From Mobula hypostoma (Eukaryota), in the NCBI RefSeq assembly GCF_963921235.1, contig NC_086105.1, positions 8,928,001 to 8,992,000 on the forward strand: a stretch of 64,000 nucleotides of DNA, read 5' to 3'. The notes beneath the pieces were generated by a model that did no database searches, was not told the DNA's origin, and saw only the letters and a list, made by a program, of their open reading frames with translations. A program made the translations under genes and the position numbers. Positions 1 to 64,000 of this stretch are shown here, in pieces (the stretch's first letter is position 1; each line of letters begins with the position of its first letter).

Positions 1-909
1 GGGTTGCAGGGGGCAGATTATTAGAAGCATTTCAAAAGACATTAGGTTATTTTTTGTAAGATTGAACAATTGAACTTTGAAAGCTCCAGAAAAGGTGCCA
101 TAGCTTGGAGATCAGTCAACGTTATATTGAATGTTGGTGACAGGTGGCTTGCTCTTGCTCAACACTAACAATGTATTTTAATTCCAATTCCCATTCCTGC
201 TCTGATGTGGCCTCCTCTTTGTAAGGGCACCCTCAGGGTGGAGGAGCCACGCCTTACATTCCATCTGGTTACCTTCCAACCTGATGGCATGACTATCAAT
301 TTCTCCTTCTGGAAGACAAATACCTCTCCCTCCCCCACTCTGATCTTTGACTTCTTCTCACACACGCAGATCACTTCCCCCTGGATCCCATCCTCTTTCA
401 CTTTCTCCTATGGTCCACCCTCCTCTCCTGTCAGACTGCTTAATCTCCAACCCTTGACCCTTTCCACCCACCTTCCCCCCCCCCCACTACCTTTTTATTC
501 TGGCGTAATTCCCCCTTCCTTCTCAGTCCTGAAAAAGGGTCTCGATCCAAAATATGGACTGTTTAATCATTTCCATAGATGCTGCCTAACCTGCTGAGTT
601 CCTCCAGCATTGTGTGGTGCTATGCATTACACGACCTATCCTCCCGAAAGGAAAATACCCACCGGTCCTCTATAATACTTAAATTCGACAATGGCACTCT
701 ACTGGGCAAACTACCTGCACCTCTTCGTTTCTAATAAACGTCCTTAAGTTTCCATTTCGATCTCACGCGGGTGCTTGACTATGACAAACGAGCTGATTCC
801 GAAGGGAGGAGCCAGGATTGCTGTGATTATGCTTGGTCAGCCAGCCCGGGGCCTGCTGGGCCTAACACCCGGCTCAGGGCGGGGTAAAGGCCAGGTTATG
901 GAAGGATAC

Positions 910-1384
910 GTTTCCTGGGCGGAGAGTCTCTGCGGACATTGCTGCCGCTGTTGAAGTTGGGCCCGGGACCCGGCCCAAGTCTCCCTCCTCTCTTCCAGCC
1001 CCAAGGCCCCGGGCACTCCCTGCCCCAGCGGCCGCGGTTGGAGCCCTCCCGAAAGCGGAAGCGGCCGAAAGTTCCGTGACTCCTCTCCCAGAAGTTGGAG
1101 CGGGGCGAATCGCCGAGCAGAGCGGGCGGCGGTAGCAACGGCTGCCGTGCGAAGCCCCGGTACGGCTCCTTGAGCCGGTAGGACAGGCCGTTGCCGGAGG
1201 ACGGCGACTGAGTCGTGAGGCGAGAGCCGAGCCGGTGCTGTTTAGGCCCTGAGCCGCCAGGTCTCGGCCTCTGAGACACGAACCGCGAGTCCCGGTAGAA
1301 ATTCTCGTCGTTGTCATCGTCTATCTCGCCGTCTTCCAGCTCCCCTTCTTCTTTGGGCGACAACTGCTCTCCGCCGAGTTCCAT
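910..1384 (-). CDS. ZFC3H1: ZFC3H1 first coding exon (zinc finger C3H1-type containing, PAXT subunit); the rest of the gene lies left of the window
   Basis: ORF 896..1384 begins MELGGEQLSPKEEGELEDGEIDDD, matching the ZFC3H1 N-terminal SPKEEGELEDGEI motif. It has a Kozak GCCATGG and sits in a CpG island. A donor AAAC|GTATCCTT lies at 910/909, and synteny with TMEM19 and RAB21 fits. Confidence 0.9.
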
Positions 1385-1530
1385 GGCGTCGCCTGTCGCC
1401 TATCACCAGCACCGAGGGCCGGAGGCCGTCGGCCGTCTCCGTCACCGAGGGTGGAAGCGGAACTGACGTCAGCCACGGCGGAGGCACGATGCGCGTTCTC
1501 GGCAAAACCGGAGTGCGCGCTCCACCTCTA
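1385..1530 (-). promoter_or_regulatory. ZFC3H1 CpG-island promoter/5'UTR with a palindromic CRE (TGACGTCA, 1464-1471) and ETS-like GGAA motifs
   Basis: GC/CpG-rich sequence directly upstream of the ATG; GGAAGCGGAACTGACGTCAG read directly. Confidence 0.7.
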
Positions 1531-1684
1531 TGAAATTCTTCCTCTTATGGAGTTGGCCTTCCAACTTGAAGGTGCATTACTGCCACCAACTGCACTGGAG
1601 TGTGATGTGTCTTTCAAATGAAAGCTAAATTGCCCCCAAAAGCCCGAGAAATAATTCAAAAGATATGACCCAACTCAGGTGGTT

Positions 1685-1957
1685 ACATAGAACATAGAAT
1701 AGTACAGCACGGTACAGGCCCTTCGGCCCACAATGTTGTGCCAACCCTCAAACCCTGCCTCCCATATAACCCCCCACCTTAGATTCCTCCATATACCTGT
1801 CTAGTAGTCTCTTAAACTTCACTAATGTATCTGCCTCCACCACTGACTCAGGCAGTGCATTCCACGCACCAACCACTCTCTGAGTAAAAAACCTTCCTCT
1901 AATATCCCCCTTGAACTTCCCACCCCTTACCTTAAAGCCATGTCCTCTTGTATTGAG
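1685..1957 (-). mobile_element. CR1-type LINE 3' end fragment
   Basis: ORF TRGHGFKVRGGKFKGDIRGRFFTQRVVGAWNALP is the CR1 ORF2 C-terminus, followed by a (TTCTATG)n tail. It is nearly identical to 20535-20807. Confidence 0.85.
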
Positions 1958-2515
1958 CACCTATTCCTCCTAATAGATAGAGGGTTGGGTTGAGTTGTTC
2001 TTCTGATGAAAGGTCTGGGCCTGAAACGTTGACTGTTATTCTTTTCCATTGATGCTGCTTGACTTGCTGAGTTCCTCCAGCAATTTGTGTGTGTTGCTCT
2101 GGATTTCCAGCATCTGCAGAATCCCCTGTGCTTGTTCTCTGATCTTGGCAATTTACTTGCAAACATTTCATCACGAGGCACTGACATGGTGACAAGACAT
2201 TTGTAAGTAAATTGCCACTATCCGTGAACAACTCAACCCAGATCTGTAGATTGTCAGTAATAAAAAGAAGATGCTGTGAATTAAAGTCACACCCATAACT
2301 TAACAGAGTTTTTAAATGAAAATTGTCAATCCGCAGAGATTGTACTGAATCCTGCATTTGATTTCCTTCAACCATATATACTTCACACTATAATAGAATG
2401 TTTCATAATGACGATAAAACCTACACATCCCAGAGTTATGTTTTCTAACAAGATATAAGGAATAATTAAGCATAAAATGCCCAATTCTAAGTCAAGTCAA
2501 TATAATTTCTTCCCT

Positions 2516-2736
2516 ACAACATACATCAAAGTTGCTGGTGAACGCAGCAGGCCAGGCAGCATCTATAGGAAGAAGCGCAGTCGACGTTTCAGGCCGAGAC
2601 CCCTGACGAAGGGTCTCGGCCTGAAACGTCGACTGCGCTTCTTCCTATAGATGCTGCCTGGCCTGCTGCGTTCACCAGCAACTTTGATGTATGTTGCTTG
2701 AATTTCCAGCATCTGCAGAATTCCTGTTGTTTGCGT
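2516..2736. mobile_element. Short Penelope-derived insertion forming a perfect 86-bp inverted repeat, with a 15-bp target-site duplication
   Basis: Arms are 2517-2602 and 2611-2696, with loop CTGACGAA. The TSD TATAATTTCTTCCCT is at 2501-2515 and 2737-2751. Confidence 0.85.
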
Positions 2737-3304
2737 TATAATTTCTTCCCTTCTTGTTTTGCCCCCTTCTCCCACAAATCGAATGGTTTTATGTATTCTG
2801 TAAAGGTGTCTCCCCTTATGACCAATATCACACTAGTCCTGCCATCATCCACTATTTCTAAACCCTACCAACCGCTTAGCTTCTGATTTGCTAAGTAGAC
2901 GTCTATATCACCTGCAGAACTTTTAACAACTTTCTTTGCTAAATAGTTAACCCACTCATTTCCCTGAACACCTCTAGGTGCAGGGGCCCATAAAAAAGAA
3001 AATATGTCAACCAATAATTTGTAAATGAAATAAAGTTTGAAGAGTTTCCAGCAGTAAATCTGACCTACTGCTAGAATTACCTGTTTCAAGACTCATCAAA
3101 ACCAAAAAGGAATCTGAACAAATTACAACTTGAGATGGACAAATTTCTCCACCCACCATAATCCTAAAATGATGGCAACCAATTTTGCTGTATATACTGA
3201 TAAATGGCTAATAAGTCATTCTTTATCCTTACCTGTAATTCAGGCACAAAAAGAGTCACACCAATATTCCCAGTTAAATTATCTTTTGAACCAGCTATAA
3301 AACA

Positions 3305-3930
3305 AAATCAAAATCAGGTTTAATATCACCAACATATGTCTTGAAATTTGTTGTTATGTGGCAGCAGTACGTTGCAACACAGTAATAGAAAATAATTAAT
3401 TACTGTAAGTACATATGTTAAACAGTTGAATTCAATAAGTAATGCAAAAGGAGAAGAAGAAGTAATGAGGTTCAGTGTCCATTCAGAAATCAGACGGCAG
3501 AGGGGAAGAAGCTGTTCCTGAATCACTGAGTGAGTGCCTTCAGGCTCCAGTACCTCCTCCCTGATGGTAACAGTGAGAAAAGGGCACATTCTAGGTGATG
3601 GGGGTCTCGATGATGGATGCCGCCTTTTTGAAGCATTGCTCCACGAAGATGGCCTGGATGCTGGGGGAAGCTAATGCCCATGATAAAGCCGAGTTTATTC
3701 CGATCCTGCGCTGTAGCCCCGACCCCTGGTCCATACCAGACACTGATGCAGCCAGTTAGAATGCTCTCCACAATACACCTGTAGAAATTTGTGAGTGCCG
3801 TTGGTGACATACCAAATCTCCTCAAACTTCTGATGAAATATAGCCGCTGGTGTGCCCTCTTTGTAGCTGCATTGATATGTTGGGCCCAGATTAGATCCTC
3901 AGAGATATTGAAACACAGGAACTTGAAATT
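3305..3930 (-). mobile_element. Rex1/Babar-like LINE 3' fragment
   Basis: ORFs LTNFYRCIVESILTGCISVWYG and LFSLLPSGRRY, homologous to the C-terminus encoded at 9618..10487. Confidence 0.8.
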
Positions 3931-4441
3931 GCCAGGATTCCTTCCACAGTTTGGACTGCATTGGTGGAAAGAATCTGGAGATTCACAAAACCAAAAATTC
4001 CTTGTACAATTTCCGCATGTACATACCTGGTTTCCAAATGTTCAAAGTTAATTTTATTATTTACATATATAAATCACCATATACAACCCTGAGCTTCATT
4101 TTCCTGTGGGCATACTCAGCAAATCTATAGAATAGTAACTATAACAGGATCAATGAAAGATCAACCAGACTGCAGAAGACAGCAAACTGTGCAAGTGTAA
4201 TTAAATAGTAATAAATATGAGAACATGAGATAGTGAGATAAAGAGTCCTGAAAGTGACATCATTGGTTGTAGGAACATTTCACTAATGGGGCAAGTGTGT
4301 GTAGTTCATGAGCCTGATGGTTGAGAGGTAGTAACTTTCCTGAACATGGTGGTGCAAGTCCTGTGATTCTTCTACCTTCTATCTCATGGTAGCAGCGAGA
4401 AGGGAGCATGGCCTGGGTGGTGAGGATGTCTGATGATGGAT

Positions 4442-4893
4442 ATTCCGTCTGGGTAGCCTCCAACCTGATGGCATGAACATTGACTTCTCTAACTTCCACT
4501 AATGCCCCACCTCCCACTCGTACCCCATCCGTTATTTATTTATATACACATATTCTTTCTCTCTCTCTCCTTTTTCTCCCTCTGTCCCTCTCACTATACC
4601 CCTTGCCCATCCTCTGGGCTTCCCCCCCACTTTTCCTTCTCCCTGGGCCTCCTGTCCCATGATCCTCTCATATCCCTTTTGCCAATCACCTGTCCAGCTC
4701 TTGGCTCCAACCCTCCCCCTCGTGTCTTCTCCTATCATTTCAGATCTCCCCCTCCCCCTCCCACTTTCAAATTTCTTACTAGCCCTTCCTTCAGTTAGTC
4801 CTGACGAAGGGTTCGGCCCGAAACATCGACTGTACCTCTTCCTAGAGATGCTGCCTGGCCTGCTGCGTTCACCAGCAACTTTGATGTGTGTTG
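4442..4893 (+). mobile_element. Penelope-like element 3' fragment inserted into a Rex1-like fragment; carries a hammerhead-like motif at 4797-4831
   Basis: Near-identical to 46270-46719. A 12-bp TSD CTGATGATGGAT is at 4430-4441 and 4894-4905. Confidence 0.85.
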
Positions 4894-7800
4894 CTGATGA
4901 TGGATGCTGCTTTTCTACGACAGTGTTTCATGTGGATGTGCTCAATAATTTGGAGGGCTTTACCTGTGATGTACTGGGCCTTTTGACAGTACCTTTTGTA
5001 GGAATTTCTGTTCAAGAGCATTGGTGTTTCCATACCAGGCCGTGACGCAGCCAGTCAATGCACTCTCCAGCACACATCTGTCGAAGTTTGTCAGAGATTT
5101 AGATGCCATGCTGAATCTTTGCAAACTCCTAATGAAGTCGTGATTTCCCAATTTCACTTACATGCTGGGTCAGTACCAAAATCAGAATCAGGTTTAATAT
5201 CACTGGCATATGTTGTGAAACTTGTCTTTGTGACAGCAGTACATTGCAATACATAATAGAAAAAAAATTCATGTATCACATACATACATATTATATATAT
5301 GTATAAAATAGTTAAATAAGTCATGTAAAAAATAAAAAATCAAAAAGTAATGAGGTAGCGTTCATGCGTTCAATGTCCATTCAGAAATTGGATGGCAGAG
5401 GGGAAGAAGCTGTTCCTGAATCGTTGAGTGTGTGCCTTCAGTCTCCTGTACCAGCTCCATGGTGGTAGCAGATAGGGCAGGTACTGGGTCATGAGAACAA
5501 GATCCAGGACAGATCCTCTGAAATAGTAGCACCCAGGAATTGAAAGATGCCAACCCTCTCCGGTCTCCATTTATGATCAATGGAGATTGATTATAAAGGC
5601 AATAATATTGAAGACGTTGAAGTCTGGGGCAGCAACGTGCTGGGGGGGGGGAGAGTGGGCTGAGCACCTCCACTGGGGAGGAAAGGAATTGCTGATGTTT
5701 TTGGTCCTGGTGTGGGGTTTGTTGACTGTTTCTCTAGCCGATTGTTTGTTACACATTGAAAATGTTGCCTCACCAGATGAGTACTTGAAGTTGTGGAGTA
5801 GTGTCATTCTCCAACTTGGTCCGCTCTCTCAAAGATTTAAAGTACATTTATTATCAAAGTACGTTTGCAGTATATAGTCCTGAGATTTGTCTTCACCACA
5901 GACAGCCACGAAACAAAGAAAACCATTCAAGGGAAAACATCAACACCCCACCACCACCACGTGCAAAAAAAATTGCACAAAAAGCAACAAAAAAAACACA
6001 AGAATATAAAACACAATTTGAAAGAGTCCAGGCATATTCGGTTCAGCTCAGTGTTCATTGCCTGCAGGCCGGCCTGATTCAAAATCGCCCAAAATAGCAA
6101 CAAAAACCCAGTGACCAGAAAGCAGAAACACATCATTATGTGAACTACAGAGTCCAATCCACAAACCAAGTCAATGTACACCAACAACACTCATCGTCAC
6201 GGATTTTCCCCTGCAGTCACATGAAAGGCAAAATTTTCTTTACACCACTTCCCTTCTCACTATCCAGAGTCCCCAACACTCCTTCCAGCTGAAGTTACAG
6301 TTGGGTTTTTCCAATCTAGTGAACTGCATTCGGTGCTCACAATGAGCTTTAGTGAAGTCAATGCAGTTTGGGCGATTGTTTGCAATGCTCAGGTACTTAG
6401 TGGGCATAAGTGACCCTGAGCTTCTTGCCCGCTATTTTAATTCTCCATCCCACTTTGACAGTTTAGATTTTTTAAATTACATGTTCACTGTAACATCCTC
6501 CAAGCGGACCACAAACTTGTCGTAGGGTTTGGAGGCTTGCGTACCTCAGTGACATGGAGAACTATGTTGGCTGGAGTCAGGGCTTTATGCTTTGGCTCTT
6601 GGTAGGGTCACCCATGCCAAACAGGTCAAAGGGTAGAGGCCAAACTAGAAGTGGTCCACTGGGCCACCGGTCCTCCAGCTTCAGGGGTTCAGCTCAGGTC
6701 TAACAACCCTGAACAGTAAATCAAAATTGTTACAGAAACAGAAATGAAGAATCCTTCTACACCTGAGTGTGGCAGTATTCCTGAGTCTCCACCCAGGAGT
6801 TGCATGACTGACAGTGGTGAAAACCGAGAGGAAGCTACCAACATGATGAAGAAAGCTTTGAACATCGCCAGAGATGGAGGGCCTTCATTGCTGCCCTGAA
6901 CAGCAGTGGAGTAATGGGCAGTGACTATTTTTTTAACATAACTATTTAATAGACATATTGTACAGTATAAATACTTAATGTAACTCAGTTACTTTTTCTC
7001 TATATTTATTGAACGTGTATTTCATTGTACCGCTGCTGTAAAGTTAACAAATTTCATGACATTAATATTTAGATTAGATTTAGATTATGAGGACACTCAG
7101 TCCTCGTTTATTGTCATTTAGTAATGCATGCATTAAGAAATGATACAATGTTCCTCTGGTATGATATCACAGAAACACAACACAGACCAAGACTGACAAA
7201 AACCACATAATTATAACATATAGTTACAACAGTGCAAAGCAATACCGTAATTTGATAAAAAGCAGATCATGGGCACGGTAAAAAAAAGTCTCAAAGCCCC
7301 AATAGCCACATCATCTCATGCAGACGGTAGAAGGGAGAAACTCTCCCTGCCATGAACCTCCAGCGCCGCAAACTTGCCGATGCAGCACCCTGGAAGCACC
7401 CGACCACAGCCGACTCTGAGTCCGTCCGAAAACTTCGAGCCTCCGACACCGAGCATTGAGCACCATCTCTGCCGAGCACTTCGATCCCGCCCCGGCGGCC
7501 AAGCAACAGGCCTTCCCCTCCGGAGATTCTGGATCACACAGTAGCAGCGGCAGCCAAACAGGCATTTCAGAAGTTTCGCCAGATGTTCCTCCGTGCTCTC
7601 ACGTCTGTCTCCATCAAATCAGGATTGTGCACGGCACCCTACTTGACAGATGACAGATATCCATTCCGGAGTGGCTGCTGTGCGCTGCGTCGCGTCGCCA
7701 TCTTCTCTTCTAAATGATATTAATATTGACATTAATTCTGATTCTGATTCCGATTCGGAAACACACAGTGAAATATGTCATTTGTGTTCACAACTAACAC

Positions 7801-8319
7801 AACCTTGGATGTGCTGGGGGCAGCGCACAAGTGTCAGCATACACTACAGTGCCAATATACAACAATATGCTCACAGTGGAGCCCCAGTTCAACAACTGGA
7901 CCCCTGCACTGTAACAAAGCCAACACAAGCTTGAGAAAGAACTTCCTCCGGGGAGAAGTACGGTCTTCTGGACTCAATATCAAATTCTCCATCTTTAGGT
8001 AACTCACTCATTCTTTGTATCAAGGTTTGCCACTTCTTCCTGACCTCATTGTGGTTCAATGTTTGTTTTGCTGTTATTTGATTTGGCCTGAATTGTAGGT
8101 TCCACAGATTTAATTTAGCAGTACATTATGCAAAGATGCATAATCTGATTCCAACTGCTGCATTAACTAAGCTGTTAGTTTGAATAACTCGTATTAATGC
8201 TGTGTAAATCTGTAAAAATATTGGTTCAAAACATGCTGTAACTGAGCAACAAAGAACTTTGTTAATTAATCCATGATTATTAGATTTACCTTTTCCTGTT
8301 TAATGTCAGTGCACATTTA

Positions 8320-10685
8320 TAAGCGCATCCCTAATGCCTTCACCATCGTTTTGGGAGATTTTGACCAGGCCATTCTGAAAAAATCACTAAACAATTACCA
8401 TCAACAGATAACTTGCAATACCAGAGGAAACAACACACTGGATCATTGCTACACCACCATCAAGAATGCCTACCGTGCTATTCCATGCCCTCACTTTGGA
8501 AAGTCTGATCACCTGGCTGTACTTCTACTCCCTGAGTATAGGCAGAGACTGAAGATGCAGCCCAGTAGTGAGGACCAAGAAGGTATGGACAAGGGAAGCA
8601 CAGGAGTGCTTACAGGACTGCTTTGAATCGGTGGACTGGACTGTATCCAGGGATTCATCTTCGAATCTGGATGAGCATGCTGCAGTTGTTACCGACTTCC
8701 TTAAAACCTGTGTGGATGAGTGTATGCCCACAAAGACTTACTGTACATTCCCAAACCAAAAGCCATGGATGAACCAGGAGGTACGTCATCTGCTGAAGGC
8801 CAGATCTGTGGCATTCAATGCTGATGACGCAGGTCTGTACCAGAAAACCAAGGATGATTTGCGGAGGGCTATTTCAAGGGCTAAGCGACAATTTCGAACG
8901 AGATTGGAGGTGACATCGGATGTACAACAAGTCTGGCAGGGTTTGCAAGACATTACTTCCTACAAAGCAAAACCCAATAGGATAAATGGCAGTGATGCTT
9001 CACTACCAGATGAACTCAACGTCTTCTATGCCCGCTTTGAAAGGGAGAATACAACTACAGCTGTGAAGATCCCTGCTGCACCTGATGACCCTGTGATCTC
9101 TGTCTCAGAGGCCAATGTTAGGCTGTCTTTAAAGAGGTTGAACCCTCACAAGGTGGAAGGCCCTGAAGTGGTACCTGGTAAGGCTCTGAAAACCTGTGCC
9201 AACCAACTGGTGGGAGTATTCAAGGACATTTTCAACCACTCACTGCTATGGGAGGAAGTTCCCACTTGCTTCAAAAAGGCAACAATTTGCCTAAGAAGAA
9301 TAACGTGAACTGCCTTAATGACTATCGCCCAGTAGCACTCACATCGACAGTGATGAAATGCTTTGAGAGGTTGGTCATGACCAGACTGAACTCCTGCCTC
9401 AGAAGGACCTGGACCCATTGCAATTTGCCTATCGCCACAATAGGTCAACGGCAGATGCAATCTCAATGGCTCTTCACACAGTCTTAGACCACCTGGACAA
9501 TACAAACACTTATGTCAGGATGCTGTTTGTCGACTATAGCTCAGCATTTAATACCATCATACCCACAATCTTGATTCAGATGTTGCAGAACCTGGGCCTC
9601 TGTACCTCGCTCTGCAATTGGATCCTCGACTTCAAACCAGAAGACCACAATCAGTGCAGATTGGTGATAATATCTCCTCCTCACTGACGATCAACACTGG
9701 TGCACCTCAGAAGTGTGTGCTTAGCCCACTGCTCTACTCTCTCTATACCCATGACTGTGTGGCTGGGCATAGCTCAAGTACCATCTGTGAATTTGTTAAT
9801 GATACAGCCATTGTTGGGAGAATCTCAGGTGGTGATGAGAGGGCATACAGGAGTGAGATATGCCAACTAATAGAGTGGTGTTGCAGTAACAACCTGGCAC
9901 TCAAAGTCAATAAGACGAAAGAGCTGATTGTGGACATCAGGAAGGGTAAGATGAAGGAATACATACCAATCCTCATAGAGGGATCAGAGGTGGAGAGAGT
10001 GAGCAGTTTCAAGTTCCTGGGTGTCAAGCTCTCTGAGAATATAACCTGGTCCCAACATATCAATGCAGTTATAAAGAAGGCAAGACAGTGGCTATACTTC
10101 ATTGGAAGTTTGAAGAGATTTAGTATGTCAACAAAAACACTCAAAAACTTCTATAGATCTACCGTGGAGAGCATTCTGACAGGCTGCATCACTCTCTGGT
10201 ATGGGGGGGGGTGTGTGAAAACTACTGCACAGGACCGAAAGAAGCTGCAGGGCGTTGTAAATTTAGTCAGCTCCATCTTGGGGATGGGCCTAAAAAGTAC
10301 CCCGGACATCTTTAGGGAGCGGTGTCTCAGAAAAGCAGCGTCCATTATTAAGAACTCCCAGCACCCAGGGCATGCCCTTTTCTCACTGTTACCATCAGGT
10401 AGGAGATACAGAAGCCTGAAGGCACACACTCAGCGATTCAGGAACAGCTTCTTCCCCTCTGCCATCAGATTCCTAAATGGACATTGAGCCCATGAACACT
10501 ACCTCACTTTTTAACATATGTTATTTCTGTTTTTGCACAATTTTTAATCTGTTCAACATATATATACTGTAATTGATTTACTTATTTTTGTTTCTTCTAT
10601 ATTATGTATTGCATTGAACTGCTGCCGCTACGTTAACAAATTTCACAACACATGCCAGTGATAGTAAACCTGATTCTGATTCTGA
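8320..10685 (+). mobile_element. 5'-truncated, frameshifted Rex1/Babar-like non-LTR retrotransposon (APE C-terminus, RT, C-terminal domain, 3' tail)
   Basis: Consecutive ORFs carry the APE motifs LGDF, LDHCYT and SDH, then RT motifs [47 protein letters not shown] and a degenerate FADD (FVND). The C-terminus has RFRNSFFPSAIR and a (TTCTGA)n tail follows. Confidence 0.9.
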
Positions 10686-10749
10686 TAAGGTTGGGATGAA
10701 ATTGACACAGTCTCCTCCAGAGGGTGTCAGAGATCTGAATTAACTCAGT

Positions 10750-11850
10750 AACAGACTTGTTACATACCCCTGTTAGGGTGCATTCTCCAGTTACCTTATA
10801 AGGTAACCGTAGCCTTCAGCCAGGAGCAGATGTCATCAGGTGGTTCCCAACCTTCACAGAGTGTTTTGACCCTTAACCACGACACTCTCCAGTTGGTGGG
10901 CTGGCAGTGCTGGCCAAATCACTGCCCTTCTGCTCCTGGCTTCCAGCTTCCCTCCTTTCGCCTACTCCAAATCCAACAAGAGGCTCGTTCTGCCTCTTCC
11001 CCCATCCTATGAGCTGCTTGCTTTTTGCTCCTTTCGTCCAGGCCCAGAGCTGACAACAACCGCCATGCTGATTTGGCTGGGAAACCTCTGCAGCCAATCT
11101 CCACAGGGAACAACCATGCCTGCCATCCCTTGTCTTTACACTCCTGCACTAAGGGCTGGTACTTCAAGGCCTTTCTCTCGTGGGCCTCTTCCCATTCCTC
11201 CTCCCACGGCACAGTCAGCTCAACCAGAATTATTTTCTCGTTTTCGGTTGACCGCAGTACAATGTCCGGGCGTAGGGTTGTGTGCACCACATCCGGGAAC
11301 TGCAACCTCCTTCCCACATCGACCCTCATCTCACAGGACCTGGCCATTAGCAGCAGATATGGCTTTGGTTGTTTGGTTACGAAAGGCCTGGCTCCCTCTT
11401 TGATGAAGGTGATGGCCTTCCTCAAATCTGTGCCAGCCGTCCTCTTCTTGCATGTCTCCCGCTCCAGTGTGTCAGCAAGAGCCAGAAGCACCTTATCATG
11501 GCGCCACCTATACCGTCCTTGAGTTAGAGCTGTTTTACACCCGGACAGTATATGAGCCAGTGATCCCTTTTGACCACAGAGCTTACAGTTCGGGTCCTCT
11601 CTCATCCCCCATGTGTACAGGTGTAATGGTGAAGGAAGGGTGTCATACACGGATCACAAGAGGAAGGAAATACAGAAGGGCTCCAGTCTCCATAACTCTG
11701 CCCATGAGATCTTGCGCTTGGGCAGATCCCATTTTGTCCAGGCACCCTGGGACCCTTGTTCCACTGCCCTTGACATCTGCTTCTCTTCCTCACGGACCCA
11801 TACTTCTGCCTGTACCATGTCTCACCTGTCCATTATGCTTGCATTTCTCC
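10750..11850 (-). mobile_element. HERO-like (restriction-like endonuclease) non-LTR retrotransposon 3' fragment
   Basis: ORF 10919..11650 has the CCHC knuckle CKLCGQKGSLAHILSGC, GRYRWRHDKVL, and PD-(D/E)xK motifs RPDIVL..VELTVPWE..ERKALKY. Confidence 0.8.
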
Positions 11851-11851
11851 A

Positions 11852-12468
11852 CCTCTCCTGGAAGTTCCGAGAGTCTCCTGCATATTGATAGTGGCTCCCT
11901 GATGCCCAGAAATTATATACAATATCCCCGAAATCGATTTTTTTGAGACCGAGAGTGAGCTTCCTGATTGGTCTCTCTTCGTGCTAAGCAGACCTATCAG
12001 TTTTCTCTGTGGGTGGGCTTTACAGTCAACCTCAAAAGTAATGAGTGTTGCTCGCTGCACTGTTTGCAACAGTGACTTTTCTATTGCCCATGGTGGGTTA
12101 AAATGTAAAAGACATGTTGAGGTGAGTTTAACAGGTGTCATTCGTTCCTTAGCATAGCTAACGTTATTTAAACTAGCTGGCTAGCTGCTAAGGAGCTACT
12201 CTATTGATGTCCTACGTGATGAGGCCAAACTCCCTGTAGACTTGCTTAAAGTTGTGATAGAATAAACATGATAATATATAAGTAGATATTTTATTGTCAC
12301 ATTTTCTGCATATACCCAACTTGGTTTACAGATTAGGCAAAATCACTAAACAAAGTATTACATACACCCTTGGAGGTCGACTGGGGTTGGGGGGGGGGAT
12401 ATGGGGTTGCGGGGGGGGGGCGGGGGTGCTACCTTCCTGAAATGAGTTTTTGCAGGGTGGAATGTCTG
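11852..12468 (+). mobile_element. Non-autonomous hAT-like DNA transposon remnant with a BED-finger fragment
   Basis: The + strand at about 12050-12121 reads ARCTVCNSDFSIAHGGLKCKRHVE, a BED-like C..C..DFSI.HGG...KRH pattern. Boundaries are approximate. Confidence 0.5.
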
Positions 12469-14084
12469 CAGTAACAAACTTTCATCTTTCCCAATCAGAT
12501 TCATAACTGAAATTAACAGCAAGCAATGAGAAGGTTGTGTAAATCAGTTGCCAAACCAGCAATGCAAAGAGAACTAACTGCTGTTTTGGTTGCAACCCTG
12601 CATTAGGACTGAATCTTCACGCTCCCAAGGTTAATAATCAGAACCGGAGAGATTAATTGTGAAAAATATCTTAACAACATTTGTGGGAAGTTTACACCAA
12701 TTCCATTCAAATTTAGAAGCTTTGAAGCACTTCTTGCAGCCCAAACCCTGCAACAGGTACAATGCATCTGAGTGGGGAGCACTAATCCAGCATTGGGTTC
12801 AATCAGACCTAAACTGATCCGGGATCCAAAAGTTAATTTCCCCATGTTGTCCAAGACTGAATTCCACCAACTTGATTCCATGTGGGATGCCAGTAGATTC
12901 GATATCTGATGATATGACTCAGCATTTGTGAAAGTGCAGACCTGAAGAAGGTCTCGGCCTGAAACGTCGACTGTTCATTCCTTTCCATAGATGCTGCCTT
13001 GGATTTCCAGCATTTGCAGACTTCCTAGTGTTTGTGCTAGACTTTCATGCTCGGTTGGGTGCCCGGCCTCTCCAGTGTGTGCTGCCCTCGAATGGTCAAT
13101 TGGTGGAATGGCAAGCTAGATTGTGGACTGCCAGAAACCACACTTGTACTATTTACTGTTTTTTTTCTTTGTGTGACTGTACGTGTGCTCGCTATCTTGA
13201 ATGTGCGGTGTACATTTTGCACCTTGGCCCCAGAGGAACACTGTTTCATTCGACTGTATTCATATATGGTTGAATGATAATTAAACTTGAATTTGACTTG
13301 CTTTTATTTTGAAGGATAATAGCTGATTATTCAGTTTGGAACAACAGGCATTAAAGAACAAATCCAGGTCGTAGGTTAACAGAAAGTACATGGGCAGTAA
13401 TGTTAAAGAGTAACTTCTAAAGGAAACTTAAAGTCGCAGTATAAAAATTCAGCATTAATCAGCTTGATTTCTGATTGACAGTCTCAAGCAAAATTAATTG
13501 TGTACTATTCTGCCATTTTTGTACTGATTCCTTCTTTGTCTAATAGTTTAATTAACTTCAAACTTCAAATTATCAGTTAAATTACTGGGTGCCTCCTCTT
13601 CTTAGAACCGCATTCCCCAGGCATTGCAGTGTTTCAACATTCTCATCAATCATCATGTGCCATGTCGTATGACACAAGTGATCATGGATGACTGTGCACA
13701 AGCAAGAGAAAATCTGCAGATGCTGGAAATTCAAAGCAACACACACAAAATGCTGGAGGAACTCAATGGGCCAGGCACACCATCTACGGAGAAAAGTACA
13801 GTCGACGTTTCAGGCTGAAATGCTTGTTCTTGGCAGAATTTCTACAGAAGCGGTTTGCCATTGCCTTCTTCTGGGCTGAGTCTTTACAAGGCAGGTGACC
13901 CAACCCCCCCCCCCCCAGCCATTATCAATACTCTTCAGAGATTGTCTGCCTGGCATCGGTGGTCGCATAACCAAGACTTGTGATATGCACCAGCTGCTCA
14001 TACGACTATCCACCACCTGCTCTCATGGCTTCACGTGACCCTGATCAGGGGTGGGGGCTAAGCAGGTGATACACCTTGCCCAGG

Positions 14085-14825
14085 TGTTGGCCAGGAAAAT
14101 GCAAGTAGTGGATTTGATGAATCAAGAACAGGGGAGGCAGACAAACCAGTTGACTTTGCTTCCCCTCATTTTGTGGACTCTGAACGGATTCTTGACCTGG
14201 GACAACCTAATCAGAGCAATTGAATGTGGACACAAGGAACTTCAGGCTGAACCTGAGACCATTCTCAGAGGAGTAGCTACTTATTAAGTAAAATGCCAGA
14301 AGCAATCTGTAATCTCATTAGACTCTGGCTGGGTTGCCTCATTTAACTGGTCTGGACCAGTCGGAGTGTAAAGGCACAAATACACCAGGCTGGGGTGGGC
14401 AGAGCCATGAGGCAATGTTAGTTGTAGCCCTGTGCAACAACCAGTAAGAAGATGACCCAGGTAGGTCAGGTGACCTTCAGCCAATGGGATGGAGATCCAC
14501 CAGTTGAATTGATGAGGAACACTGTCAGAGTCAGGAGCTTCAAATACGCAGGAGCGATAACCCTCCAGCAACCATCGCGGATAAGGAGGACCCCACAGAC
14601 ACATGGAGATCGGGACCATGAGGGACGCCTGGCCAGCATTCCCAGGTAGTACCTTTTCCCTTCACTGACTGTTCATGGAGGGTCAGGGATTCTCGCAGGG
14701 TGCACACAGGTAGATGGTTTGTGAACCCATTTGCTTTTTAATTGAAACAATAGAAGTTACTTGTCAGTAAATACAGGTTCTCCATGCCTCACTGATCATT
14801 ATTACAAGGGGTGATTCTTGTAACA
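14085..14825. mobile_element. Probable solo LTR (741 bp) inserted into an RTE-like/SINE repeat
   Basis: Termini are TGTT...AACA and flanks are CCAGG/CAAGG (imperfect TSD). The host repeat resumes exactly after the insert when compared with its uninterrupted copy near 25780-25830. Confidence 0.7.
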
Positions 14826-15179
14826 CAAGGGTGACCTGCAGGCTAGCAGAGGGAAGGAGCATCTTACACTTACATTGGTAGAGGCATACCTCCACCCCAC
14901 CGTCCATCATCCTAGATTAAGTGCCTCAAAAATCTGCGGAAGTGTTTAAAATATTTAAATATAATCTCGTACAATCTCAACCAAGGCTAACAGCCAAATC
15001 AAATCCATTGCAATCATGGAGGGGAATAATTCACAGAAGATCCTGATCAAATTAAATCCTTCAACTGATGGCTCACTGATCCTGATTTGTGATATCTATA
15101 AACAGACTGCTGGATCTCAGAAATAGTTCATTAGCTGTGAATCACTTGGAATCAGGGAGGATTTTGTACAATGTTTCAA

Positions 15180-15590
15180 TGGGTCTTTATTCTTTGGAAT
15201 GTAGAAGGTTGGGGGGGGACTTGATAGAGGTATTTAAAATTATGAGGGGGATAGATAGAGTTGACGTGGATAGGCTTTTTCCATTGAGAGTGGGGGAGAT
15301 TCAAACAAGGGGACATGAGTTGAGAGTTAAAGGGCAAAAGTTTAGGGGTAACACGAGGGGGAACTTCTTTACTCAGAGAGTGGTAGCTGAACGAGCTTCC
15401 AGCAGAAGTGGTTGAGGCAGGTTCGATGTTGTTGTTTAAAGCTAAATTGGACAACTATATGGACAAGAAAGAAATGGAGGGTTATGGGCTGAGTGCAGTT
15501 CGGTGGGACTAGGTGAGAGTAAGAGTTCGACAGGGACTAGAAGGGCCGAGATGGCCTGTTTCCGTGCTGTAATTGTTATATGGTTATATG
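15180..15590 (+). mobile_element. CR1-type LINE 3' fragment
   Basis: ORF GLYSLECRRLGGDLIEVFKIMRG..TRGHELRVKG..FFTQRVV followed by a short tandem tail. Confidence 0.85.
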
Positions 15591-18069
15591 TGACTTATCC
15601 ATTCCTGCAATAAAAATATAATCCTCCAACCTGATGGTATGGGTATCGATTTCTCCTGCCATTGAACAAAATTTCTTCAGCTGTCCTCCTTCCTCTATTC
15701 CCTACTCTGACTTTTCACTTCTTCTCACCTGCTGATCACCTCCACCTGGGTCCCCTCTTCCTTCCCTTTCTCCTATGGTCCACTCTTCTCTCCTATCAGA
15801 TTCCTTCCTCTCCAGCTTTTGATCTTTCCCACCCACCTGGCTTCACCTATCACCTCCCAGCTCGCCTTCTTCCCCTCCCCCCACCTTTTTATTCTGGGGG
15901 GTTTTCCCTTTCCTTTCCAGTCCTGAAGAAGGGTCTTTGTTGACTCTTTTCCATAGATGCTGCCTGACTTGCTGATTTCCTCTACTATTTTGTGTGTGTT
16001 ACAAAAATATGATTTCCTTTAAAGGGCACAGCAAGTGCAGAATAAGCTGACGATGATTCCCATCTTTACACTGTGGCCTGCTTTTCGGGTGATTTATTCT
16101 GCATCAGATTTCTCTATAAAACCACTCCTGATGTTGTGGGTGGCATGAGTCCTGAAGTTGATAGCATCTCTTGTGAGTGCTTTTTAAATTCACTGTACAA
16201 CATCCTGTCTGATCCTGTGTCACCATCACCCTCGATTAACAAGTTATAAATATCCAAAGTGAAAAACAGCAAGACTCCTGGAACATATGTTATCCTGATG
16301 AATATCAAACACAGGGTGTTAGAATTCAGTCAAATTATTAACCTCATTCCGGTCTATTCTCTTTCCAGTGAACATCGGAAATTGCAAAGTCAATGGTTCA
16401 ATTTAATATCAAAGAGTATATACGGTATGCAGCCTGAAACTCTTACTCTTTGCAGACATCCACAAAACAGAAAAAAGCCCCCAAAGAATGAAAGATAGAA
16501 ATATCGAAGTACATTTATTATCGAAGTGTGTATAAATTATACAACCTTGAGATTCGTCTCCTTACAGGCAGCCACAAGTCAAGAAACCTGAAAGAACCCA
16601 ATTAGAATAAAAACCAGCACCTAATGTGCCGAGAAAGAGAGAAAAAAACACAAATCATGCAAACAGTAAAAGCCAACAATGGCATTCTGAACCAAACTGA
16701 GTCTGTAGACCGGAATCCCGGAGCAGCAGCAGCGGGCCTATAGCCTTGGTCTCAGTTCATTATATAGTGGGGCAAGTCTTCACAGCTTGCAGACACAAAC
16801 TGCATAGCAGCAGGAGCGGTCTCACAGTCTTGGTGCCAAGGAGACAGGAGTGAACATCATGGAAAAGCAAGTGGAATCGGCCCAGCCTTTGCTTCCATAC
16901 AAGCCAGAACGATCTCCACTATACTTCTGTAGACATTTGCAAGAGTCTTGTGGACGTACCAAATCTCACTATCACCAGAGGAAAATGGTTCAAGGATCTT
17001 CATGGCCTCCTTGTGAAAGGGCAACATGCCACACGCGGTGGGAATTCCTGACCCGAGACATCTCAGAATGGAGAGAGGGCAACCAGTTTGCACTAATGGA
17101 GGCATAAGGGACCACACATTAAAATTCACAGCTTTTCGCTGGGAGTGAACCACTCTCATATTGACTCTACCTCATTGACTCACTTGTGCATCCTGCGTGA
17201 GCCGCAGTAGGTGCCTCAGAATCTACCCTGGGCCCACAATGCCAATGTGGTTACAAAGAAGGCATGATAATGGCTATATTTCACTAGGAGTTTGAGGAGA
17301 TTTCGTATGTCACCAAAGACACTCAAAAATTTCTACAGCTGTACCGTGGAGAGCATTCTAACTGGCTTGAGGTTGGGGTGCTACTGCAGAGAATCGGAAA
17401 AATCTGCAGAGAGTTGTAAAATTAGTCAGTTCCTTTGGTATGAGCCTCCGTCGTATCCAGGACATCTTCAAGGAGCAATGCCTCAGAAGGTGAATATCAG
17501 ACAATAAAATAAAAATGAGATTGAAACGAAATGAAAAGGCGTCATCCATTATTAAGGACCCGTACCACCCAGTTCAATAGACAATAGGTGCAGGAGTAGG
17601 TCATTCGGCCCTTTGAGCCAGCACCACCTTTCACTGTGATCATGGCTGATCATCCACAATCAGTTCCTGCCTTATCCCCATAACCTTTGATTCCGCTATC
17701 TTTAAGAGCTCTATCCATCTCTTTCTTGAAAGCATCCAGAGACTTGGCCTCCACTGCCTTCTGTTCATGACCTTTTTTGCATTGTTACCATCAGGAAGGA
17801 GCCTGAAGACACACACTCAATGATTCAGGAACGGCAACTTACCCTCTGCCTTCTGATTACTGAATGGACATTGAACCCATTCTATTTTCGCACTGCTTAT
17901 TTCATTTACTATTAGATATATTTATTGGTGCAAAGATATATATTTATTATGATGTATTGCATAGATAAAGATATATATTTATTATGATGTATTGCATTGC
18001 ACTGCTGCCGCAAAGACACCAAATTTCACAACATATGCCGGTGATATTAAACCTCGATTCTGATTTGGA

Positions 18070-18330
18070 TCCGGAGGGCAAACGAACTGCCTGCGTTGCA
18101 CGGCCCAGCCTGAGGAGGGCGCCCTGTCGGTCCTCCCAGGAGCTCCGGCTGCCGGAAGTTGCCGGTGCTTGTTCCGGGGTTCAACGCGATTGGAGCAGGA
18201 GCGGGGTGAAATCAATGCTGATGAGCGGAGGCTGGACCTAATCTCCCGCATCAAAAGCCGTTTGGCCTCTGACGGTGAGGGAAAAAAATGGTAATGTCCC
18301 CGCAGAATGGCGCACGCAGAGGTATCGTGA
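18070..18330 (+). promoter_or_regulatory. TMEM19: TMEM19 CpG-rich promoter / first exon region, with candidate donors at 18322 (GTATCG) and 18327 (GTGAGT)
   Basis: CpG-rich patch with an ETS motif (CCGGAAGT) and ATTGG, located just upstream of the acceptor TTTCAG at 18441. Confidence 0.55.
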
Positions 18331-18497
18331 GTAGGGGGCCACCCTGATCTCAGTCCCTTGCCCTCTGCTCCCTGGCTGATGGCATCCTCGCTCTTGGCAG
18401 CTGTATTTCATGTAATGTGTTGTGTCCCTTTCTGGTTTCAGGCACTGCGCGCAGGCAAAACAATCGTCCGGTGGTTTCATGCGAAGAATTAGTCAAC

Positions 18498-18585
18498 ATG
18501 ATGGCAAACATTGTGATTCTGATTGCGATACTGGCCCTATCACTGTTATTTTGGGTTGTGTCCATGACAGCAAGTACTTATTATG
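18498..18585 (+). CDS. TMEM19: TMEM19 coding exon 1 (exon acceptor at 18442; minimal start ATG at 18498)
   Basis: Reads MMANIVILIAILALSLLFWVVSMTASTYY, ending at donor G|GTAAG; matches the TMEM19 N-terminus. Confidence 0.88.
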
Positions 18586-18750
18586 GTAAGTGCAATGTTC
18601 ACCTGTGTGTTTAGTCACAAACCTGGAGTTTGATAACGCTGCCGTACCTGGTTTAAAAGTGCTTTCTTATTACCAATACAATATGGACAACAATAAAATG
18701 CCCCCTTTCAATCTGAAATGCCTTTAGTACATGCAATCGAATGTGATTAA

Positions 18751-18951
<201 letters not shown>

Positions 18952-20239
18952 TAAAATAATAATCTAAAATCCGGTACATTGTCGCTGTTTCTTGACAATA
19001 TGATATTGATTTTGAATCGAAAATGCGGTCTATGGCATTAGGATATTACATTTAGTTCCGAGCTATAATTTTATTTTGAACTACAGCTCGAGCAGATCCT
19101 CCCTGTCCACGGAGTTCCTGGGGAGGCCGATTTCACCCATGTGACCCTTACGTCTTTGGAAAGTGGAAGAAGTCAGCACGGTCACGGTCACTGGGAGACG
19201 GTGCGAACTCTTTATAAACAGCAACACACACAAAGAGCTGCAACAATCAACAGGCCAAGCTGCTTTTATGGAAAAGAGTACAGCCGACGTGTCGGGCCTG
19301 AGACCCTTCAGCAGGGCTGCTGACGACTGTACTCCTTTCCATAGATGCTGCCTGGCCGTGTGTGTGTGTGGATTTCCAGCATCTGCAGACTTCCTCGTTT
19401 TTTTGTGTGTAGACAGCCGCGGAACTGAACCCGTGTCGACGCCGCTTTAATAGCGTTATGTTCACCGCTACGCCACCGTGTTAACAGCAACGATCCTATC
19501 AACAAAACTAGACAGGTTCACAGAATAAGAGGAGACAGAGGGAAAAATAAGAAGAAACATTTCAATATATTTCCTGGTTCAAATACTTTACCTAGTTTTC
19601 TCACACGATATATAGAAACAATTCGTGGGTTATCGGGGGAATTCAAGGGATCTGTTGTTGTTGTTCGTCCTTCGTAGTCGAAGATGACCATGGCTTCAAA
19701 GTCAAATGGGAGATTGGTGGCTGTGGGTCCGGAGGTGACTGATGAGGCCAATCCGGGCCCTGAAGGCTCGCCCACATGTGGGACACATGTAGAGCCAACA
19801 AAATAGCAGTCTTAAAAACTCACGGTGGAATGTTTGGTAAAACATGGCATGCTAGTCAATTGTTCAAAGTAAATTGTATTATCAGGGTACATATGTCACC
19901 ATATACATCCCAGAGATTCATTTTCCTGCGGGCATACCAGCAAATCTATAGAATAGTAACTATAACAGGATCAATAAAAGATCAAACAGTGCAAAAGACA
20001 ACAAACTGCAAGTGCAAATATAAACAAGAACATTTAAGGACATTGTCTTATTATTAAATGAGATCATTGGTTGTGAGAACATCTCAATGGATGTGCAAGT
20101 GGGTGTAGTTATCCATTAACCTCTATGCAAGCAATAGTTCTGCTATTTGCTAAGTCTACTAACATGCATCCAGGAAATTTTGGTTACTGTTTTCTCTTTG
20201 ACAGTAAACCATACATTTATTGTGTTGAGTGTTGAGTGC

Positions 20240-20807
20240 ATCACAAGGTAGTGATGCAGCTCTATAAAACTCTGGTTAGGCCACACTTGCAGTACTGTGT
20301 CCAGTTCTGGTCGCCTCACTATAGGAAGGATGTGGAAGCATTGGAAAGGGTACAGAGGAGATGTACCAGGATGCTGCCTGGTTTAGAGAGTATGCATTGT
20401 GATCAGAGATTAAGGGATCTAGGGCTTTACTCTTTGGAGAGAAGGAGGATGAGAGGAGACATGATAGAGGTGTACAAGATATTAAGAGGAATAGATAGAG
20501 TGGATAGCCAGTGCTTCTTCCCCAGGGCACCATTGCTCAATGCAAGGGGATATGGCTTTAAGGTAAGGGGTGGAAATTTCAAGGGGGATATTAGAGGAAG
20601 GTTTTTTACTCAGAGAGTGGTTGGTGCGTGGAATGCACTGCCTGAGTCAGTGGTGGAGGCAGATACACTAGTGAAGTTTAAGAGACTACTGGACAGGTAT
20701 ATGGAGGAATTTAAGGTGGGGGGGTTATATGGGAGGCAGGGTTTGAGGGTCGGCACAACATTGTGGGCCAAAGGGCCTGTACTGTGCTGTACTATTCTAT
20801 GTTCTAT
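20240..20807 (+). mobile_element. CR1-type LINE 3' fragment in a TMEM19 intron
   Basis: ORF LYKTLVRPHLQYCVQFWSP..LERVQRR.TRMLPG..RRMRGDMIEVYKI, ending in a TTCTATG tail. Confidence 0.9.
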
Positions 20808-21721
20808 GAAAAAGATCCAACATTGAACACAGGTATTTTTCAGTCTAATACAAGTAAGGGTAGAAGTAGACCATATGAACTCTTCTGGCCTGCTCTGCTT
20901 TTCAATAATATTTGATTTTAGCCACAGCTGCTCTTTCTTGTGTGCTCCCAGAAATGTTGACTTCTTTATAGAACAAAAGTGAATTTTATTCTTGAATGTA
21001 CTCAGTGATTCAGGCTCCAAAATGTCCTCGGGCAGATGCGGACTAAGAATCATTATGGTCCTGAGGGAAGAAATTGCTCCTCATTTGTATCTTAAGAGGG
21101 CGACATATTTGGAAACTATGTCCCAGGTTTTAGCTTTCTAGAAACATCCTTTCGGCATCTATTTTGCCAACCCCCCCCGCCTTAAAATCTTTTAATTCAA
21201 CATTACCTTTCACATTTTAAACTCTAATCAGTGTAAAGCAACACACACCTACCTACCTACATACCCACCCACCCAGGCAAGCTTAACAGGTCAGGCAGCA
21301 TCCATGGAAATGAATAAACAGTCCTGAGGAAGGGTCTCGGCCTGAAACAGCAACAGTTTGTTCATTTCGTGGAAGCTGTCTGACCTGCTGAGTTCATCCA
21401 GCATTTTGTGTGTATTGCTTTGGATTTCCGGCATCTGCAGATTTTCTCATTTCTAATTAATATAAGCTGTCCTTTGCCAGTGTTCAGCCTGCTGATCCTT
21501 CTCTGAAGTGCTTTTAATGCAAAGGTGTGCTTCTTTAAATAAAGAGACCAACGCTGTATGTAGAAATATTTTCTAGCTTAACCAATGTTCTGTACAGTTG
21601 TAGCAATACTTGCTTTCTTTAATACTCCATTCCCCTTGCAATAGGCCAATGTTCCTTTTGTCTTCCTAATTACTCAATGTTCGTATGTACAGTGCCTGTG
21701 AAAAGTAATTGCCTCCCTTGG

Positions 21722-22123
21722 AACATACATCAAAGTTGCTGGTGAATGCAGCAGGCCAGGCAGCATCTCTAGGAAGAGGTACAGTCGACGTTTCGGGCCG
21801 AGACCCTTCGTCAGGACTAACTGAAGGAAGAGTTAGTAAGAGATTTGAAAGTGGGAGGGGGAGGGGGAGATCCAAAATGATAGGAGAAGACAGGAGGGGG
21901 AGGGATGGAGCCAAGAGCTGGACAGGTGATTGGCAAAAGGGATATGAGACGATCATGGGACAGGAAGCCCAGGGAGAAGGAAAAGGGGGAGGGGGGAAAA
22001 CCCCAGAGGATGGGCAAGGGGTATAGTCAGAGGGACAGAGGAAGAAAAAGGAGAGAGAGAGAGAAAGAATTTGTGTATATAAATAAATAATGGATGGGGT
22101 ATGAGGGGGAGGTGGGGCATTAG
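21722..22123 (-). mobile_element. Penelope-like 3' fragment with an intact minimal hammerhead motif (21783-21818)
   Basis: Reverse complement of the 46330-46719-type sequence; reads AGTC-CTGACGA-AGGGTCTCGGCCC-GAAAC-GTC-GACT. Confidence 0.85.
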
Positions 22124-23350
22124 TCTTGGGAGGGTGCCCAGGGTTCAACCTCCCGTGCTTGGGCTCCCAATAAACACAAGCAAATAATGTTTAGAACCGA
22201 AGTCCACAAAGAGAGTCCGCCCACAGACCCTTAGCTCAGCTCAGCGCAGAGTGGAGCAGGGAGCTGAACCAGCCTGTCCTTCTCCTCGGACTATGACACC
22301 CCGACTTTTTCAGTCTGGCCCAGTGTCTAAATCGTCTTCTAAATAACAGGTTCAATCACTTTGATATGCCCTGCGGTCTGGATCCTGTCAGCACGATTCG
22401 GCCTGTATCCAGCCTTTCTGATTCATCCCGGCACTTAAATCATCCAAACCATATTTCTGCCCATTCACTGAACAATGTATACATCAGATTATTTTAGCCA
22501 TTCACAACTCACTTTCCCTCCTATCTATGCATCATCAGCAAATTGGGCTGCAATATTAACTCAGTTTTATTTTGATCTATCCACATGTACTCTGACAGAT
22601 TGGATATTTCTAATATTCTTTCGGTTTCAGATCGCAGTGACATCTCTGGCCATAATTTTACAGTTTGTACACAATCCCTTGTTGCTCTCACTCTCTTCCT
22701 CGGAAGTACTTTAGTTAATTATAGAGATTAAGGAGTGAGAATAAATCAGGGAAAGTGGATCTATAGGAATGGGAATTCTTTGATATGAATAAATGCACAC
22801 CTGTTGAAAAGTTCCTATTTCTGTAGTGTTGATTGCATAGTTTTAATCATATGTCAAAGAATAACTTTGTATGGTTTTGTAAACAGCAGTTTCTCAGAGT
22901 TAAAGTCTTCAAATACGATTTATTAACCATATTTGTACACGAGTCTTGGCCTTTATTTGGCACCAGCATTTTTCGCCTGTTGTTTAGGGTACATCTGAAT
23001 ATAAATATGTCTGTAAATTAGGATAACAAACTGAAGCTTGAAGATGTTGTACTATATTAGTTAAGGTGTCAAAAAATAAAACCTAAGTACATCTTTAATA
23101 TGAGGATAAAGTTGCAATCTAAACCATTTCTTATGAAGTTGCTTTATACTGCACTTCAAATTAAGCCCACTTTAATTTGTTTAAGTTTATGTCCACACTA
23201 TTTTGCAGCACACTTAATTTAGTTACTTACAAAAAAAAATACAGCGTGGAATTGGCCCTTCGAGCCTCGCAGCCTAGCAATCCCCCGAATTTAACCCTAG
23301 CCTAATCACAAGACAATTTACAATGACCAATTAACCTGTTTGGACTGTGG

Positions 23351-23416
23351 GAGGAAACTGGAGCACCCAGAGGAAACTGGAGCACCCGGAGGAAACTGGA
23401 GCACCCAGAGGAAACC
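23351..23416. repeat. 19-bp tandem repeat (about 3.4 copies) inside a SINE
   Basis: Unit GAGGAAACTGGAGCACCC(A/G) repeated. Confidence 0.85.
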
Positions 23417-24783
23417 CATGGACATGGGGAGAACATACAGACCCCTTAAATGCAGCAGTGGGAATTGAAGCCGACTTGCCTGTACGTGTCATGCTAACCA
23501 CGACACTACTGTGCTGCCTTATCATGTGTAAAAGCAAAATTCTGCAGATGCATAATTAATAGAAGAAAATACGAGGACTTTTTAACAGATCAGGCAGAAC
23601 ATATTGTGTGTGTTTGTCTGAGAGCAAGAGACAAATCAGCATTTAAATTTTGGATTGATAAATTTCATTATTGAGAATGCTTATCAGCCCAATTTGTCTT
23701 TCCCTCCACTAATGCTGCATGACCTTGTATGCTTTACACCATTTTCTGTTATTGTGTACTTCACCTTTTCAATGGTTTAATTTAATATCAGAGAATGTAT
23801 ACAACCTGAAATTCTTATTCTCCACAGAAATTCTTGAAACAGAAAAAAATCTCCAACGAATAGATGACGGAAAATGTTAGAACCGCAAAGTCACCTCCCA
23901 TGCACAAAGAGCGGCAAAAGCATCAAACCCACCCCCCACCAGCACCACGCACGCAATAGCAAAGCCTCCATGATCTAGAGTCTATCAGCAACAATGTCCA
24001 GGGTTCAGGGTGGTGCAGCTGGTAAAGCAGCTGCCTCCCAGGTTCAGTGACACCAGGTTTAACCTTGACTTCTGATGCTGTCTGTGTGGGGTCTTTGTTT
24101 TCCCTGGAAACAGGGGAGTCGTCCTTGGATACTACCCATAGAGTCATAGCCAAAACAAAAAAAAAAACATGCGAAACTCACTGAATCTGGAGCATAAACA
24201 ACCTGCTGAAGAAACACAGCTGGACAGGCAGCATCTGTGGAGGGAAATGGATGACTGATGTTTTGGGCTGAGACCATTCATCTTGACTGAAGGATAGAGG
24301 GGAGATGGTCAGACTAAAGAGGTGAAGGGGAGCAAGAACTGGCAGGCGACAGATGGATCTAGCTGAGTAATGGGAATGGTAGAAATAGCGACAGATGCTG
24401 GGAGGTGATAAGTGGAGATTATAAAGGGCTGTAGAAGGTGTAATGTGTTTGGAAAGAAAGGGCAATGGAATCAAATAAGGGAGGTTATTTGGGCATATGG
24501 GAACAGTGCCACATCCATGGAGGCCATCCTGCCCATCTATACTAAACCCACTCGCCTGTATTAATTCTATATTCCTCTGTGGCTTGTTCATTCAAATATC
24601 TGCCCATTTGCTGCTTAAATGTTGCTACTATTCCTGCCTCCACTACCTCCTCTTCCAGCTCATTCAAGATACCAACTGTTCTTAGTGTGAAAAGTTTACC
24701 CCCGAGACCTCCATTAAACCTCCTTCCTCTCATCATACCCTCCGGTTTGAAACACACCTATGGTGGAAAACAAACACTGGACA

Positions 24784-25150
24784 TACACTCAGTGGCTGCC
24801 TTAGTAGGTACCTCCTGGATCTAAGAAAGTGGTCACTGAGTGTATGTTCATGGTCTTCTGCTGCTGTAGCCCATCCACTGCAAGGTTCAACATTTTGTGC
24901 ATTTAGAGATGCTCTTCTGCACACAGCTGTTGTTAACATGGTTATCTGCGTTATTGTCGCCTTCCTGTCAGCTTAAAACAGTCTGGCCATTCTCTTCTGA
25001 CCTCTCTCATTAACAAAGTAGTTTCACCCGCAGAACTGCCACTGGCTGGATGTGTTTTGCTCTTCACACTTTTCTCTGTAGAAACTGTTGTGCATCAAAA
25101 TCCCAGGAAATCTACAATTTCTGAGAGACTGAAACCACTCCGTCTGGCTC
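24784..25150 (-). mobile_element. Non-autonomous Tc1/mariner-derived fragment
   Basis: Short inverted repeat TACACTCAGTG...CACTGAGTGTA (24784-24844), followed by decayed transposase-like sequence. Confidence 0.55.
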
Positions 25151-27023
25151 CACACAACTGAAAATAATGTCCCGAATCGTATTTAGTGCCCTAGCTGTTG
25201 AAGGTAAACACGCCACGTGCTCTCTTCACCACCATTTACCACTATTGCTGCTTTCAGTGTTCCATGTATATGTGCCCCTTTTTCAGATTTTCTTGCACAT
25301 CCCAAAGCTGGGCAGGTTGGGAGGTTAATTGGCCCTTGTAAATTGTCCAAGTGTGTAGCGACTGCGAGAAATGGGGGAATTGATTGGAATGTTTAGAAAA
25401 TAAAAAAGGCCTTGTGTAGGATTAATATTAAATAGGTGGTTCTTGCTGACAGGGTGGGCTGTATGACTATCGTTATTATGGCTTTAGTGTATCATTCTGT
25501 AATCTTTCCAGCTGATTAGTAAATTTGTTATGTGCCATGTCATATGATGTGGACGATCATAGTCTTTCCATGACCATGATTGTTCTTGGCAAATTTTTCT
25601 ATGGCAGTGGTTTGCCATTGCCTTCTGGGCAGAGTCTTTACAAGACGGGTGATCCCAGCCATAAACAATACTCTCCAGAGACTGTCTGCCTGGCATAAGC
25701 AGGACTTGTGATATGCGCCAGATGCTCATACGACCATCCACCACCTGCTTCCATGGCTTCATGTGACCCTGATCGGGGGGGCTAAGCAGATGCTACACCT
25801 GACCCAAGGGTGACCAGCAGGCTAGTGGAGAGAAGGAGGGCCTGACGCCTCCTTTGGTAAGGGCGCATCTCCGCCTCACCATCCCATTAGCAAATTGACA
25901 TGATGCTCACTTTAAAAGTTAATGGCTTTGAAGCAGTTTAAGCTATCCTGAAATTGTAAGAGTTACAACATTAATAGGTCCATCTGTATATCAATGTCCT
26001 ATTTTTCTTACAGTGTCTCCTATGATCTCACTAATGCCTGAGGAAACGAATGCTCAGTTTCTGTTGCCTCATCGGAGAAATTGAAGACTGAGGCAATTGC
26101 ATAAAATGGAACAAAATGTCCTTTCATTGTGTATGTCGAATTGTTTTTGCTCCGTTATTTTATAGACTTGCCCTACTTCATTAATGCTGCTTCTTTTCAA
26201 TAACTTAAGTGTATTGGAAAAGTAGTTCCTAATAGTTCATTCTTTCAAGTTCAAGTTCATTGTCTTTTAACTATTTACATGCATGCCTCCAAATGAGACA
26301 ATGTTTCTCCAGACCAGGGTGTGCAGCACAGTAGTACACATCACACACATATAACACACAATAACTTAGGAAAGTAAGAATTAAATTTACAAATGTATTA
26401 TGCATAGCTAATATAAAGTGCATAAATTAAATACTGTAGGGTACAGTACAAATTATCTGGTGACACTTTTGATATTAATCTTAAATATGACTTCAAAAAA
26501 TTCAGTAACCTATGACAATTTTTCTTTGCTATTTCCCCAGAGCAATGATTACAGCACATTTTCTTTAAACCTTCAAAATAAATGTATCTGGTGGGGCGGG
26601 GCGGGGGGGGCGGGGGCGGTCTCACACTGCAAATTCTGTCCAAGTCCTTTCAATACTAGGTAACTGACAATGCAGGTCTATTCTTGCAATGTACATCTGT
26701 GAAAATCAAATTTTCTGGAGGCCGAGGCAGTGAGGTAAAAGGATACAGGGAGATGTCACATATCTGTTTAGATGTTTCATATGACTGTATTTGACAGTGA
26801 TGTATGTCATTTAGGGAGAAAGAAAATTGAAATTGACATTTTCAGAAGAGCAGTTCGTTTGCAGTGATGGTGCATCAGTGGATCCTAACAGGATTTCTGT
26901 TTTCCAGTGTTACCTTGTTTTTAGCTATAACCTTTCTTGGTAATTATGGACCTGTCAAACTTCATCACGGAGATTTACTGCAGCACTCCCTTGATGAACA
27001 TAAACTTCTCAGCATGGGAATAA

Positions 27024-27206
<183 letters not shown>

Positions 27207-28079
27207 TAATGTTACTTTCAAAATGTGGCGATGAAAAGATTGTACATAAAGCAAAAACCTTTCAAACCTGAGATACTGTCTGTAACACTTTGAGTTAAGA
27301 AAATGAAGAGTTCATGGCCAGTAATATTAACAACCACCCACAGAATGCCAGCATGACTGACTGCATACTTCCAAAGTCTTCCATATCAAATTGCCAGCAG
27401 CTGCCGAACTTCTCTGTCCATGTTGGGAATAAGTTATCTTAAACTCTTCTTAAACATACACATTTCACTTTCTTCCATAATTACAGCTATTTGTAGAAAT
27501 TGCTAGACCAGTGTTTTTAAATCAGTGAAATGATAAAAATACAGGTCTGGCAAATAATAGAAAATGAAATGTGTGATCATTTTTACCTGGTCTCCCTTTC
27601 ATCAGTGGAAAAAGTCGGCAGTCTCCTCATTAGCCACTTCGGAACAGACCAAACTGTAGTGGAACTAGGACATTTAGCTCAATGACTGTCAAAGAAGATG
27701 ATTGCACCCAACTATATTCTTGGGTTAAATCTTAATCATTCACAACTTGCTTAATTTTTTTATAAAGATGAGAAAATCTGCAGATGTTGGAAATCTAAAA
27801 CAACACACACAAAATGCTAGAGGAACTCAGCAGGTCAGGCAGCTTCTATGGAAAGGAGTAAACAGTGGACGTTTTGGGCTGAGACCCTTCATCAGGACTG
27901 AGAGAGAAGTGGGGGGAGATGCCTGAATAAAAAGGTGGGTGGGGTGAGGAGAAAGAGGCTAGTTGGAAGGCGATAGGTGAAGCAAGGTGGGTGGGAAAAG
28001 TCAAAGGCTGGAGAGAATGTGTGAGAGAGAGAGAGAGAAACTATATCAATGATGATTCAGGAGAGATCTCAGTGCTCTT

Positions 28080-29010
28080 AGCACATAGAGTAGTATTGCA
28101 CAGGAACAGGCCCTCTGGCCCACAATGTTATGCAAACTAATTAAATTGGTAATCAAATGCTGAACTAAACTTAACCCTTCTGCCCACAAAATGTCCATAC
28201 CCTTCCATCTCTTGCACATTTATGTGCCTGCCTACAAGACTTTTGAATGCCCTTATGGTGGGGCATTCAAATGCCCCTACCACCACACCACACATCTCCT
28301 TTGAACTTGCACCATCTCACCTTAAAGCGTTAAGACCATACAACATCGGAGCAGAATTAGGCCATTCAAGTCCACTCTACCATTTCATCACGGCCGATCC
28401 AGATCCCATTCAACCCCATACACCTGCCCTCTCACCATATCCCTTGATGCCCTGACCAATCAGGATTCTATCAACTTCCGCTCTCTGGTATTAGACATTT
28501 GAAACCTGGGGAAAAGATACTGGCTGTCTTCTCAGTCTATGCTTCCCTCTTATAAACTTTTATCAGGTCTCCCCTCGGCCTTAGCCGCTGCAGAGAAAAC
28601 AGCACGAGTTTGTGTAGCCTCTCCACAGAGGACATGCCCTCTAATCCAGGCAACATCCTGGTCAATCACTTCTGCACCCTTTTCAAAATCTCAACATCCT
28701 TCCCATAACGGGGCAACCAGAACCGAACGCAATACTCCAGATGAGCTTTATGAAGCTGCAACCTAACTTCTCAGCTCTCGAACTCAGTACCTCGACTATT
28801 AAAGCCAAATGTGCCATGATCCTTCTTTAGCACCCTATCCATCTTGGTAGCCATTATCCGAGAGCTACAAACTTGGACCCCAAGATCCTTTTGCTCATCG
28901 ATACTTTTAGGGTCTTGCCATTATCAGTGAACCGCCCCTTTACATTTGATCTCTTAAAGGAAACACTTTGTATTTGGCCAGGTGAAACTCTCCCTGCCAT
29001 TTCCCTGCCC
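28080..29010 (-). mobile_element. Decayed CR1-type LINE fragments
   Basis: Reverse complement of CR1 3' ORF/tail sequence, with a nested second CR1 tail. Confidence 0.65.
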
Positions 29011-29109
29011 ACATATGCAATTAATCTTACCTTGCTGTTTCCTTTTCCAGTCTGCTATTGCTGTCCACAACACTTGTATAACTAAATTGCTTGTGTATCT
29101 TACATAACT

Positions 29110-29420
29110 GTGGGCACGTGGCCAAGCGGTTAAGGCATTGGACTAGCAACCTGAAGGTTGTGAGTTTGAGCCCCAGCCGAGGCAGCGTGTTGTGTCCTTG
29201 AGCAAGGCACTTAATCACACATTGCTCTGCAATGACACTGGTGCCAAGCTGTATGGGTCCTAATGCCCTTCCCTTGGACAACATCAGTCTCGTGGAGAGG
29301 GGAGACTTGCAGCATGGGCAACTGCCTGTCTTCCATACCACCTTGCCCTGGCCTGCGCCCTGGAGAGTGAAGACTTTCCAGGCGCAGATCCATGGTCTCA
29401 CAAGACTAACAGATGCCTTT
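29110..29420 (+). mobile_element. tRNA-headed SINE
   Basis: Starts with tRNA-like A/B-box sequence GGGCACGTGGCCAAGCGGTTAAGGC...GAGTTTGAGCCCC, followed by a non-tRNA body. Confidence 0.6.
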
Positions 29421-29437
29421 TTTTTTATCTTGCATAA

Positions 29438-29773
<336 letters not shown>

Positions 29774-32397
29774 TAAACCAAATATTTGAAAGAATATAAA
29801 TTTGTGAAAGCCGAAAGAAAGAAAAAAATGATCCGTAGTGCCCTACCTGAACTGTAATTTTTGCAGAAATACAGACTCTGCAATATTAGGCCTTTTATCA
29901 CAATATTTTGACATGAGCAATCAGTGCCTCATATAGGCAATTCCTTCTAACTAACCCAGTCACTTTTGACCTCCGTCTCATGTACATGGGCCCCTCCTCA
30001 GTTTTCCTCCTGCATACAGAAGCACCTCGTCCTCCTGTACATTCAGGTGTACTTTCTCACTCTTCAAGTATGCAGTCACACTCATCGTGCCCTTTTTTGA
30101 GCATAACCTTATCATGTAATCTCCTGTTGTCAATCCACCCCTTCCTAGCTAACCACTGGTAATCGCAACCTTCACCTCACCCACAGAGAACATGCAAGCA
30201 CCCCTTTCCGAACAACACCCACCAGTTAGGTCCCCCAATCCTGTGAGTGAGCCACTTCTGGAACCCACCTCCGAGTGCCCACCCTTTCCCAGGGCCGGGG
30301 AGGTTCTGCTGCTTCTGAGAACATACGTTTGCGTGGCTCCCTTCCCCTTGCCAGGCCCACTACCTTCCCACATACTAGTTCCCTGTCATGACCCACGTCT
30401 GCATGTGTGAGCCCTAGCACCCCCAAACCTGCAATATGCATCCCTTCCCTTATTCTGCCAAATGCCACCCAACGCATCCCTTCCCTTCTGGCTATACCTG
30501 CCTGCCCACCCATGTAGTCCTTCTGAGACAGCATGCCTGCCCCTGTCACTTGCCAGTCTTCTGTCCCCATATACCAACATCTCCTTATAACACACACAAA
30601 ATGCTGGAGGAAGTCTGCAGGCCAGGCACCATTTATGGAAAAAAGTGAACAGTTGATATTTCAAGCTGAGGCCCTTCATCAGACTCGCTCTACACCTGTG
30701 GTATTCCTTCCTGGAACTAATGTGAGTGGCAGACTCCTACCCGTCTGTCTCCAGATCACATGCCGTCCCGGGACAGCCACCAACATGTTCTCAGCCTTTC
30801 CTGCCTCTACTTACACACCCTAAGCAAGTGGCAGCCCATCCCTTCCCAGCAACCTGCCCACACACCACCAGTACAAGAACCTACTTGCCCGTCCCCTTTC
30901 GAGACCGCGCTTCTGATGTCCTTGCCCGCCCCCTTCTCCGATCCCGTGTCTGCATGCCACTCATCCAGTACCCCCATCTACGTTTACACCAGCTACAAGG
31001 CCCCATTTCTTACTCCCCTACTTTCATATTGCACCCTCACTCTGACTTGCTCAATTTTACTGGTGTTTTCAGTTTTATTTCATATAGTTGTGTAAGATTT
31101 CATTCAAAATTAACAGTCTCAAAATGCTGGAGGAATTCAACACTCTATGCATGCAACAACCGGTTTCCTGTCAGCCCTCCATTAAAAGCCACCAGTTAAC
31201 AGGAAGGAAATGGAGCAGCAGTATAAAAGGCAAACAGATTAAAAATTAAAGTATTAACAATGTGGGATTTCAATTATCCCATCTATGGGAATCAATGGGG
31301 CAGCGAAATTTTAATGTAAATTTTTTTTTAAAATCATACACTGTGCTCAGTTTCATTCAAAATTAACACACACAAAATATCGGAGGAACTCAGCAGACCA
31401 GGCAGCATCTGTGGAAATTAATAATAAATAAATATTTCAGGCCAAGAATCCTGAAAAAGGGTCTCGGCCAGAAATGGCGACTTTTTTTTCTATCGATGCT
31501 GCTGAGTTCCTCCTCCAGCATTTTGTGTGTGGTGCTCTGGATTTCCAGCATCTGCAGACTTCCTCGTGGTTCTGTTGAATATTATATTGGATATGAGTTC
31601 ATTTTTGTATGTTAGTGATACAAAAAATTTAAAAAGCACATCCCGATTTTAATATATTTACACTATTTTCTCTAAATATAAGCCTCTTTTGATATCCAAT
31701 TATTTTGCTTAATGTGCATTACAAAATAGGTTTGTAAGACGAATCAATTATACAGCCTTATTTCGCAAGCACAAGAAGTCCTTCATGAATTTGAAACAGT
31801 CAAGAATTGTGGATTTGTAAAAATTTCAGTAAAGGATATTCAGTGTGTTGTGTCATGGACAGATATGATAGTTTACTAACTGTAGTGACTTTTCCCCCCT
31901 CAACTTGAATTTTACTGTTTACTTACTTTAATAATTGTCCAACTTTTATTTGTTTTATAAAATATACCTCCTTCATTGCTTTGAAAATAAACTATAAGTT
32001 TTACTACACTTTACATCATTTTTTTCTAGTTGTAATTTGGTAGGCTTCTAGTTGGAATTATCTGTAAGAATATGACCTAAAGAATGGAGACAAAGCTGAA
32101 ATCTGGAATAATAACTCCTTGAGCCTGTTCATCCACTCAGCAAGTTAATACTTGCTGCTTGTCATGTGATCAGGTGTATCAATTTCAATCTGGAACAGAA
32201 TGACTCAACATTTCTTACTCAGCAACTCTCTGGAATAGAGAAAATCCAGTTGCCACAGCATACCCTACCAAGTTAATTTCAGTTATTTCACAATATTTAT
32301 ATGTAAGTAAAATTGCTAATGTTAATGTCCAAGGAAAGGAAATGAAAAATTCTTAGTTTCTTAAAAATACTTAATAAAATTAGTTACTCTCTTTCAG

Positions 32398-32607
32398 GTA
32401 CTAATGGAGGAGTGACTCTTGTGGGTCTTGTCGCAAGTTTGCTTGGTGGAACTGTTGTTGGATTGGCCTATCTGCTAACCCAGTTGATGTTTGTGGACGA
32501 TCTGGATAGCTCACCACCCCAGTGGCCAGTTGTTTTGTATGGTGCTGTGGCAGGTTTCTTCGGTTCCATTTTGGATTCCTGCCTAGGTGCTACAATGCAG
32601 TATTCAG
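32398..32607 (+). CDS. TMEM19: TMEM19 coding exon 5 (210 nt)
   Basis: GTNGGVTLVGLVASLLGG...GSILDSCLGATMQYS, with AG/GT boundaries. Confidence 0.95.
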
Positions 32608-33607
32608 GTTTGTGCTTGAATTCTGAAATAATTAAACGTCATTTTATTTCTTCCCCCCCCCATGGGGAAAATGGAGAAATCATTCTTGTGTGCAATGTGC
32701 CTACTGCCTGTTATGCCACTGGTGTTAGGACGGTGATGAAGGTCCTCCATCTCTGGCGATGTTTCTTCCTCTTGTCAGTAGCTTCCTCTCGGTTTTCAGT
32801 ACTGTCAGTCACGCAAGTCCCAGCTGGAGACTCAGGAATGCCGTTACATAGAATAGTATAGCACAGTACTCAGTACACTCAGATGCAGAAACATTCTTCA
32901 TGGCTGTGTCCATAACAGTTTTGTTTACCAGTCAGGGTTGTTCACCTTGAGCTGAACCCCCGAACCTGGGGGTCCAGTGAACCTCTCGTTTGCAAAGGCA
33001 GATTAACAAGAGTTTAGAGTTGATCGATAAATGATGCTATTGATAAAGTGGAAGCTCAATTCTTTAGTGACGGCACTATTCACTATTTGGGAGAAATTTA
33101 CACCAATTAACTTGTCTTTTACCATTACATGCACATTAATAAACTGTAGCTGTGAGACAAGGAATCATTCTATTGAGACTGATGAAACCTTCCAACCAGT
33201 GCTGTGAATTCATAGCACACCTACATCAATACATTAATCATCTTCTTGGGCCCCGCCCCTAGCTCCCAGTGGAGCATAGGCCATCAATAGCCTTCTGTCT
33301 CCATCATCTAAAGTAGATGGTATAGTTGGAGTTTATCAATGTTTCTGTAATTCATTGCATCCACTCACTGTACAAGGGATTGGCCTCTACAGCTTCACCA
33401 GAGCCCTGTTGGCTGGCCTTATCCATTTCCACCTCTCACAACAGGGATGTGGCATTGGACTTTGAGAGGCTTAAATGCAGTCAGATCTACCACAAATTCA
33501 TACTTAAATTTTCAAATTGTTGAAATTTAATGTATATATTTTGATACTTTGATAGAAGTAAAGGTTAAATACTAAATAGAAACACAGCTTATTTGTCATC
33601 ATCATAG

Positions 33608-33901
<294 letters not shown>

Positions 33902-36531
33902 AAAGGTAGACTTTGAGCATCTATTCATATATAACAGTACAGGCAAACCAAAATAGAAGCGAAGATTCAAATGAACTTGCACTGATAGATTTCCAAGTGT
34001 TCAACTTTGTTGAATTAAATTCTTGGGACCTTAACTTGAAGGTTTAGTTATTGCAGGTTTGGACAAATAAATTGTGATTTCTCCACTCAAGAATTTTATA
34101 TGCATCACTTCCCAGTGAATTATGATCATTAGCTCCCTATCTATGACCTTATAGAGGTTTAAAATAGGTTGGATGGTTAGTCTATTTGCAGGATATGAAG
34201 GTCTGAAAACTGGAGGGCGGAGGTTGAGGATGAGAGGGGAGAAATTTAATGGAGGTCTGTGCGGCAAGTTCTTCGCACAGAAGGCATGAAGATATAAAAC
34301 AAGCTGCCAATCGAGATGGCAGAACAGATACACTTACAATGTTCAGAAGGTATTTGGAATGGTACTGGGATATGAAAAGAGTAGAGGGATATAGGTAAAT
34401 GAGATTTATTGAGATGGATGTCATGGTTGGCATGGATAAGTGAGACCAAAGGGTCCATTTCTTTGCTGTACAGTCTATAACTTATTGGACTCTTTTTATT
34501 ATTTGCGATGGATCATTCTAGAAGATGTGCAGATGGGTCAGCAGGTTCTTTGACCACATGGGTGTAATTGGGCAGCATCAGCTTGTTGGCTGGAAGAGCC
34601 TGTTACCATGCTGAATCTCTAAATAAATAAGATCACTGTATTTCCATGAATTACAAAAGCATGGACACCACTAAGGTCCTTTGGTAGAAGAATTGACACG
34701 TATTAACATGAGTGGCCTCCTGTTTCTAACTCAATTAAGGAAGCTTTAAGTATGCTTTGGTAAAGGCAGTGGGAGAGAGGTGCCTTATTGAGATTATCTT
34801 TCCAGTTTAATAATCTTTGTCGCTTGAAGGAGCTCCGAAATCCCACATGCCCAACTTGTACGCATCATAAATTGCCACTGCTCCTTCGCTTTTGGAACCA
34901 AGCTGGTGTCTGAAGCCAGGGAGACATGGACATTTTTTTTTTGTGTTTTACACCTGTCATCAACAGAGTAATTAAGCCCCATCCTAATTAGGAAATTGGT
35001 ATATGGACCTGTTTCCTGGGAAGCTGCAGGCAGAAGTTCCCTTCACACACAGAGGGCCTAGAGGAATGCACAATGGTCATCAACACTGCTGGTGACAGGC
35101 CTCATGGGTACATGGATCTTCAGTCTGCACGTCAATGGAGAATGAGGAATGAGTATGCATTTTGTAACATGTATATTAATCCTTCAGAAAATGCATTTGT
35201 TAAAGCAAAAATATTTGCATTTTGTAACAATTTAATTTTATCATATTATTTTGTTTTGACAGAATATTTTGGTCAATTAGCCCATTCTGTTAACTTCCTT
35301 ACATTGATTCTGAAAGTAATTAAATTGCATATCCCAATGCAAATATATCTAATCTTTTTACAAAGAGTCTGTTCAACTAGCCTTGCCATTACTTATTTCA
35401 GATTCTAATACTCTGTCACTAAAACAAATGCCATCTGAACTTCATTACTTTGTACTGTGTCATCTGGTGCATGAATATATTGCTTAATCAAGGATTTTCA
35501 TAGATAGAAAGTCCTCACTACTGAGTCAATTTACGTAAATTGTATGTTTTAGTGACAATATTTAAATATTAATTTATTTTAAGCATAACTTTGTAGGTTC
35601 CACCCATATCCCAAATGTGTGATTTGAGGTCATTTGTTCCTTGAGTTGCTGGCTTCCAAAAGAACCAGCAGAAGTTGGTGAACACGGGCGAAATGAACAA
35701 AGTAATGAGATGGATAGCAATACTCTGAAAATTGGCATAGATTTGAATGGGTGATTGACTTCAGGTCATGAGAAAATATGACTATGATGGATACAAAAAT
35801 TGTGTAACAGATATAAATTAAATATTTTATTTGTAATCAAGTCCACAATTCTGTGAAAATATCAGGGGCCACAAAGTATTATTTAATATTTTTGTACAAG
35901 TTGACTTCATATGAATCACAAATAATGCTTGTGAAATTTGCAGTGTGTTAACATTTAAATGCTAACATCACCACTGGTGGATTAATCCTAAATGTTAATT
36001 AAAATAGAAATCAGTATCAGATTTATTGTTACTGACAGATGTCATGAACTTTGTTGTTTTCCAGCAGCAGTACAGTATGATACATAAAAAATTACTGTTA
36101 AAAATAAATAAGTCATCATCATCATTATGTGCTGTGTGGTATGACGTAGACAATCAGGGCCTTTTGACCATGATTATGCTTGGCAAATTTTTCTACAGAA
36201 GTGGTTTACTATTGCCTACTTCTGGGCAGTGTCTTTGCAAGATGGGTGACCCCAACCATTATCAATATAATCAAAGATTGTCAGCTTGGCATCAGTGGTC
36301 ACATAACCAGGACTGGTGATGTGCCCCAGCTGCTGATACAAGCATTCACCCACCTTTGGTGACATAATAAAATCTCAAATCCTGAATAAAGTAGAGCCAC
36401 AGTCATGCCTTCTTTGTGCTTGCATCACTGCTTTGGGTCTGAGATATAGCCTCTGAAATGTTGACACTCAGGAATTTGAAGCTGCTCACTCCTTCCACTG
36501 CTGACCCCTCAATGAGGACTGGTGTGTGTTC

Positions 36532-36608
36532 CCACAATATCCCCTTTTTGACCTCCACAATATCCCCCTTTTTGACCTCCACAATATCCCCTTTTTGACC
36601 TCCACAAT
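36532..36608. repeat. 24-bp tandem repeat x3 within a Rex1-like fragment
   Basis: Unit CCACAATATCCCCCTTTTTGACCT. Confidence 0.85.
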
Positions 36609-39600
36609 CAACTCCTTACTCTTGCTAATGTTGAGTACAAGGTTGTCATTATGACACCAATCACACTCCTGTATGCCTCCTTGTTGCCATCTGAGATTCT
36701 GCCAATGACAGCGGTGTCACCTGTAAATTCACAGATGGTGTTTGAGCTGTGTCTAGCCACACAGTCATGAGAGTTGAGAGAGTAAAGCAGTGGGCTAAGC
36801 ATATATCCTTGAGGTGTGCCTGTGTTAACTGTCAGTAACGGTGAATGTTTTTACCAATCTGAATCCACTGTGATCTCCAATAAAGAAGTCGAGGATCCAG
36901 TTGCAGAGACCCAGGATTTGAAGCTTGTTGATTTGTACCGAGGGGATATGGCAGCATATACTACACTGAGATTTTTTTTGCAGGCATTCACAGTAAAACA
37001 AAGAAATACAATAAAACCCACACACAAAGACTGATAAACAACCAATGTGCAAATAGAAAATAGAAACATATATTTAACAATAAATAAATAATACTGAGAA
37101 CGTGAATTGTAGAATCCTTGAAAATGAATCAATAGATTGTGGGATCAATTCATTGTTGAGGTGAGTGAAGTTATCCACACTGGTTCAGGAGCCTGATGGG
37201 CAAAGAGTAAAAACTGTTCCAGAATAGCTGTTTTACTGTTGTCTGGGTGCTCCAAAGCCAAATGGAGAGCCAGTAAGATTTTGGATCCACCTGTTGTGAC
37301 GAACAAATTGCAGTGGGTTCAGGCAGCAGTGAGTTCTCGCCATGACTAACCTCTCCGAGCACTCATCGCACCAGATGTGACTGCGATCAGGTGATAGCGA
37401 TAGAGGCCGCTCACATGGCTCTGTGGCACCGGTATGATTACTGCCCTTCAGAAGCAGGTAGGATCCTCCAAGTGCAAGCTGTGAGCTTAAAGATGTCTTT
37501 GAACACTCCAACCAGTTTGGAGATTTTCAGTACCCTGTCAGCCCCTTGTGAGGGTTCACCCTCTTCAAGGATATTTTGACATCTATCTCTGAGACAGAGA
37601 TCACACGTTGCCAGATGCATTATTCAGGCATAATGTTATTCTCCCACTCAAAATGTGCATAACAGGCATTGAAAAGCCTCTTTGCCAATTAGACTGTCAG
37701 TTTTTGCTGTTTAGGAGGCGATGGCATAAAAACCCTGCCACTGCTGTCGTGCATCTGTTGAGTTTCTAATTCCACATAGAATTGCCGTTTTTTTTTTAGA
37801 TTAGATTATGAGAACACTCAGTCCTCGCTTATTGTCATTTAGAAATGCATGCATTTCTCAAACGGTGGCCTTCATAGGTGGTACTTGAACTTGTAGGGAT
37901 CTGAATTGCCAGTCTTGGATGTCCCACATCTATCCCTCAGCACACTACAAATTTCCTGATTCGCCCAGGGCTTCTGCTTTGGGGAAACTCAGTATGTTCT
38001 CAAGGCACACACTCATTCATGCAGGTCTTGAAGTCGGTGATGGCCGTGGTGTGTTCAAAGTAAATCTATTATCAAAGTACCTATATACAACCCTGAGATT
38101 CATTTTCTTGTGAGCATACTCAATAAATCCATAACAGAAGAAGAACCATAATAAGATTAATGAAAGACCACACTAATATGGGCTTTCAACAAGTGTGCAA
38201 TTGACAACAAACTGGGCACATACAAAAGGAAAGAAATAGTAATAATAAATAATCAAGAACATGAGATGAAGAGTCCTTGAAAATTAGTCCATAGGTTGTG
38301 GGAACAGTTCAATGGTGGGGAAAGTGAAGTTGAATGAAGTTACACACACAAAATGCTGGAGGAACTCAGCAGGCCAGGCAGCATCGATGGAAATAAGTGC
38401 AGTTGACGTTTCTGGGCAAAACCCTTTAGCAGTTCTCTGTTTGAGTGAAGTTACCCTCTTTTGTTCAAGGTCATTGAGATCTGAAGATGTATCCCTGAAT
38501 ATGGCCCAGTCCACCGTTTTGTAAGCACTCCTCTGCCTCCCCTGACCATACCTATGAGGTCCTCATCGCTGGTGCTGCAGTCCTCTGTTTCTGCCAAATG
38601 CCAGAAGTACACGCTGAATCATCAAGATCCTAAAACTTAACTAATCAGCCTAGCAAATAAATACCAAAAAAAAACTAAAATGGCTAGACCACATGTGGAA
38701 CATGGCCTGTAGTTTAAGTAACATTCATATCTGACCTAGCAGAAACTGCACTTGTGATTGCCAACCACCTTATTTCCATATCCCACTCCGATCGCTGGCC
38801 TCCTGCATTATTACAATGAAACCCAATACAAGCTCAAATTTTGTCTGGATGTGTTACAACCTGCAGGGCTCCAAATCAAATTCTCCTACCTTAATGAATT
38901 CTGTCGTTGTTTCAGAAATGACTGTTTCTGCCTGCCACCTCTCCCTTTCTGTTTCATTAGTTTTGTTTGGCCTTCTGGGCATGTTGCAGTTAAGAGGCTA
39001 TACAATATTGCCCAGATTTTAAGACCATTTCACAATATACAACATTTTACAATATTAACAACAGATTACATAGACAAGGGAGCTTAACTGTCCTTTAACC
39101 CTATTAGAAAAAAAATCACTTTGTTCCACCCCCTGCCCCCTCTCCCTCCCCATCCTCTCTACTACCTGGATTAATTTATTTCCTCAAGAAACACACACAC
39201 ACACAATGCTGGGTCTTAGCCCAAAATGTTGACTGTTTATTCCCCTCCATAGATGCTGCCTGACTTGTTGAGTTCATCCAGCATTTTGTGTATGTTAACT
39301 GAAGATTTCAAGCATCGGCAGAATATTCTGTATTTAAACAGTAATTTGTTTTCTCTTTGTGTCGATATATGGTCTCAGCTGAAATATAAACACTTCTTCC
39401 CCCCCACCCCCTTCTTTATTTCCATTCCCCATTATGGCTCCCCTCTTCTCATCATCTCACCATCAACTCCTTCTGGTGCCCCCCCATTCTTCTTCAGTGG
39501 TTTATCTCTTCGACCTATCATCTTCCAGCTTCTGACTTCATCCTCCCCTTCCCCACCTACCTTCTCCCTCACCAGCTATCATCTCCCACCTTCTTATTCT

Positions 39601-40984
39601 GGTTTCTTCCCCCTTCCTTTCCAGACCTGATAAAGGGTCTCAGCCTGAAACTGAGTGGGAGGAAACCAGAGCACCTGGAGGAAACCCACGTGGTCTCGGG
39701 AAGAACGTGCAAAGTCCGTACAGGCTGCAGCAGGAATTGAACCCGGGTCAGTGGTACTGTAAAGCAATGTGCTAACCACTACGCTATCATGCCACTCCAT
39801 ATATTATATTCCCCTCAGTAGATGTTGTCCTGCTTGCTGAATTCCTCCAGCATTTTGTGTGTATTACTCAAGACTCCAGTATTTGCAGAATCTCTTACGT
39901 TTATAGTTGAGATATTTGCATCATTGTTAGCAGTGGGTGATGTGCCAGAAGACTGGAGGACAGCGAACCGTGTACCTAATCTGCAAAGTCCCCCATTCTA
40001 TTACGCTCCCCAGTTTATTGTGAAAATGCTACCTTGATTTGACTTTCCAAAATGCAAAACCTCGCGTTTATCTGAATTAAATTCAATTAACAATTCCTCA
40101 GTTAATTTACACAGCTGATCAAAATCCCACTCTAATTTTCCATAACCTGTCTTGGACACCATCTATTTTAATGCCATCTACAAATTTACTAATCATGCCT
40201 GTTGTCCCATCCATGAAAAGATTCAATGGGCCCAGCAACAACCCTTGGGATACACCACTAGTCTCAAGCTTCCAGTCCAAGAAACAACCATCTTCCCACA
40301 ATCAAGCCAATTGTGTACCCAGCGCTTCGTCAAATTATACTGTTAATTCTGCTGTAGGGTTCTTGACAGGAAACGTTATTACCCTCTGCACAGATGCTGC
40401 TCAACCTGATATGGGGGGGGGGGCACTGTACGGGAGCAGAAAAAGCTGCATAAAATTGTAAAAGTCATCAAGTTGTGTATGTGACTGAAGTTGTAATCTC
40501 GGCCAGCTCCATCTTGGGCACTAGCCTGCTCAGTATCCAGATAACCTCAGAAGGTGGCATCCATCATTAAGGACCCCCATCACCCAGGACTTGCCCTCTT
40601 CTCATTGCTACCACCAGGAAAGAGGTCGACGGCACACACTCTGTGATTCAGGAACAGCTTCTTCCCCTCTGCCTGAATGGGCATTGAGCCCACCAACACT
40701 TCCCTCAGTATTTCCCCTCTCTTTCTGCGCTACTTATTTAATTTTTATATATGCCCTTTGTATTATATTATTACGTATTGCATTGTACTGCTGCCGCAAA
40801 AACAACATATTTCACGACAAACAACAGGAATTTCACGACATGTGCCGGTGATGTTAAGCCTAATTCTGATTCTGTGTTTCCAGCATTTTCTAGTTTTATT
40901 TCCACCATCCCCACACACCATCAGTCATGCTGCCTTACATTTGTATGCTGTGAGTTAACAAAGTCCGGAATATGAGGGTGGGAG

Positions 40985-41419
40985 AAATGGAGACGCGGAA
41001 TTCAAACCGAACCGGCGACGGAGGCGGTCACCATGGAAACGGGAGGAGGGGGGCGGGACAGGGGTCTGCGCCCCGTCCCCGCCCATTGGCGGTTAGCTTT
41101 TTCCCGCGCACCGTTCGGACTGTTTGTTGTCTTTTGAAGTGAGCGCGGCAGTGACCAATGGGACGCGGCGGAGCCGGTGACGAACGGAGCGCGATAGGGA
41201 ACGGCCGCAGAATTGGCAGCTGCAGTGGCCAATGGAACGCGGCGGAGGCGGTGACGACGGGCGGGCGAAACGAACGGCCGCAGAATTGGCAGCTGCAGTG
41301 GCCAATGGGACGCGGCGGAGCCGGTGACGATGGGAGCGCGAAACGAACGGGCACAGAATTGGCAGTGGTACCGGTGAGAGCGGGAGAGCGGGAGAGCGCG
41401 GAGTGAAGGGCTTGCTTAG
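40985..41419 (+). promoter_or_regulatory. CpG-island promoter and non-coding exon 1 of the Spo12-motif gene, with E2F, CHR, GC-box and multiple CCAAT elements; donor AG|GTAAGT at 41419/41420
   Basis: E2F-type sites TTTCCCGC 41100-41107 and GCGCGAAA 41336-41343. CHR-type sites TTTGAA 41133-41138 and TTCAAA 41001-41006. CCAAT at 41155, 41229 and 41302; ATTGG at 41085, 41212, 41285 and 41358. The 5' splice site is consensus. Confidence 0.75.
41147..41366. repeat. 73-74 bp GC-rich tandem repeat x3, each unit carrying CCAAT and ATTGG
   Basis: Unit GCAGTG(A/G)CCAATGG(G/A)ACGCGGCGGAG..GGTGACGA...GAACGG..CAGAATTGGCAG; CCAAT spacings are 74 and 73 bp. Confidence 0.9.
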
Positions 41420-43103
41420 GTAAGTGAGAGTACCTTGCATGTGAAGCAGGTGAAATACTGCGGGTAATTACTGCCTGCAATTTCACAAAAAAAGGCTCTG
41501 TTGGTCCTGATGTTTGGAAGGTGATAAGTTGTTCTGCGACTTGCTGCTCCCGCTGTAAAGGTTCTTGGTGCAGATACTATTGTATTTTATTTAAAAATCC
41601 TGCAAGAGAATGAATCTGGAGGTACCATAAGGTGACATATACGTAATGCATTTACTTTGACTTCCGCTGCTAAAACAGGTGCAATGTAAAAGCCTACGGT
41701 CCTCTCGTAGACCTGCAGCCAATTCCAGAGTTTATGCATTCTACCTTCATTTACATAACAACTAAAATAGTTTTTCCACTTATGGGGTGTGTGACTTCAA
41801 GCGTTAATGATTCATGTATGTGAGATGCTTGTATAATCATTTACAATGCTCTTGATAATTTATTTTGAAATTAACTGCTGTACTCTAAAACCCGAAGATG
41901 GATTCAGTGCACAAAAAAGACTAAGGGATGACTCGAAAGAGTAGAGCCAATTTGGTGATTTTTTTTGTTGACTGGAACTAAAACGGAATACTGGAAACAC
42001 TCAAGGTCAGGCAGTCTTGCTTTGTTAGAATTAACATTTCAGGTCAAAGGTCCTTTATCAGATCTGAACTATCAACTATTTTTTGCTTTCGAAAGATATT
42101 GCTTGACGCACTGTGTGTTTCCTGCAGTTGGCTGTTAATTCTGTTTTTATTTCAGCTTTCTGTTATCTGCAGTTTTCTTGGATGTTCTTTGTTAACCGTT
42201 TTCCATCGAGGATATGAATGAGACTGCTGCCTCGACAGTCAAATTCAATCCTAACCACTGGTGCTCTGTGGCGATACGTGATCTCATGAATGTGTGGGCT
42301 TCCTCTGGCTGTGGTTTCTGCTAACATTCTGAAGGTGTGGGTTGTTAGATAAATTAGGGCCACCGTAAATTACCCTTGGTGTGTAAGAGTGTAGTTGAAT
42401 CTGGGGAGAGTTGATTAAAGTAGGGGGAGAAATTTTTAAATGAAGTGAAATTAAAGTAGGATGTTCAGCTGTGATGGTATCGGGTTCCCTGTCTGCAAAA
42501 CCTTAAACTAAAAAGATTTTAAGCCCTATCTGGTATAGATATCTATGGGCACCCTCACTCTAGAGGTTATACTGTATCCACCTACTCTTCGGGTACTAGC
42601 TTTCTTCCCTGTCTAATCACTGCAGGGAAGGCTAGCTCTAAGTACCCACTGCTTGAGTGGAGAGTCACCCCTCCCGACGAAGGCAATATAGCCACCTAAC
42701 AGAAGTATTTTCAACAATGTTTATATTATTTTTATTGATACATGTGTAAATTTAGACATAGTTCTTAACACATTTAACACTCAGGATTTCTGTTTTGTGA
42801 AAGATTTGAGTCCCATAGGATTTACAAACTGCAAAGAATTTACAAACGGATACAATTATTACCAATTAAAAGAACATACCAATGAGTTGCAGTTGCGTGA
42901 GTCATCTGTTGCAGAAACTGAAGGTTGAGGAATGAATTCTGGTCTTTCTGTAATTCCCCTTATCATTCTGAACAGTCCCCAATGTTTTCTAATGTTTATT
43001 TAAACGCAAACAACAGGAATTCTGCAGATGCTGGAGATTCAAGCAACACACATCAGTTACTGGTGAACGCAGCAGGCCAGGCAGCATCTCTAGGAAGAGG
43101 TGC

Positions 43104-43139
43104 AGTCGACGTTTCAGGCCGAGACCCTTCGTCAGGACT
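43104..43139 (-). ncRNA. Minimal type I hammerhead ribozyme motif (Penelope-associated)
   Basis: The reverse complement reads AGUC-CUGACGA-AGG(GUCUCGG)CCU-GAA-ACGU-C/GACU. Confidence 0.75.
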
Positions 43140-46100
43140 AACTGAAGGAAGAGTGAGTAAGGGATTTGGAAGGGGGAGGGGGAGATGCAAAATGATATGA
43201 GAAGACAGGAGGGGGAGGGATGGAGCCAAGAGCTGGACAGGTGATCGGCAAAAGGGGATACGAGAGGATCATGGGACAGGAGGTCCGGGAAGAAAGACGG
43301 AGGGGGGGACCCAGATGATGGGCAAGAGGTATATTCAGAGGGACAGAGGGAGAAAAAGGAGAGTGAGAGAAAGAATGTGTGCATAAAAATGAGTAACAGA
43401 TGGGGTACGAGGGGGAGGTGGGGCCTTAGCAGAAGTTAGAGAAGTCGATGTTCATGCCATCAGGTTGGAGGCTACCCAGACGGAATATAAGGTGTTGTTC
43501 CTCCAACCTGAGTGTGGCTTCATCTTTACAGTAGAGGAGGCCGTGGATAGACATGTCAGAATGGGAATGGAATGTGGAATTAAAATGTGTGGCCACTGGG
43601 AGATCCTGCTTTCTCTGGCGGACAGAGCATAGATGTTCAGCAAAGCGGTCTCCCAGTCTGCGTTGGGTCTCGCCAATATATAAAAGGCCACATCAGGAGC
43701 ACTGGACGCAGTATATCACCCCAGTCGACTCACAGGTGAAGTGTTGCCTCACCCGGAAGGACTGTTTGGGACTGTTTGGTGACCATGGACACCTTCACAG
43801 CGATTGCGCAACCACCAACTGCGACTCCAGCCTTGAACTCCAGGCCGGGTCTTTATGTGCTGCTGTTGTGACTCCCGTCTCCCCTTCCCCCACCACCACT
43901 CCGCAGCCCCGTCTTCCTCAGATCCCACTGTCAACTGCTGGGCCCTCAGAGGCACCATCTTCCTCTCACCCCAACCCTCCCCTCTCCACTGACACCCCCA
44001 GCCTCCCCCCTCCCCCCTCTGATCCCAGCTCTCATCTGTGCCGGGTCTTTACCATCCCCTCCGATCTTCAACTGTCGGAGGCAGAACGCTCTGTTCTCAG
44101 TAAGGGCCTCACCTTTGTCCCCCTTCGCCCACACCTCAGTGAGTTCCGTGTTCGCCACGATGCGGAACTTTTCTTCCGCCGTCTCTGTCTCCGAGCCTAC
44201 TTCTTCGGCAAGGACTCTTCCACCCCCACCGATGACCCCTTCTCCCGTCTTCAACCCTCCTCCTCTTCATGGACACCCTGCTCTGGTCTTCTGCCTGCTC
44301 TGGATCTCTTTATTGCTAACTGCCGACGGGACATCAACCGTCTCGACTTTACCGCACCTTGTCCCCATTCCAACCTCACTCCTTCGGAACGCTCTGCTCT
44401 CCACTCCTTCCGCACTAATCCTAACCTTATTATTAAACCCGCCGATAAGAGGGCTGCTGTTGTAGTCTGGCATACTGACCTCTACCTTGCCGAGGCACAG
44501 CGACAACTCGCGGATACCTCCTCTTATTTACCCCTCGATCGTGACCCCACTAAGGAGCACCAGGCCATTGTCTCCCACACCATCACCAACTTTATCCGCT
44601 CAGGGGATCTCCCATCCACTGCTACCAACCTTATAGTTCCCACACCCCGCACTTCCCGTTTCTATCTCCTACCCAAGATCCACAAACCTGCCTGTCCTGG
44701 CCGACCTATTGTCTCAGCTTGCTCCTGCCCCTCCGAACTCATTTCTGCATACCTCGACACTGTTTTATCACCCCTTGTTCAATCCCTTCCGACCTATGTT
44801 CGTGACACTTCTCACGCTCTTAAATTTTTCGATGACTTTAAGTTCCCTAGCCCCCACCGCTTTATTTTCACCATGGATGTCCAGTCCTTATATACTTCCA
44901 TCCTCCATCAGGAAGGTCTCAAAGCTCTACGCTTCTTTTTGGATTCCAGACCTAATCAGTTCCCCTCTACCACCACTCTGCTCTGTCTAGCGGAATTAGT
45001 CCTGACTCCTAATAATTTCTCCTTTGGCTCCTCCCACTTCCTCCAAACTAAAGGTGTAGCTATGGGCACCCGTATGGGTCCTAGCTATGCCTGCCTTTTT
45101 GTTGGGTTTGTGGAACAATCTATGTTCTGTGCCTATTCTGGTATCTATCCCCCACTTTTCCTTCGCTACATCGACGACTGCATTGGCGCTGCTTCCTACA
45201 CGCATGCAGAACTCGTTGACTTTATTAACTTTGCCTCCAACTTTCACCCTGCCCTCAAGTTTACCTGGTCCATTTCCGACACCTCCCTCCCCTTTCTAGA
45301 TCTTTCTGTCTCTGTCTCTGGAGACAGCTTATCCACTGATGTCTACTATAAGCCTACTGACTCTCACAGCTATCTGGACTATTCCTCTTCTCATCCTGTC
45401 TCTTGCAAAAACGCCATCCCCTTCTCGCAATTCCTCCGTCTCCGCCGCATCTGCTCTCAGGATGAGGCTTTTCATTCTAGGACGAGGGAGATGTCTTCCT
45501 TTTTTAAAGAAAGGGGCCTCCCTTCCTCCACTATCAACTCTGCTCTTAAACGCATCTCCCCCATTTCACGTACATCTGCTCTCACTCCATCCTCCCGCCA
45601 CCCCACTAGGAATAGGGTTCCCCTGGTCCTCACCTACCACCCCACCAGCCTCCGGGTCCAACATATTATTCTCCGTAACTTCCGCCACCTCCAATGGGAT
45701 CCCACCACTAAGCACATCTTTCCCTCCCCCCCCCTGCATTCCGCAGGGATCGCTCCCTACACAACTCCCTTGTCCATTCGTCCCCCCCATCCCTCCCTAC
45801 TGATCTCCCTCCTGGCACTTATCCGTGTAAGCGGAACAAGTGCTACACATGCCCTTACACTTCCTCCCTTACCACCATTCAGGGCCGCAAACAGTCCTTC
45901 CAGGTGAGGCAACACTTCACCTGTGAGTCGACTGGGGTGATATACTGCGTCCGGTGCTCCTGATGTGGCCTTTTATATATTGGCGAGACCCGACGCAGAC
46001 TGGGAGACCGCTTTGCTGAACATCTACGCTCTGTCCGCCAGAGAAAGCAGGATCTCCCAGTGGCCACACATTTTAATTCCACATCCCATTCCCATTCTGA

Positions 46101-46620
46101 CATCATCAAAGTTGCTGGTGAACGCAGCAGGCCAGGCAGCATCTATAGGAAGAGGCGCAGTCGACGTTTCAGGCCGAGACCCTTCGTCAGGACATTTTGA
46201 CATGTCTATCCACGGCCTCCTCTACTGTAAAGATGAAGCCACACTCAGGTTGGAGGAACAACACCTTATATTCCGTCTGGGTAGCCTCCAACCTGATGGC
46301 ATGAACATCGACTTTAACTTCCGCTAAGGCTTCACCTCCCCCTCGTACCCCATCTGTTACTTATTTTTATGCACACATTCTTTCTCTCACTCTCCTTTTT
46401 CTCCCTCTGTCCCTCTGAATATACCTCTTGCCCATCCTCTGGGTCCCCCCCCCCCGTCTTTCTTCCCAGACCTCCTGTCCCATGATCCTCTCGTATCCCC
46501 TTTTGCCAATCACCTGTCCAGCTCTTGGCTCCATCCCTCCCCCTCCTGTCTTCTCCTATCATTTTGGATCTCCCCCTCCCCCTCCAACTTTCAAATCCCT
46601 TCCTCACTCTTCCTTCAGTT

Positions 46621-46656
46621 AGTCCTGACGAAGGGTCTCGGCCTGAAACGTCGACT
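46621..46656 (+). ncRNA. Minimal type I hammerhead ribozyme motif, predicted cleavage after C46652
   Basis: AGTC CTGACGA AGG GTCTCGG CCT GAAAC GTC GACT: core CUGANGA/GAAA, stem I AGUC/GACU, stem II AGG/CCU, palindromic ACGU stem III and a GUC triplet. Confidence 0.78.
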
Positions 46657-47764
46657 GCACCTCTTCCTAGAGATGCTGCCTGGCCTGCTGCGTTCACCAG
46701 TAACTTTGATGTGTGTTGCTTTTCTAATGTTTAGCCTGTTTTGCTACTAGATTACGTCATCTGCATGTGATGTTTTCCAGATACTTTTGCTGGGGCAAAG
46801 TAATGCTCATAGATAGTCTAAAAGCTTTAGGATCAATGGTGCAAATAATGTAGTTGTTCCCTGGTTTAATGTAAGCCATTTAACATTGGCCCATTGTCTT
46901 GTGTTTGGCTGAGGCACACAAGAATCCCACTTTAGAAACTTACTGGAATTAATTAAAATATTTATTTAGAAAGGCAATGATGAATTGGGGATAGTTGTGT
47001 CGACTTGCTAAGGAACTGCTGTGATTAACTAACTTTGTTATTCCCAGCTGATGGCAAATTCACTGGGGACAGATATGCTAGCTATAGTCTATATTAAATT
47101 TGTCAAGGTTCCATATAGCAGCCTACTCTTTTTTTTGTACAATTGAACACATCATTAACAGTTAAACACTCAGCAATCTCTCTGGGAGGGGACAGAGATG
47201 GGCTGACTCCTCAACCTCGGGAGGGAGGACAATCTCGTCTGGGCCGAAGTACTTCACACTCGATGACTGTGAGCCCCTTGGCCTCTCTGTTTAAGGTGCC
47301 ATTTGGCCTCCCTAGTTGTCTGCTGCCACGTTCCTCGATCTGGCAGGTGGTGAATGAATGAAAAGCCCACAATGATGGCAAGGGAGACACCACAGAAGAG
47401 AGCACCAGCCTTATGTTCCACATCCACCACAGGGTCTGCAGTTGTCGAACAGGTTGACCTTGCTCACGTGCCAGACACGGAGGCGGGGCTCTTGGGCTAA
47501 TGAAGTGGCCTTCCTTGTGGAGGGAGTGTCCCAGGGACGGGAATTGTGTGGGATAATGGAGAGGCAGTGTGTTTGGGGGAAGGAAACTAAAGAAGCTAAA
47601 ATGTGGTTCTTTTTCCTCAGCTGATGTAGAGAGATTGTTTTGTATCATTTGTTTTCTATATTTATTGATATCTTCAAAGTTGTATTTATCTATAGAGCTT
47701 GTATCTAATAGTCAACCTTAAACAGATTTTTCTTTTTTTTTCCCCTTTTCCTCAGATTTTTGAG

Positions 47765-47856
47765 ATGAGCACAAACAAGGCCTTGACTAAACATAGTGAC
47801 CCAAACCAGCAGCCACCAACTCCAAGTCTAATGAAGAGAAAACGAGCGCAAGAAAA
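47765..47856 (+). CDS. Spo12-motif small protein, coding exon 1 (exon acceptor at 47756): MSTNKALTKHSDPNQQPPTPSLMKRKRAQE(K)
   Basis: Long polypyrimidine tract plus CTCAG acceptor, ATG at 47765, and donor AA|GTAAGT (phase 2). Confidence 0.8.
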
Positions 47857-47938
47857 GTAAGTACTTTGGAAAAGAAGATAACTTGAATAGCCACACTTGG
47901 TGTTGTTTTGGTGTACTTAAATTGTTTTTCATGTCTAG

Positions 47939-48022
47939 GAAACTTTTCAGAAGCCCTACGGACAGCATGTTGTCACCATGCTCACAGAGACTGATGAAAC
48001 CAAAGCACGTCAATCCTACAGA
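47939..48022 (+). CDS. Spo12-motif small protein, coding exon 2: KLFRSPTDSMLSPCSQRLMKPKHVNPT(E)
   Basis: An 82-nt GT-AG intron precedes it. The 84-nt exon is phase 2-2, ends at donor GA|GTAAGT, and contains SPTDxxxSPCSxxL. Confidence 0.85.
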
Positions 48023-48295
48023 GTAAGTTTTATTATTTGCAGTTTTAATGCATCACCATTGTAAATCACAGTCACTTAATTACCTGTCCACATGTTAATT
48101 CAATACAATAAAAATGTTTTTCTAATAAACCTGCTTTCATCACACCCCCTAAAATGGGGCTAGAGCATAATATCTGAAGGAACTGATGGGGGTAGCTTTT
48201 TTTAAAAAATTAAATAATTACGGGAATTTTTTTTAATATAGCAATGTCACTTCGGTGCAGATTGAGATACTATTAGTGGATAGTGGATACTATTG

Positions 48296-48765
48296 AGAGA
48301 GAGGAGATTTACAAGGATATTGCCTGGATTGGAGAGTGTGCCTTATGAGAATAGGTTGAGTGAACATAGCCTTTTCTCCTTAGAGTGGCGGAGGATGAGA
48401 GGTGACCCGATAGAGGTGTATAAGATGATGAGAGGCATTGCTCATGTGGATAGCCAGAGGCTTTTTCCCAGGGTTGAAATGGTTAACACAAGGGGATATA
48501 ATTTAAAGTGCTTGGAAGTAGGTACAAGGGGGATGTCAGAGGTAAGTTTTTCACACAGTGGTGGGTGCATGGAATGCATTGCCAGCAAAGGTGATAGAGT
48601 GGATACAATAGGGTCTTTTAAGAGACTCTTGGATGAGTATGTGGAGCTTAGAAAAATAGAGGGCTATGTGGTAGGGAAATTCTAGGCAGTTTCTAGAGTA
48701 AGTTACATGATCGGCACAACATTTTGGGCCAAAGGGCCTGTAATGTGCTGTAGATTTCCATGTTC
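48296..48765 (+). mobile_element. CR1-type LINE 3' fragment
   Basis: ORF RRFTRILPGLE..YENRL..LFSLE.RRMRGD.IEVYKMMRG. Confidence 0.85.
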
Positions 48766-49298
48766 TCCAGAATTTTGAGTCTGACTTTCTTGTTTGTCAT
48801 TTCTTCGTGATTTTGGCCTTGCAATAATTCCCATTTTCCTCATGTCACTTAAACATTAGCTGTTATTTGCAACTATCTGTTCAAACAATCACCTGTTCCT
48901 CCTGTATTTGTATTTCATTCATCAACATGTACCAGTCTGACATTCGTACTTTGTTTTGCTCTCTCCAACATCTTTTGTTACTGTATTGTAATTAGAAATA
49001 ACATGTTTAAGATAAAGTTCTTCATTCTTGGCTGCTTGATTAACAAAGTTTGCATATAGTTTAAAAAAGATACAGTTGCATATAGTTTTCTCATGGACTT
49101 GATTTCCTAAAGACCCACTTGCTTTTGTTTTAAGGAAGTATCTTGGTAAAACTTATTTTGCCTCATTTTTCAGCAAGGTGCGGGAAGCAAACTTTGCTGG
49201 CAAGCAGCAATGTACAATTTAGTCTTGTGTGCTATTAACCCAAAAATGAGCATAAACAATGTACCTGAAGAATTCTTCACTCTGATTAAGGGCTTTCT

Positions 49299-50062
49299 CA
49301 GTATGATGGACTCTGGTTAATTGGGACCAGTACATTTTGACCCAATTAATCTGCTGGCCCAATTAACTGAAGTTTCATGGAAATAGTTAAAAAGGAATAA
49401 ACAAAAGATGAGCTACTATTTAACTGAGTAATAAATTATGTATTTAAATGAAATACAAATTAGAACACTACCAATACTATTAAGGTACGATAAAACTTAA
49501 ATAGTTGCTAATAGTTATCGACGGAGGAATTCATCCAGTGTTCACTGCTATTTTCTTTTGATTGCCTGTAAATGAACAAAATTAGTGCAGACACCTGGTT
49601 CAGATAATGGACTGTCTTCATACAAGCTATTGACGATTGTATCCTCCAAATCTTTAATTTCATTGTAACATCAAAGAAGATTATCGGTAACTTCAATTAA
49701 TCGTAGGTCCTAACTTGTTACATTAGTGAAAGCATTTTCACTCCTGGCTGTCTCTGGCATCTTGAAATTATAGTGAGCAAAACATTACTGAATTGTCTTA
49801 ATTGCTTATCTCTTGCCAACTATCGGTGACAAAAATCACTTTTTTGAACACAAATACATGCAATTGATGTTATTTATAAACTGTTTGTTTTAAGCGCGGT
49901 GTAGTGTCTAACAAGTGCATGCGATTGATACTAGATCGAAATTATTTGGCAACCGTCTCCTGTCCCAAATAAGTGGCATAGTGTCCCAAGTAAACAAAGG
50001 AAATCCCACCTATTTTCTCCATTAGTTTTTTAAGAGTTGTCCCAATTAACCAAAATCTACTG
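49299..50062. mobile_element. Pogo/Tigger-like non-autonomous DNA transposon
   Basis: Imperfect TIRs ..CTGGTTAATTGGGAC / GTCCCAATTAACCAAAATCTACTG|TA. Confidence 0.6.
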
Positions 50063-50364
50063 TACATGTTTTAAAATGCGGTTGATTTATTGATTGAGAA
50101 GTTCTAGTTCTATCAGCTTAGAATTCTTGTGGTTTGTTGAGGAATTTTGGATCTTATTCCTATCTTCAGTAGTTTGGTAGGAAATGTGTCATTTCTGACT
50201 CACAGTAGAAGCCAACTGAAAGTTTATTCATAAATATGCAATTGGAATGGACACTTTGCCAATGTTAATCTTTTACTGTTAAAACTGTCTAATTGGAATA
50301 TCAAGTTGCTTGACAATGTAAATCTGGGTACACAAGTTACAACCTAATGTTTAATTGTCTACAG

Positions 50365-50473
50365 GTTTCAAAATGGCAAGATTACTGCACAACACGAATC
50401 AATTCTTGACGACAAAGAGAATAACTTCAGTACTCGGGAGCAGAGACTTTCTTTTGGAAGAAATGACAACTGA
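50365..50473 (+). CDS. Spo12-motif small protein, last coding exon: FQNGKITAQHESILDDKENNFSTREQRLSFGRNDN*
   Basis: Branch-like CTAAT at 50344 and a TACAG acceptor. The phase matches and the frame is open to TGA 50471-50473. It encodes DKEN, and AATAAA follows at 50715 and 50760. Confidence 0.72.
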
Positions 50474-50714
50474 TTTTTTTTTGCGTGGTGGTGGGGAAGT
50501 GGAATATAATGTACAGTGACTTTAAGTGCTCTGTACAGAGGAAGAATATATAAGCTCTATTCCCTTAATTTAAATTTCATGTGCACTTCTTTGGGACTAT
50601 ATACACTACTGATGTTTTTATTAGGTAAAAATTATTGTAAGATTATGGGATATAAATCTTGCACTTCCACTTTGTCATACAATGTACAGGTATTTTTTTT
50701 TTGGATCATTCAAA

Positions 50715-50765
50715 AATAAAGGTCACTCTCTATCTGGTTTCCTCCTGTTTAAGAGCCTGAATAAA
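50715..50765 (+). terminator. Candidate polyadenylation signals of the Spo12-motif gene
   Basis: AATAAA at 50715-50720 and 50760-50765, 240-290 nt after the stop. Confidence 0.5.
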
Positions 50766-50997
50766 AGAAATTAATACTTTAATCCTGCAATGGCAAGTGG
50801 AAAATATTTCAATATGAAGCTTGTATTTAATTCTTAAAAGATGTGAAGGGGCTTTACAGGAGTATGGGTGCTAAGTCAATTGATATGGGGGGAGGGGCCA
50901 CTTCCTGTACCATAAGAACTTCAGAGTCTTATTGACAGATTAGGACATTAGGATTTGGTATAATGGGTGAGGTTTCTTTAGTTAAACCGTTAGACTT

Positions 50998-51869
50998 TGT
51001 CACACAAGCCTGACCATTCGGTGTTTAGTGTGGAGTATAAGTAGCTGAGTTTTGGGTAACCGAGTGTATAGAAGGTGACATGGAATCTTAAGAACATACA
51101 ATCTTAATAAGGTGCAGATCTTGCGGTCCATGATGTTGTGCCAACATTTTAACATACTCCAAGATGAATCTAATGCTTCCTTCCCAAATAGCCACCCGTT
51201 TTTCTTTCTTTCTGGAAGAAATGAAGATCCTGAGGATTTTAACAACTGTAATGCCTTGGTTCACATCTTTACTGTTATGCTGTGGGTGTTTCACTGGCCA
51301 GCTCTGTGGGAGTGGTCTGTTTTGCTTTCAGCATGTTTGGGTTATTGTCGAAGATAAGGGATGATGTGGAATGTGTGCCATCCAATTAGCAGGAGGTTTT
51401 CTTGGTGAGAGACAATAAGATTGATCTCGTTTCTTTTTGTTCGGGGGGAGAAGATGCTGGGGAGAATGGGTCGTAGCATACAATCCGGTGGGAGACCAGT
51501 TTGTTGGAGATGGATTGATGGACGTTCGGAAGGTGGTGTGGACATTCACGCTGTCCGAGGGGCCAGTGCGTGAGTGATGGAAGTTCAAGATGAGTTTCAA
51601 CTTGTGCACATTTGACTGTTTAATTAGAAAGGGCCCTTTTCTTTTTGTTATTCTTTACTAACCCTTAAGTTTCTTAAATATTCCTTTTAATTATGTGCAG
51701 TGTACTGTCTGGTTATTTTGTGGCACCAGTGTGAAACAGTGTGGCAAATTACACAGTATCCACACAAACAAGGGTTTGGGGTGGGAGAGTTCCTCAATCT
51801 CGTGAATTTAGTGGGGTCGGAGGTTGTCTTCCCCAGACTTACACTGCCAAGGAAACCGGGGGTTTCACA
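50998..51869. mobile_element. Possible solo LTR (about 870 bp)
   Basis: TGT...ACA termini, flanks ACTT/ACTG (imperfect 4-bp TSD), and no coding signal inside. Confidence 0.45.
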
Positions 51870-52139
51870 ACTGACGATCTAAAGTAGGACATTGATGAAG
51901 AGTTACCTGCCAAGAGAACCTCAGATCAAGAACAAGGTGGTTTGTGGCAATGGATGTTGATGGTAATAGACAAGTAAGTAGGAGGAAATATCTCCCACTC
52001 TGGATATTGAAGAAGCGACAGATCTGAGTGGGTACGGAGATCATGTAAAATGAACCAGGATGATAGTAGCATCTACAGATGTGTGTATTTGATTAAGCTA
52101 TCAAGAATGCAATAGATTTAATAAATATTGTAATTCAGA

Positions 52140-52790
52140 GTAATACACAAAATGCCAGGGAATGTTGGCAGGGCAGGCACCATCTATGGAGGGGATTAAA
52201 CAGTCAATGCTTCGGGCCAAGACCCTTTGTCAGGATTGGAAAGGAAGGGGTAAGAAGGTGGAAGGAGTACAAGCTGGCAGGTGAGAGGGGAGGAGGGGTG
52301 ATGAAATGATAGGTAGAAAAGGTAAAGGGTTGAAGAAAAAGGAATCTAGTAGGAAAGTGGACCATGGGAGAAAGGGAAAGAGGAGGGGCACCCCAGGCGG
52401 GTCTTGGGCAGCAGTGAGGAGAAGGGAGCTAGAATGGGAAATTTAAGGAGAGGAGGGAAAAGTTACCAGTTGGAGAAATCAATGTTAATGTTGTTGGGTT
52501 GGAGTCTTGCCAGAAGGAACACAAGTTGTTGCTCCTTCAACTTGAAAGTAGTCTCACTGTGGCAGAGGCCATGGACCAACATATGGGAATTGGAAATTAA
52601 AGGGGTGGCCACTGGGAATTCCTGCCTGTTGTAGACAGTAAAGATGCTTGATGAAGCTGCCCCCATCTACATCAGGTGTCACAAGATGTAGAGGAAGCCG
52701 CAACGGGAGCACCAAATACAATGGTGGGTGAATATTGTCTCACCTGGAAGTACTGTTTGGGGCCTTGAAACGTGTTGAGGAAGGAGGTGT
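52140..52790 (-). mobile_element. Old, diverged Penelope-like 3' fragment
   Basis: ORF ..FPVATPL..ETTFKLKEQQLVFLLARLQPNNINIDFSN is homologous to the GIY-YIG C-terminus near 46230-46320. Confidence 0.75.
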
Positions 52791-55700
52791 AAATTCTCCA
52801 ACATGGTAAAAAAAAATTGAAAACTGGAGGTTTTGCGTTGATGTATGGTGCAATTTTATGCTCTTTATAGGATTACTCCGAGAAAAATGCAGATGAGGAT
52901 CTTTTCCCCGAAATATAGAAAATGGGGAGGAAACCAGAACTGAAATGTTTCAGCTCAAATGTCATCTTATTCATGTTGCCTAATCTGGGACTTATGCTAT
53001 CGTAGTTTCTCAGTGCCTGCAATATTTTGCTTGTCTAAAAAGAGGGACTTGGATGAATCAGAAAAATATTTTTCTATTAACTGTGGACTGCACTGGCAGT
53101 TCCATAGCAATGCAAGAACAAAAGTCATTTTACCCACTTGCTTGTTCCACTACTTTCACAGATCATACCAATGTGTAGCTGTTCCAGTTCCTTGTCTTGA
53201 TGTTTAAATCCCTTAATGGGTTTGTTTACCATGCATTATTTCTGGATGTGATTGTAATTAACTCTCACTGTATTTGGGGGAAATTTTCAGATGGTCCTTG
53301 TTTGTTCAAGACTTTGGCTCCAATGCTGTCAGTTTTGCTGCCATCTTTTGTTTTGAAAAAGTATTATGTCTTGTTTCAGAAGTCAAGCATGAGTTTGTGA
53401 TGTCACAGAAAGTCATCAGCTTTTGGTAAAATGGCTTTTAATTTTGATAACCGAAATTGATAATAGGACAGGACAGCACAGCACAGGAGCTACTAGCTTA
53501 TTTTGACCTACTGTGTTTGTGTTGACTGTGATGCTAATTTAAACTGCACAGACTATAGCCTATAGATTCTCATGAGTCAATAATGTGAAACAAATTTGAT
53601 CTTTGCCTTTTCTAAATGAAGGGCTATAAACTTTTAAGTTCTCATTCTTAAAAATGGGTTTAAAAGTTCTTTTGATTTTTTTTAATATCTCATTTTTGGA
53701 GTTGGAGGGCTTTTTTTTAATATATAAAACAATAATGGCAATATTTGTTTGGTGTTTACCACAACTCTCCTGCAGCACTACAAATGTTTTCCCTCAAATA
53801 TTTTCCCATTTGTTTTTGAAAGATTTTGAATCACAATTTTTTTTAATGTCCATAGTTATGCATGGCTCTTATTAACTCATTTAAATCTATACTCTTTTTA
53901 ACTTCGGATTTTCTATGTAGTTTAAACTCTACCAACCTTTATGGAGAGTAAATCAAGTCTCAATCTCCAAGGCGTCGACACATCTTTCATTAGAATGGAA
54001 AACAATACTCCAGCTGGCCTCTTGTAATTTTAGCCCCACCTTTGTGGTGCAATTGCTATTTTCCTAACCAAATCTGTAGTTATGTTCTATTAACAGTAAA
54101 GAGAGGAAGCTGCTAATTTTCCATTGGAAGAAGTAAATTGCAAGAGCCTTTTTGATGTGGATCTGTTTTCTCAGGGAACCAAGTAGATAGTTAGATTCTC
54201 ATATGGTACAAATCTGAGTGGCAATGTAATTTGCAAAGGGTGTATTTGTGATGTAGAGACTGTAACAGAAATTCACAAGTTGACTCCTGGGATGGGAAGT
54301 TGCCCTTTAAGGAGGAGTGAAGTAGATTAGGCCACAGTTCGGTAAAAGGAGAACCATACAGATTCATCTGAGGTGACAGAGTTGATGCATGATTGATATT
54401 TGTGGCATTCCTCCATCCATTGTGGGTCACAAAATAAAGGGTTGGTTGCTCAGAACAGATTGTAAGAAATTTCTACAGCTGGAGATTACAGAATCTTAGG
54501 AATTAACTCCCAAAGAGTGCTGTGAAAAATGTTGCTGAATATTGGCAAACCAGGTCAGATTACACTGGACAACATTTTTTTTTCAAAAGTGTTGTTTCCT
54601 CAGAATTTTTTTTGTTTATCACTTGACAGTGAATACAAATATAATCTCAGATTAGTTGTATTCGTGTAGGAATTTGGAGAAACAAGAAACTAACTTTTAT
54701 CGAATATAATGTGTTTAATTGCTTAATGGTGCTGCTGCTTTGCAGTGGTTCAACTAAGCTAAAAATGTTTCAGTGTCTGAGGCTTCTTGCTTAAGTGTCC
54801 AGCATTGTTGGATTCCAGGCACTCTGATACCATTTCTCCATGAATGCAATGTCCTGGTGATGTCCGAGATTCATCATGCTCGTCACTGACAGCACCAGGA
54901 TTTGCAGGGATGGAGATTAAACAGGAATGCAGAATGAATCTTTGGTGACATATTACACCACGGTTTTGTATACATGAAGCATGTTGTCAACTAGCTGCCT
55001 ATAGTTTGATGCTCTGTAGTTGCCAAGAAATTTTCGACAACATCCTTGAATGGCTTCCATGTGATTTTTCTCCAGTCTTGCTAGAATTGCCCGTCACTGT
55101 TGATCTGTTTGAATTGTGGACCAACAAAAATGCCTTCGTTAATCTTGGTGTCAGTTATTCTGGGAAACATCTGTCTGAATAGCTTTTCTGAAACCTGCCC
55201 TGCAAGCCTGGACGAGAAGGAAAAATGTTCAGCTTACATTGTGGATAACATTATGAATTCAAATAACAAAACAAGGTGATTTCCCAAAAAAAAGTGCTTG
55301 ATAGGGAAATTTCATGGTGATTTTTCGCAATCAATAGTCCAAAGTCCTTAAGATACCCTCAAAAATATTCAGGAAGCAAAATCTTTGTTTAGTGTTATCA
55401 GTGTACGAGTCCCAGAATCCCTGAAGGTGGCAGCACAGGTAGATAAGGTAGTGAAGAAGGCTTATTGGATACTTGCTTTCCTTAGCCTGTACAACTGGAG
55501 TACAGTACTATGTATATTTCTGGTTGTTAAGGGATGGGTATGATCATACTGGAGAGGTTGCAGCAGAGATTTACTGGGCTGTGGTTTCCTTTATAGTGAG
55601 TGTTTCATTTATAAATAAACTAGATAAGCTAGGTTTGTTTATTGTTCAATAGAGGTGACCGAGAGAGACCAGAAACGTTTTTAAAAAACATATGAATGAC

Positions 55701-56949
55701 AGTAGAAAGCAGCGGCGGTGTCTACAAGTTGAGGGCGTAGATATATATTTTGTGGGGGTCTGAGGAGGAACTTGAACGTGCTGCCTGACTGGGTGATGGA
55801 GGCAGGTACTCTCAATATCTAGTCAAGCGCTTGAATTGCCAAGGCAGTGACGATTGGGGGTAGATGGGATTTGTTTAAACGAGTAAATGGTCAAGTGCCT
55901 GTTTTTGTGCTCTATAGCCAGATGACTCAACTATTGCCGATCAAGGGTGACAGTACAGGAAAATGATGGACATGATCTTATTAAATTGTGGAGTGAGTTC
56001 AAGGTACCAAAGAGCTGTCTCTATTATTTTGATAATAGTGGTGCTGATGATAAACAAGTTTAAAAACACTGTAATGCAACGCAGTACCAGTGACCTGTCT
56101 GCAAGTTTGTATGTTCTTGCCGAGACCGCATGGGTTTCGTCCGGGTGCTCCAGTTTCCCCTCACAATCCACAGTTGGTAGGTTATTTGGTCATTGTAAAT
56201 TGTCCCCTGATTAGGCGAGGGTTAAAGCGAGATTTGCTGTTCCGCGCTGTATCTTAATAAATTAAAAAAATGACAATGATTATCCTCCATTAATAATTTA
56301 TACTTGTATGAATGGACAGGAGTAAGGCTTCAAAGGGAATTGAAAAATCAGAATGTGCTTCCTAGCAGGAGCCATTGCGGGTTAATCAAACCGAGTTGGA
56401 ATAAAAGTTTTCTTTGGGGTCAACCTATTGCCCGTTACGCTGCTGGCGTTTACGGCAGCAATGAAGGTTTCCCCCGTCTCTGGCGGTGTTCTGAGCTTCC
56501 TTCACCCAGCAGCTCGGTTTTCACTATTGTCAGTCACGCAAGTCCCGGGTGGCGACTCAAGAATACGGTCGCACATAGATGTAGAACATTTTTGTCTTTG
56601 CCGTTTCCGTAAGTCAGGTATGTTAGTCCCGAGCTTGAGACCCTGAATCTCCCAGTCCGGCCTCTGCCCTTTCACCCGTTTGGAATGGGTGACCCTACCC
56701 AGAGCCAGGTATCTCTCCAGGTCACTGGGGTACGCAACCTCCAAACCACGACAAGGTTGTGGTCCTCTTGGAGGTTTCTTTGGGGTGGGGGGGGGGAGGA
56801 AATTAATTACTGCTAATTAGAAGATCGTGAAAATCATTTGCTTCCAGTCAAAATCAACCTAGTTTTTTTTACTGGCGTAAGTTCTAAGTCTGCAAACTGG
56901 GCTGAAGCCGCTTGTTTGTAATGTATCAGGTGCGGGGTTAAAATGCTGC

Positions 56950-57207
56950 ACATTCCGCGGCCCCGGAGAGACCCCGCCCCTCGCCTGTCAATCAAATGAC
57001 GTACACCAAAGGACTGACGCAGGAGGAAGGAGACGCCATTAGACGAGGAGGGCGGCTTGTTTACTGTTCCTGCTCGACTGGGTGAGCCGGCGGCTTTCCC
57101 CCCAGTTGGTCTGCGCTTTCATTCCCTCCCCCTACTCACCGCCACATCCCACCCTGGTCCCATGTGATTGTGTCCGAGGCTCGCTTGGATTCATTTTCCT
57201 CCCGATA
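56950..57207 (+). promoter_or_regulatory. RAB21: RAB21 CpG-island promoter/5'UTR
   Basis: GC box CCCCGCCCC and TGACGT / TGACGC half-CRE sites in CpG-rich sequence upstream of the ATG. Confidence 0.65.
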
Positions 57208-57336
57208 ATGGCGAGTGGCGGCAAAACCTACTCGTTTAAAGTTGTCCTGCTCGGGGAAGGCTGCGTGGGGAAGACATCACTGGTTCTGAGATACTGTGAG
57301 AACAAATTCAACGACAAGCACATCACTACGCTTCAG
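57208..57336 (+). CDS. RAB21: RAB21 exon 1 coding part
   Basis: MASGGKTYSFKVVLLGEGCVGKTSLVLRYCENKFNDKHITTLQ|GT, containing the Rab21-diagnostic P-loop GEGCVGKTS. Confidence 0.96.
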
Positions 57337-59902
57337 GTTCGTCCTTTGCTGTATAGTTGCTTCCCATCCCAACCCCCTTGCCAGCTTTGGATCACTGCCT
57401 GACGAAAGGGGAACTGACGATTACGGCGCCTGCCAATCGAAGGCCTTTTGCTAAATGTCGCCCAGGAAAATGATCTTCAGTTTCCTCTTCTATCCTACAG
57501 CCTGAGATAGATTTTAATGTGATAAGCATGTTAGTTGTGTGTTCGCCGCAGTTCCATTAAAATCTACCAATACTGAGAAATACCAGAGCCGGGAAACGAT
57601 AACCGCTGATTTGGATTACGGTTGATGTTTTGTGAGGAAGAATCCTCCCAAGAAGCATGTTTATCCCAAATGATATGTTGTCAAACTGGACTTTGGGATA
57701 GACGTCGTAATATATTTTGGCCCTATATATTTGCCCCCAAAATTGTTCTTCCTGTATCAATTACGAATAATTGAGCGTTTATTGTAGCTGAATTTATGAT
57801 TCGTTGTTTCATTGTACCTTTCAGAGAGGTTTAAAATTCAGTAAGTCACTCAAACGGAGGGACTTGCATATTTAATCCTTAGTAAATGAGGGTGAGGCGA
57901 CAAGTTCCGCAGGGAAGGTTTACATTTCATTCCCCTTCGCAGAATACTGTCTCTTTTGTCATTGGTGTTAATCGCTGCTTGAAAACAGTTAAGATATTCT
58001 TGCATCATTTTAGGTGACGAAGTGTATTTCACTTGACTTTGAGTTATGTGATTTTGTAATCGTGTACTCGTTTCTGTGAATTGTTTGACACACTAACTTA
58101 AAATATATGAATAATATTAAAATATTGAGGTGGAAACTTTGCTAGGTTGTACAAATGAACCCATTGTTGTACTGGTTATTGTTCTACACTTAATATTGCA
58201 AATCATTGTTTTGAAACAATCATCTGCAAACATTGATTGTTTCAAAATAGATGCAGTCTGGAATAACTGCCAGTGCATCACAATCAGGTTTAATATCACT
58301 AGCATGTGTCATGAAATTTGTCCACTTTTGTGGTAGCACTACAAAAGAGAGAAAAAGAAAATTGTGGATTACAATAAAATATATAGTATAATAAATTTAG
58401 TGCAAAAATAATAGGAAATAAAAGAAGTAGTGAGATAGTGTTCATGTGATGAATATCCATTCAGAAATTGGATGAAAGTTAGAAAGTTCTGATAAAGGGT
58501 CTTAGCCCAAAATGTCACTGTTCACTTCCCTCCAAGGATGCTGCTGGACCTGCTAAATTGCTCCAAAATTTTGTGTGTTGCAAAAGTTAGTCGTAGAGAT
58601 GTACAGCGCAAAAACAGGCCCTTTGGCCCATCTAGTCCATGCTGAAATAATTTAAGTTGCCTCCTCCCATCAACCTGCACTGGGACCGTAGCCTTCCGTC
58701 CATGTACCTATCCAAACTTAACTGATAAAATCGAGCTTGCATGCACCACTTGTGTTGGCAATTCATTCCACACTCTTACAATCCTCTTAGTGAAACTGAG
58801 TTACAAATTGAGTTTTTTAACACTCTTGGCATCAGTCAAGTTCACTTCAGACACTGCTGACATTGAATAAAATTAAAATATTAATGAGTCTTAAATGTCA
58901 CTTCTAGGTTAGTATTTGTTCTTCATCCCAAATAGTCAAACATTGTAGAAAGAGAAACAGATGTTTTGTTTTGCAGCATAGATCTGACACAAGGTCTTTG
59001 ACCTGAAGCATTCTCTTTCCTTGGATGCTGCTTAACCTTCTGAGTGTTTCCAGCATTTTCTGCTTTTATTTTGGATTTCCAGCATCTGTAGTTTGGTATG
59101 ATTTTGATTAAGAAGCAACCATATTGAAGGGATAGGAATGTATAATAGGCCATGCTGCACAAGGATGGTGGAATTTCTTAATGAAGCAGATTAGTTTTTA
59201 TAATAATCCATTCATTTTGTAGTCATTGTTATTAACACAAGGTGATGAGTTTTAATTACTCATATTTGAATCCCCAGTTGCTACAGTGGGATTCTAACTT
59301 TGTCTTGAGGTGAATGCTGATCCAATAGATTAACTGCAGTGTTATGACGTTTCCTTGTAAATTTGAAATGCATAGCCTGTTTCAGCAGCCAATATTTGGT
59401 TGATCATTCAATTGTGATACTTACTTTAGCCCATCACCCCTACTGGGGTACAGGCCGTCAACAGCAGCTTGCCAGAGTCCTCTGTCCTGGGCCAGTCTTT
59501 CATGTCGTCCCCAGGTGTGGCCCATTCAATATCCTTCCTCTCCCAGGGATGAGGTCTTTGGAGCTTCTGTTGGCATTTCTGTAGCACTCGGTTTTTATGG
59601 GATGTAGTTGCTAGCCCCATGCCCGACTCCATTACAGCTGAGCTTGGGACTATCCATGGCAGTTATTCAATTGTGATGCTAAAGCTAACAGTTTCTGTTC
59701 TCTTTTGCTGATAACTTGTACAATGATTCGTTGGCAAATTAATTTGGGTTCTGCAGGTGTAGATTATAACCTTTTAAAATACTGCATCTTAATAGTTTAG
59801 TATAGTACAAGTAAATGTACAGAAATTAAGTTGACTAAATGCCACACTTGTTTGCTAATCGTTTTTCAAAGTTTCAAAGTCAATTTATTATCAAAGTACA
59901 AA

Positions 59903-61472
59903 CAGTTGCAAGAAGTTTGTGAACCCTTTGCAATTACCTGGTTTTCTGCATTACATATAAAATGTGGTCTGATCTTCATCTAAGTTACAATAATAGACAA
60001 ATACTAGCTGCCTAAACTAATAACACACGAACAATTGTTCTTTTCATGTCTTTATTGAACGCATTGTTTAATTATCCATGGTCCAGGATGGAAAAGGTAT
60101 GTGAACCTTTGTATTTAATAACTGGTACAACCTCCTTTAACAGCAACTACCTCCAGCAAAACATTTCCTCAAGCTGCTGATCAGACATGCACAATGGTGA
60201 GGAGGAATTTTAAATCATCCTCCACACAAAACTGTTTCAGTTCATCACTATTTCTGGAATATCTTGCATGAACAGCTCTCTTCAGGTCATGCCACAGCAT
60301 CTCAATTGGGTTAAGGTCTGAACTCTAACTTGGCCATTCCAAAACACACACATTCTTCATTTTAAACCCTTCCGTCGTTAATTTACTCTTGTGTTTTAGA
60401 TCATTGTCTTGTTGCATCATCCAATTTCTATTAAGCTTCAGGTGACAAACTGCTACCCTGACATTCTCCTGTAAAATGTCTTGATGCAATTTTGAAGTCA
60501 TTGTTCCCTCAACAATTGCAAGTTGTCCAGGCCCTGAGGCAGCAAAGCAGACCCAAATCATGATGCTCCTTCCACTATGCTTCACGTTTGGGATAAGGTT
60601 TTGGTGTTGGTGTGCTGTGCCCTTTTTCCTCCAAACTTAGCTGTGTGAATTTCTGCCAAAAAGTTCGATTTTTGTTTCATCTGGCCACAGAACATTGTCC
60701 CAGAAGCGTTGTGGAACATCCAGGTGGCCTTTTACAAACTTGAGATGTGCAGCAATGTTTTTTTTGGAGAGCAGTAGTTTCCTTAATGGTATCCTTCCAT
60801 GAACACCATTGTTGTTCAGTGTTTTTCTTATAGTGGACACATGAACAGACACTTTAGCAAGTTCTCGAGATTTCTGCAGGTGTTTTGCTGTTACCCCTTG
60901 GGTTCATTTTCACTCCTTCAGCATTGCACTTGTGCTCTTGGTGTGATCTTTGCAGGAAGTGTATTCCAAGGGAGAGTAGCAACGATACTGAATTTCCACC
61001 ATTGTAGACAATTTCTCTTAATGTGCACTGATGAACACTCAGTTCTTTTTCAGCTTGAAGGTCTTAGAAGATCTTATTCTAAGGTCCTCTGAAAAATGTT
61101 TTGATGGAGGCATGGTGCACAAACAGATCTTTCTAGAGAAGAGCAGGCCCTGTCAGTAACCTAACTTTGTGTGTCTTTTTTATAGGGCAGAGTACCTCTA
61201 TAACCCATACCTCTAATCTCGTCTCATTGATTGGAACACCTGACTCCAAATGGCTTTTGTAGGAGGTGTTACCTCAGAGGTTCACATGCTTTTTAAAACC
61301 AGGACTTTGAATGATTAAACAATGTGTTCGATAAGGACATGAAAAATACAATTGTTTGTTATTAGTTTAGGCAGATTGTGTTTGTCTATTATTGTGACAG
61401 ATGAAGATCAGACCACATTTTATGAGTAATTAATATAGAAAACCAGGTAATTGCAAAGGGTTCTTCCAACTG
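59903..61472 (-). mobile_element. Decayed Tc1-like DNA transposon with long TIRs
   Basis: ORF pieces FWDNVLWPDETKIELFG, KHSGRSIMIWVCF and MQQDNDLKHKSK (DD34E family). Ends are CAGTTG...CAACTG|TA, with inverted repeats of about 200 bp. Confidence 0.88.
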
Positions 61473-63209
61473 TATATGTCACCATATACAACCCTGACAT
61501 ACTTTGTTTTGCGGGCGTACTCAAGTCCATAGAATAATAACCATAACAAAATCAATGAAATAACCACACCAATGTGAGTGTTCAACCAGAGTGCAAAAGA
61601 CAAGAAACTGTGCAAACACAAAACTAAAGAAATAATGATAAATAAACAATAAATACGGAGAACATAAAATGAAGAGTCTTTGAAAGTAAGTTCATAGGGG
61701 CAAATGAAGTTATTTCTTTTGGTTCAAGAGCCTGATGGTTAAGGGGTAATAACGGTTCTGAGTCCTGAGGCTCCTGTACCACCTCCCTGATGGCAGCAAT
61801 GAGAAGAGAGTATGACCTGGGTGCTTGGGGTCCCTGCTGATGGATGCTGCTTTCCTGTGACAGTGTTTCACATAGATGTGCTCAATGGTGGGGAGGGCTT
61901 TACCCAAGATCCATTACTTTTTGTAGGAATTTCCATTCAAGGGACTCATTGTTTTTATACCAACCTCTGATGCATTCAGTCACTATACTCTCCACTACAC
62001 ATCTACACAAGTTCATCAAAGTTTTAGATGTAATGTTGAATCTTTGCAAACACCTAAGGAAGTAGAGGTGCTATCATGCTTTCTTCATAATTGCACTTGT
62101 TTGCTGGATCCATGACAGGTCCTCCAAAATAACAACATTTAGAAAAGGATGGAGTAATTATTTAGCATCATTGCACGTTTACATTCAGTAGGTACAAAGA
62201 GTCTTTTGAAAATGACTCTTGTCTCAACTACATGTTTCTGAAGCCAAGAAGTTTAATTCCACCTCCAAATTGGATGATCACAAGTGTACTTTCATTTCTA
62301 CTGTGCATTTTATATAGTACAATACCACAAATTACTTTATAGGATTCTGATCAGAAATATTCTGATGTTCAGTCAGTTCATCAAATTATGATCGAGGATC
62401 AAGGGTTCTTAAACGATGAGTATAGAAGGGTAGGCAAGGAGGAGTTTTCCCAGGCATGAGAAGGCATGGGTGACAGTGACAAAATGATGGAAATTGGGAA
62501 TGAATGCACATTCAGAATTGGAAGAATGCACAAATTTCTGAATGCTATTTGTTTATTTTTCTTGTTTGCACATTTCTTTTCCTTTTTTCTCTCTGCAAAC
62601 TGAGTGTTTGGTCTTTTGTTTTAATAGGTTCTTTTGAATTTCTTTTGTAGCTGCCTGTAAGAAGATGAATCTCAAGGTTGTGTAATGCATACATATTTAA
62701 ATAATAAGTATACTTTGACTTTATTCTTAGAAGTCTGTCAAGAAACTCGTGATTGGTCTACCATGGAATAATTTAAAAACAAGGCTTGGCTGTACTGGGT
62801 ACCAGTGAAGTCAGTTTACACAGCTAATAATGCATATTTTTACATCATACATTGAAGATCAGAACAAAACTAATTTATCCCAGTATTAAAATTTAAATTT
62901 TGGGCTGGGCTACGATAATCTAAATGCACAATAATGCACTTAGCATTCCTTTGTTTAGTAGCTGAGGATGTAATAGTTGTAATGGTGGAAGTATTTTGAC
63001 AAGTATTCAGACCTTTGAACAGATACTGTCAGCATCCCAACTGGAGCAGTTAAAATGCCTTGAAGTGAATTGTTATTTCTCTGATAAGCTGAGTTGTTTT
63101 GTTGTCAATGTATAAACTCTCCCTATTCAATTTAATTTAGTTTGTTGTTAAAGGCTGCCCATTCATACGCATCAGATATACTCCATTTTATTAGTTAGAA
63201 AAGGTGTGC

Positions 63210-63675
63210 TATCATTGGAGAGGGTCCAGAGAAGGTTTACAAGAATGATTCCAGGAACAAAAAGGCTAATGTATGAGGAGCAATTGATGGCTTTGGGTCT
63301 GTACTTATGGGAATTTAGAAGAATGAGGGCCATCTCATTGAAACCAATCGAGTATTGAAAGAGTGGATGTGGAGAGTATGATTCATATAGTGATGGAGTC
63401 TAGGACCAGAGAGAACAACTTCAGAATAGAGGGAAGTCCCTCTAGAATATAGAAATTCCACATCTCTAGGGAGAGAGTGGTCAATCTATGGAATTCATTG
63501 CTACAAACAGCTGTGGAGGTAGTCATTGGGTATATTTAAAGTGGAGATTGATAGATAATTAGTAATGGTATGAAAGGTTATGGGGAGAAAATGGATTGAG
63601 AGGGATAATAAATCAGCCATGATTGTGGAACAGGTTCAGTGGGTCGAATGGCCTAGTTCTGCTTCTATGTCTTGT
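63210..63675 (+). mobile_element. Decayed CR1-type LINE 3' fragment
   Basis: LERVQRRFTRMIPG..YEEQL..LGLY..EFRRMR-type sequence and a CR1 tail. Confidence 0.7.
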
Positions 63676-63742
63676 ATCCTTTTCTTACTCTATCAGTAAA
63701 ATTTCTAACTTGTAATTTCATGGGCTTTCTTCTTATTCTTAG

Positions 63743-63802
63743 GCATCATTCTTAACAAAAAAACTGAATATTGGAGGCAAAAGAGTAAATATTGCAATTT
63801 GG
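63743..63802 (+). CDS. RAB21: RAB21 exon 2 (60 nt); the gene continues beyond the window
   Basis: TTAG| ASFLTKKLNIGGKRVNIAIW |GTAAGT. Confidence 0.95.
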
Positions 63803-64000
63803 GTAAGTAGCCAACTTTCATACAAAGTGTCTGTTACCAAATTCCCTTGAAATACATTGACCTGGTGTCTGAAACTTGATGCACAATGAATTTGCTTTGT
63901 ACTAAGGTATATTTAGCTACTGATTAATCAGATGTGAAGCATGGATTAATTCCACTGAAGAGTAACATAACTGCCTGTAATGAATTTTGTTTATCTTCTC

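What the first reader, a model, noticed from the sequence alone, without database searches (positions are those of the whole stretch)
40985..50765. Hidden vertebrate micro-gene encoding a 94-aa protein with a fungal Spo12 (FEAR network) motif, between TMEM19 and RAB21
Seen in sequence: a CpG-island exon with donor at 41419, an acceptor at 47755, and three phase-compatible GT-AG coding exons (47765-47856, 47939-48022, 50365-50473). They splice to MSTNKALTKHSDPNQQPPTPSLMKRKRAQEKKLFRSPTDSMLSPCSQRLMKPKHVNPTEFQNGKITAQHESILDDKENNFSTREQRLSFGRNDN*, followed by AATAAA. Every exon is below the ORF-track cutoff. Established knowledge (motif recalled from memory): F-x-SPTD-x3-SPCS-x-[KR]L is the conserved core of yeast Spo12/Bns1, in which two CDK-type SP sites 7 residues apart are needed for early-anaphase Cdc14 release. 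Here S36 and S43 have that same spacing. Spo12 is usually treated as having no vertebrate counterpart, and I know of no such gene between TMEM19 and RAB21 in human. Inference: this is a retained Spo12-like mitotic/meiotic exit regulator in a cartilaginous fish, possibly lost or unannotated in other vertebrates.
Basis: partly seen in the sequence, partly recalled or inferred. Interest (0 to 1): 0.93.

Follow-up and report, generated by a model that had tools for sequence, protein, structure and literature searches.

The report
Expressed Spo12-family micro-gene in a shark
Between TMEM19 and RAB21 this cartilaginous-fish genome carries a real, spliced and strongly conserved gene for a 94-residue disordered protein of the Spo12 family, known so far only from yeast work, and the same gene sits at the same place in other sharks, sturgeons and a frog, so a yeast cell-cycle regulator can now be tested in vertebrates.

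Summary
Both coding junctions appear in assembled RNA contigs from three runs, with no mismatches in two of them.

The motif exon passes Pfam's own threshold for Spo12 (30 bits against a cut-off of 20.5). It is 13/16 identical to a yeast Spo12-family protein over F.SPTD.MLSPCSQ[KR]L.

Orthologues lie in the same TMEM19 > gene > RAB21 position, with the same 92-nt first coding exon and intron phase, in a bamboo shark, a sturgeon and a frog. Against the bamboo shark, synonymous sites are saturated while dN is 0.12.

The gene is not wholly hidden. Five other vertebrate genomes annotate it as a "hypothetical protein" with the Pfam domain. This exact protein is absent from a 15-billion-protein collection, and I found no paper on an animal Spo12.

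The most likely function is inferred from a 2025 fission-yeast preprint: a Cdk1-phosphorylated stoichiometric inhibitor of PP2A-B55, probably cleared through a conserved KEN box. A budding-yeast-style role in Cdc14 release is less likely.

Earlier notes of this scan cover only this same stretch.

The parts
40901..41346 (+). CpG-island promoter. It holds three tandem 73-nt units (41125-41344), each with an inverted and a forward CCAAT box. There are 3 CCAAT and 4 ATTGG in all, plus TTTGAA at 41133 and TTTCCCGC at 41100.
   Evidence: CpG observed/expected 1.07-1.38. Repeat family D1. Motif positions. The promoter role is inferred from position upstream of the transcribed first exon and was not tested.
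41347..41419 (+). Non-coding exon 1. The 5' limit is a minimum; the true start site is not mapped. It ends ...GCTTAG|gtaagt, and that TAG is in frame with the downstream ATG.
   Evidence: GT donor. RNA contig X1 record 2 extends 73 nt beyond exon 2, and its match runs 2 nt (AG) past the acceptor, as expected if exon 1 ends in AG. X1 and X7 hold 0.33-0.42 of the words of 41250-41419.
41420..47755 (+). Intron 1 (6.3 kb). It contains a retroelement at 43046-46714.
   Evidence: No RNA depth at 46802-47707 apart from repeats. Inverted repeats and a 784-aa RT-like ORF.
47756..47856 (+). Exon 2. It holds 9 nt of 5'UTR and then the ATG at 47765. It encodes residues 1-30 and two bases of codon 31, including the conserved T19-P and the KRKR basic stretch.
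   Evidence: Polypyrimidine tract and AG acceptor, GT donor. Contig pieces 47756-47856. A 92-nt coding part with a phase-2 intron is conserved in bamboo shark, sturgeon and frog.
47939..48022 (+). Exon 3. It holds the Spo12 core KLFRSPTDSMLSPCSQRLMK with S36 and S43.
   Evidence: Joint 47856>47939 in four runs. Pfam Spo12 30 bits, E 4.8e-7. 13/16 identical to yeast P0074.
50365..50473 (+). Coding part of exon 4. This is the divergent C-terminal tail with the conserved DKEN (KEN box) and a shark-only EQRLSFGR, followed by the stop codon.
   Evidence: Joint 48022>50365 in three runs. KEN aligned in window, two sharks, sturgeon and frog.
50474..50771 (+). 3'UTR with AATAAA at 50715 and 50760.
   Evidence: Contigs end at 50702, 50738 and 50771. 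Signals located.
27048..33889 (+). Upstream neighbour TMEM19 (four detected coding exons).
   Evidence: tblastn with pieces of the sturgeon DUF92 gene, E 1e-19 to 1e-36.
57208..57336 (+). Downstream neighbour RAB21, first coding exon.
   Evidence: Open frame that starts MASGGKTYSF and carries the LGEGCVGKTS P-loop. A Ras-family gene lies in the same position in bamboo shark and frog.

Best explanation
This is a genuine four-exon gene: one non-coding CpG-island exon and three small coding exons. It encodes a 94-residue, largely disordered protein that is a vertebrate member of the Spo12 family. The gene was present at the TMEM19-RAB21 locus in the common ancestor of jawed vertebrates and is kept under strong purifying selection. 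This much is shown.

The following is inferred. Like fission-yeast Spo12, the protein is phosphorylated by Cdk1 on the two proline-directed serines seven residues apart (S36 and S43). In that state it docks between the B55 regulatory and catalytic subunits of PP2A and acts as a stoichiometric inhibitor, which reinforces Cdk1 substrate phosphorylation in mitosis or meiosis. The conserved upstream T19-P and KRKR(Q) element may serve priming or nuclear import. The invariant C-terminal KEN box may hand the protein to APC/C-Cdh1 for destruction at mitotic exit. The multi-CCAAT promoter suggests transcription in proliferating or G2/M cells.

My odds: real gene and Spo12-family member about 0.95; PP2A-B55 inhibitor mechanism about 0.5.
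For: Gene reality:
- GT-AG exons and exact ORF.
- Spliced RNA contigs from two coded organisms.
- Exon-1 words held in the same runs.
- The only coding difference in the second organism is at 47990, AGA>AGG, which I read as synonymous from the exon-3 frame. Its 3'UTR has several changes.

Selection and orthology:
- Window against Chiloscyllium: 40 of 52.5 synonymous sites differ against 25 of 220.5 non-synonymous. dN is 0.058 over residues 1-59.
- Same locus, strand order and intron phase in shark, sturgeon and frog.

Family:
- Pfam Spo12 is above the gathering score in the window peptide, two sharks, sturgeon, frog, sponge and mites.
- S36, P37, T38, D39, S43, P44 and L49 are invariant in 19 animal proteins.
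- 13/16 identity to a Lachancea Spo12-family protein.
- The nearest ESM-Atlas clusters are Spo12 families.

Mechanism:
- bioRxiv 10.1101/2025.10.28.685054 reports that the 90-aa disordered S. pombe Spo12 binds Pab1/B55 and needs S54. It predicts pS54 on a basic patch and S47, exactly seven residues upstream, in the PP2A active site, and the same for S. cerevisiae S118/S125.
- The AF2 model of the shark orthologue is disordered (pLDDT 59) with two short helices beside the sites, as described for the yeast protein.
- Yeast Spo12 is listed as a known APC substrate (PMC3128521), and KEN is kept in all five vertebrate sequences and the sponge.
Against: - No biochemical or structural test of PP2A binding was possible here. 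The mechanism rests on one preprint, and part of that preprint rests on AlphaFold3 models.
- Animal proteins match only positions 2-19 of the 35-position fungal domain, so part of the yeast interaction surface may be missing.
- All three proline-directed sites are minimal (S/T-P without a basic residue at +3).
- The shark profile found no annotated homologue from any mammal, bird or teleost among 1.84 billion cluster representatives. The function is therefore dispensable or replaced in many vertebrates.
- The tissue and cell-cycle phase of expression are unknown, because run metadata are coded.
- The exon 1 junction is not directly shown.
Confidence: 0.6

Rival explanations
1. One reading: the protein works as budding-yeast Spo12 was classically described, as a FEAR-network factor whose Cdk phosphorylation promotes early-anaphase release of Cdc14 from a nucleolar anchor.
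For: It has the same core motif and the same two serines that are required for Cdc14 release in S. cerevisiae (S118/S125; Tomson 2009 as cited in PMC6620034). Sharks also carry a C-terminal EQRLSF that resembles the LxF cyclin-docking motif used by yeast Spo12.
Against: S. pombe Spo12 does not regulate localisation of the Cdc14 homologue Clp1 (preprint), so this role is not a family-wide property. By established knowledge, not tested here, Net1 and Fob1, the yeast partners, have no known vertebrate counterparts, and PP2A-B55 rather than Cdc14 dominates mitotic exit in animals. The LxF-like tail is missing from sturgeon and frog. The preprint argues that even the FEAR role is a consequence of PP2A-Cdc55 inhibition.
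Confidence: 0.08
2. It is a true conserved Spo12-family protein, but its phospho-motif serves another partner in animals. Candidates are Cks/Cdk1 itself, Pin1, Plk1 or an importin. PP2A-B55 is not its target.
For: The second half of the fungal domain is not conserved in animals, while an animal-wide upstream element (A)TP[AS]..KR[KR]Q has been kept or added. Disordered proteins built from short motifs change partners easily.
Against: The residues that the yeast work places in the PP2A active site and on the basic patch are precisely the invariant ones in animals. B55, the catalytic subunit and their surfaces are highly conserved among eukaryotes (established knowledge).
Confidence: 0.25
3. It is not an independent protein-coding gene. 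It could be a non-coding transcript with a chance ORF, or alternative exons of TMEM19 or RAB21.
For: The exons are tiny, there is no protein-level evidence, and the exact protein is absent from a 15-billion-protein collection.
Against: Saturated synonymous change against dN 0.12, a frame and intron phase kept from sharks to a frog, and a Pfam match above threshold. The gene has its own CpG island and its own poly(A) signals, with contig ends 6.4 kb before RAB21's start. RAB21 has a separate CpG island near 56.9 kb. Independent annotations in three genomes call it a separate gene.
Confidence: 0.03

Closest known systems
Schizosaccharomyces pombe Spo12 (Wis3), 90 aa
   Same: Nearly the same size (94 against 90 aa). 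Both are disordered with short helices next to the sites. Both have two SP sites exactly seven residues apart inside a Spo12 domain. Both are small basic proteins.
   Different: Only the first half of the fungal domain is matched. The vertebrate protein has a conserved upstream TP plus KRKR element and a C-terminal KEN box. The fission-yeast sequence itself was not available to me for a direct alignment. PP2A-B55 binding is shown for yeast only.
Saccharomyces cerevisiae Spo12 / Bns1 and their Lachancea relative (P0074)
   Same: F.SPTD.MLSPCSQ[KR]L is 13/16 identical to P0074. There is a basic KR.Q element about 12-16 residues upstream in both. Yeast Spo12 is a known APC substrate, and the vertebrate protein keeps a KEN box.
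   Different: The yeast protein matches the whole 35-position Pfam profile at 70 bits, the shark only positions 2-19 at 30 bits. The FEAR/Cdc14 context of budding yeast has no evident vertebrate equivalent.
ENSA/ARPP19 and FAM122A (PABIR1), the known animal PP2A-B55 inhibitors
   Same: They are small disordered proteins that inhibit PP2A-B55 stoichiometrically. The preprint describes the predicted Spo12 binding mode as reminiscent of theirs.
   Different: There is no sequence relationship: the FDSGDY Greatwall site is absent from the 94-aa sequence. Activation would be directly by Cdk1 rather than by Greatwall. The similarity is a proposed working analogy, not membership.
Unnamed animal Spo12-domain proteins (mites Tetranychus, Oppia, Medioppia, Halotydeus; sponge Ephydatia)
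   Same: They share the pattern (A)TP[AS]..KR[KR]Q ... F/V.SPTD..[LF]SPC[ST]Q[KR]L.[KR], and all pass the Pfam threshold.
   Different: Their N-terminal extensions and tails are unrelated. KEN is seen in the sponge and the vertebrates but not in the arthropod sequences aligned.

Membership tests
Spo12 family (Pfam PF05032) | Score above Pfam's curated gathering threshold | tested here: met
   Window exon-3 peptide scores 30.0 bits against 20.5, E 4.8e-7. Orthologues score 21.8-32.4 bits.
Spo12 family (Pfam PF05032) | Match over the whole 35-position domain | tested here: not met
   Only profile positions 2-19 align in sharks, frog, sponge and mites, and 2-28 in sturgeon. The yeast control P0074 covers 1-35 at 70 bits.
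Spo12 family (Pfam PF05032) | Two proline-directed serines exactly seven residues apart in the core SPTD...SPC[ST] | tested here: met
   S36 and S43 in the window protein. S, P, T, D, S and P are invariant across 19 animal sequences. 13/16 identity with yeast P0074.
Spo12 family (Pfam PF05032) | Small, intrinsically disordered protein with short helices flanking the sites | tested here: met
   94 aa. The AF2 model of orthologue P0002 with a 19-sequence alignment has mean pLDDT 59.4 and helices at 20-31 and 44-50 only. This matches the preprint's description.
Spo12 family (Pfam PF05032) | Phosphorylation of the two serines by Cdk1 | not testable with these tools
   Only the minimal S-P consensus can be read from the sequence.
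Spo12 family as PP2A-B55 inhibitors (bioRxiv 2025.10.28.685054) | Phospho-dependent binding to and inhibition of B55-PP2A | not testable with these tools
   No complex prediction or assay is available here. Single-chain AF2 only.
Spo12 family | Cell-cycle-dependent destruction by APC/C | tested here: inconclusive
   A KEN box is present and is kept in the window protein, two other sharks, sturgeon, frog and sponge within an otherwise fast-evolving tail (dN 0.26). Degradation itself was not tested.
FEAR network component (budding-yeast sense) | Promotes Cdc14 release from a nucleolar Net1/Fob1 anchor | not testable with these tools
   It is not a family-wide trait: S. pombe Spo12 does not control Clp1 localisation.
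Endosulfine (ENSA/ARPP19) | FDSGDY motif with the Greatwall-phosphorylated serine | tested here: not met
   No such motif in the 94-aa translation. The only Pfam hit is Spo12.

The most novel reading that the evidence does not exclude
Spo12 is not a fungal peculiarity. It would be an ancestral eukaryotic, directly Cdk1-activated inhibitor of PP2A-B55, with members in fungi, animals and apparently plants. Non-amniote vertebrates (sharks, sturgeons, frogs) would still run this third inhibitor alongside ENSA/ARPP19 and FAM122A. Mammals, birds and teleosts would have lost it or diverged beyond recognition. That would give a natural experiment on how the mitotic kinase-phosphatase switch was rewired.
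Probability: 0.4. Interest if true: 0.8.

Novelty: new member of a known kind. Interest (0 to 1): 0.62.

Why it matters
Spo12 has been studied for decades only in yeasts. A 2025 preprint recasts it as the founder of a class of PP2A-B55 inhibitors switched on directly by Cdk1. Its authors say sequence homologues in other eukaryotes are hard to find, and they point to FAM122A as a possible analogue.

Here a sequence-level homologue is shown to be transcribed, spliced, syntenic and under purifying selection in vertebrates. The exact residues that the yeast work places in the PP2A active site and on its basic patch are kept.

This makes the question directly testable: does the Cdk1 > Spo12 -| PP2A-B55 loop exist in animals? 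A frog orthologue exists, so egg-extract biochemistry is a natural route. The apparent absence from annotated mammalian, bird and teleost proteomes raises the question of what replaced it there.

It is also a reminder that genes with three coding exons of about 90 nt escape ORF-based annotation. This exact protein is in no collection I could query.

Tried and rejected
- A literature hit for "Spo12" in Schistosoma turned out to be a sample label, SPO12H.
- The one teleost hit, P0006 from Prochilodus (635 aa, five stretches), is an Ig V-set repeat protein with ...LLPCSCTDPNTRP... and is not a homologue.
- Biopython's NG86 returned dS = -1. My own Nei-Gojobori count showed this is saturation, with pS 0.76. 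So no finite dN/dS can be quoted for the shark pair.
- Promoter DNA does not align between species, as expected at that divergence.
- Repeating the word-index search at E up to 10 added only one fungal protein.
- One broad literature query was badly posed and returned nothing relevant.
- Searches for "Spo12-like", "Spo12 homolog" and PF05032 found no paper on an animal member.
- I considered a bidirectional or TMEM19/RAB21-linked transcript. I rejected it because the gene has its own CpG island, its own poly(A) signals and separate gene models in three other genomes.

Full report
1. WHAT IS IN THE SEQUENCE

- Exon 2 begins after a polypyrimidine tract and AG at 47756, and the ATG is at 47765.
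- The three coding segments 47765-47856, 47939-48022 and 50365-50473 are each flanked by AG and GTAAGT-type donors.
- Together they give a 285-nt ORF whose translation is the 94-aa protein quoted in the finding.
- The last three bases of the proposed first exon (…GCTTAG|gtaagt, donor after 41419) form a TAG in frame with this ATG, three codons upstream of it.
- No ATG occurs in the last 73 nt of exon 1 or in the 9 nt of exon 2 before the start. The ATG at 47765 is therefore the natural start.
- The first exon lies in a CpG island at 40901-41500 (GC 0.60-0.66, CpG observed/expected 1.07-1.38).
- AATAAA occurs at 50715 and 50760.

2. IS IT TRANSCRIBED AND SPLICED?

Public RNA runs hold 17-24% of the sampled words of 47700-50800. 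That is about the share the exons make up of this stretch.

Contigs of four runs were laid on 46500-51000:
- The joint 47856>47939 (GT..AG) appears in all four runs.
- The joint 48022>50365 (GT..AG) appears in three runs.
- X1 record 2 (598 nt) and X2 record 8 (617 nt) cover exons 2-4 with no mismatch and end at 50702 and 50771.
- Both contigs continue beyond 47756, by 73 and 25 nt, so there is an upstream exon.
- The X1 match runs two letters (AG) past the acceptor, as expected if the upstream exon ends in AG.

X1 and X7 also hold 33-42% of the words of 41250-41419. That fits a first exon of about 70 nt or more ending at 41419. I could not lay that junction directly, so it is supported only indirectly.

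In the second coded organism, the only coding difference is at 47990 (AGA>AGG), which I read as synonymous from the exon-3 frame. Its 3'UTR carries several substitutions and a 3-nt deletion.

3. IS IT A CODING GENE UNDER SELECTION?

A word-index search found two shark proteins at 80% and 77% identity. Both are called "hypothetical protein" and both carry a precomputed Spo12 domain.

An exhaustive HMMER search of 1.84 billion cluster representatives with a shark profile gave 23 hits. They include sturgeons (Acipenser oxyrinchus, Huso huso, 80 aa), the frog Pelobates cultripes (80 and 99 aa isoforms), mites and the sponge Ephydatia. The one teleost hit is an Ig-repeat false positive.

The genomic loci show conserved synteny:
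- In Chiloscyllium and Pelobates the gene is followed on the same strand by a Ras-family gene.
- In Acipenser it is preceded by a DUF92 (TMEM19) gene.
- In the window, TMEM19 exons lie at 27048-33889 and RAB21 exon 1 at 57208-57336, all on the + strand.

The first coding exon is 92 nt in all four species, so the phase-2 intron falls in the same codon.

Window against Chiloscyllium:
- 40 of 52.5 synonymous sites differ, which is saturation.
- Only 25 of 220.5 non-synonymous sites differ, giving dN 0.12.
- Over residues 1-59 the counts are 28 synonymous against 8 non-synonymous changes, giving dN 0.058.

A chance ORF or a non-coding RNA cannot produce this pattern.

4. WHAT FAMILY?

- The 27-residue exon-3 peptide alone scores 30.0 bits against Pfam Spo12 (gathering score 20.5, E 4.8e-7).
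- Sharks, sturgeon, frog, sponge and mites all pass the threshold.
- A yeast family member recovered with the animal profile (Lachancea, P0074) is 13/16 identical to the shark over F.SPTD.MLSPCSQ[KR]L.
- In an alignment of 19 animal sequences, S36, P37, T38, D39, S43, P44 and L49 are invariant, and K24, R25 and C45 nearly so.
- The ESM Atlas places the orthologue next to Ascomycota Spo12 clusters and next to a PF05032 cluster made mostly of plant sequences. The family therefore looks pan-eukaryotic.

One defining feature is not met. Animals match only positions 2-19 of the 35-position profile, while the yeast control covers 1-35 at 70 bits. In return, animals share an upstream element, (A)TP[AS]..KR[KR]Q. 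A weaker echo (FKRQNQ) is visible in the yeast protein.

5. HOW IT PROBABLY WORKS

The following is inferred, not shown.

The classical view makes S. cerevisiae Spo12 a FEAR-network factor. Its Cdk sites S118 and S125 are needed for early Cdc14 release (Tomson 2009 as cited in PMC6620034). Its mechanism was described as not understood (PMC2605245).

A preprint of October 2025 (10.1101/2025.10.28.685054) reports the following for the 90-aa disordered S. pombe Spo12:
- It is found next to Pab1/B55 in a manner that depends on S54.
- Its overexpression phenotype needs pab1.
- S54 phosphorylation rises when B55 is removed.
- AlphaFold3 places pS54 on a basic patch between B55 and the catalytic subunit. 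It places the serine exactly seven residues upstream in the active site. The same holds for the budding-yeast protein.
- It does not regulate localisation of the Cdc14 homologue Clp1.

The shark protein keeps exactly these residues and this spacing. It has the same size. In an AF2 model of its orthologue it is disordered (mean pLDDT 59), with two short helices at 20-31 and 44-50 flanking the sites.

I therefore take Cdk1-activated stoichiometric inhibition of PP2A-B55 as the most likely activity, at about 0.5.

Further inferences:
- KEN is invariant in the five vertebrate sequences and the sponge, although the tail around it evolves fast (dN 0.26). Yeast Spo12 is a known APC substrate. This suggests destruction by APC/C-Cdh1.
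- T19-P, 17 to 24 residues N-terminal to the serines, could be a Cks-type priming site. This rests on established knowledge of multisite Cdk phosphorylation and was not tested.
- KRKR may be a nuclear import signal.
- The promoter has three 73-nt tandem units carrying 3 CCAAT and 4 ATTGG boxes, a TTTGAA at 41133 and a TTTCCCGC at 41100.
- The Chiloscyllium CpG island, about 5.7 kb upstream of its ATG, also has TTTGAA 24 nt before a CCAAT box. The spacing in the window is 22 nt.
- This resembles G2/M promoters but is only suggestive.

6. COMPARISON WITH WHAT IS KNOWN, AND NOVELTY

By the family's curated threshold and by its signature motif, the protein is a member of the Spo12 family.

It is not entirely hidden. 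Automated annotations of five other vertebrate genomes already predict it as a hypothetical protein, and databases tag the domain. This exact protein, however, is absent from a collection of 15 billion proteins.

Full-text searches for Spo12-like, Spo12 homologue, Spo12 domain and PF05032 found no paper on an animal member. The 2025 preprint never mentions animals. It states that homologues are hard to find by sequence and proposes FAM122A as a possible family member.

No annotated mammalian, bird or teleost protein was recovered, although mite and sponge proteins were. This suggests loss or missed annotation in those lineages. It could not be tested on genomic DNA here.

I class the finding as a new member of a known kind. 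It has real interest for the cell-cycle field because it makes the Spo12-PP2A idea testable in vertebrates.

7. EARLIER NOTES OF THE SCAN

Only this same stretch was noted before. Two sibling notes cover its promoter and its short motifs. I checked parts of both: the motif positions, and the conservation of KEN and the TP/SP sites.

Noticed in passing
window 43046-46714: A retroelement lies inside intron 1. It has a 784-aa ORF (43553-45907) with a weak reverse-transcriptase hit (19 bits). About 720-nt inverted terminal repeats flank it (43046-43768 against 45888-46714, 94-99% complementary). This is a DIRS-like or Penelope-like layout. Its ends reach word depths of 1e5 in RNA contigs.
   Followed up: partly
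window 41125-41344: The promoter contains three tandem 73-nt units (68-93% identical). Each carries an ATTGG and a CCAAT box about 18 nt apart. A fourth partial unit follows at 41345-41365.
   Followed up: partly
L001 4310-4338 and window 41133-41159: In both the bamboo shark and the window, the CpG island upstream of the gene has TTTGAA 22-24 nt before a CCAAT box, although the DNA is otherwise unalignable. This may be a conserved cell-cycle promoter module.
   Followed up: partly
window 50440-50463 (residues 84-91): The three sharks share a C-terminal EQRLSFGR, an LxF-like motif with R at -1. It resembles the mitotic-cyclin docking motif described for yeast Spo12. It is absent from sturgeon and frog.
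   Followed up: no
window 48161-48764 and 49218-50123: Interspersed repeats in intron 3 are present at very high depth, with many variant letters, in all four RNA runs. They produce many spurious joints in the read-laying output.
   Followed up: no
L003 (Pelobates cultripes) 10001-16530: The frog has a second annotated isoform (P0004, 99 aa). It shares the N-terminus and Spo12 core but replaces the KEN-containing tail with an unrelated sequence. This could be intron retention or an alternative last exon.
   Followed up: no
proteins P0017 / P0029: A UniRef entry labelled Opuntia streptacantha (a cactus) clusters at 90% identity with the spider-mite Tetranychus urticae Spo12-like protein. This is probably mite contamination of a plant transcriptome.
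   Followed up: no
L004 (Prochilodus magdalenae) 1450-9689: A 635-aa Ig V-set repeat protein scores E 8e-8 against the shark profile through a repeated ...SVLLPCSCTDPNTRP... stretch. It is a false positive worth remembering for motif-driven searches.
   Followed up: yes
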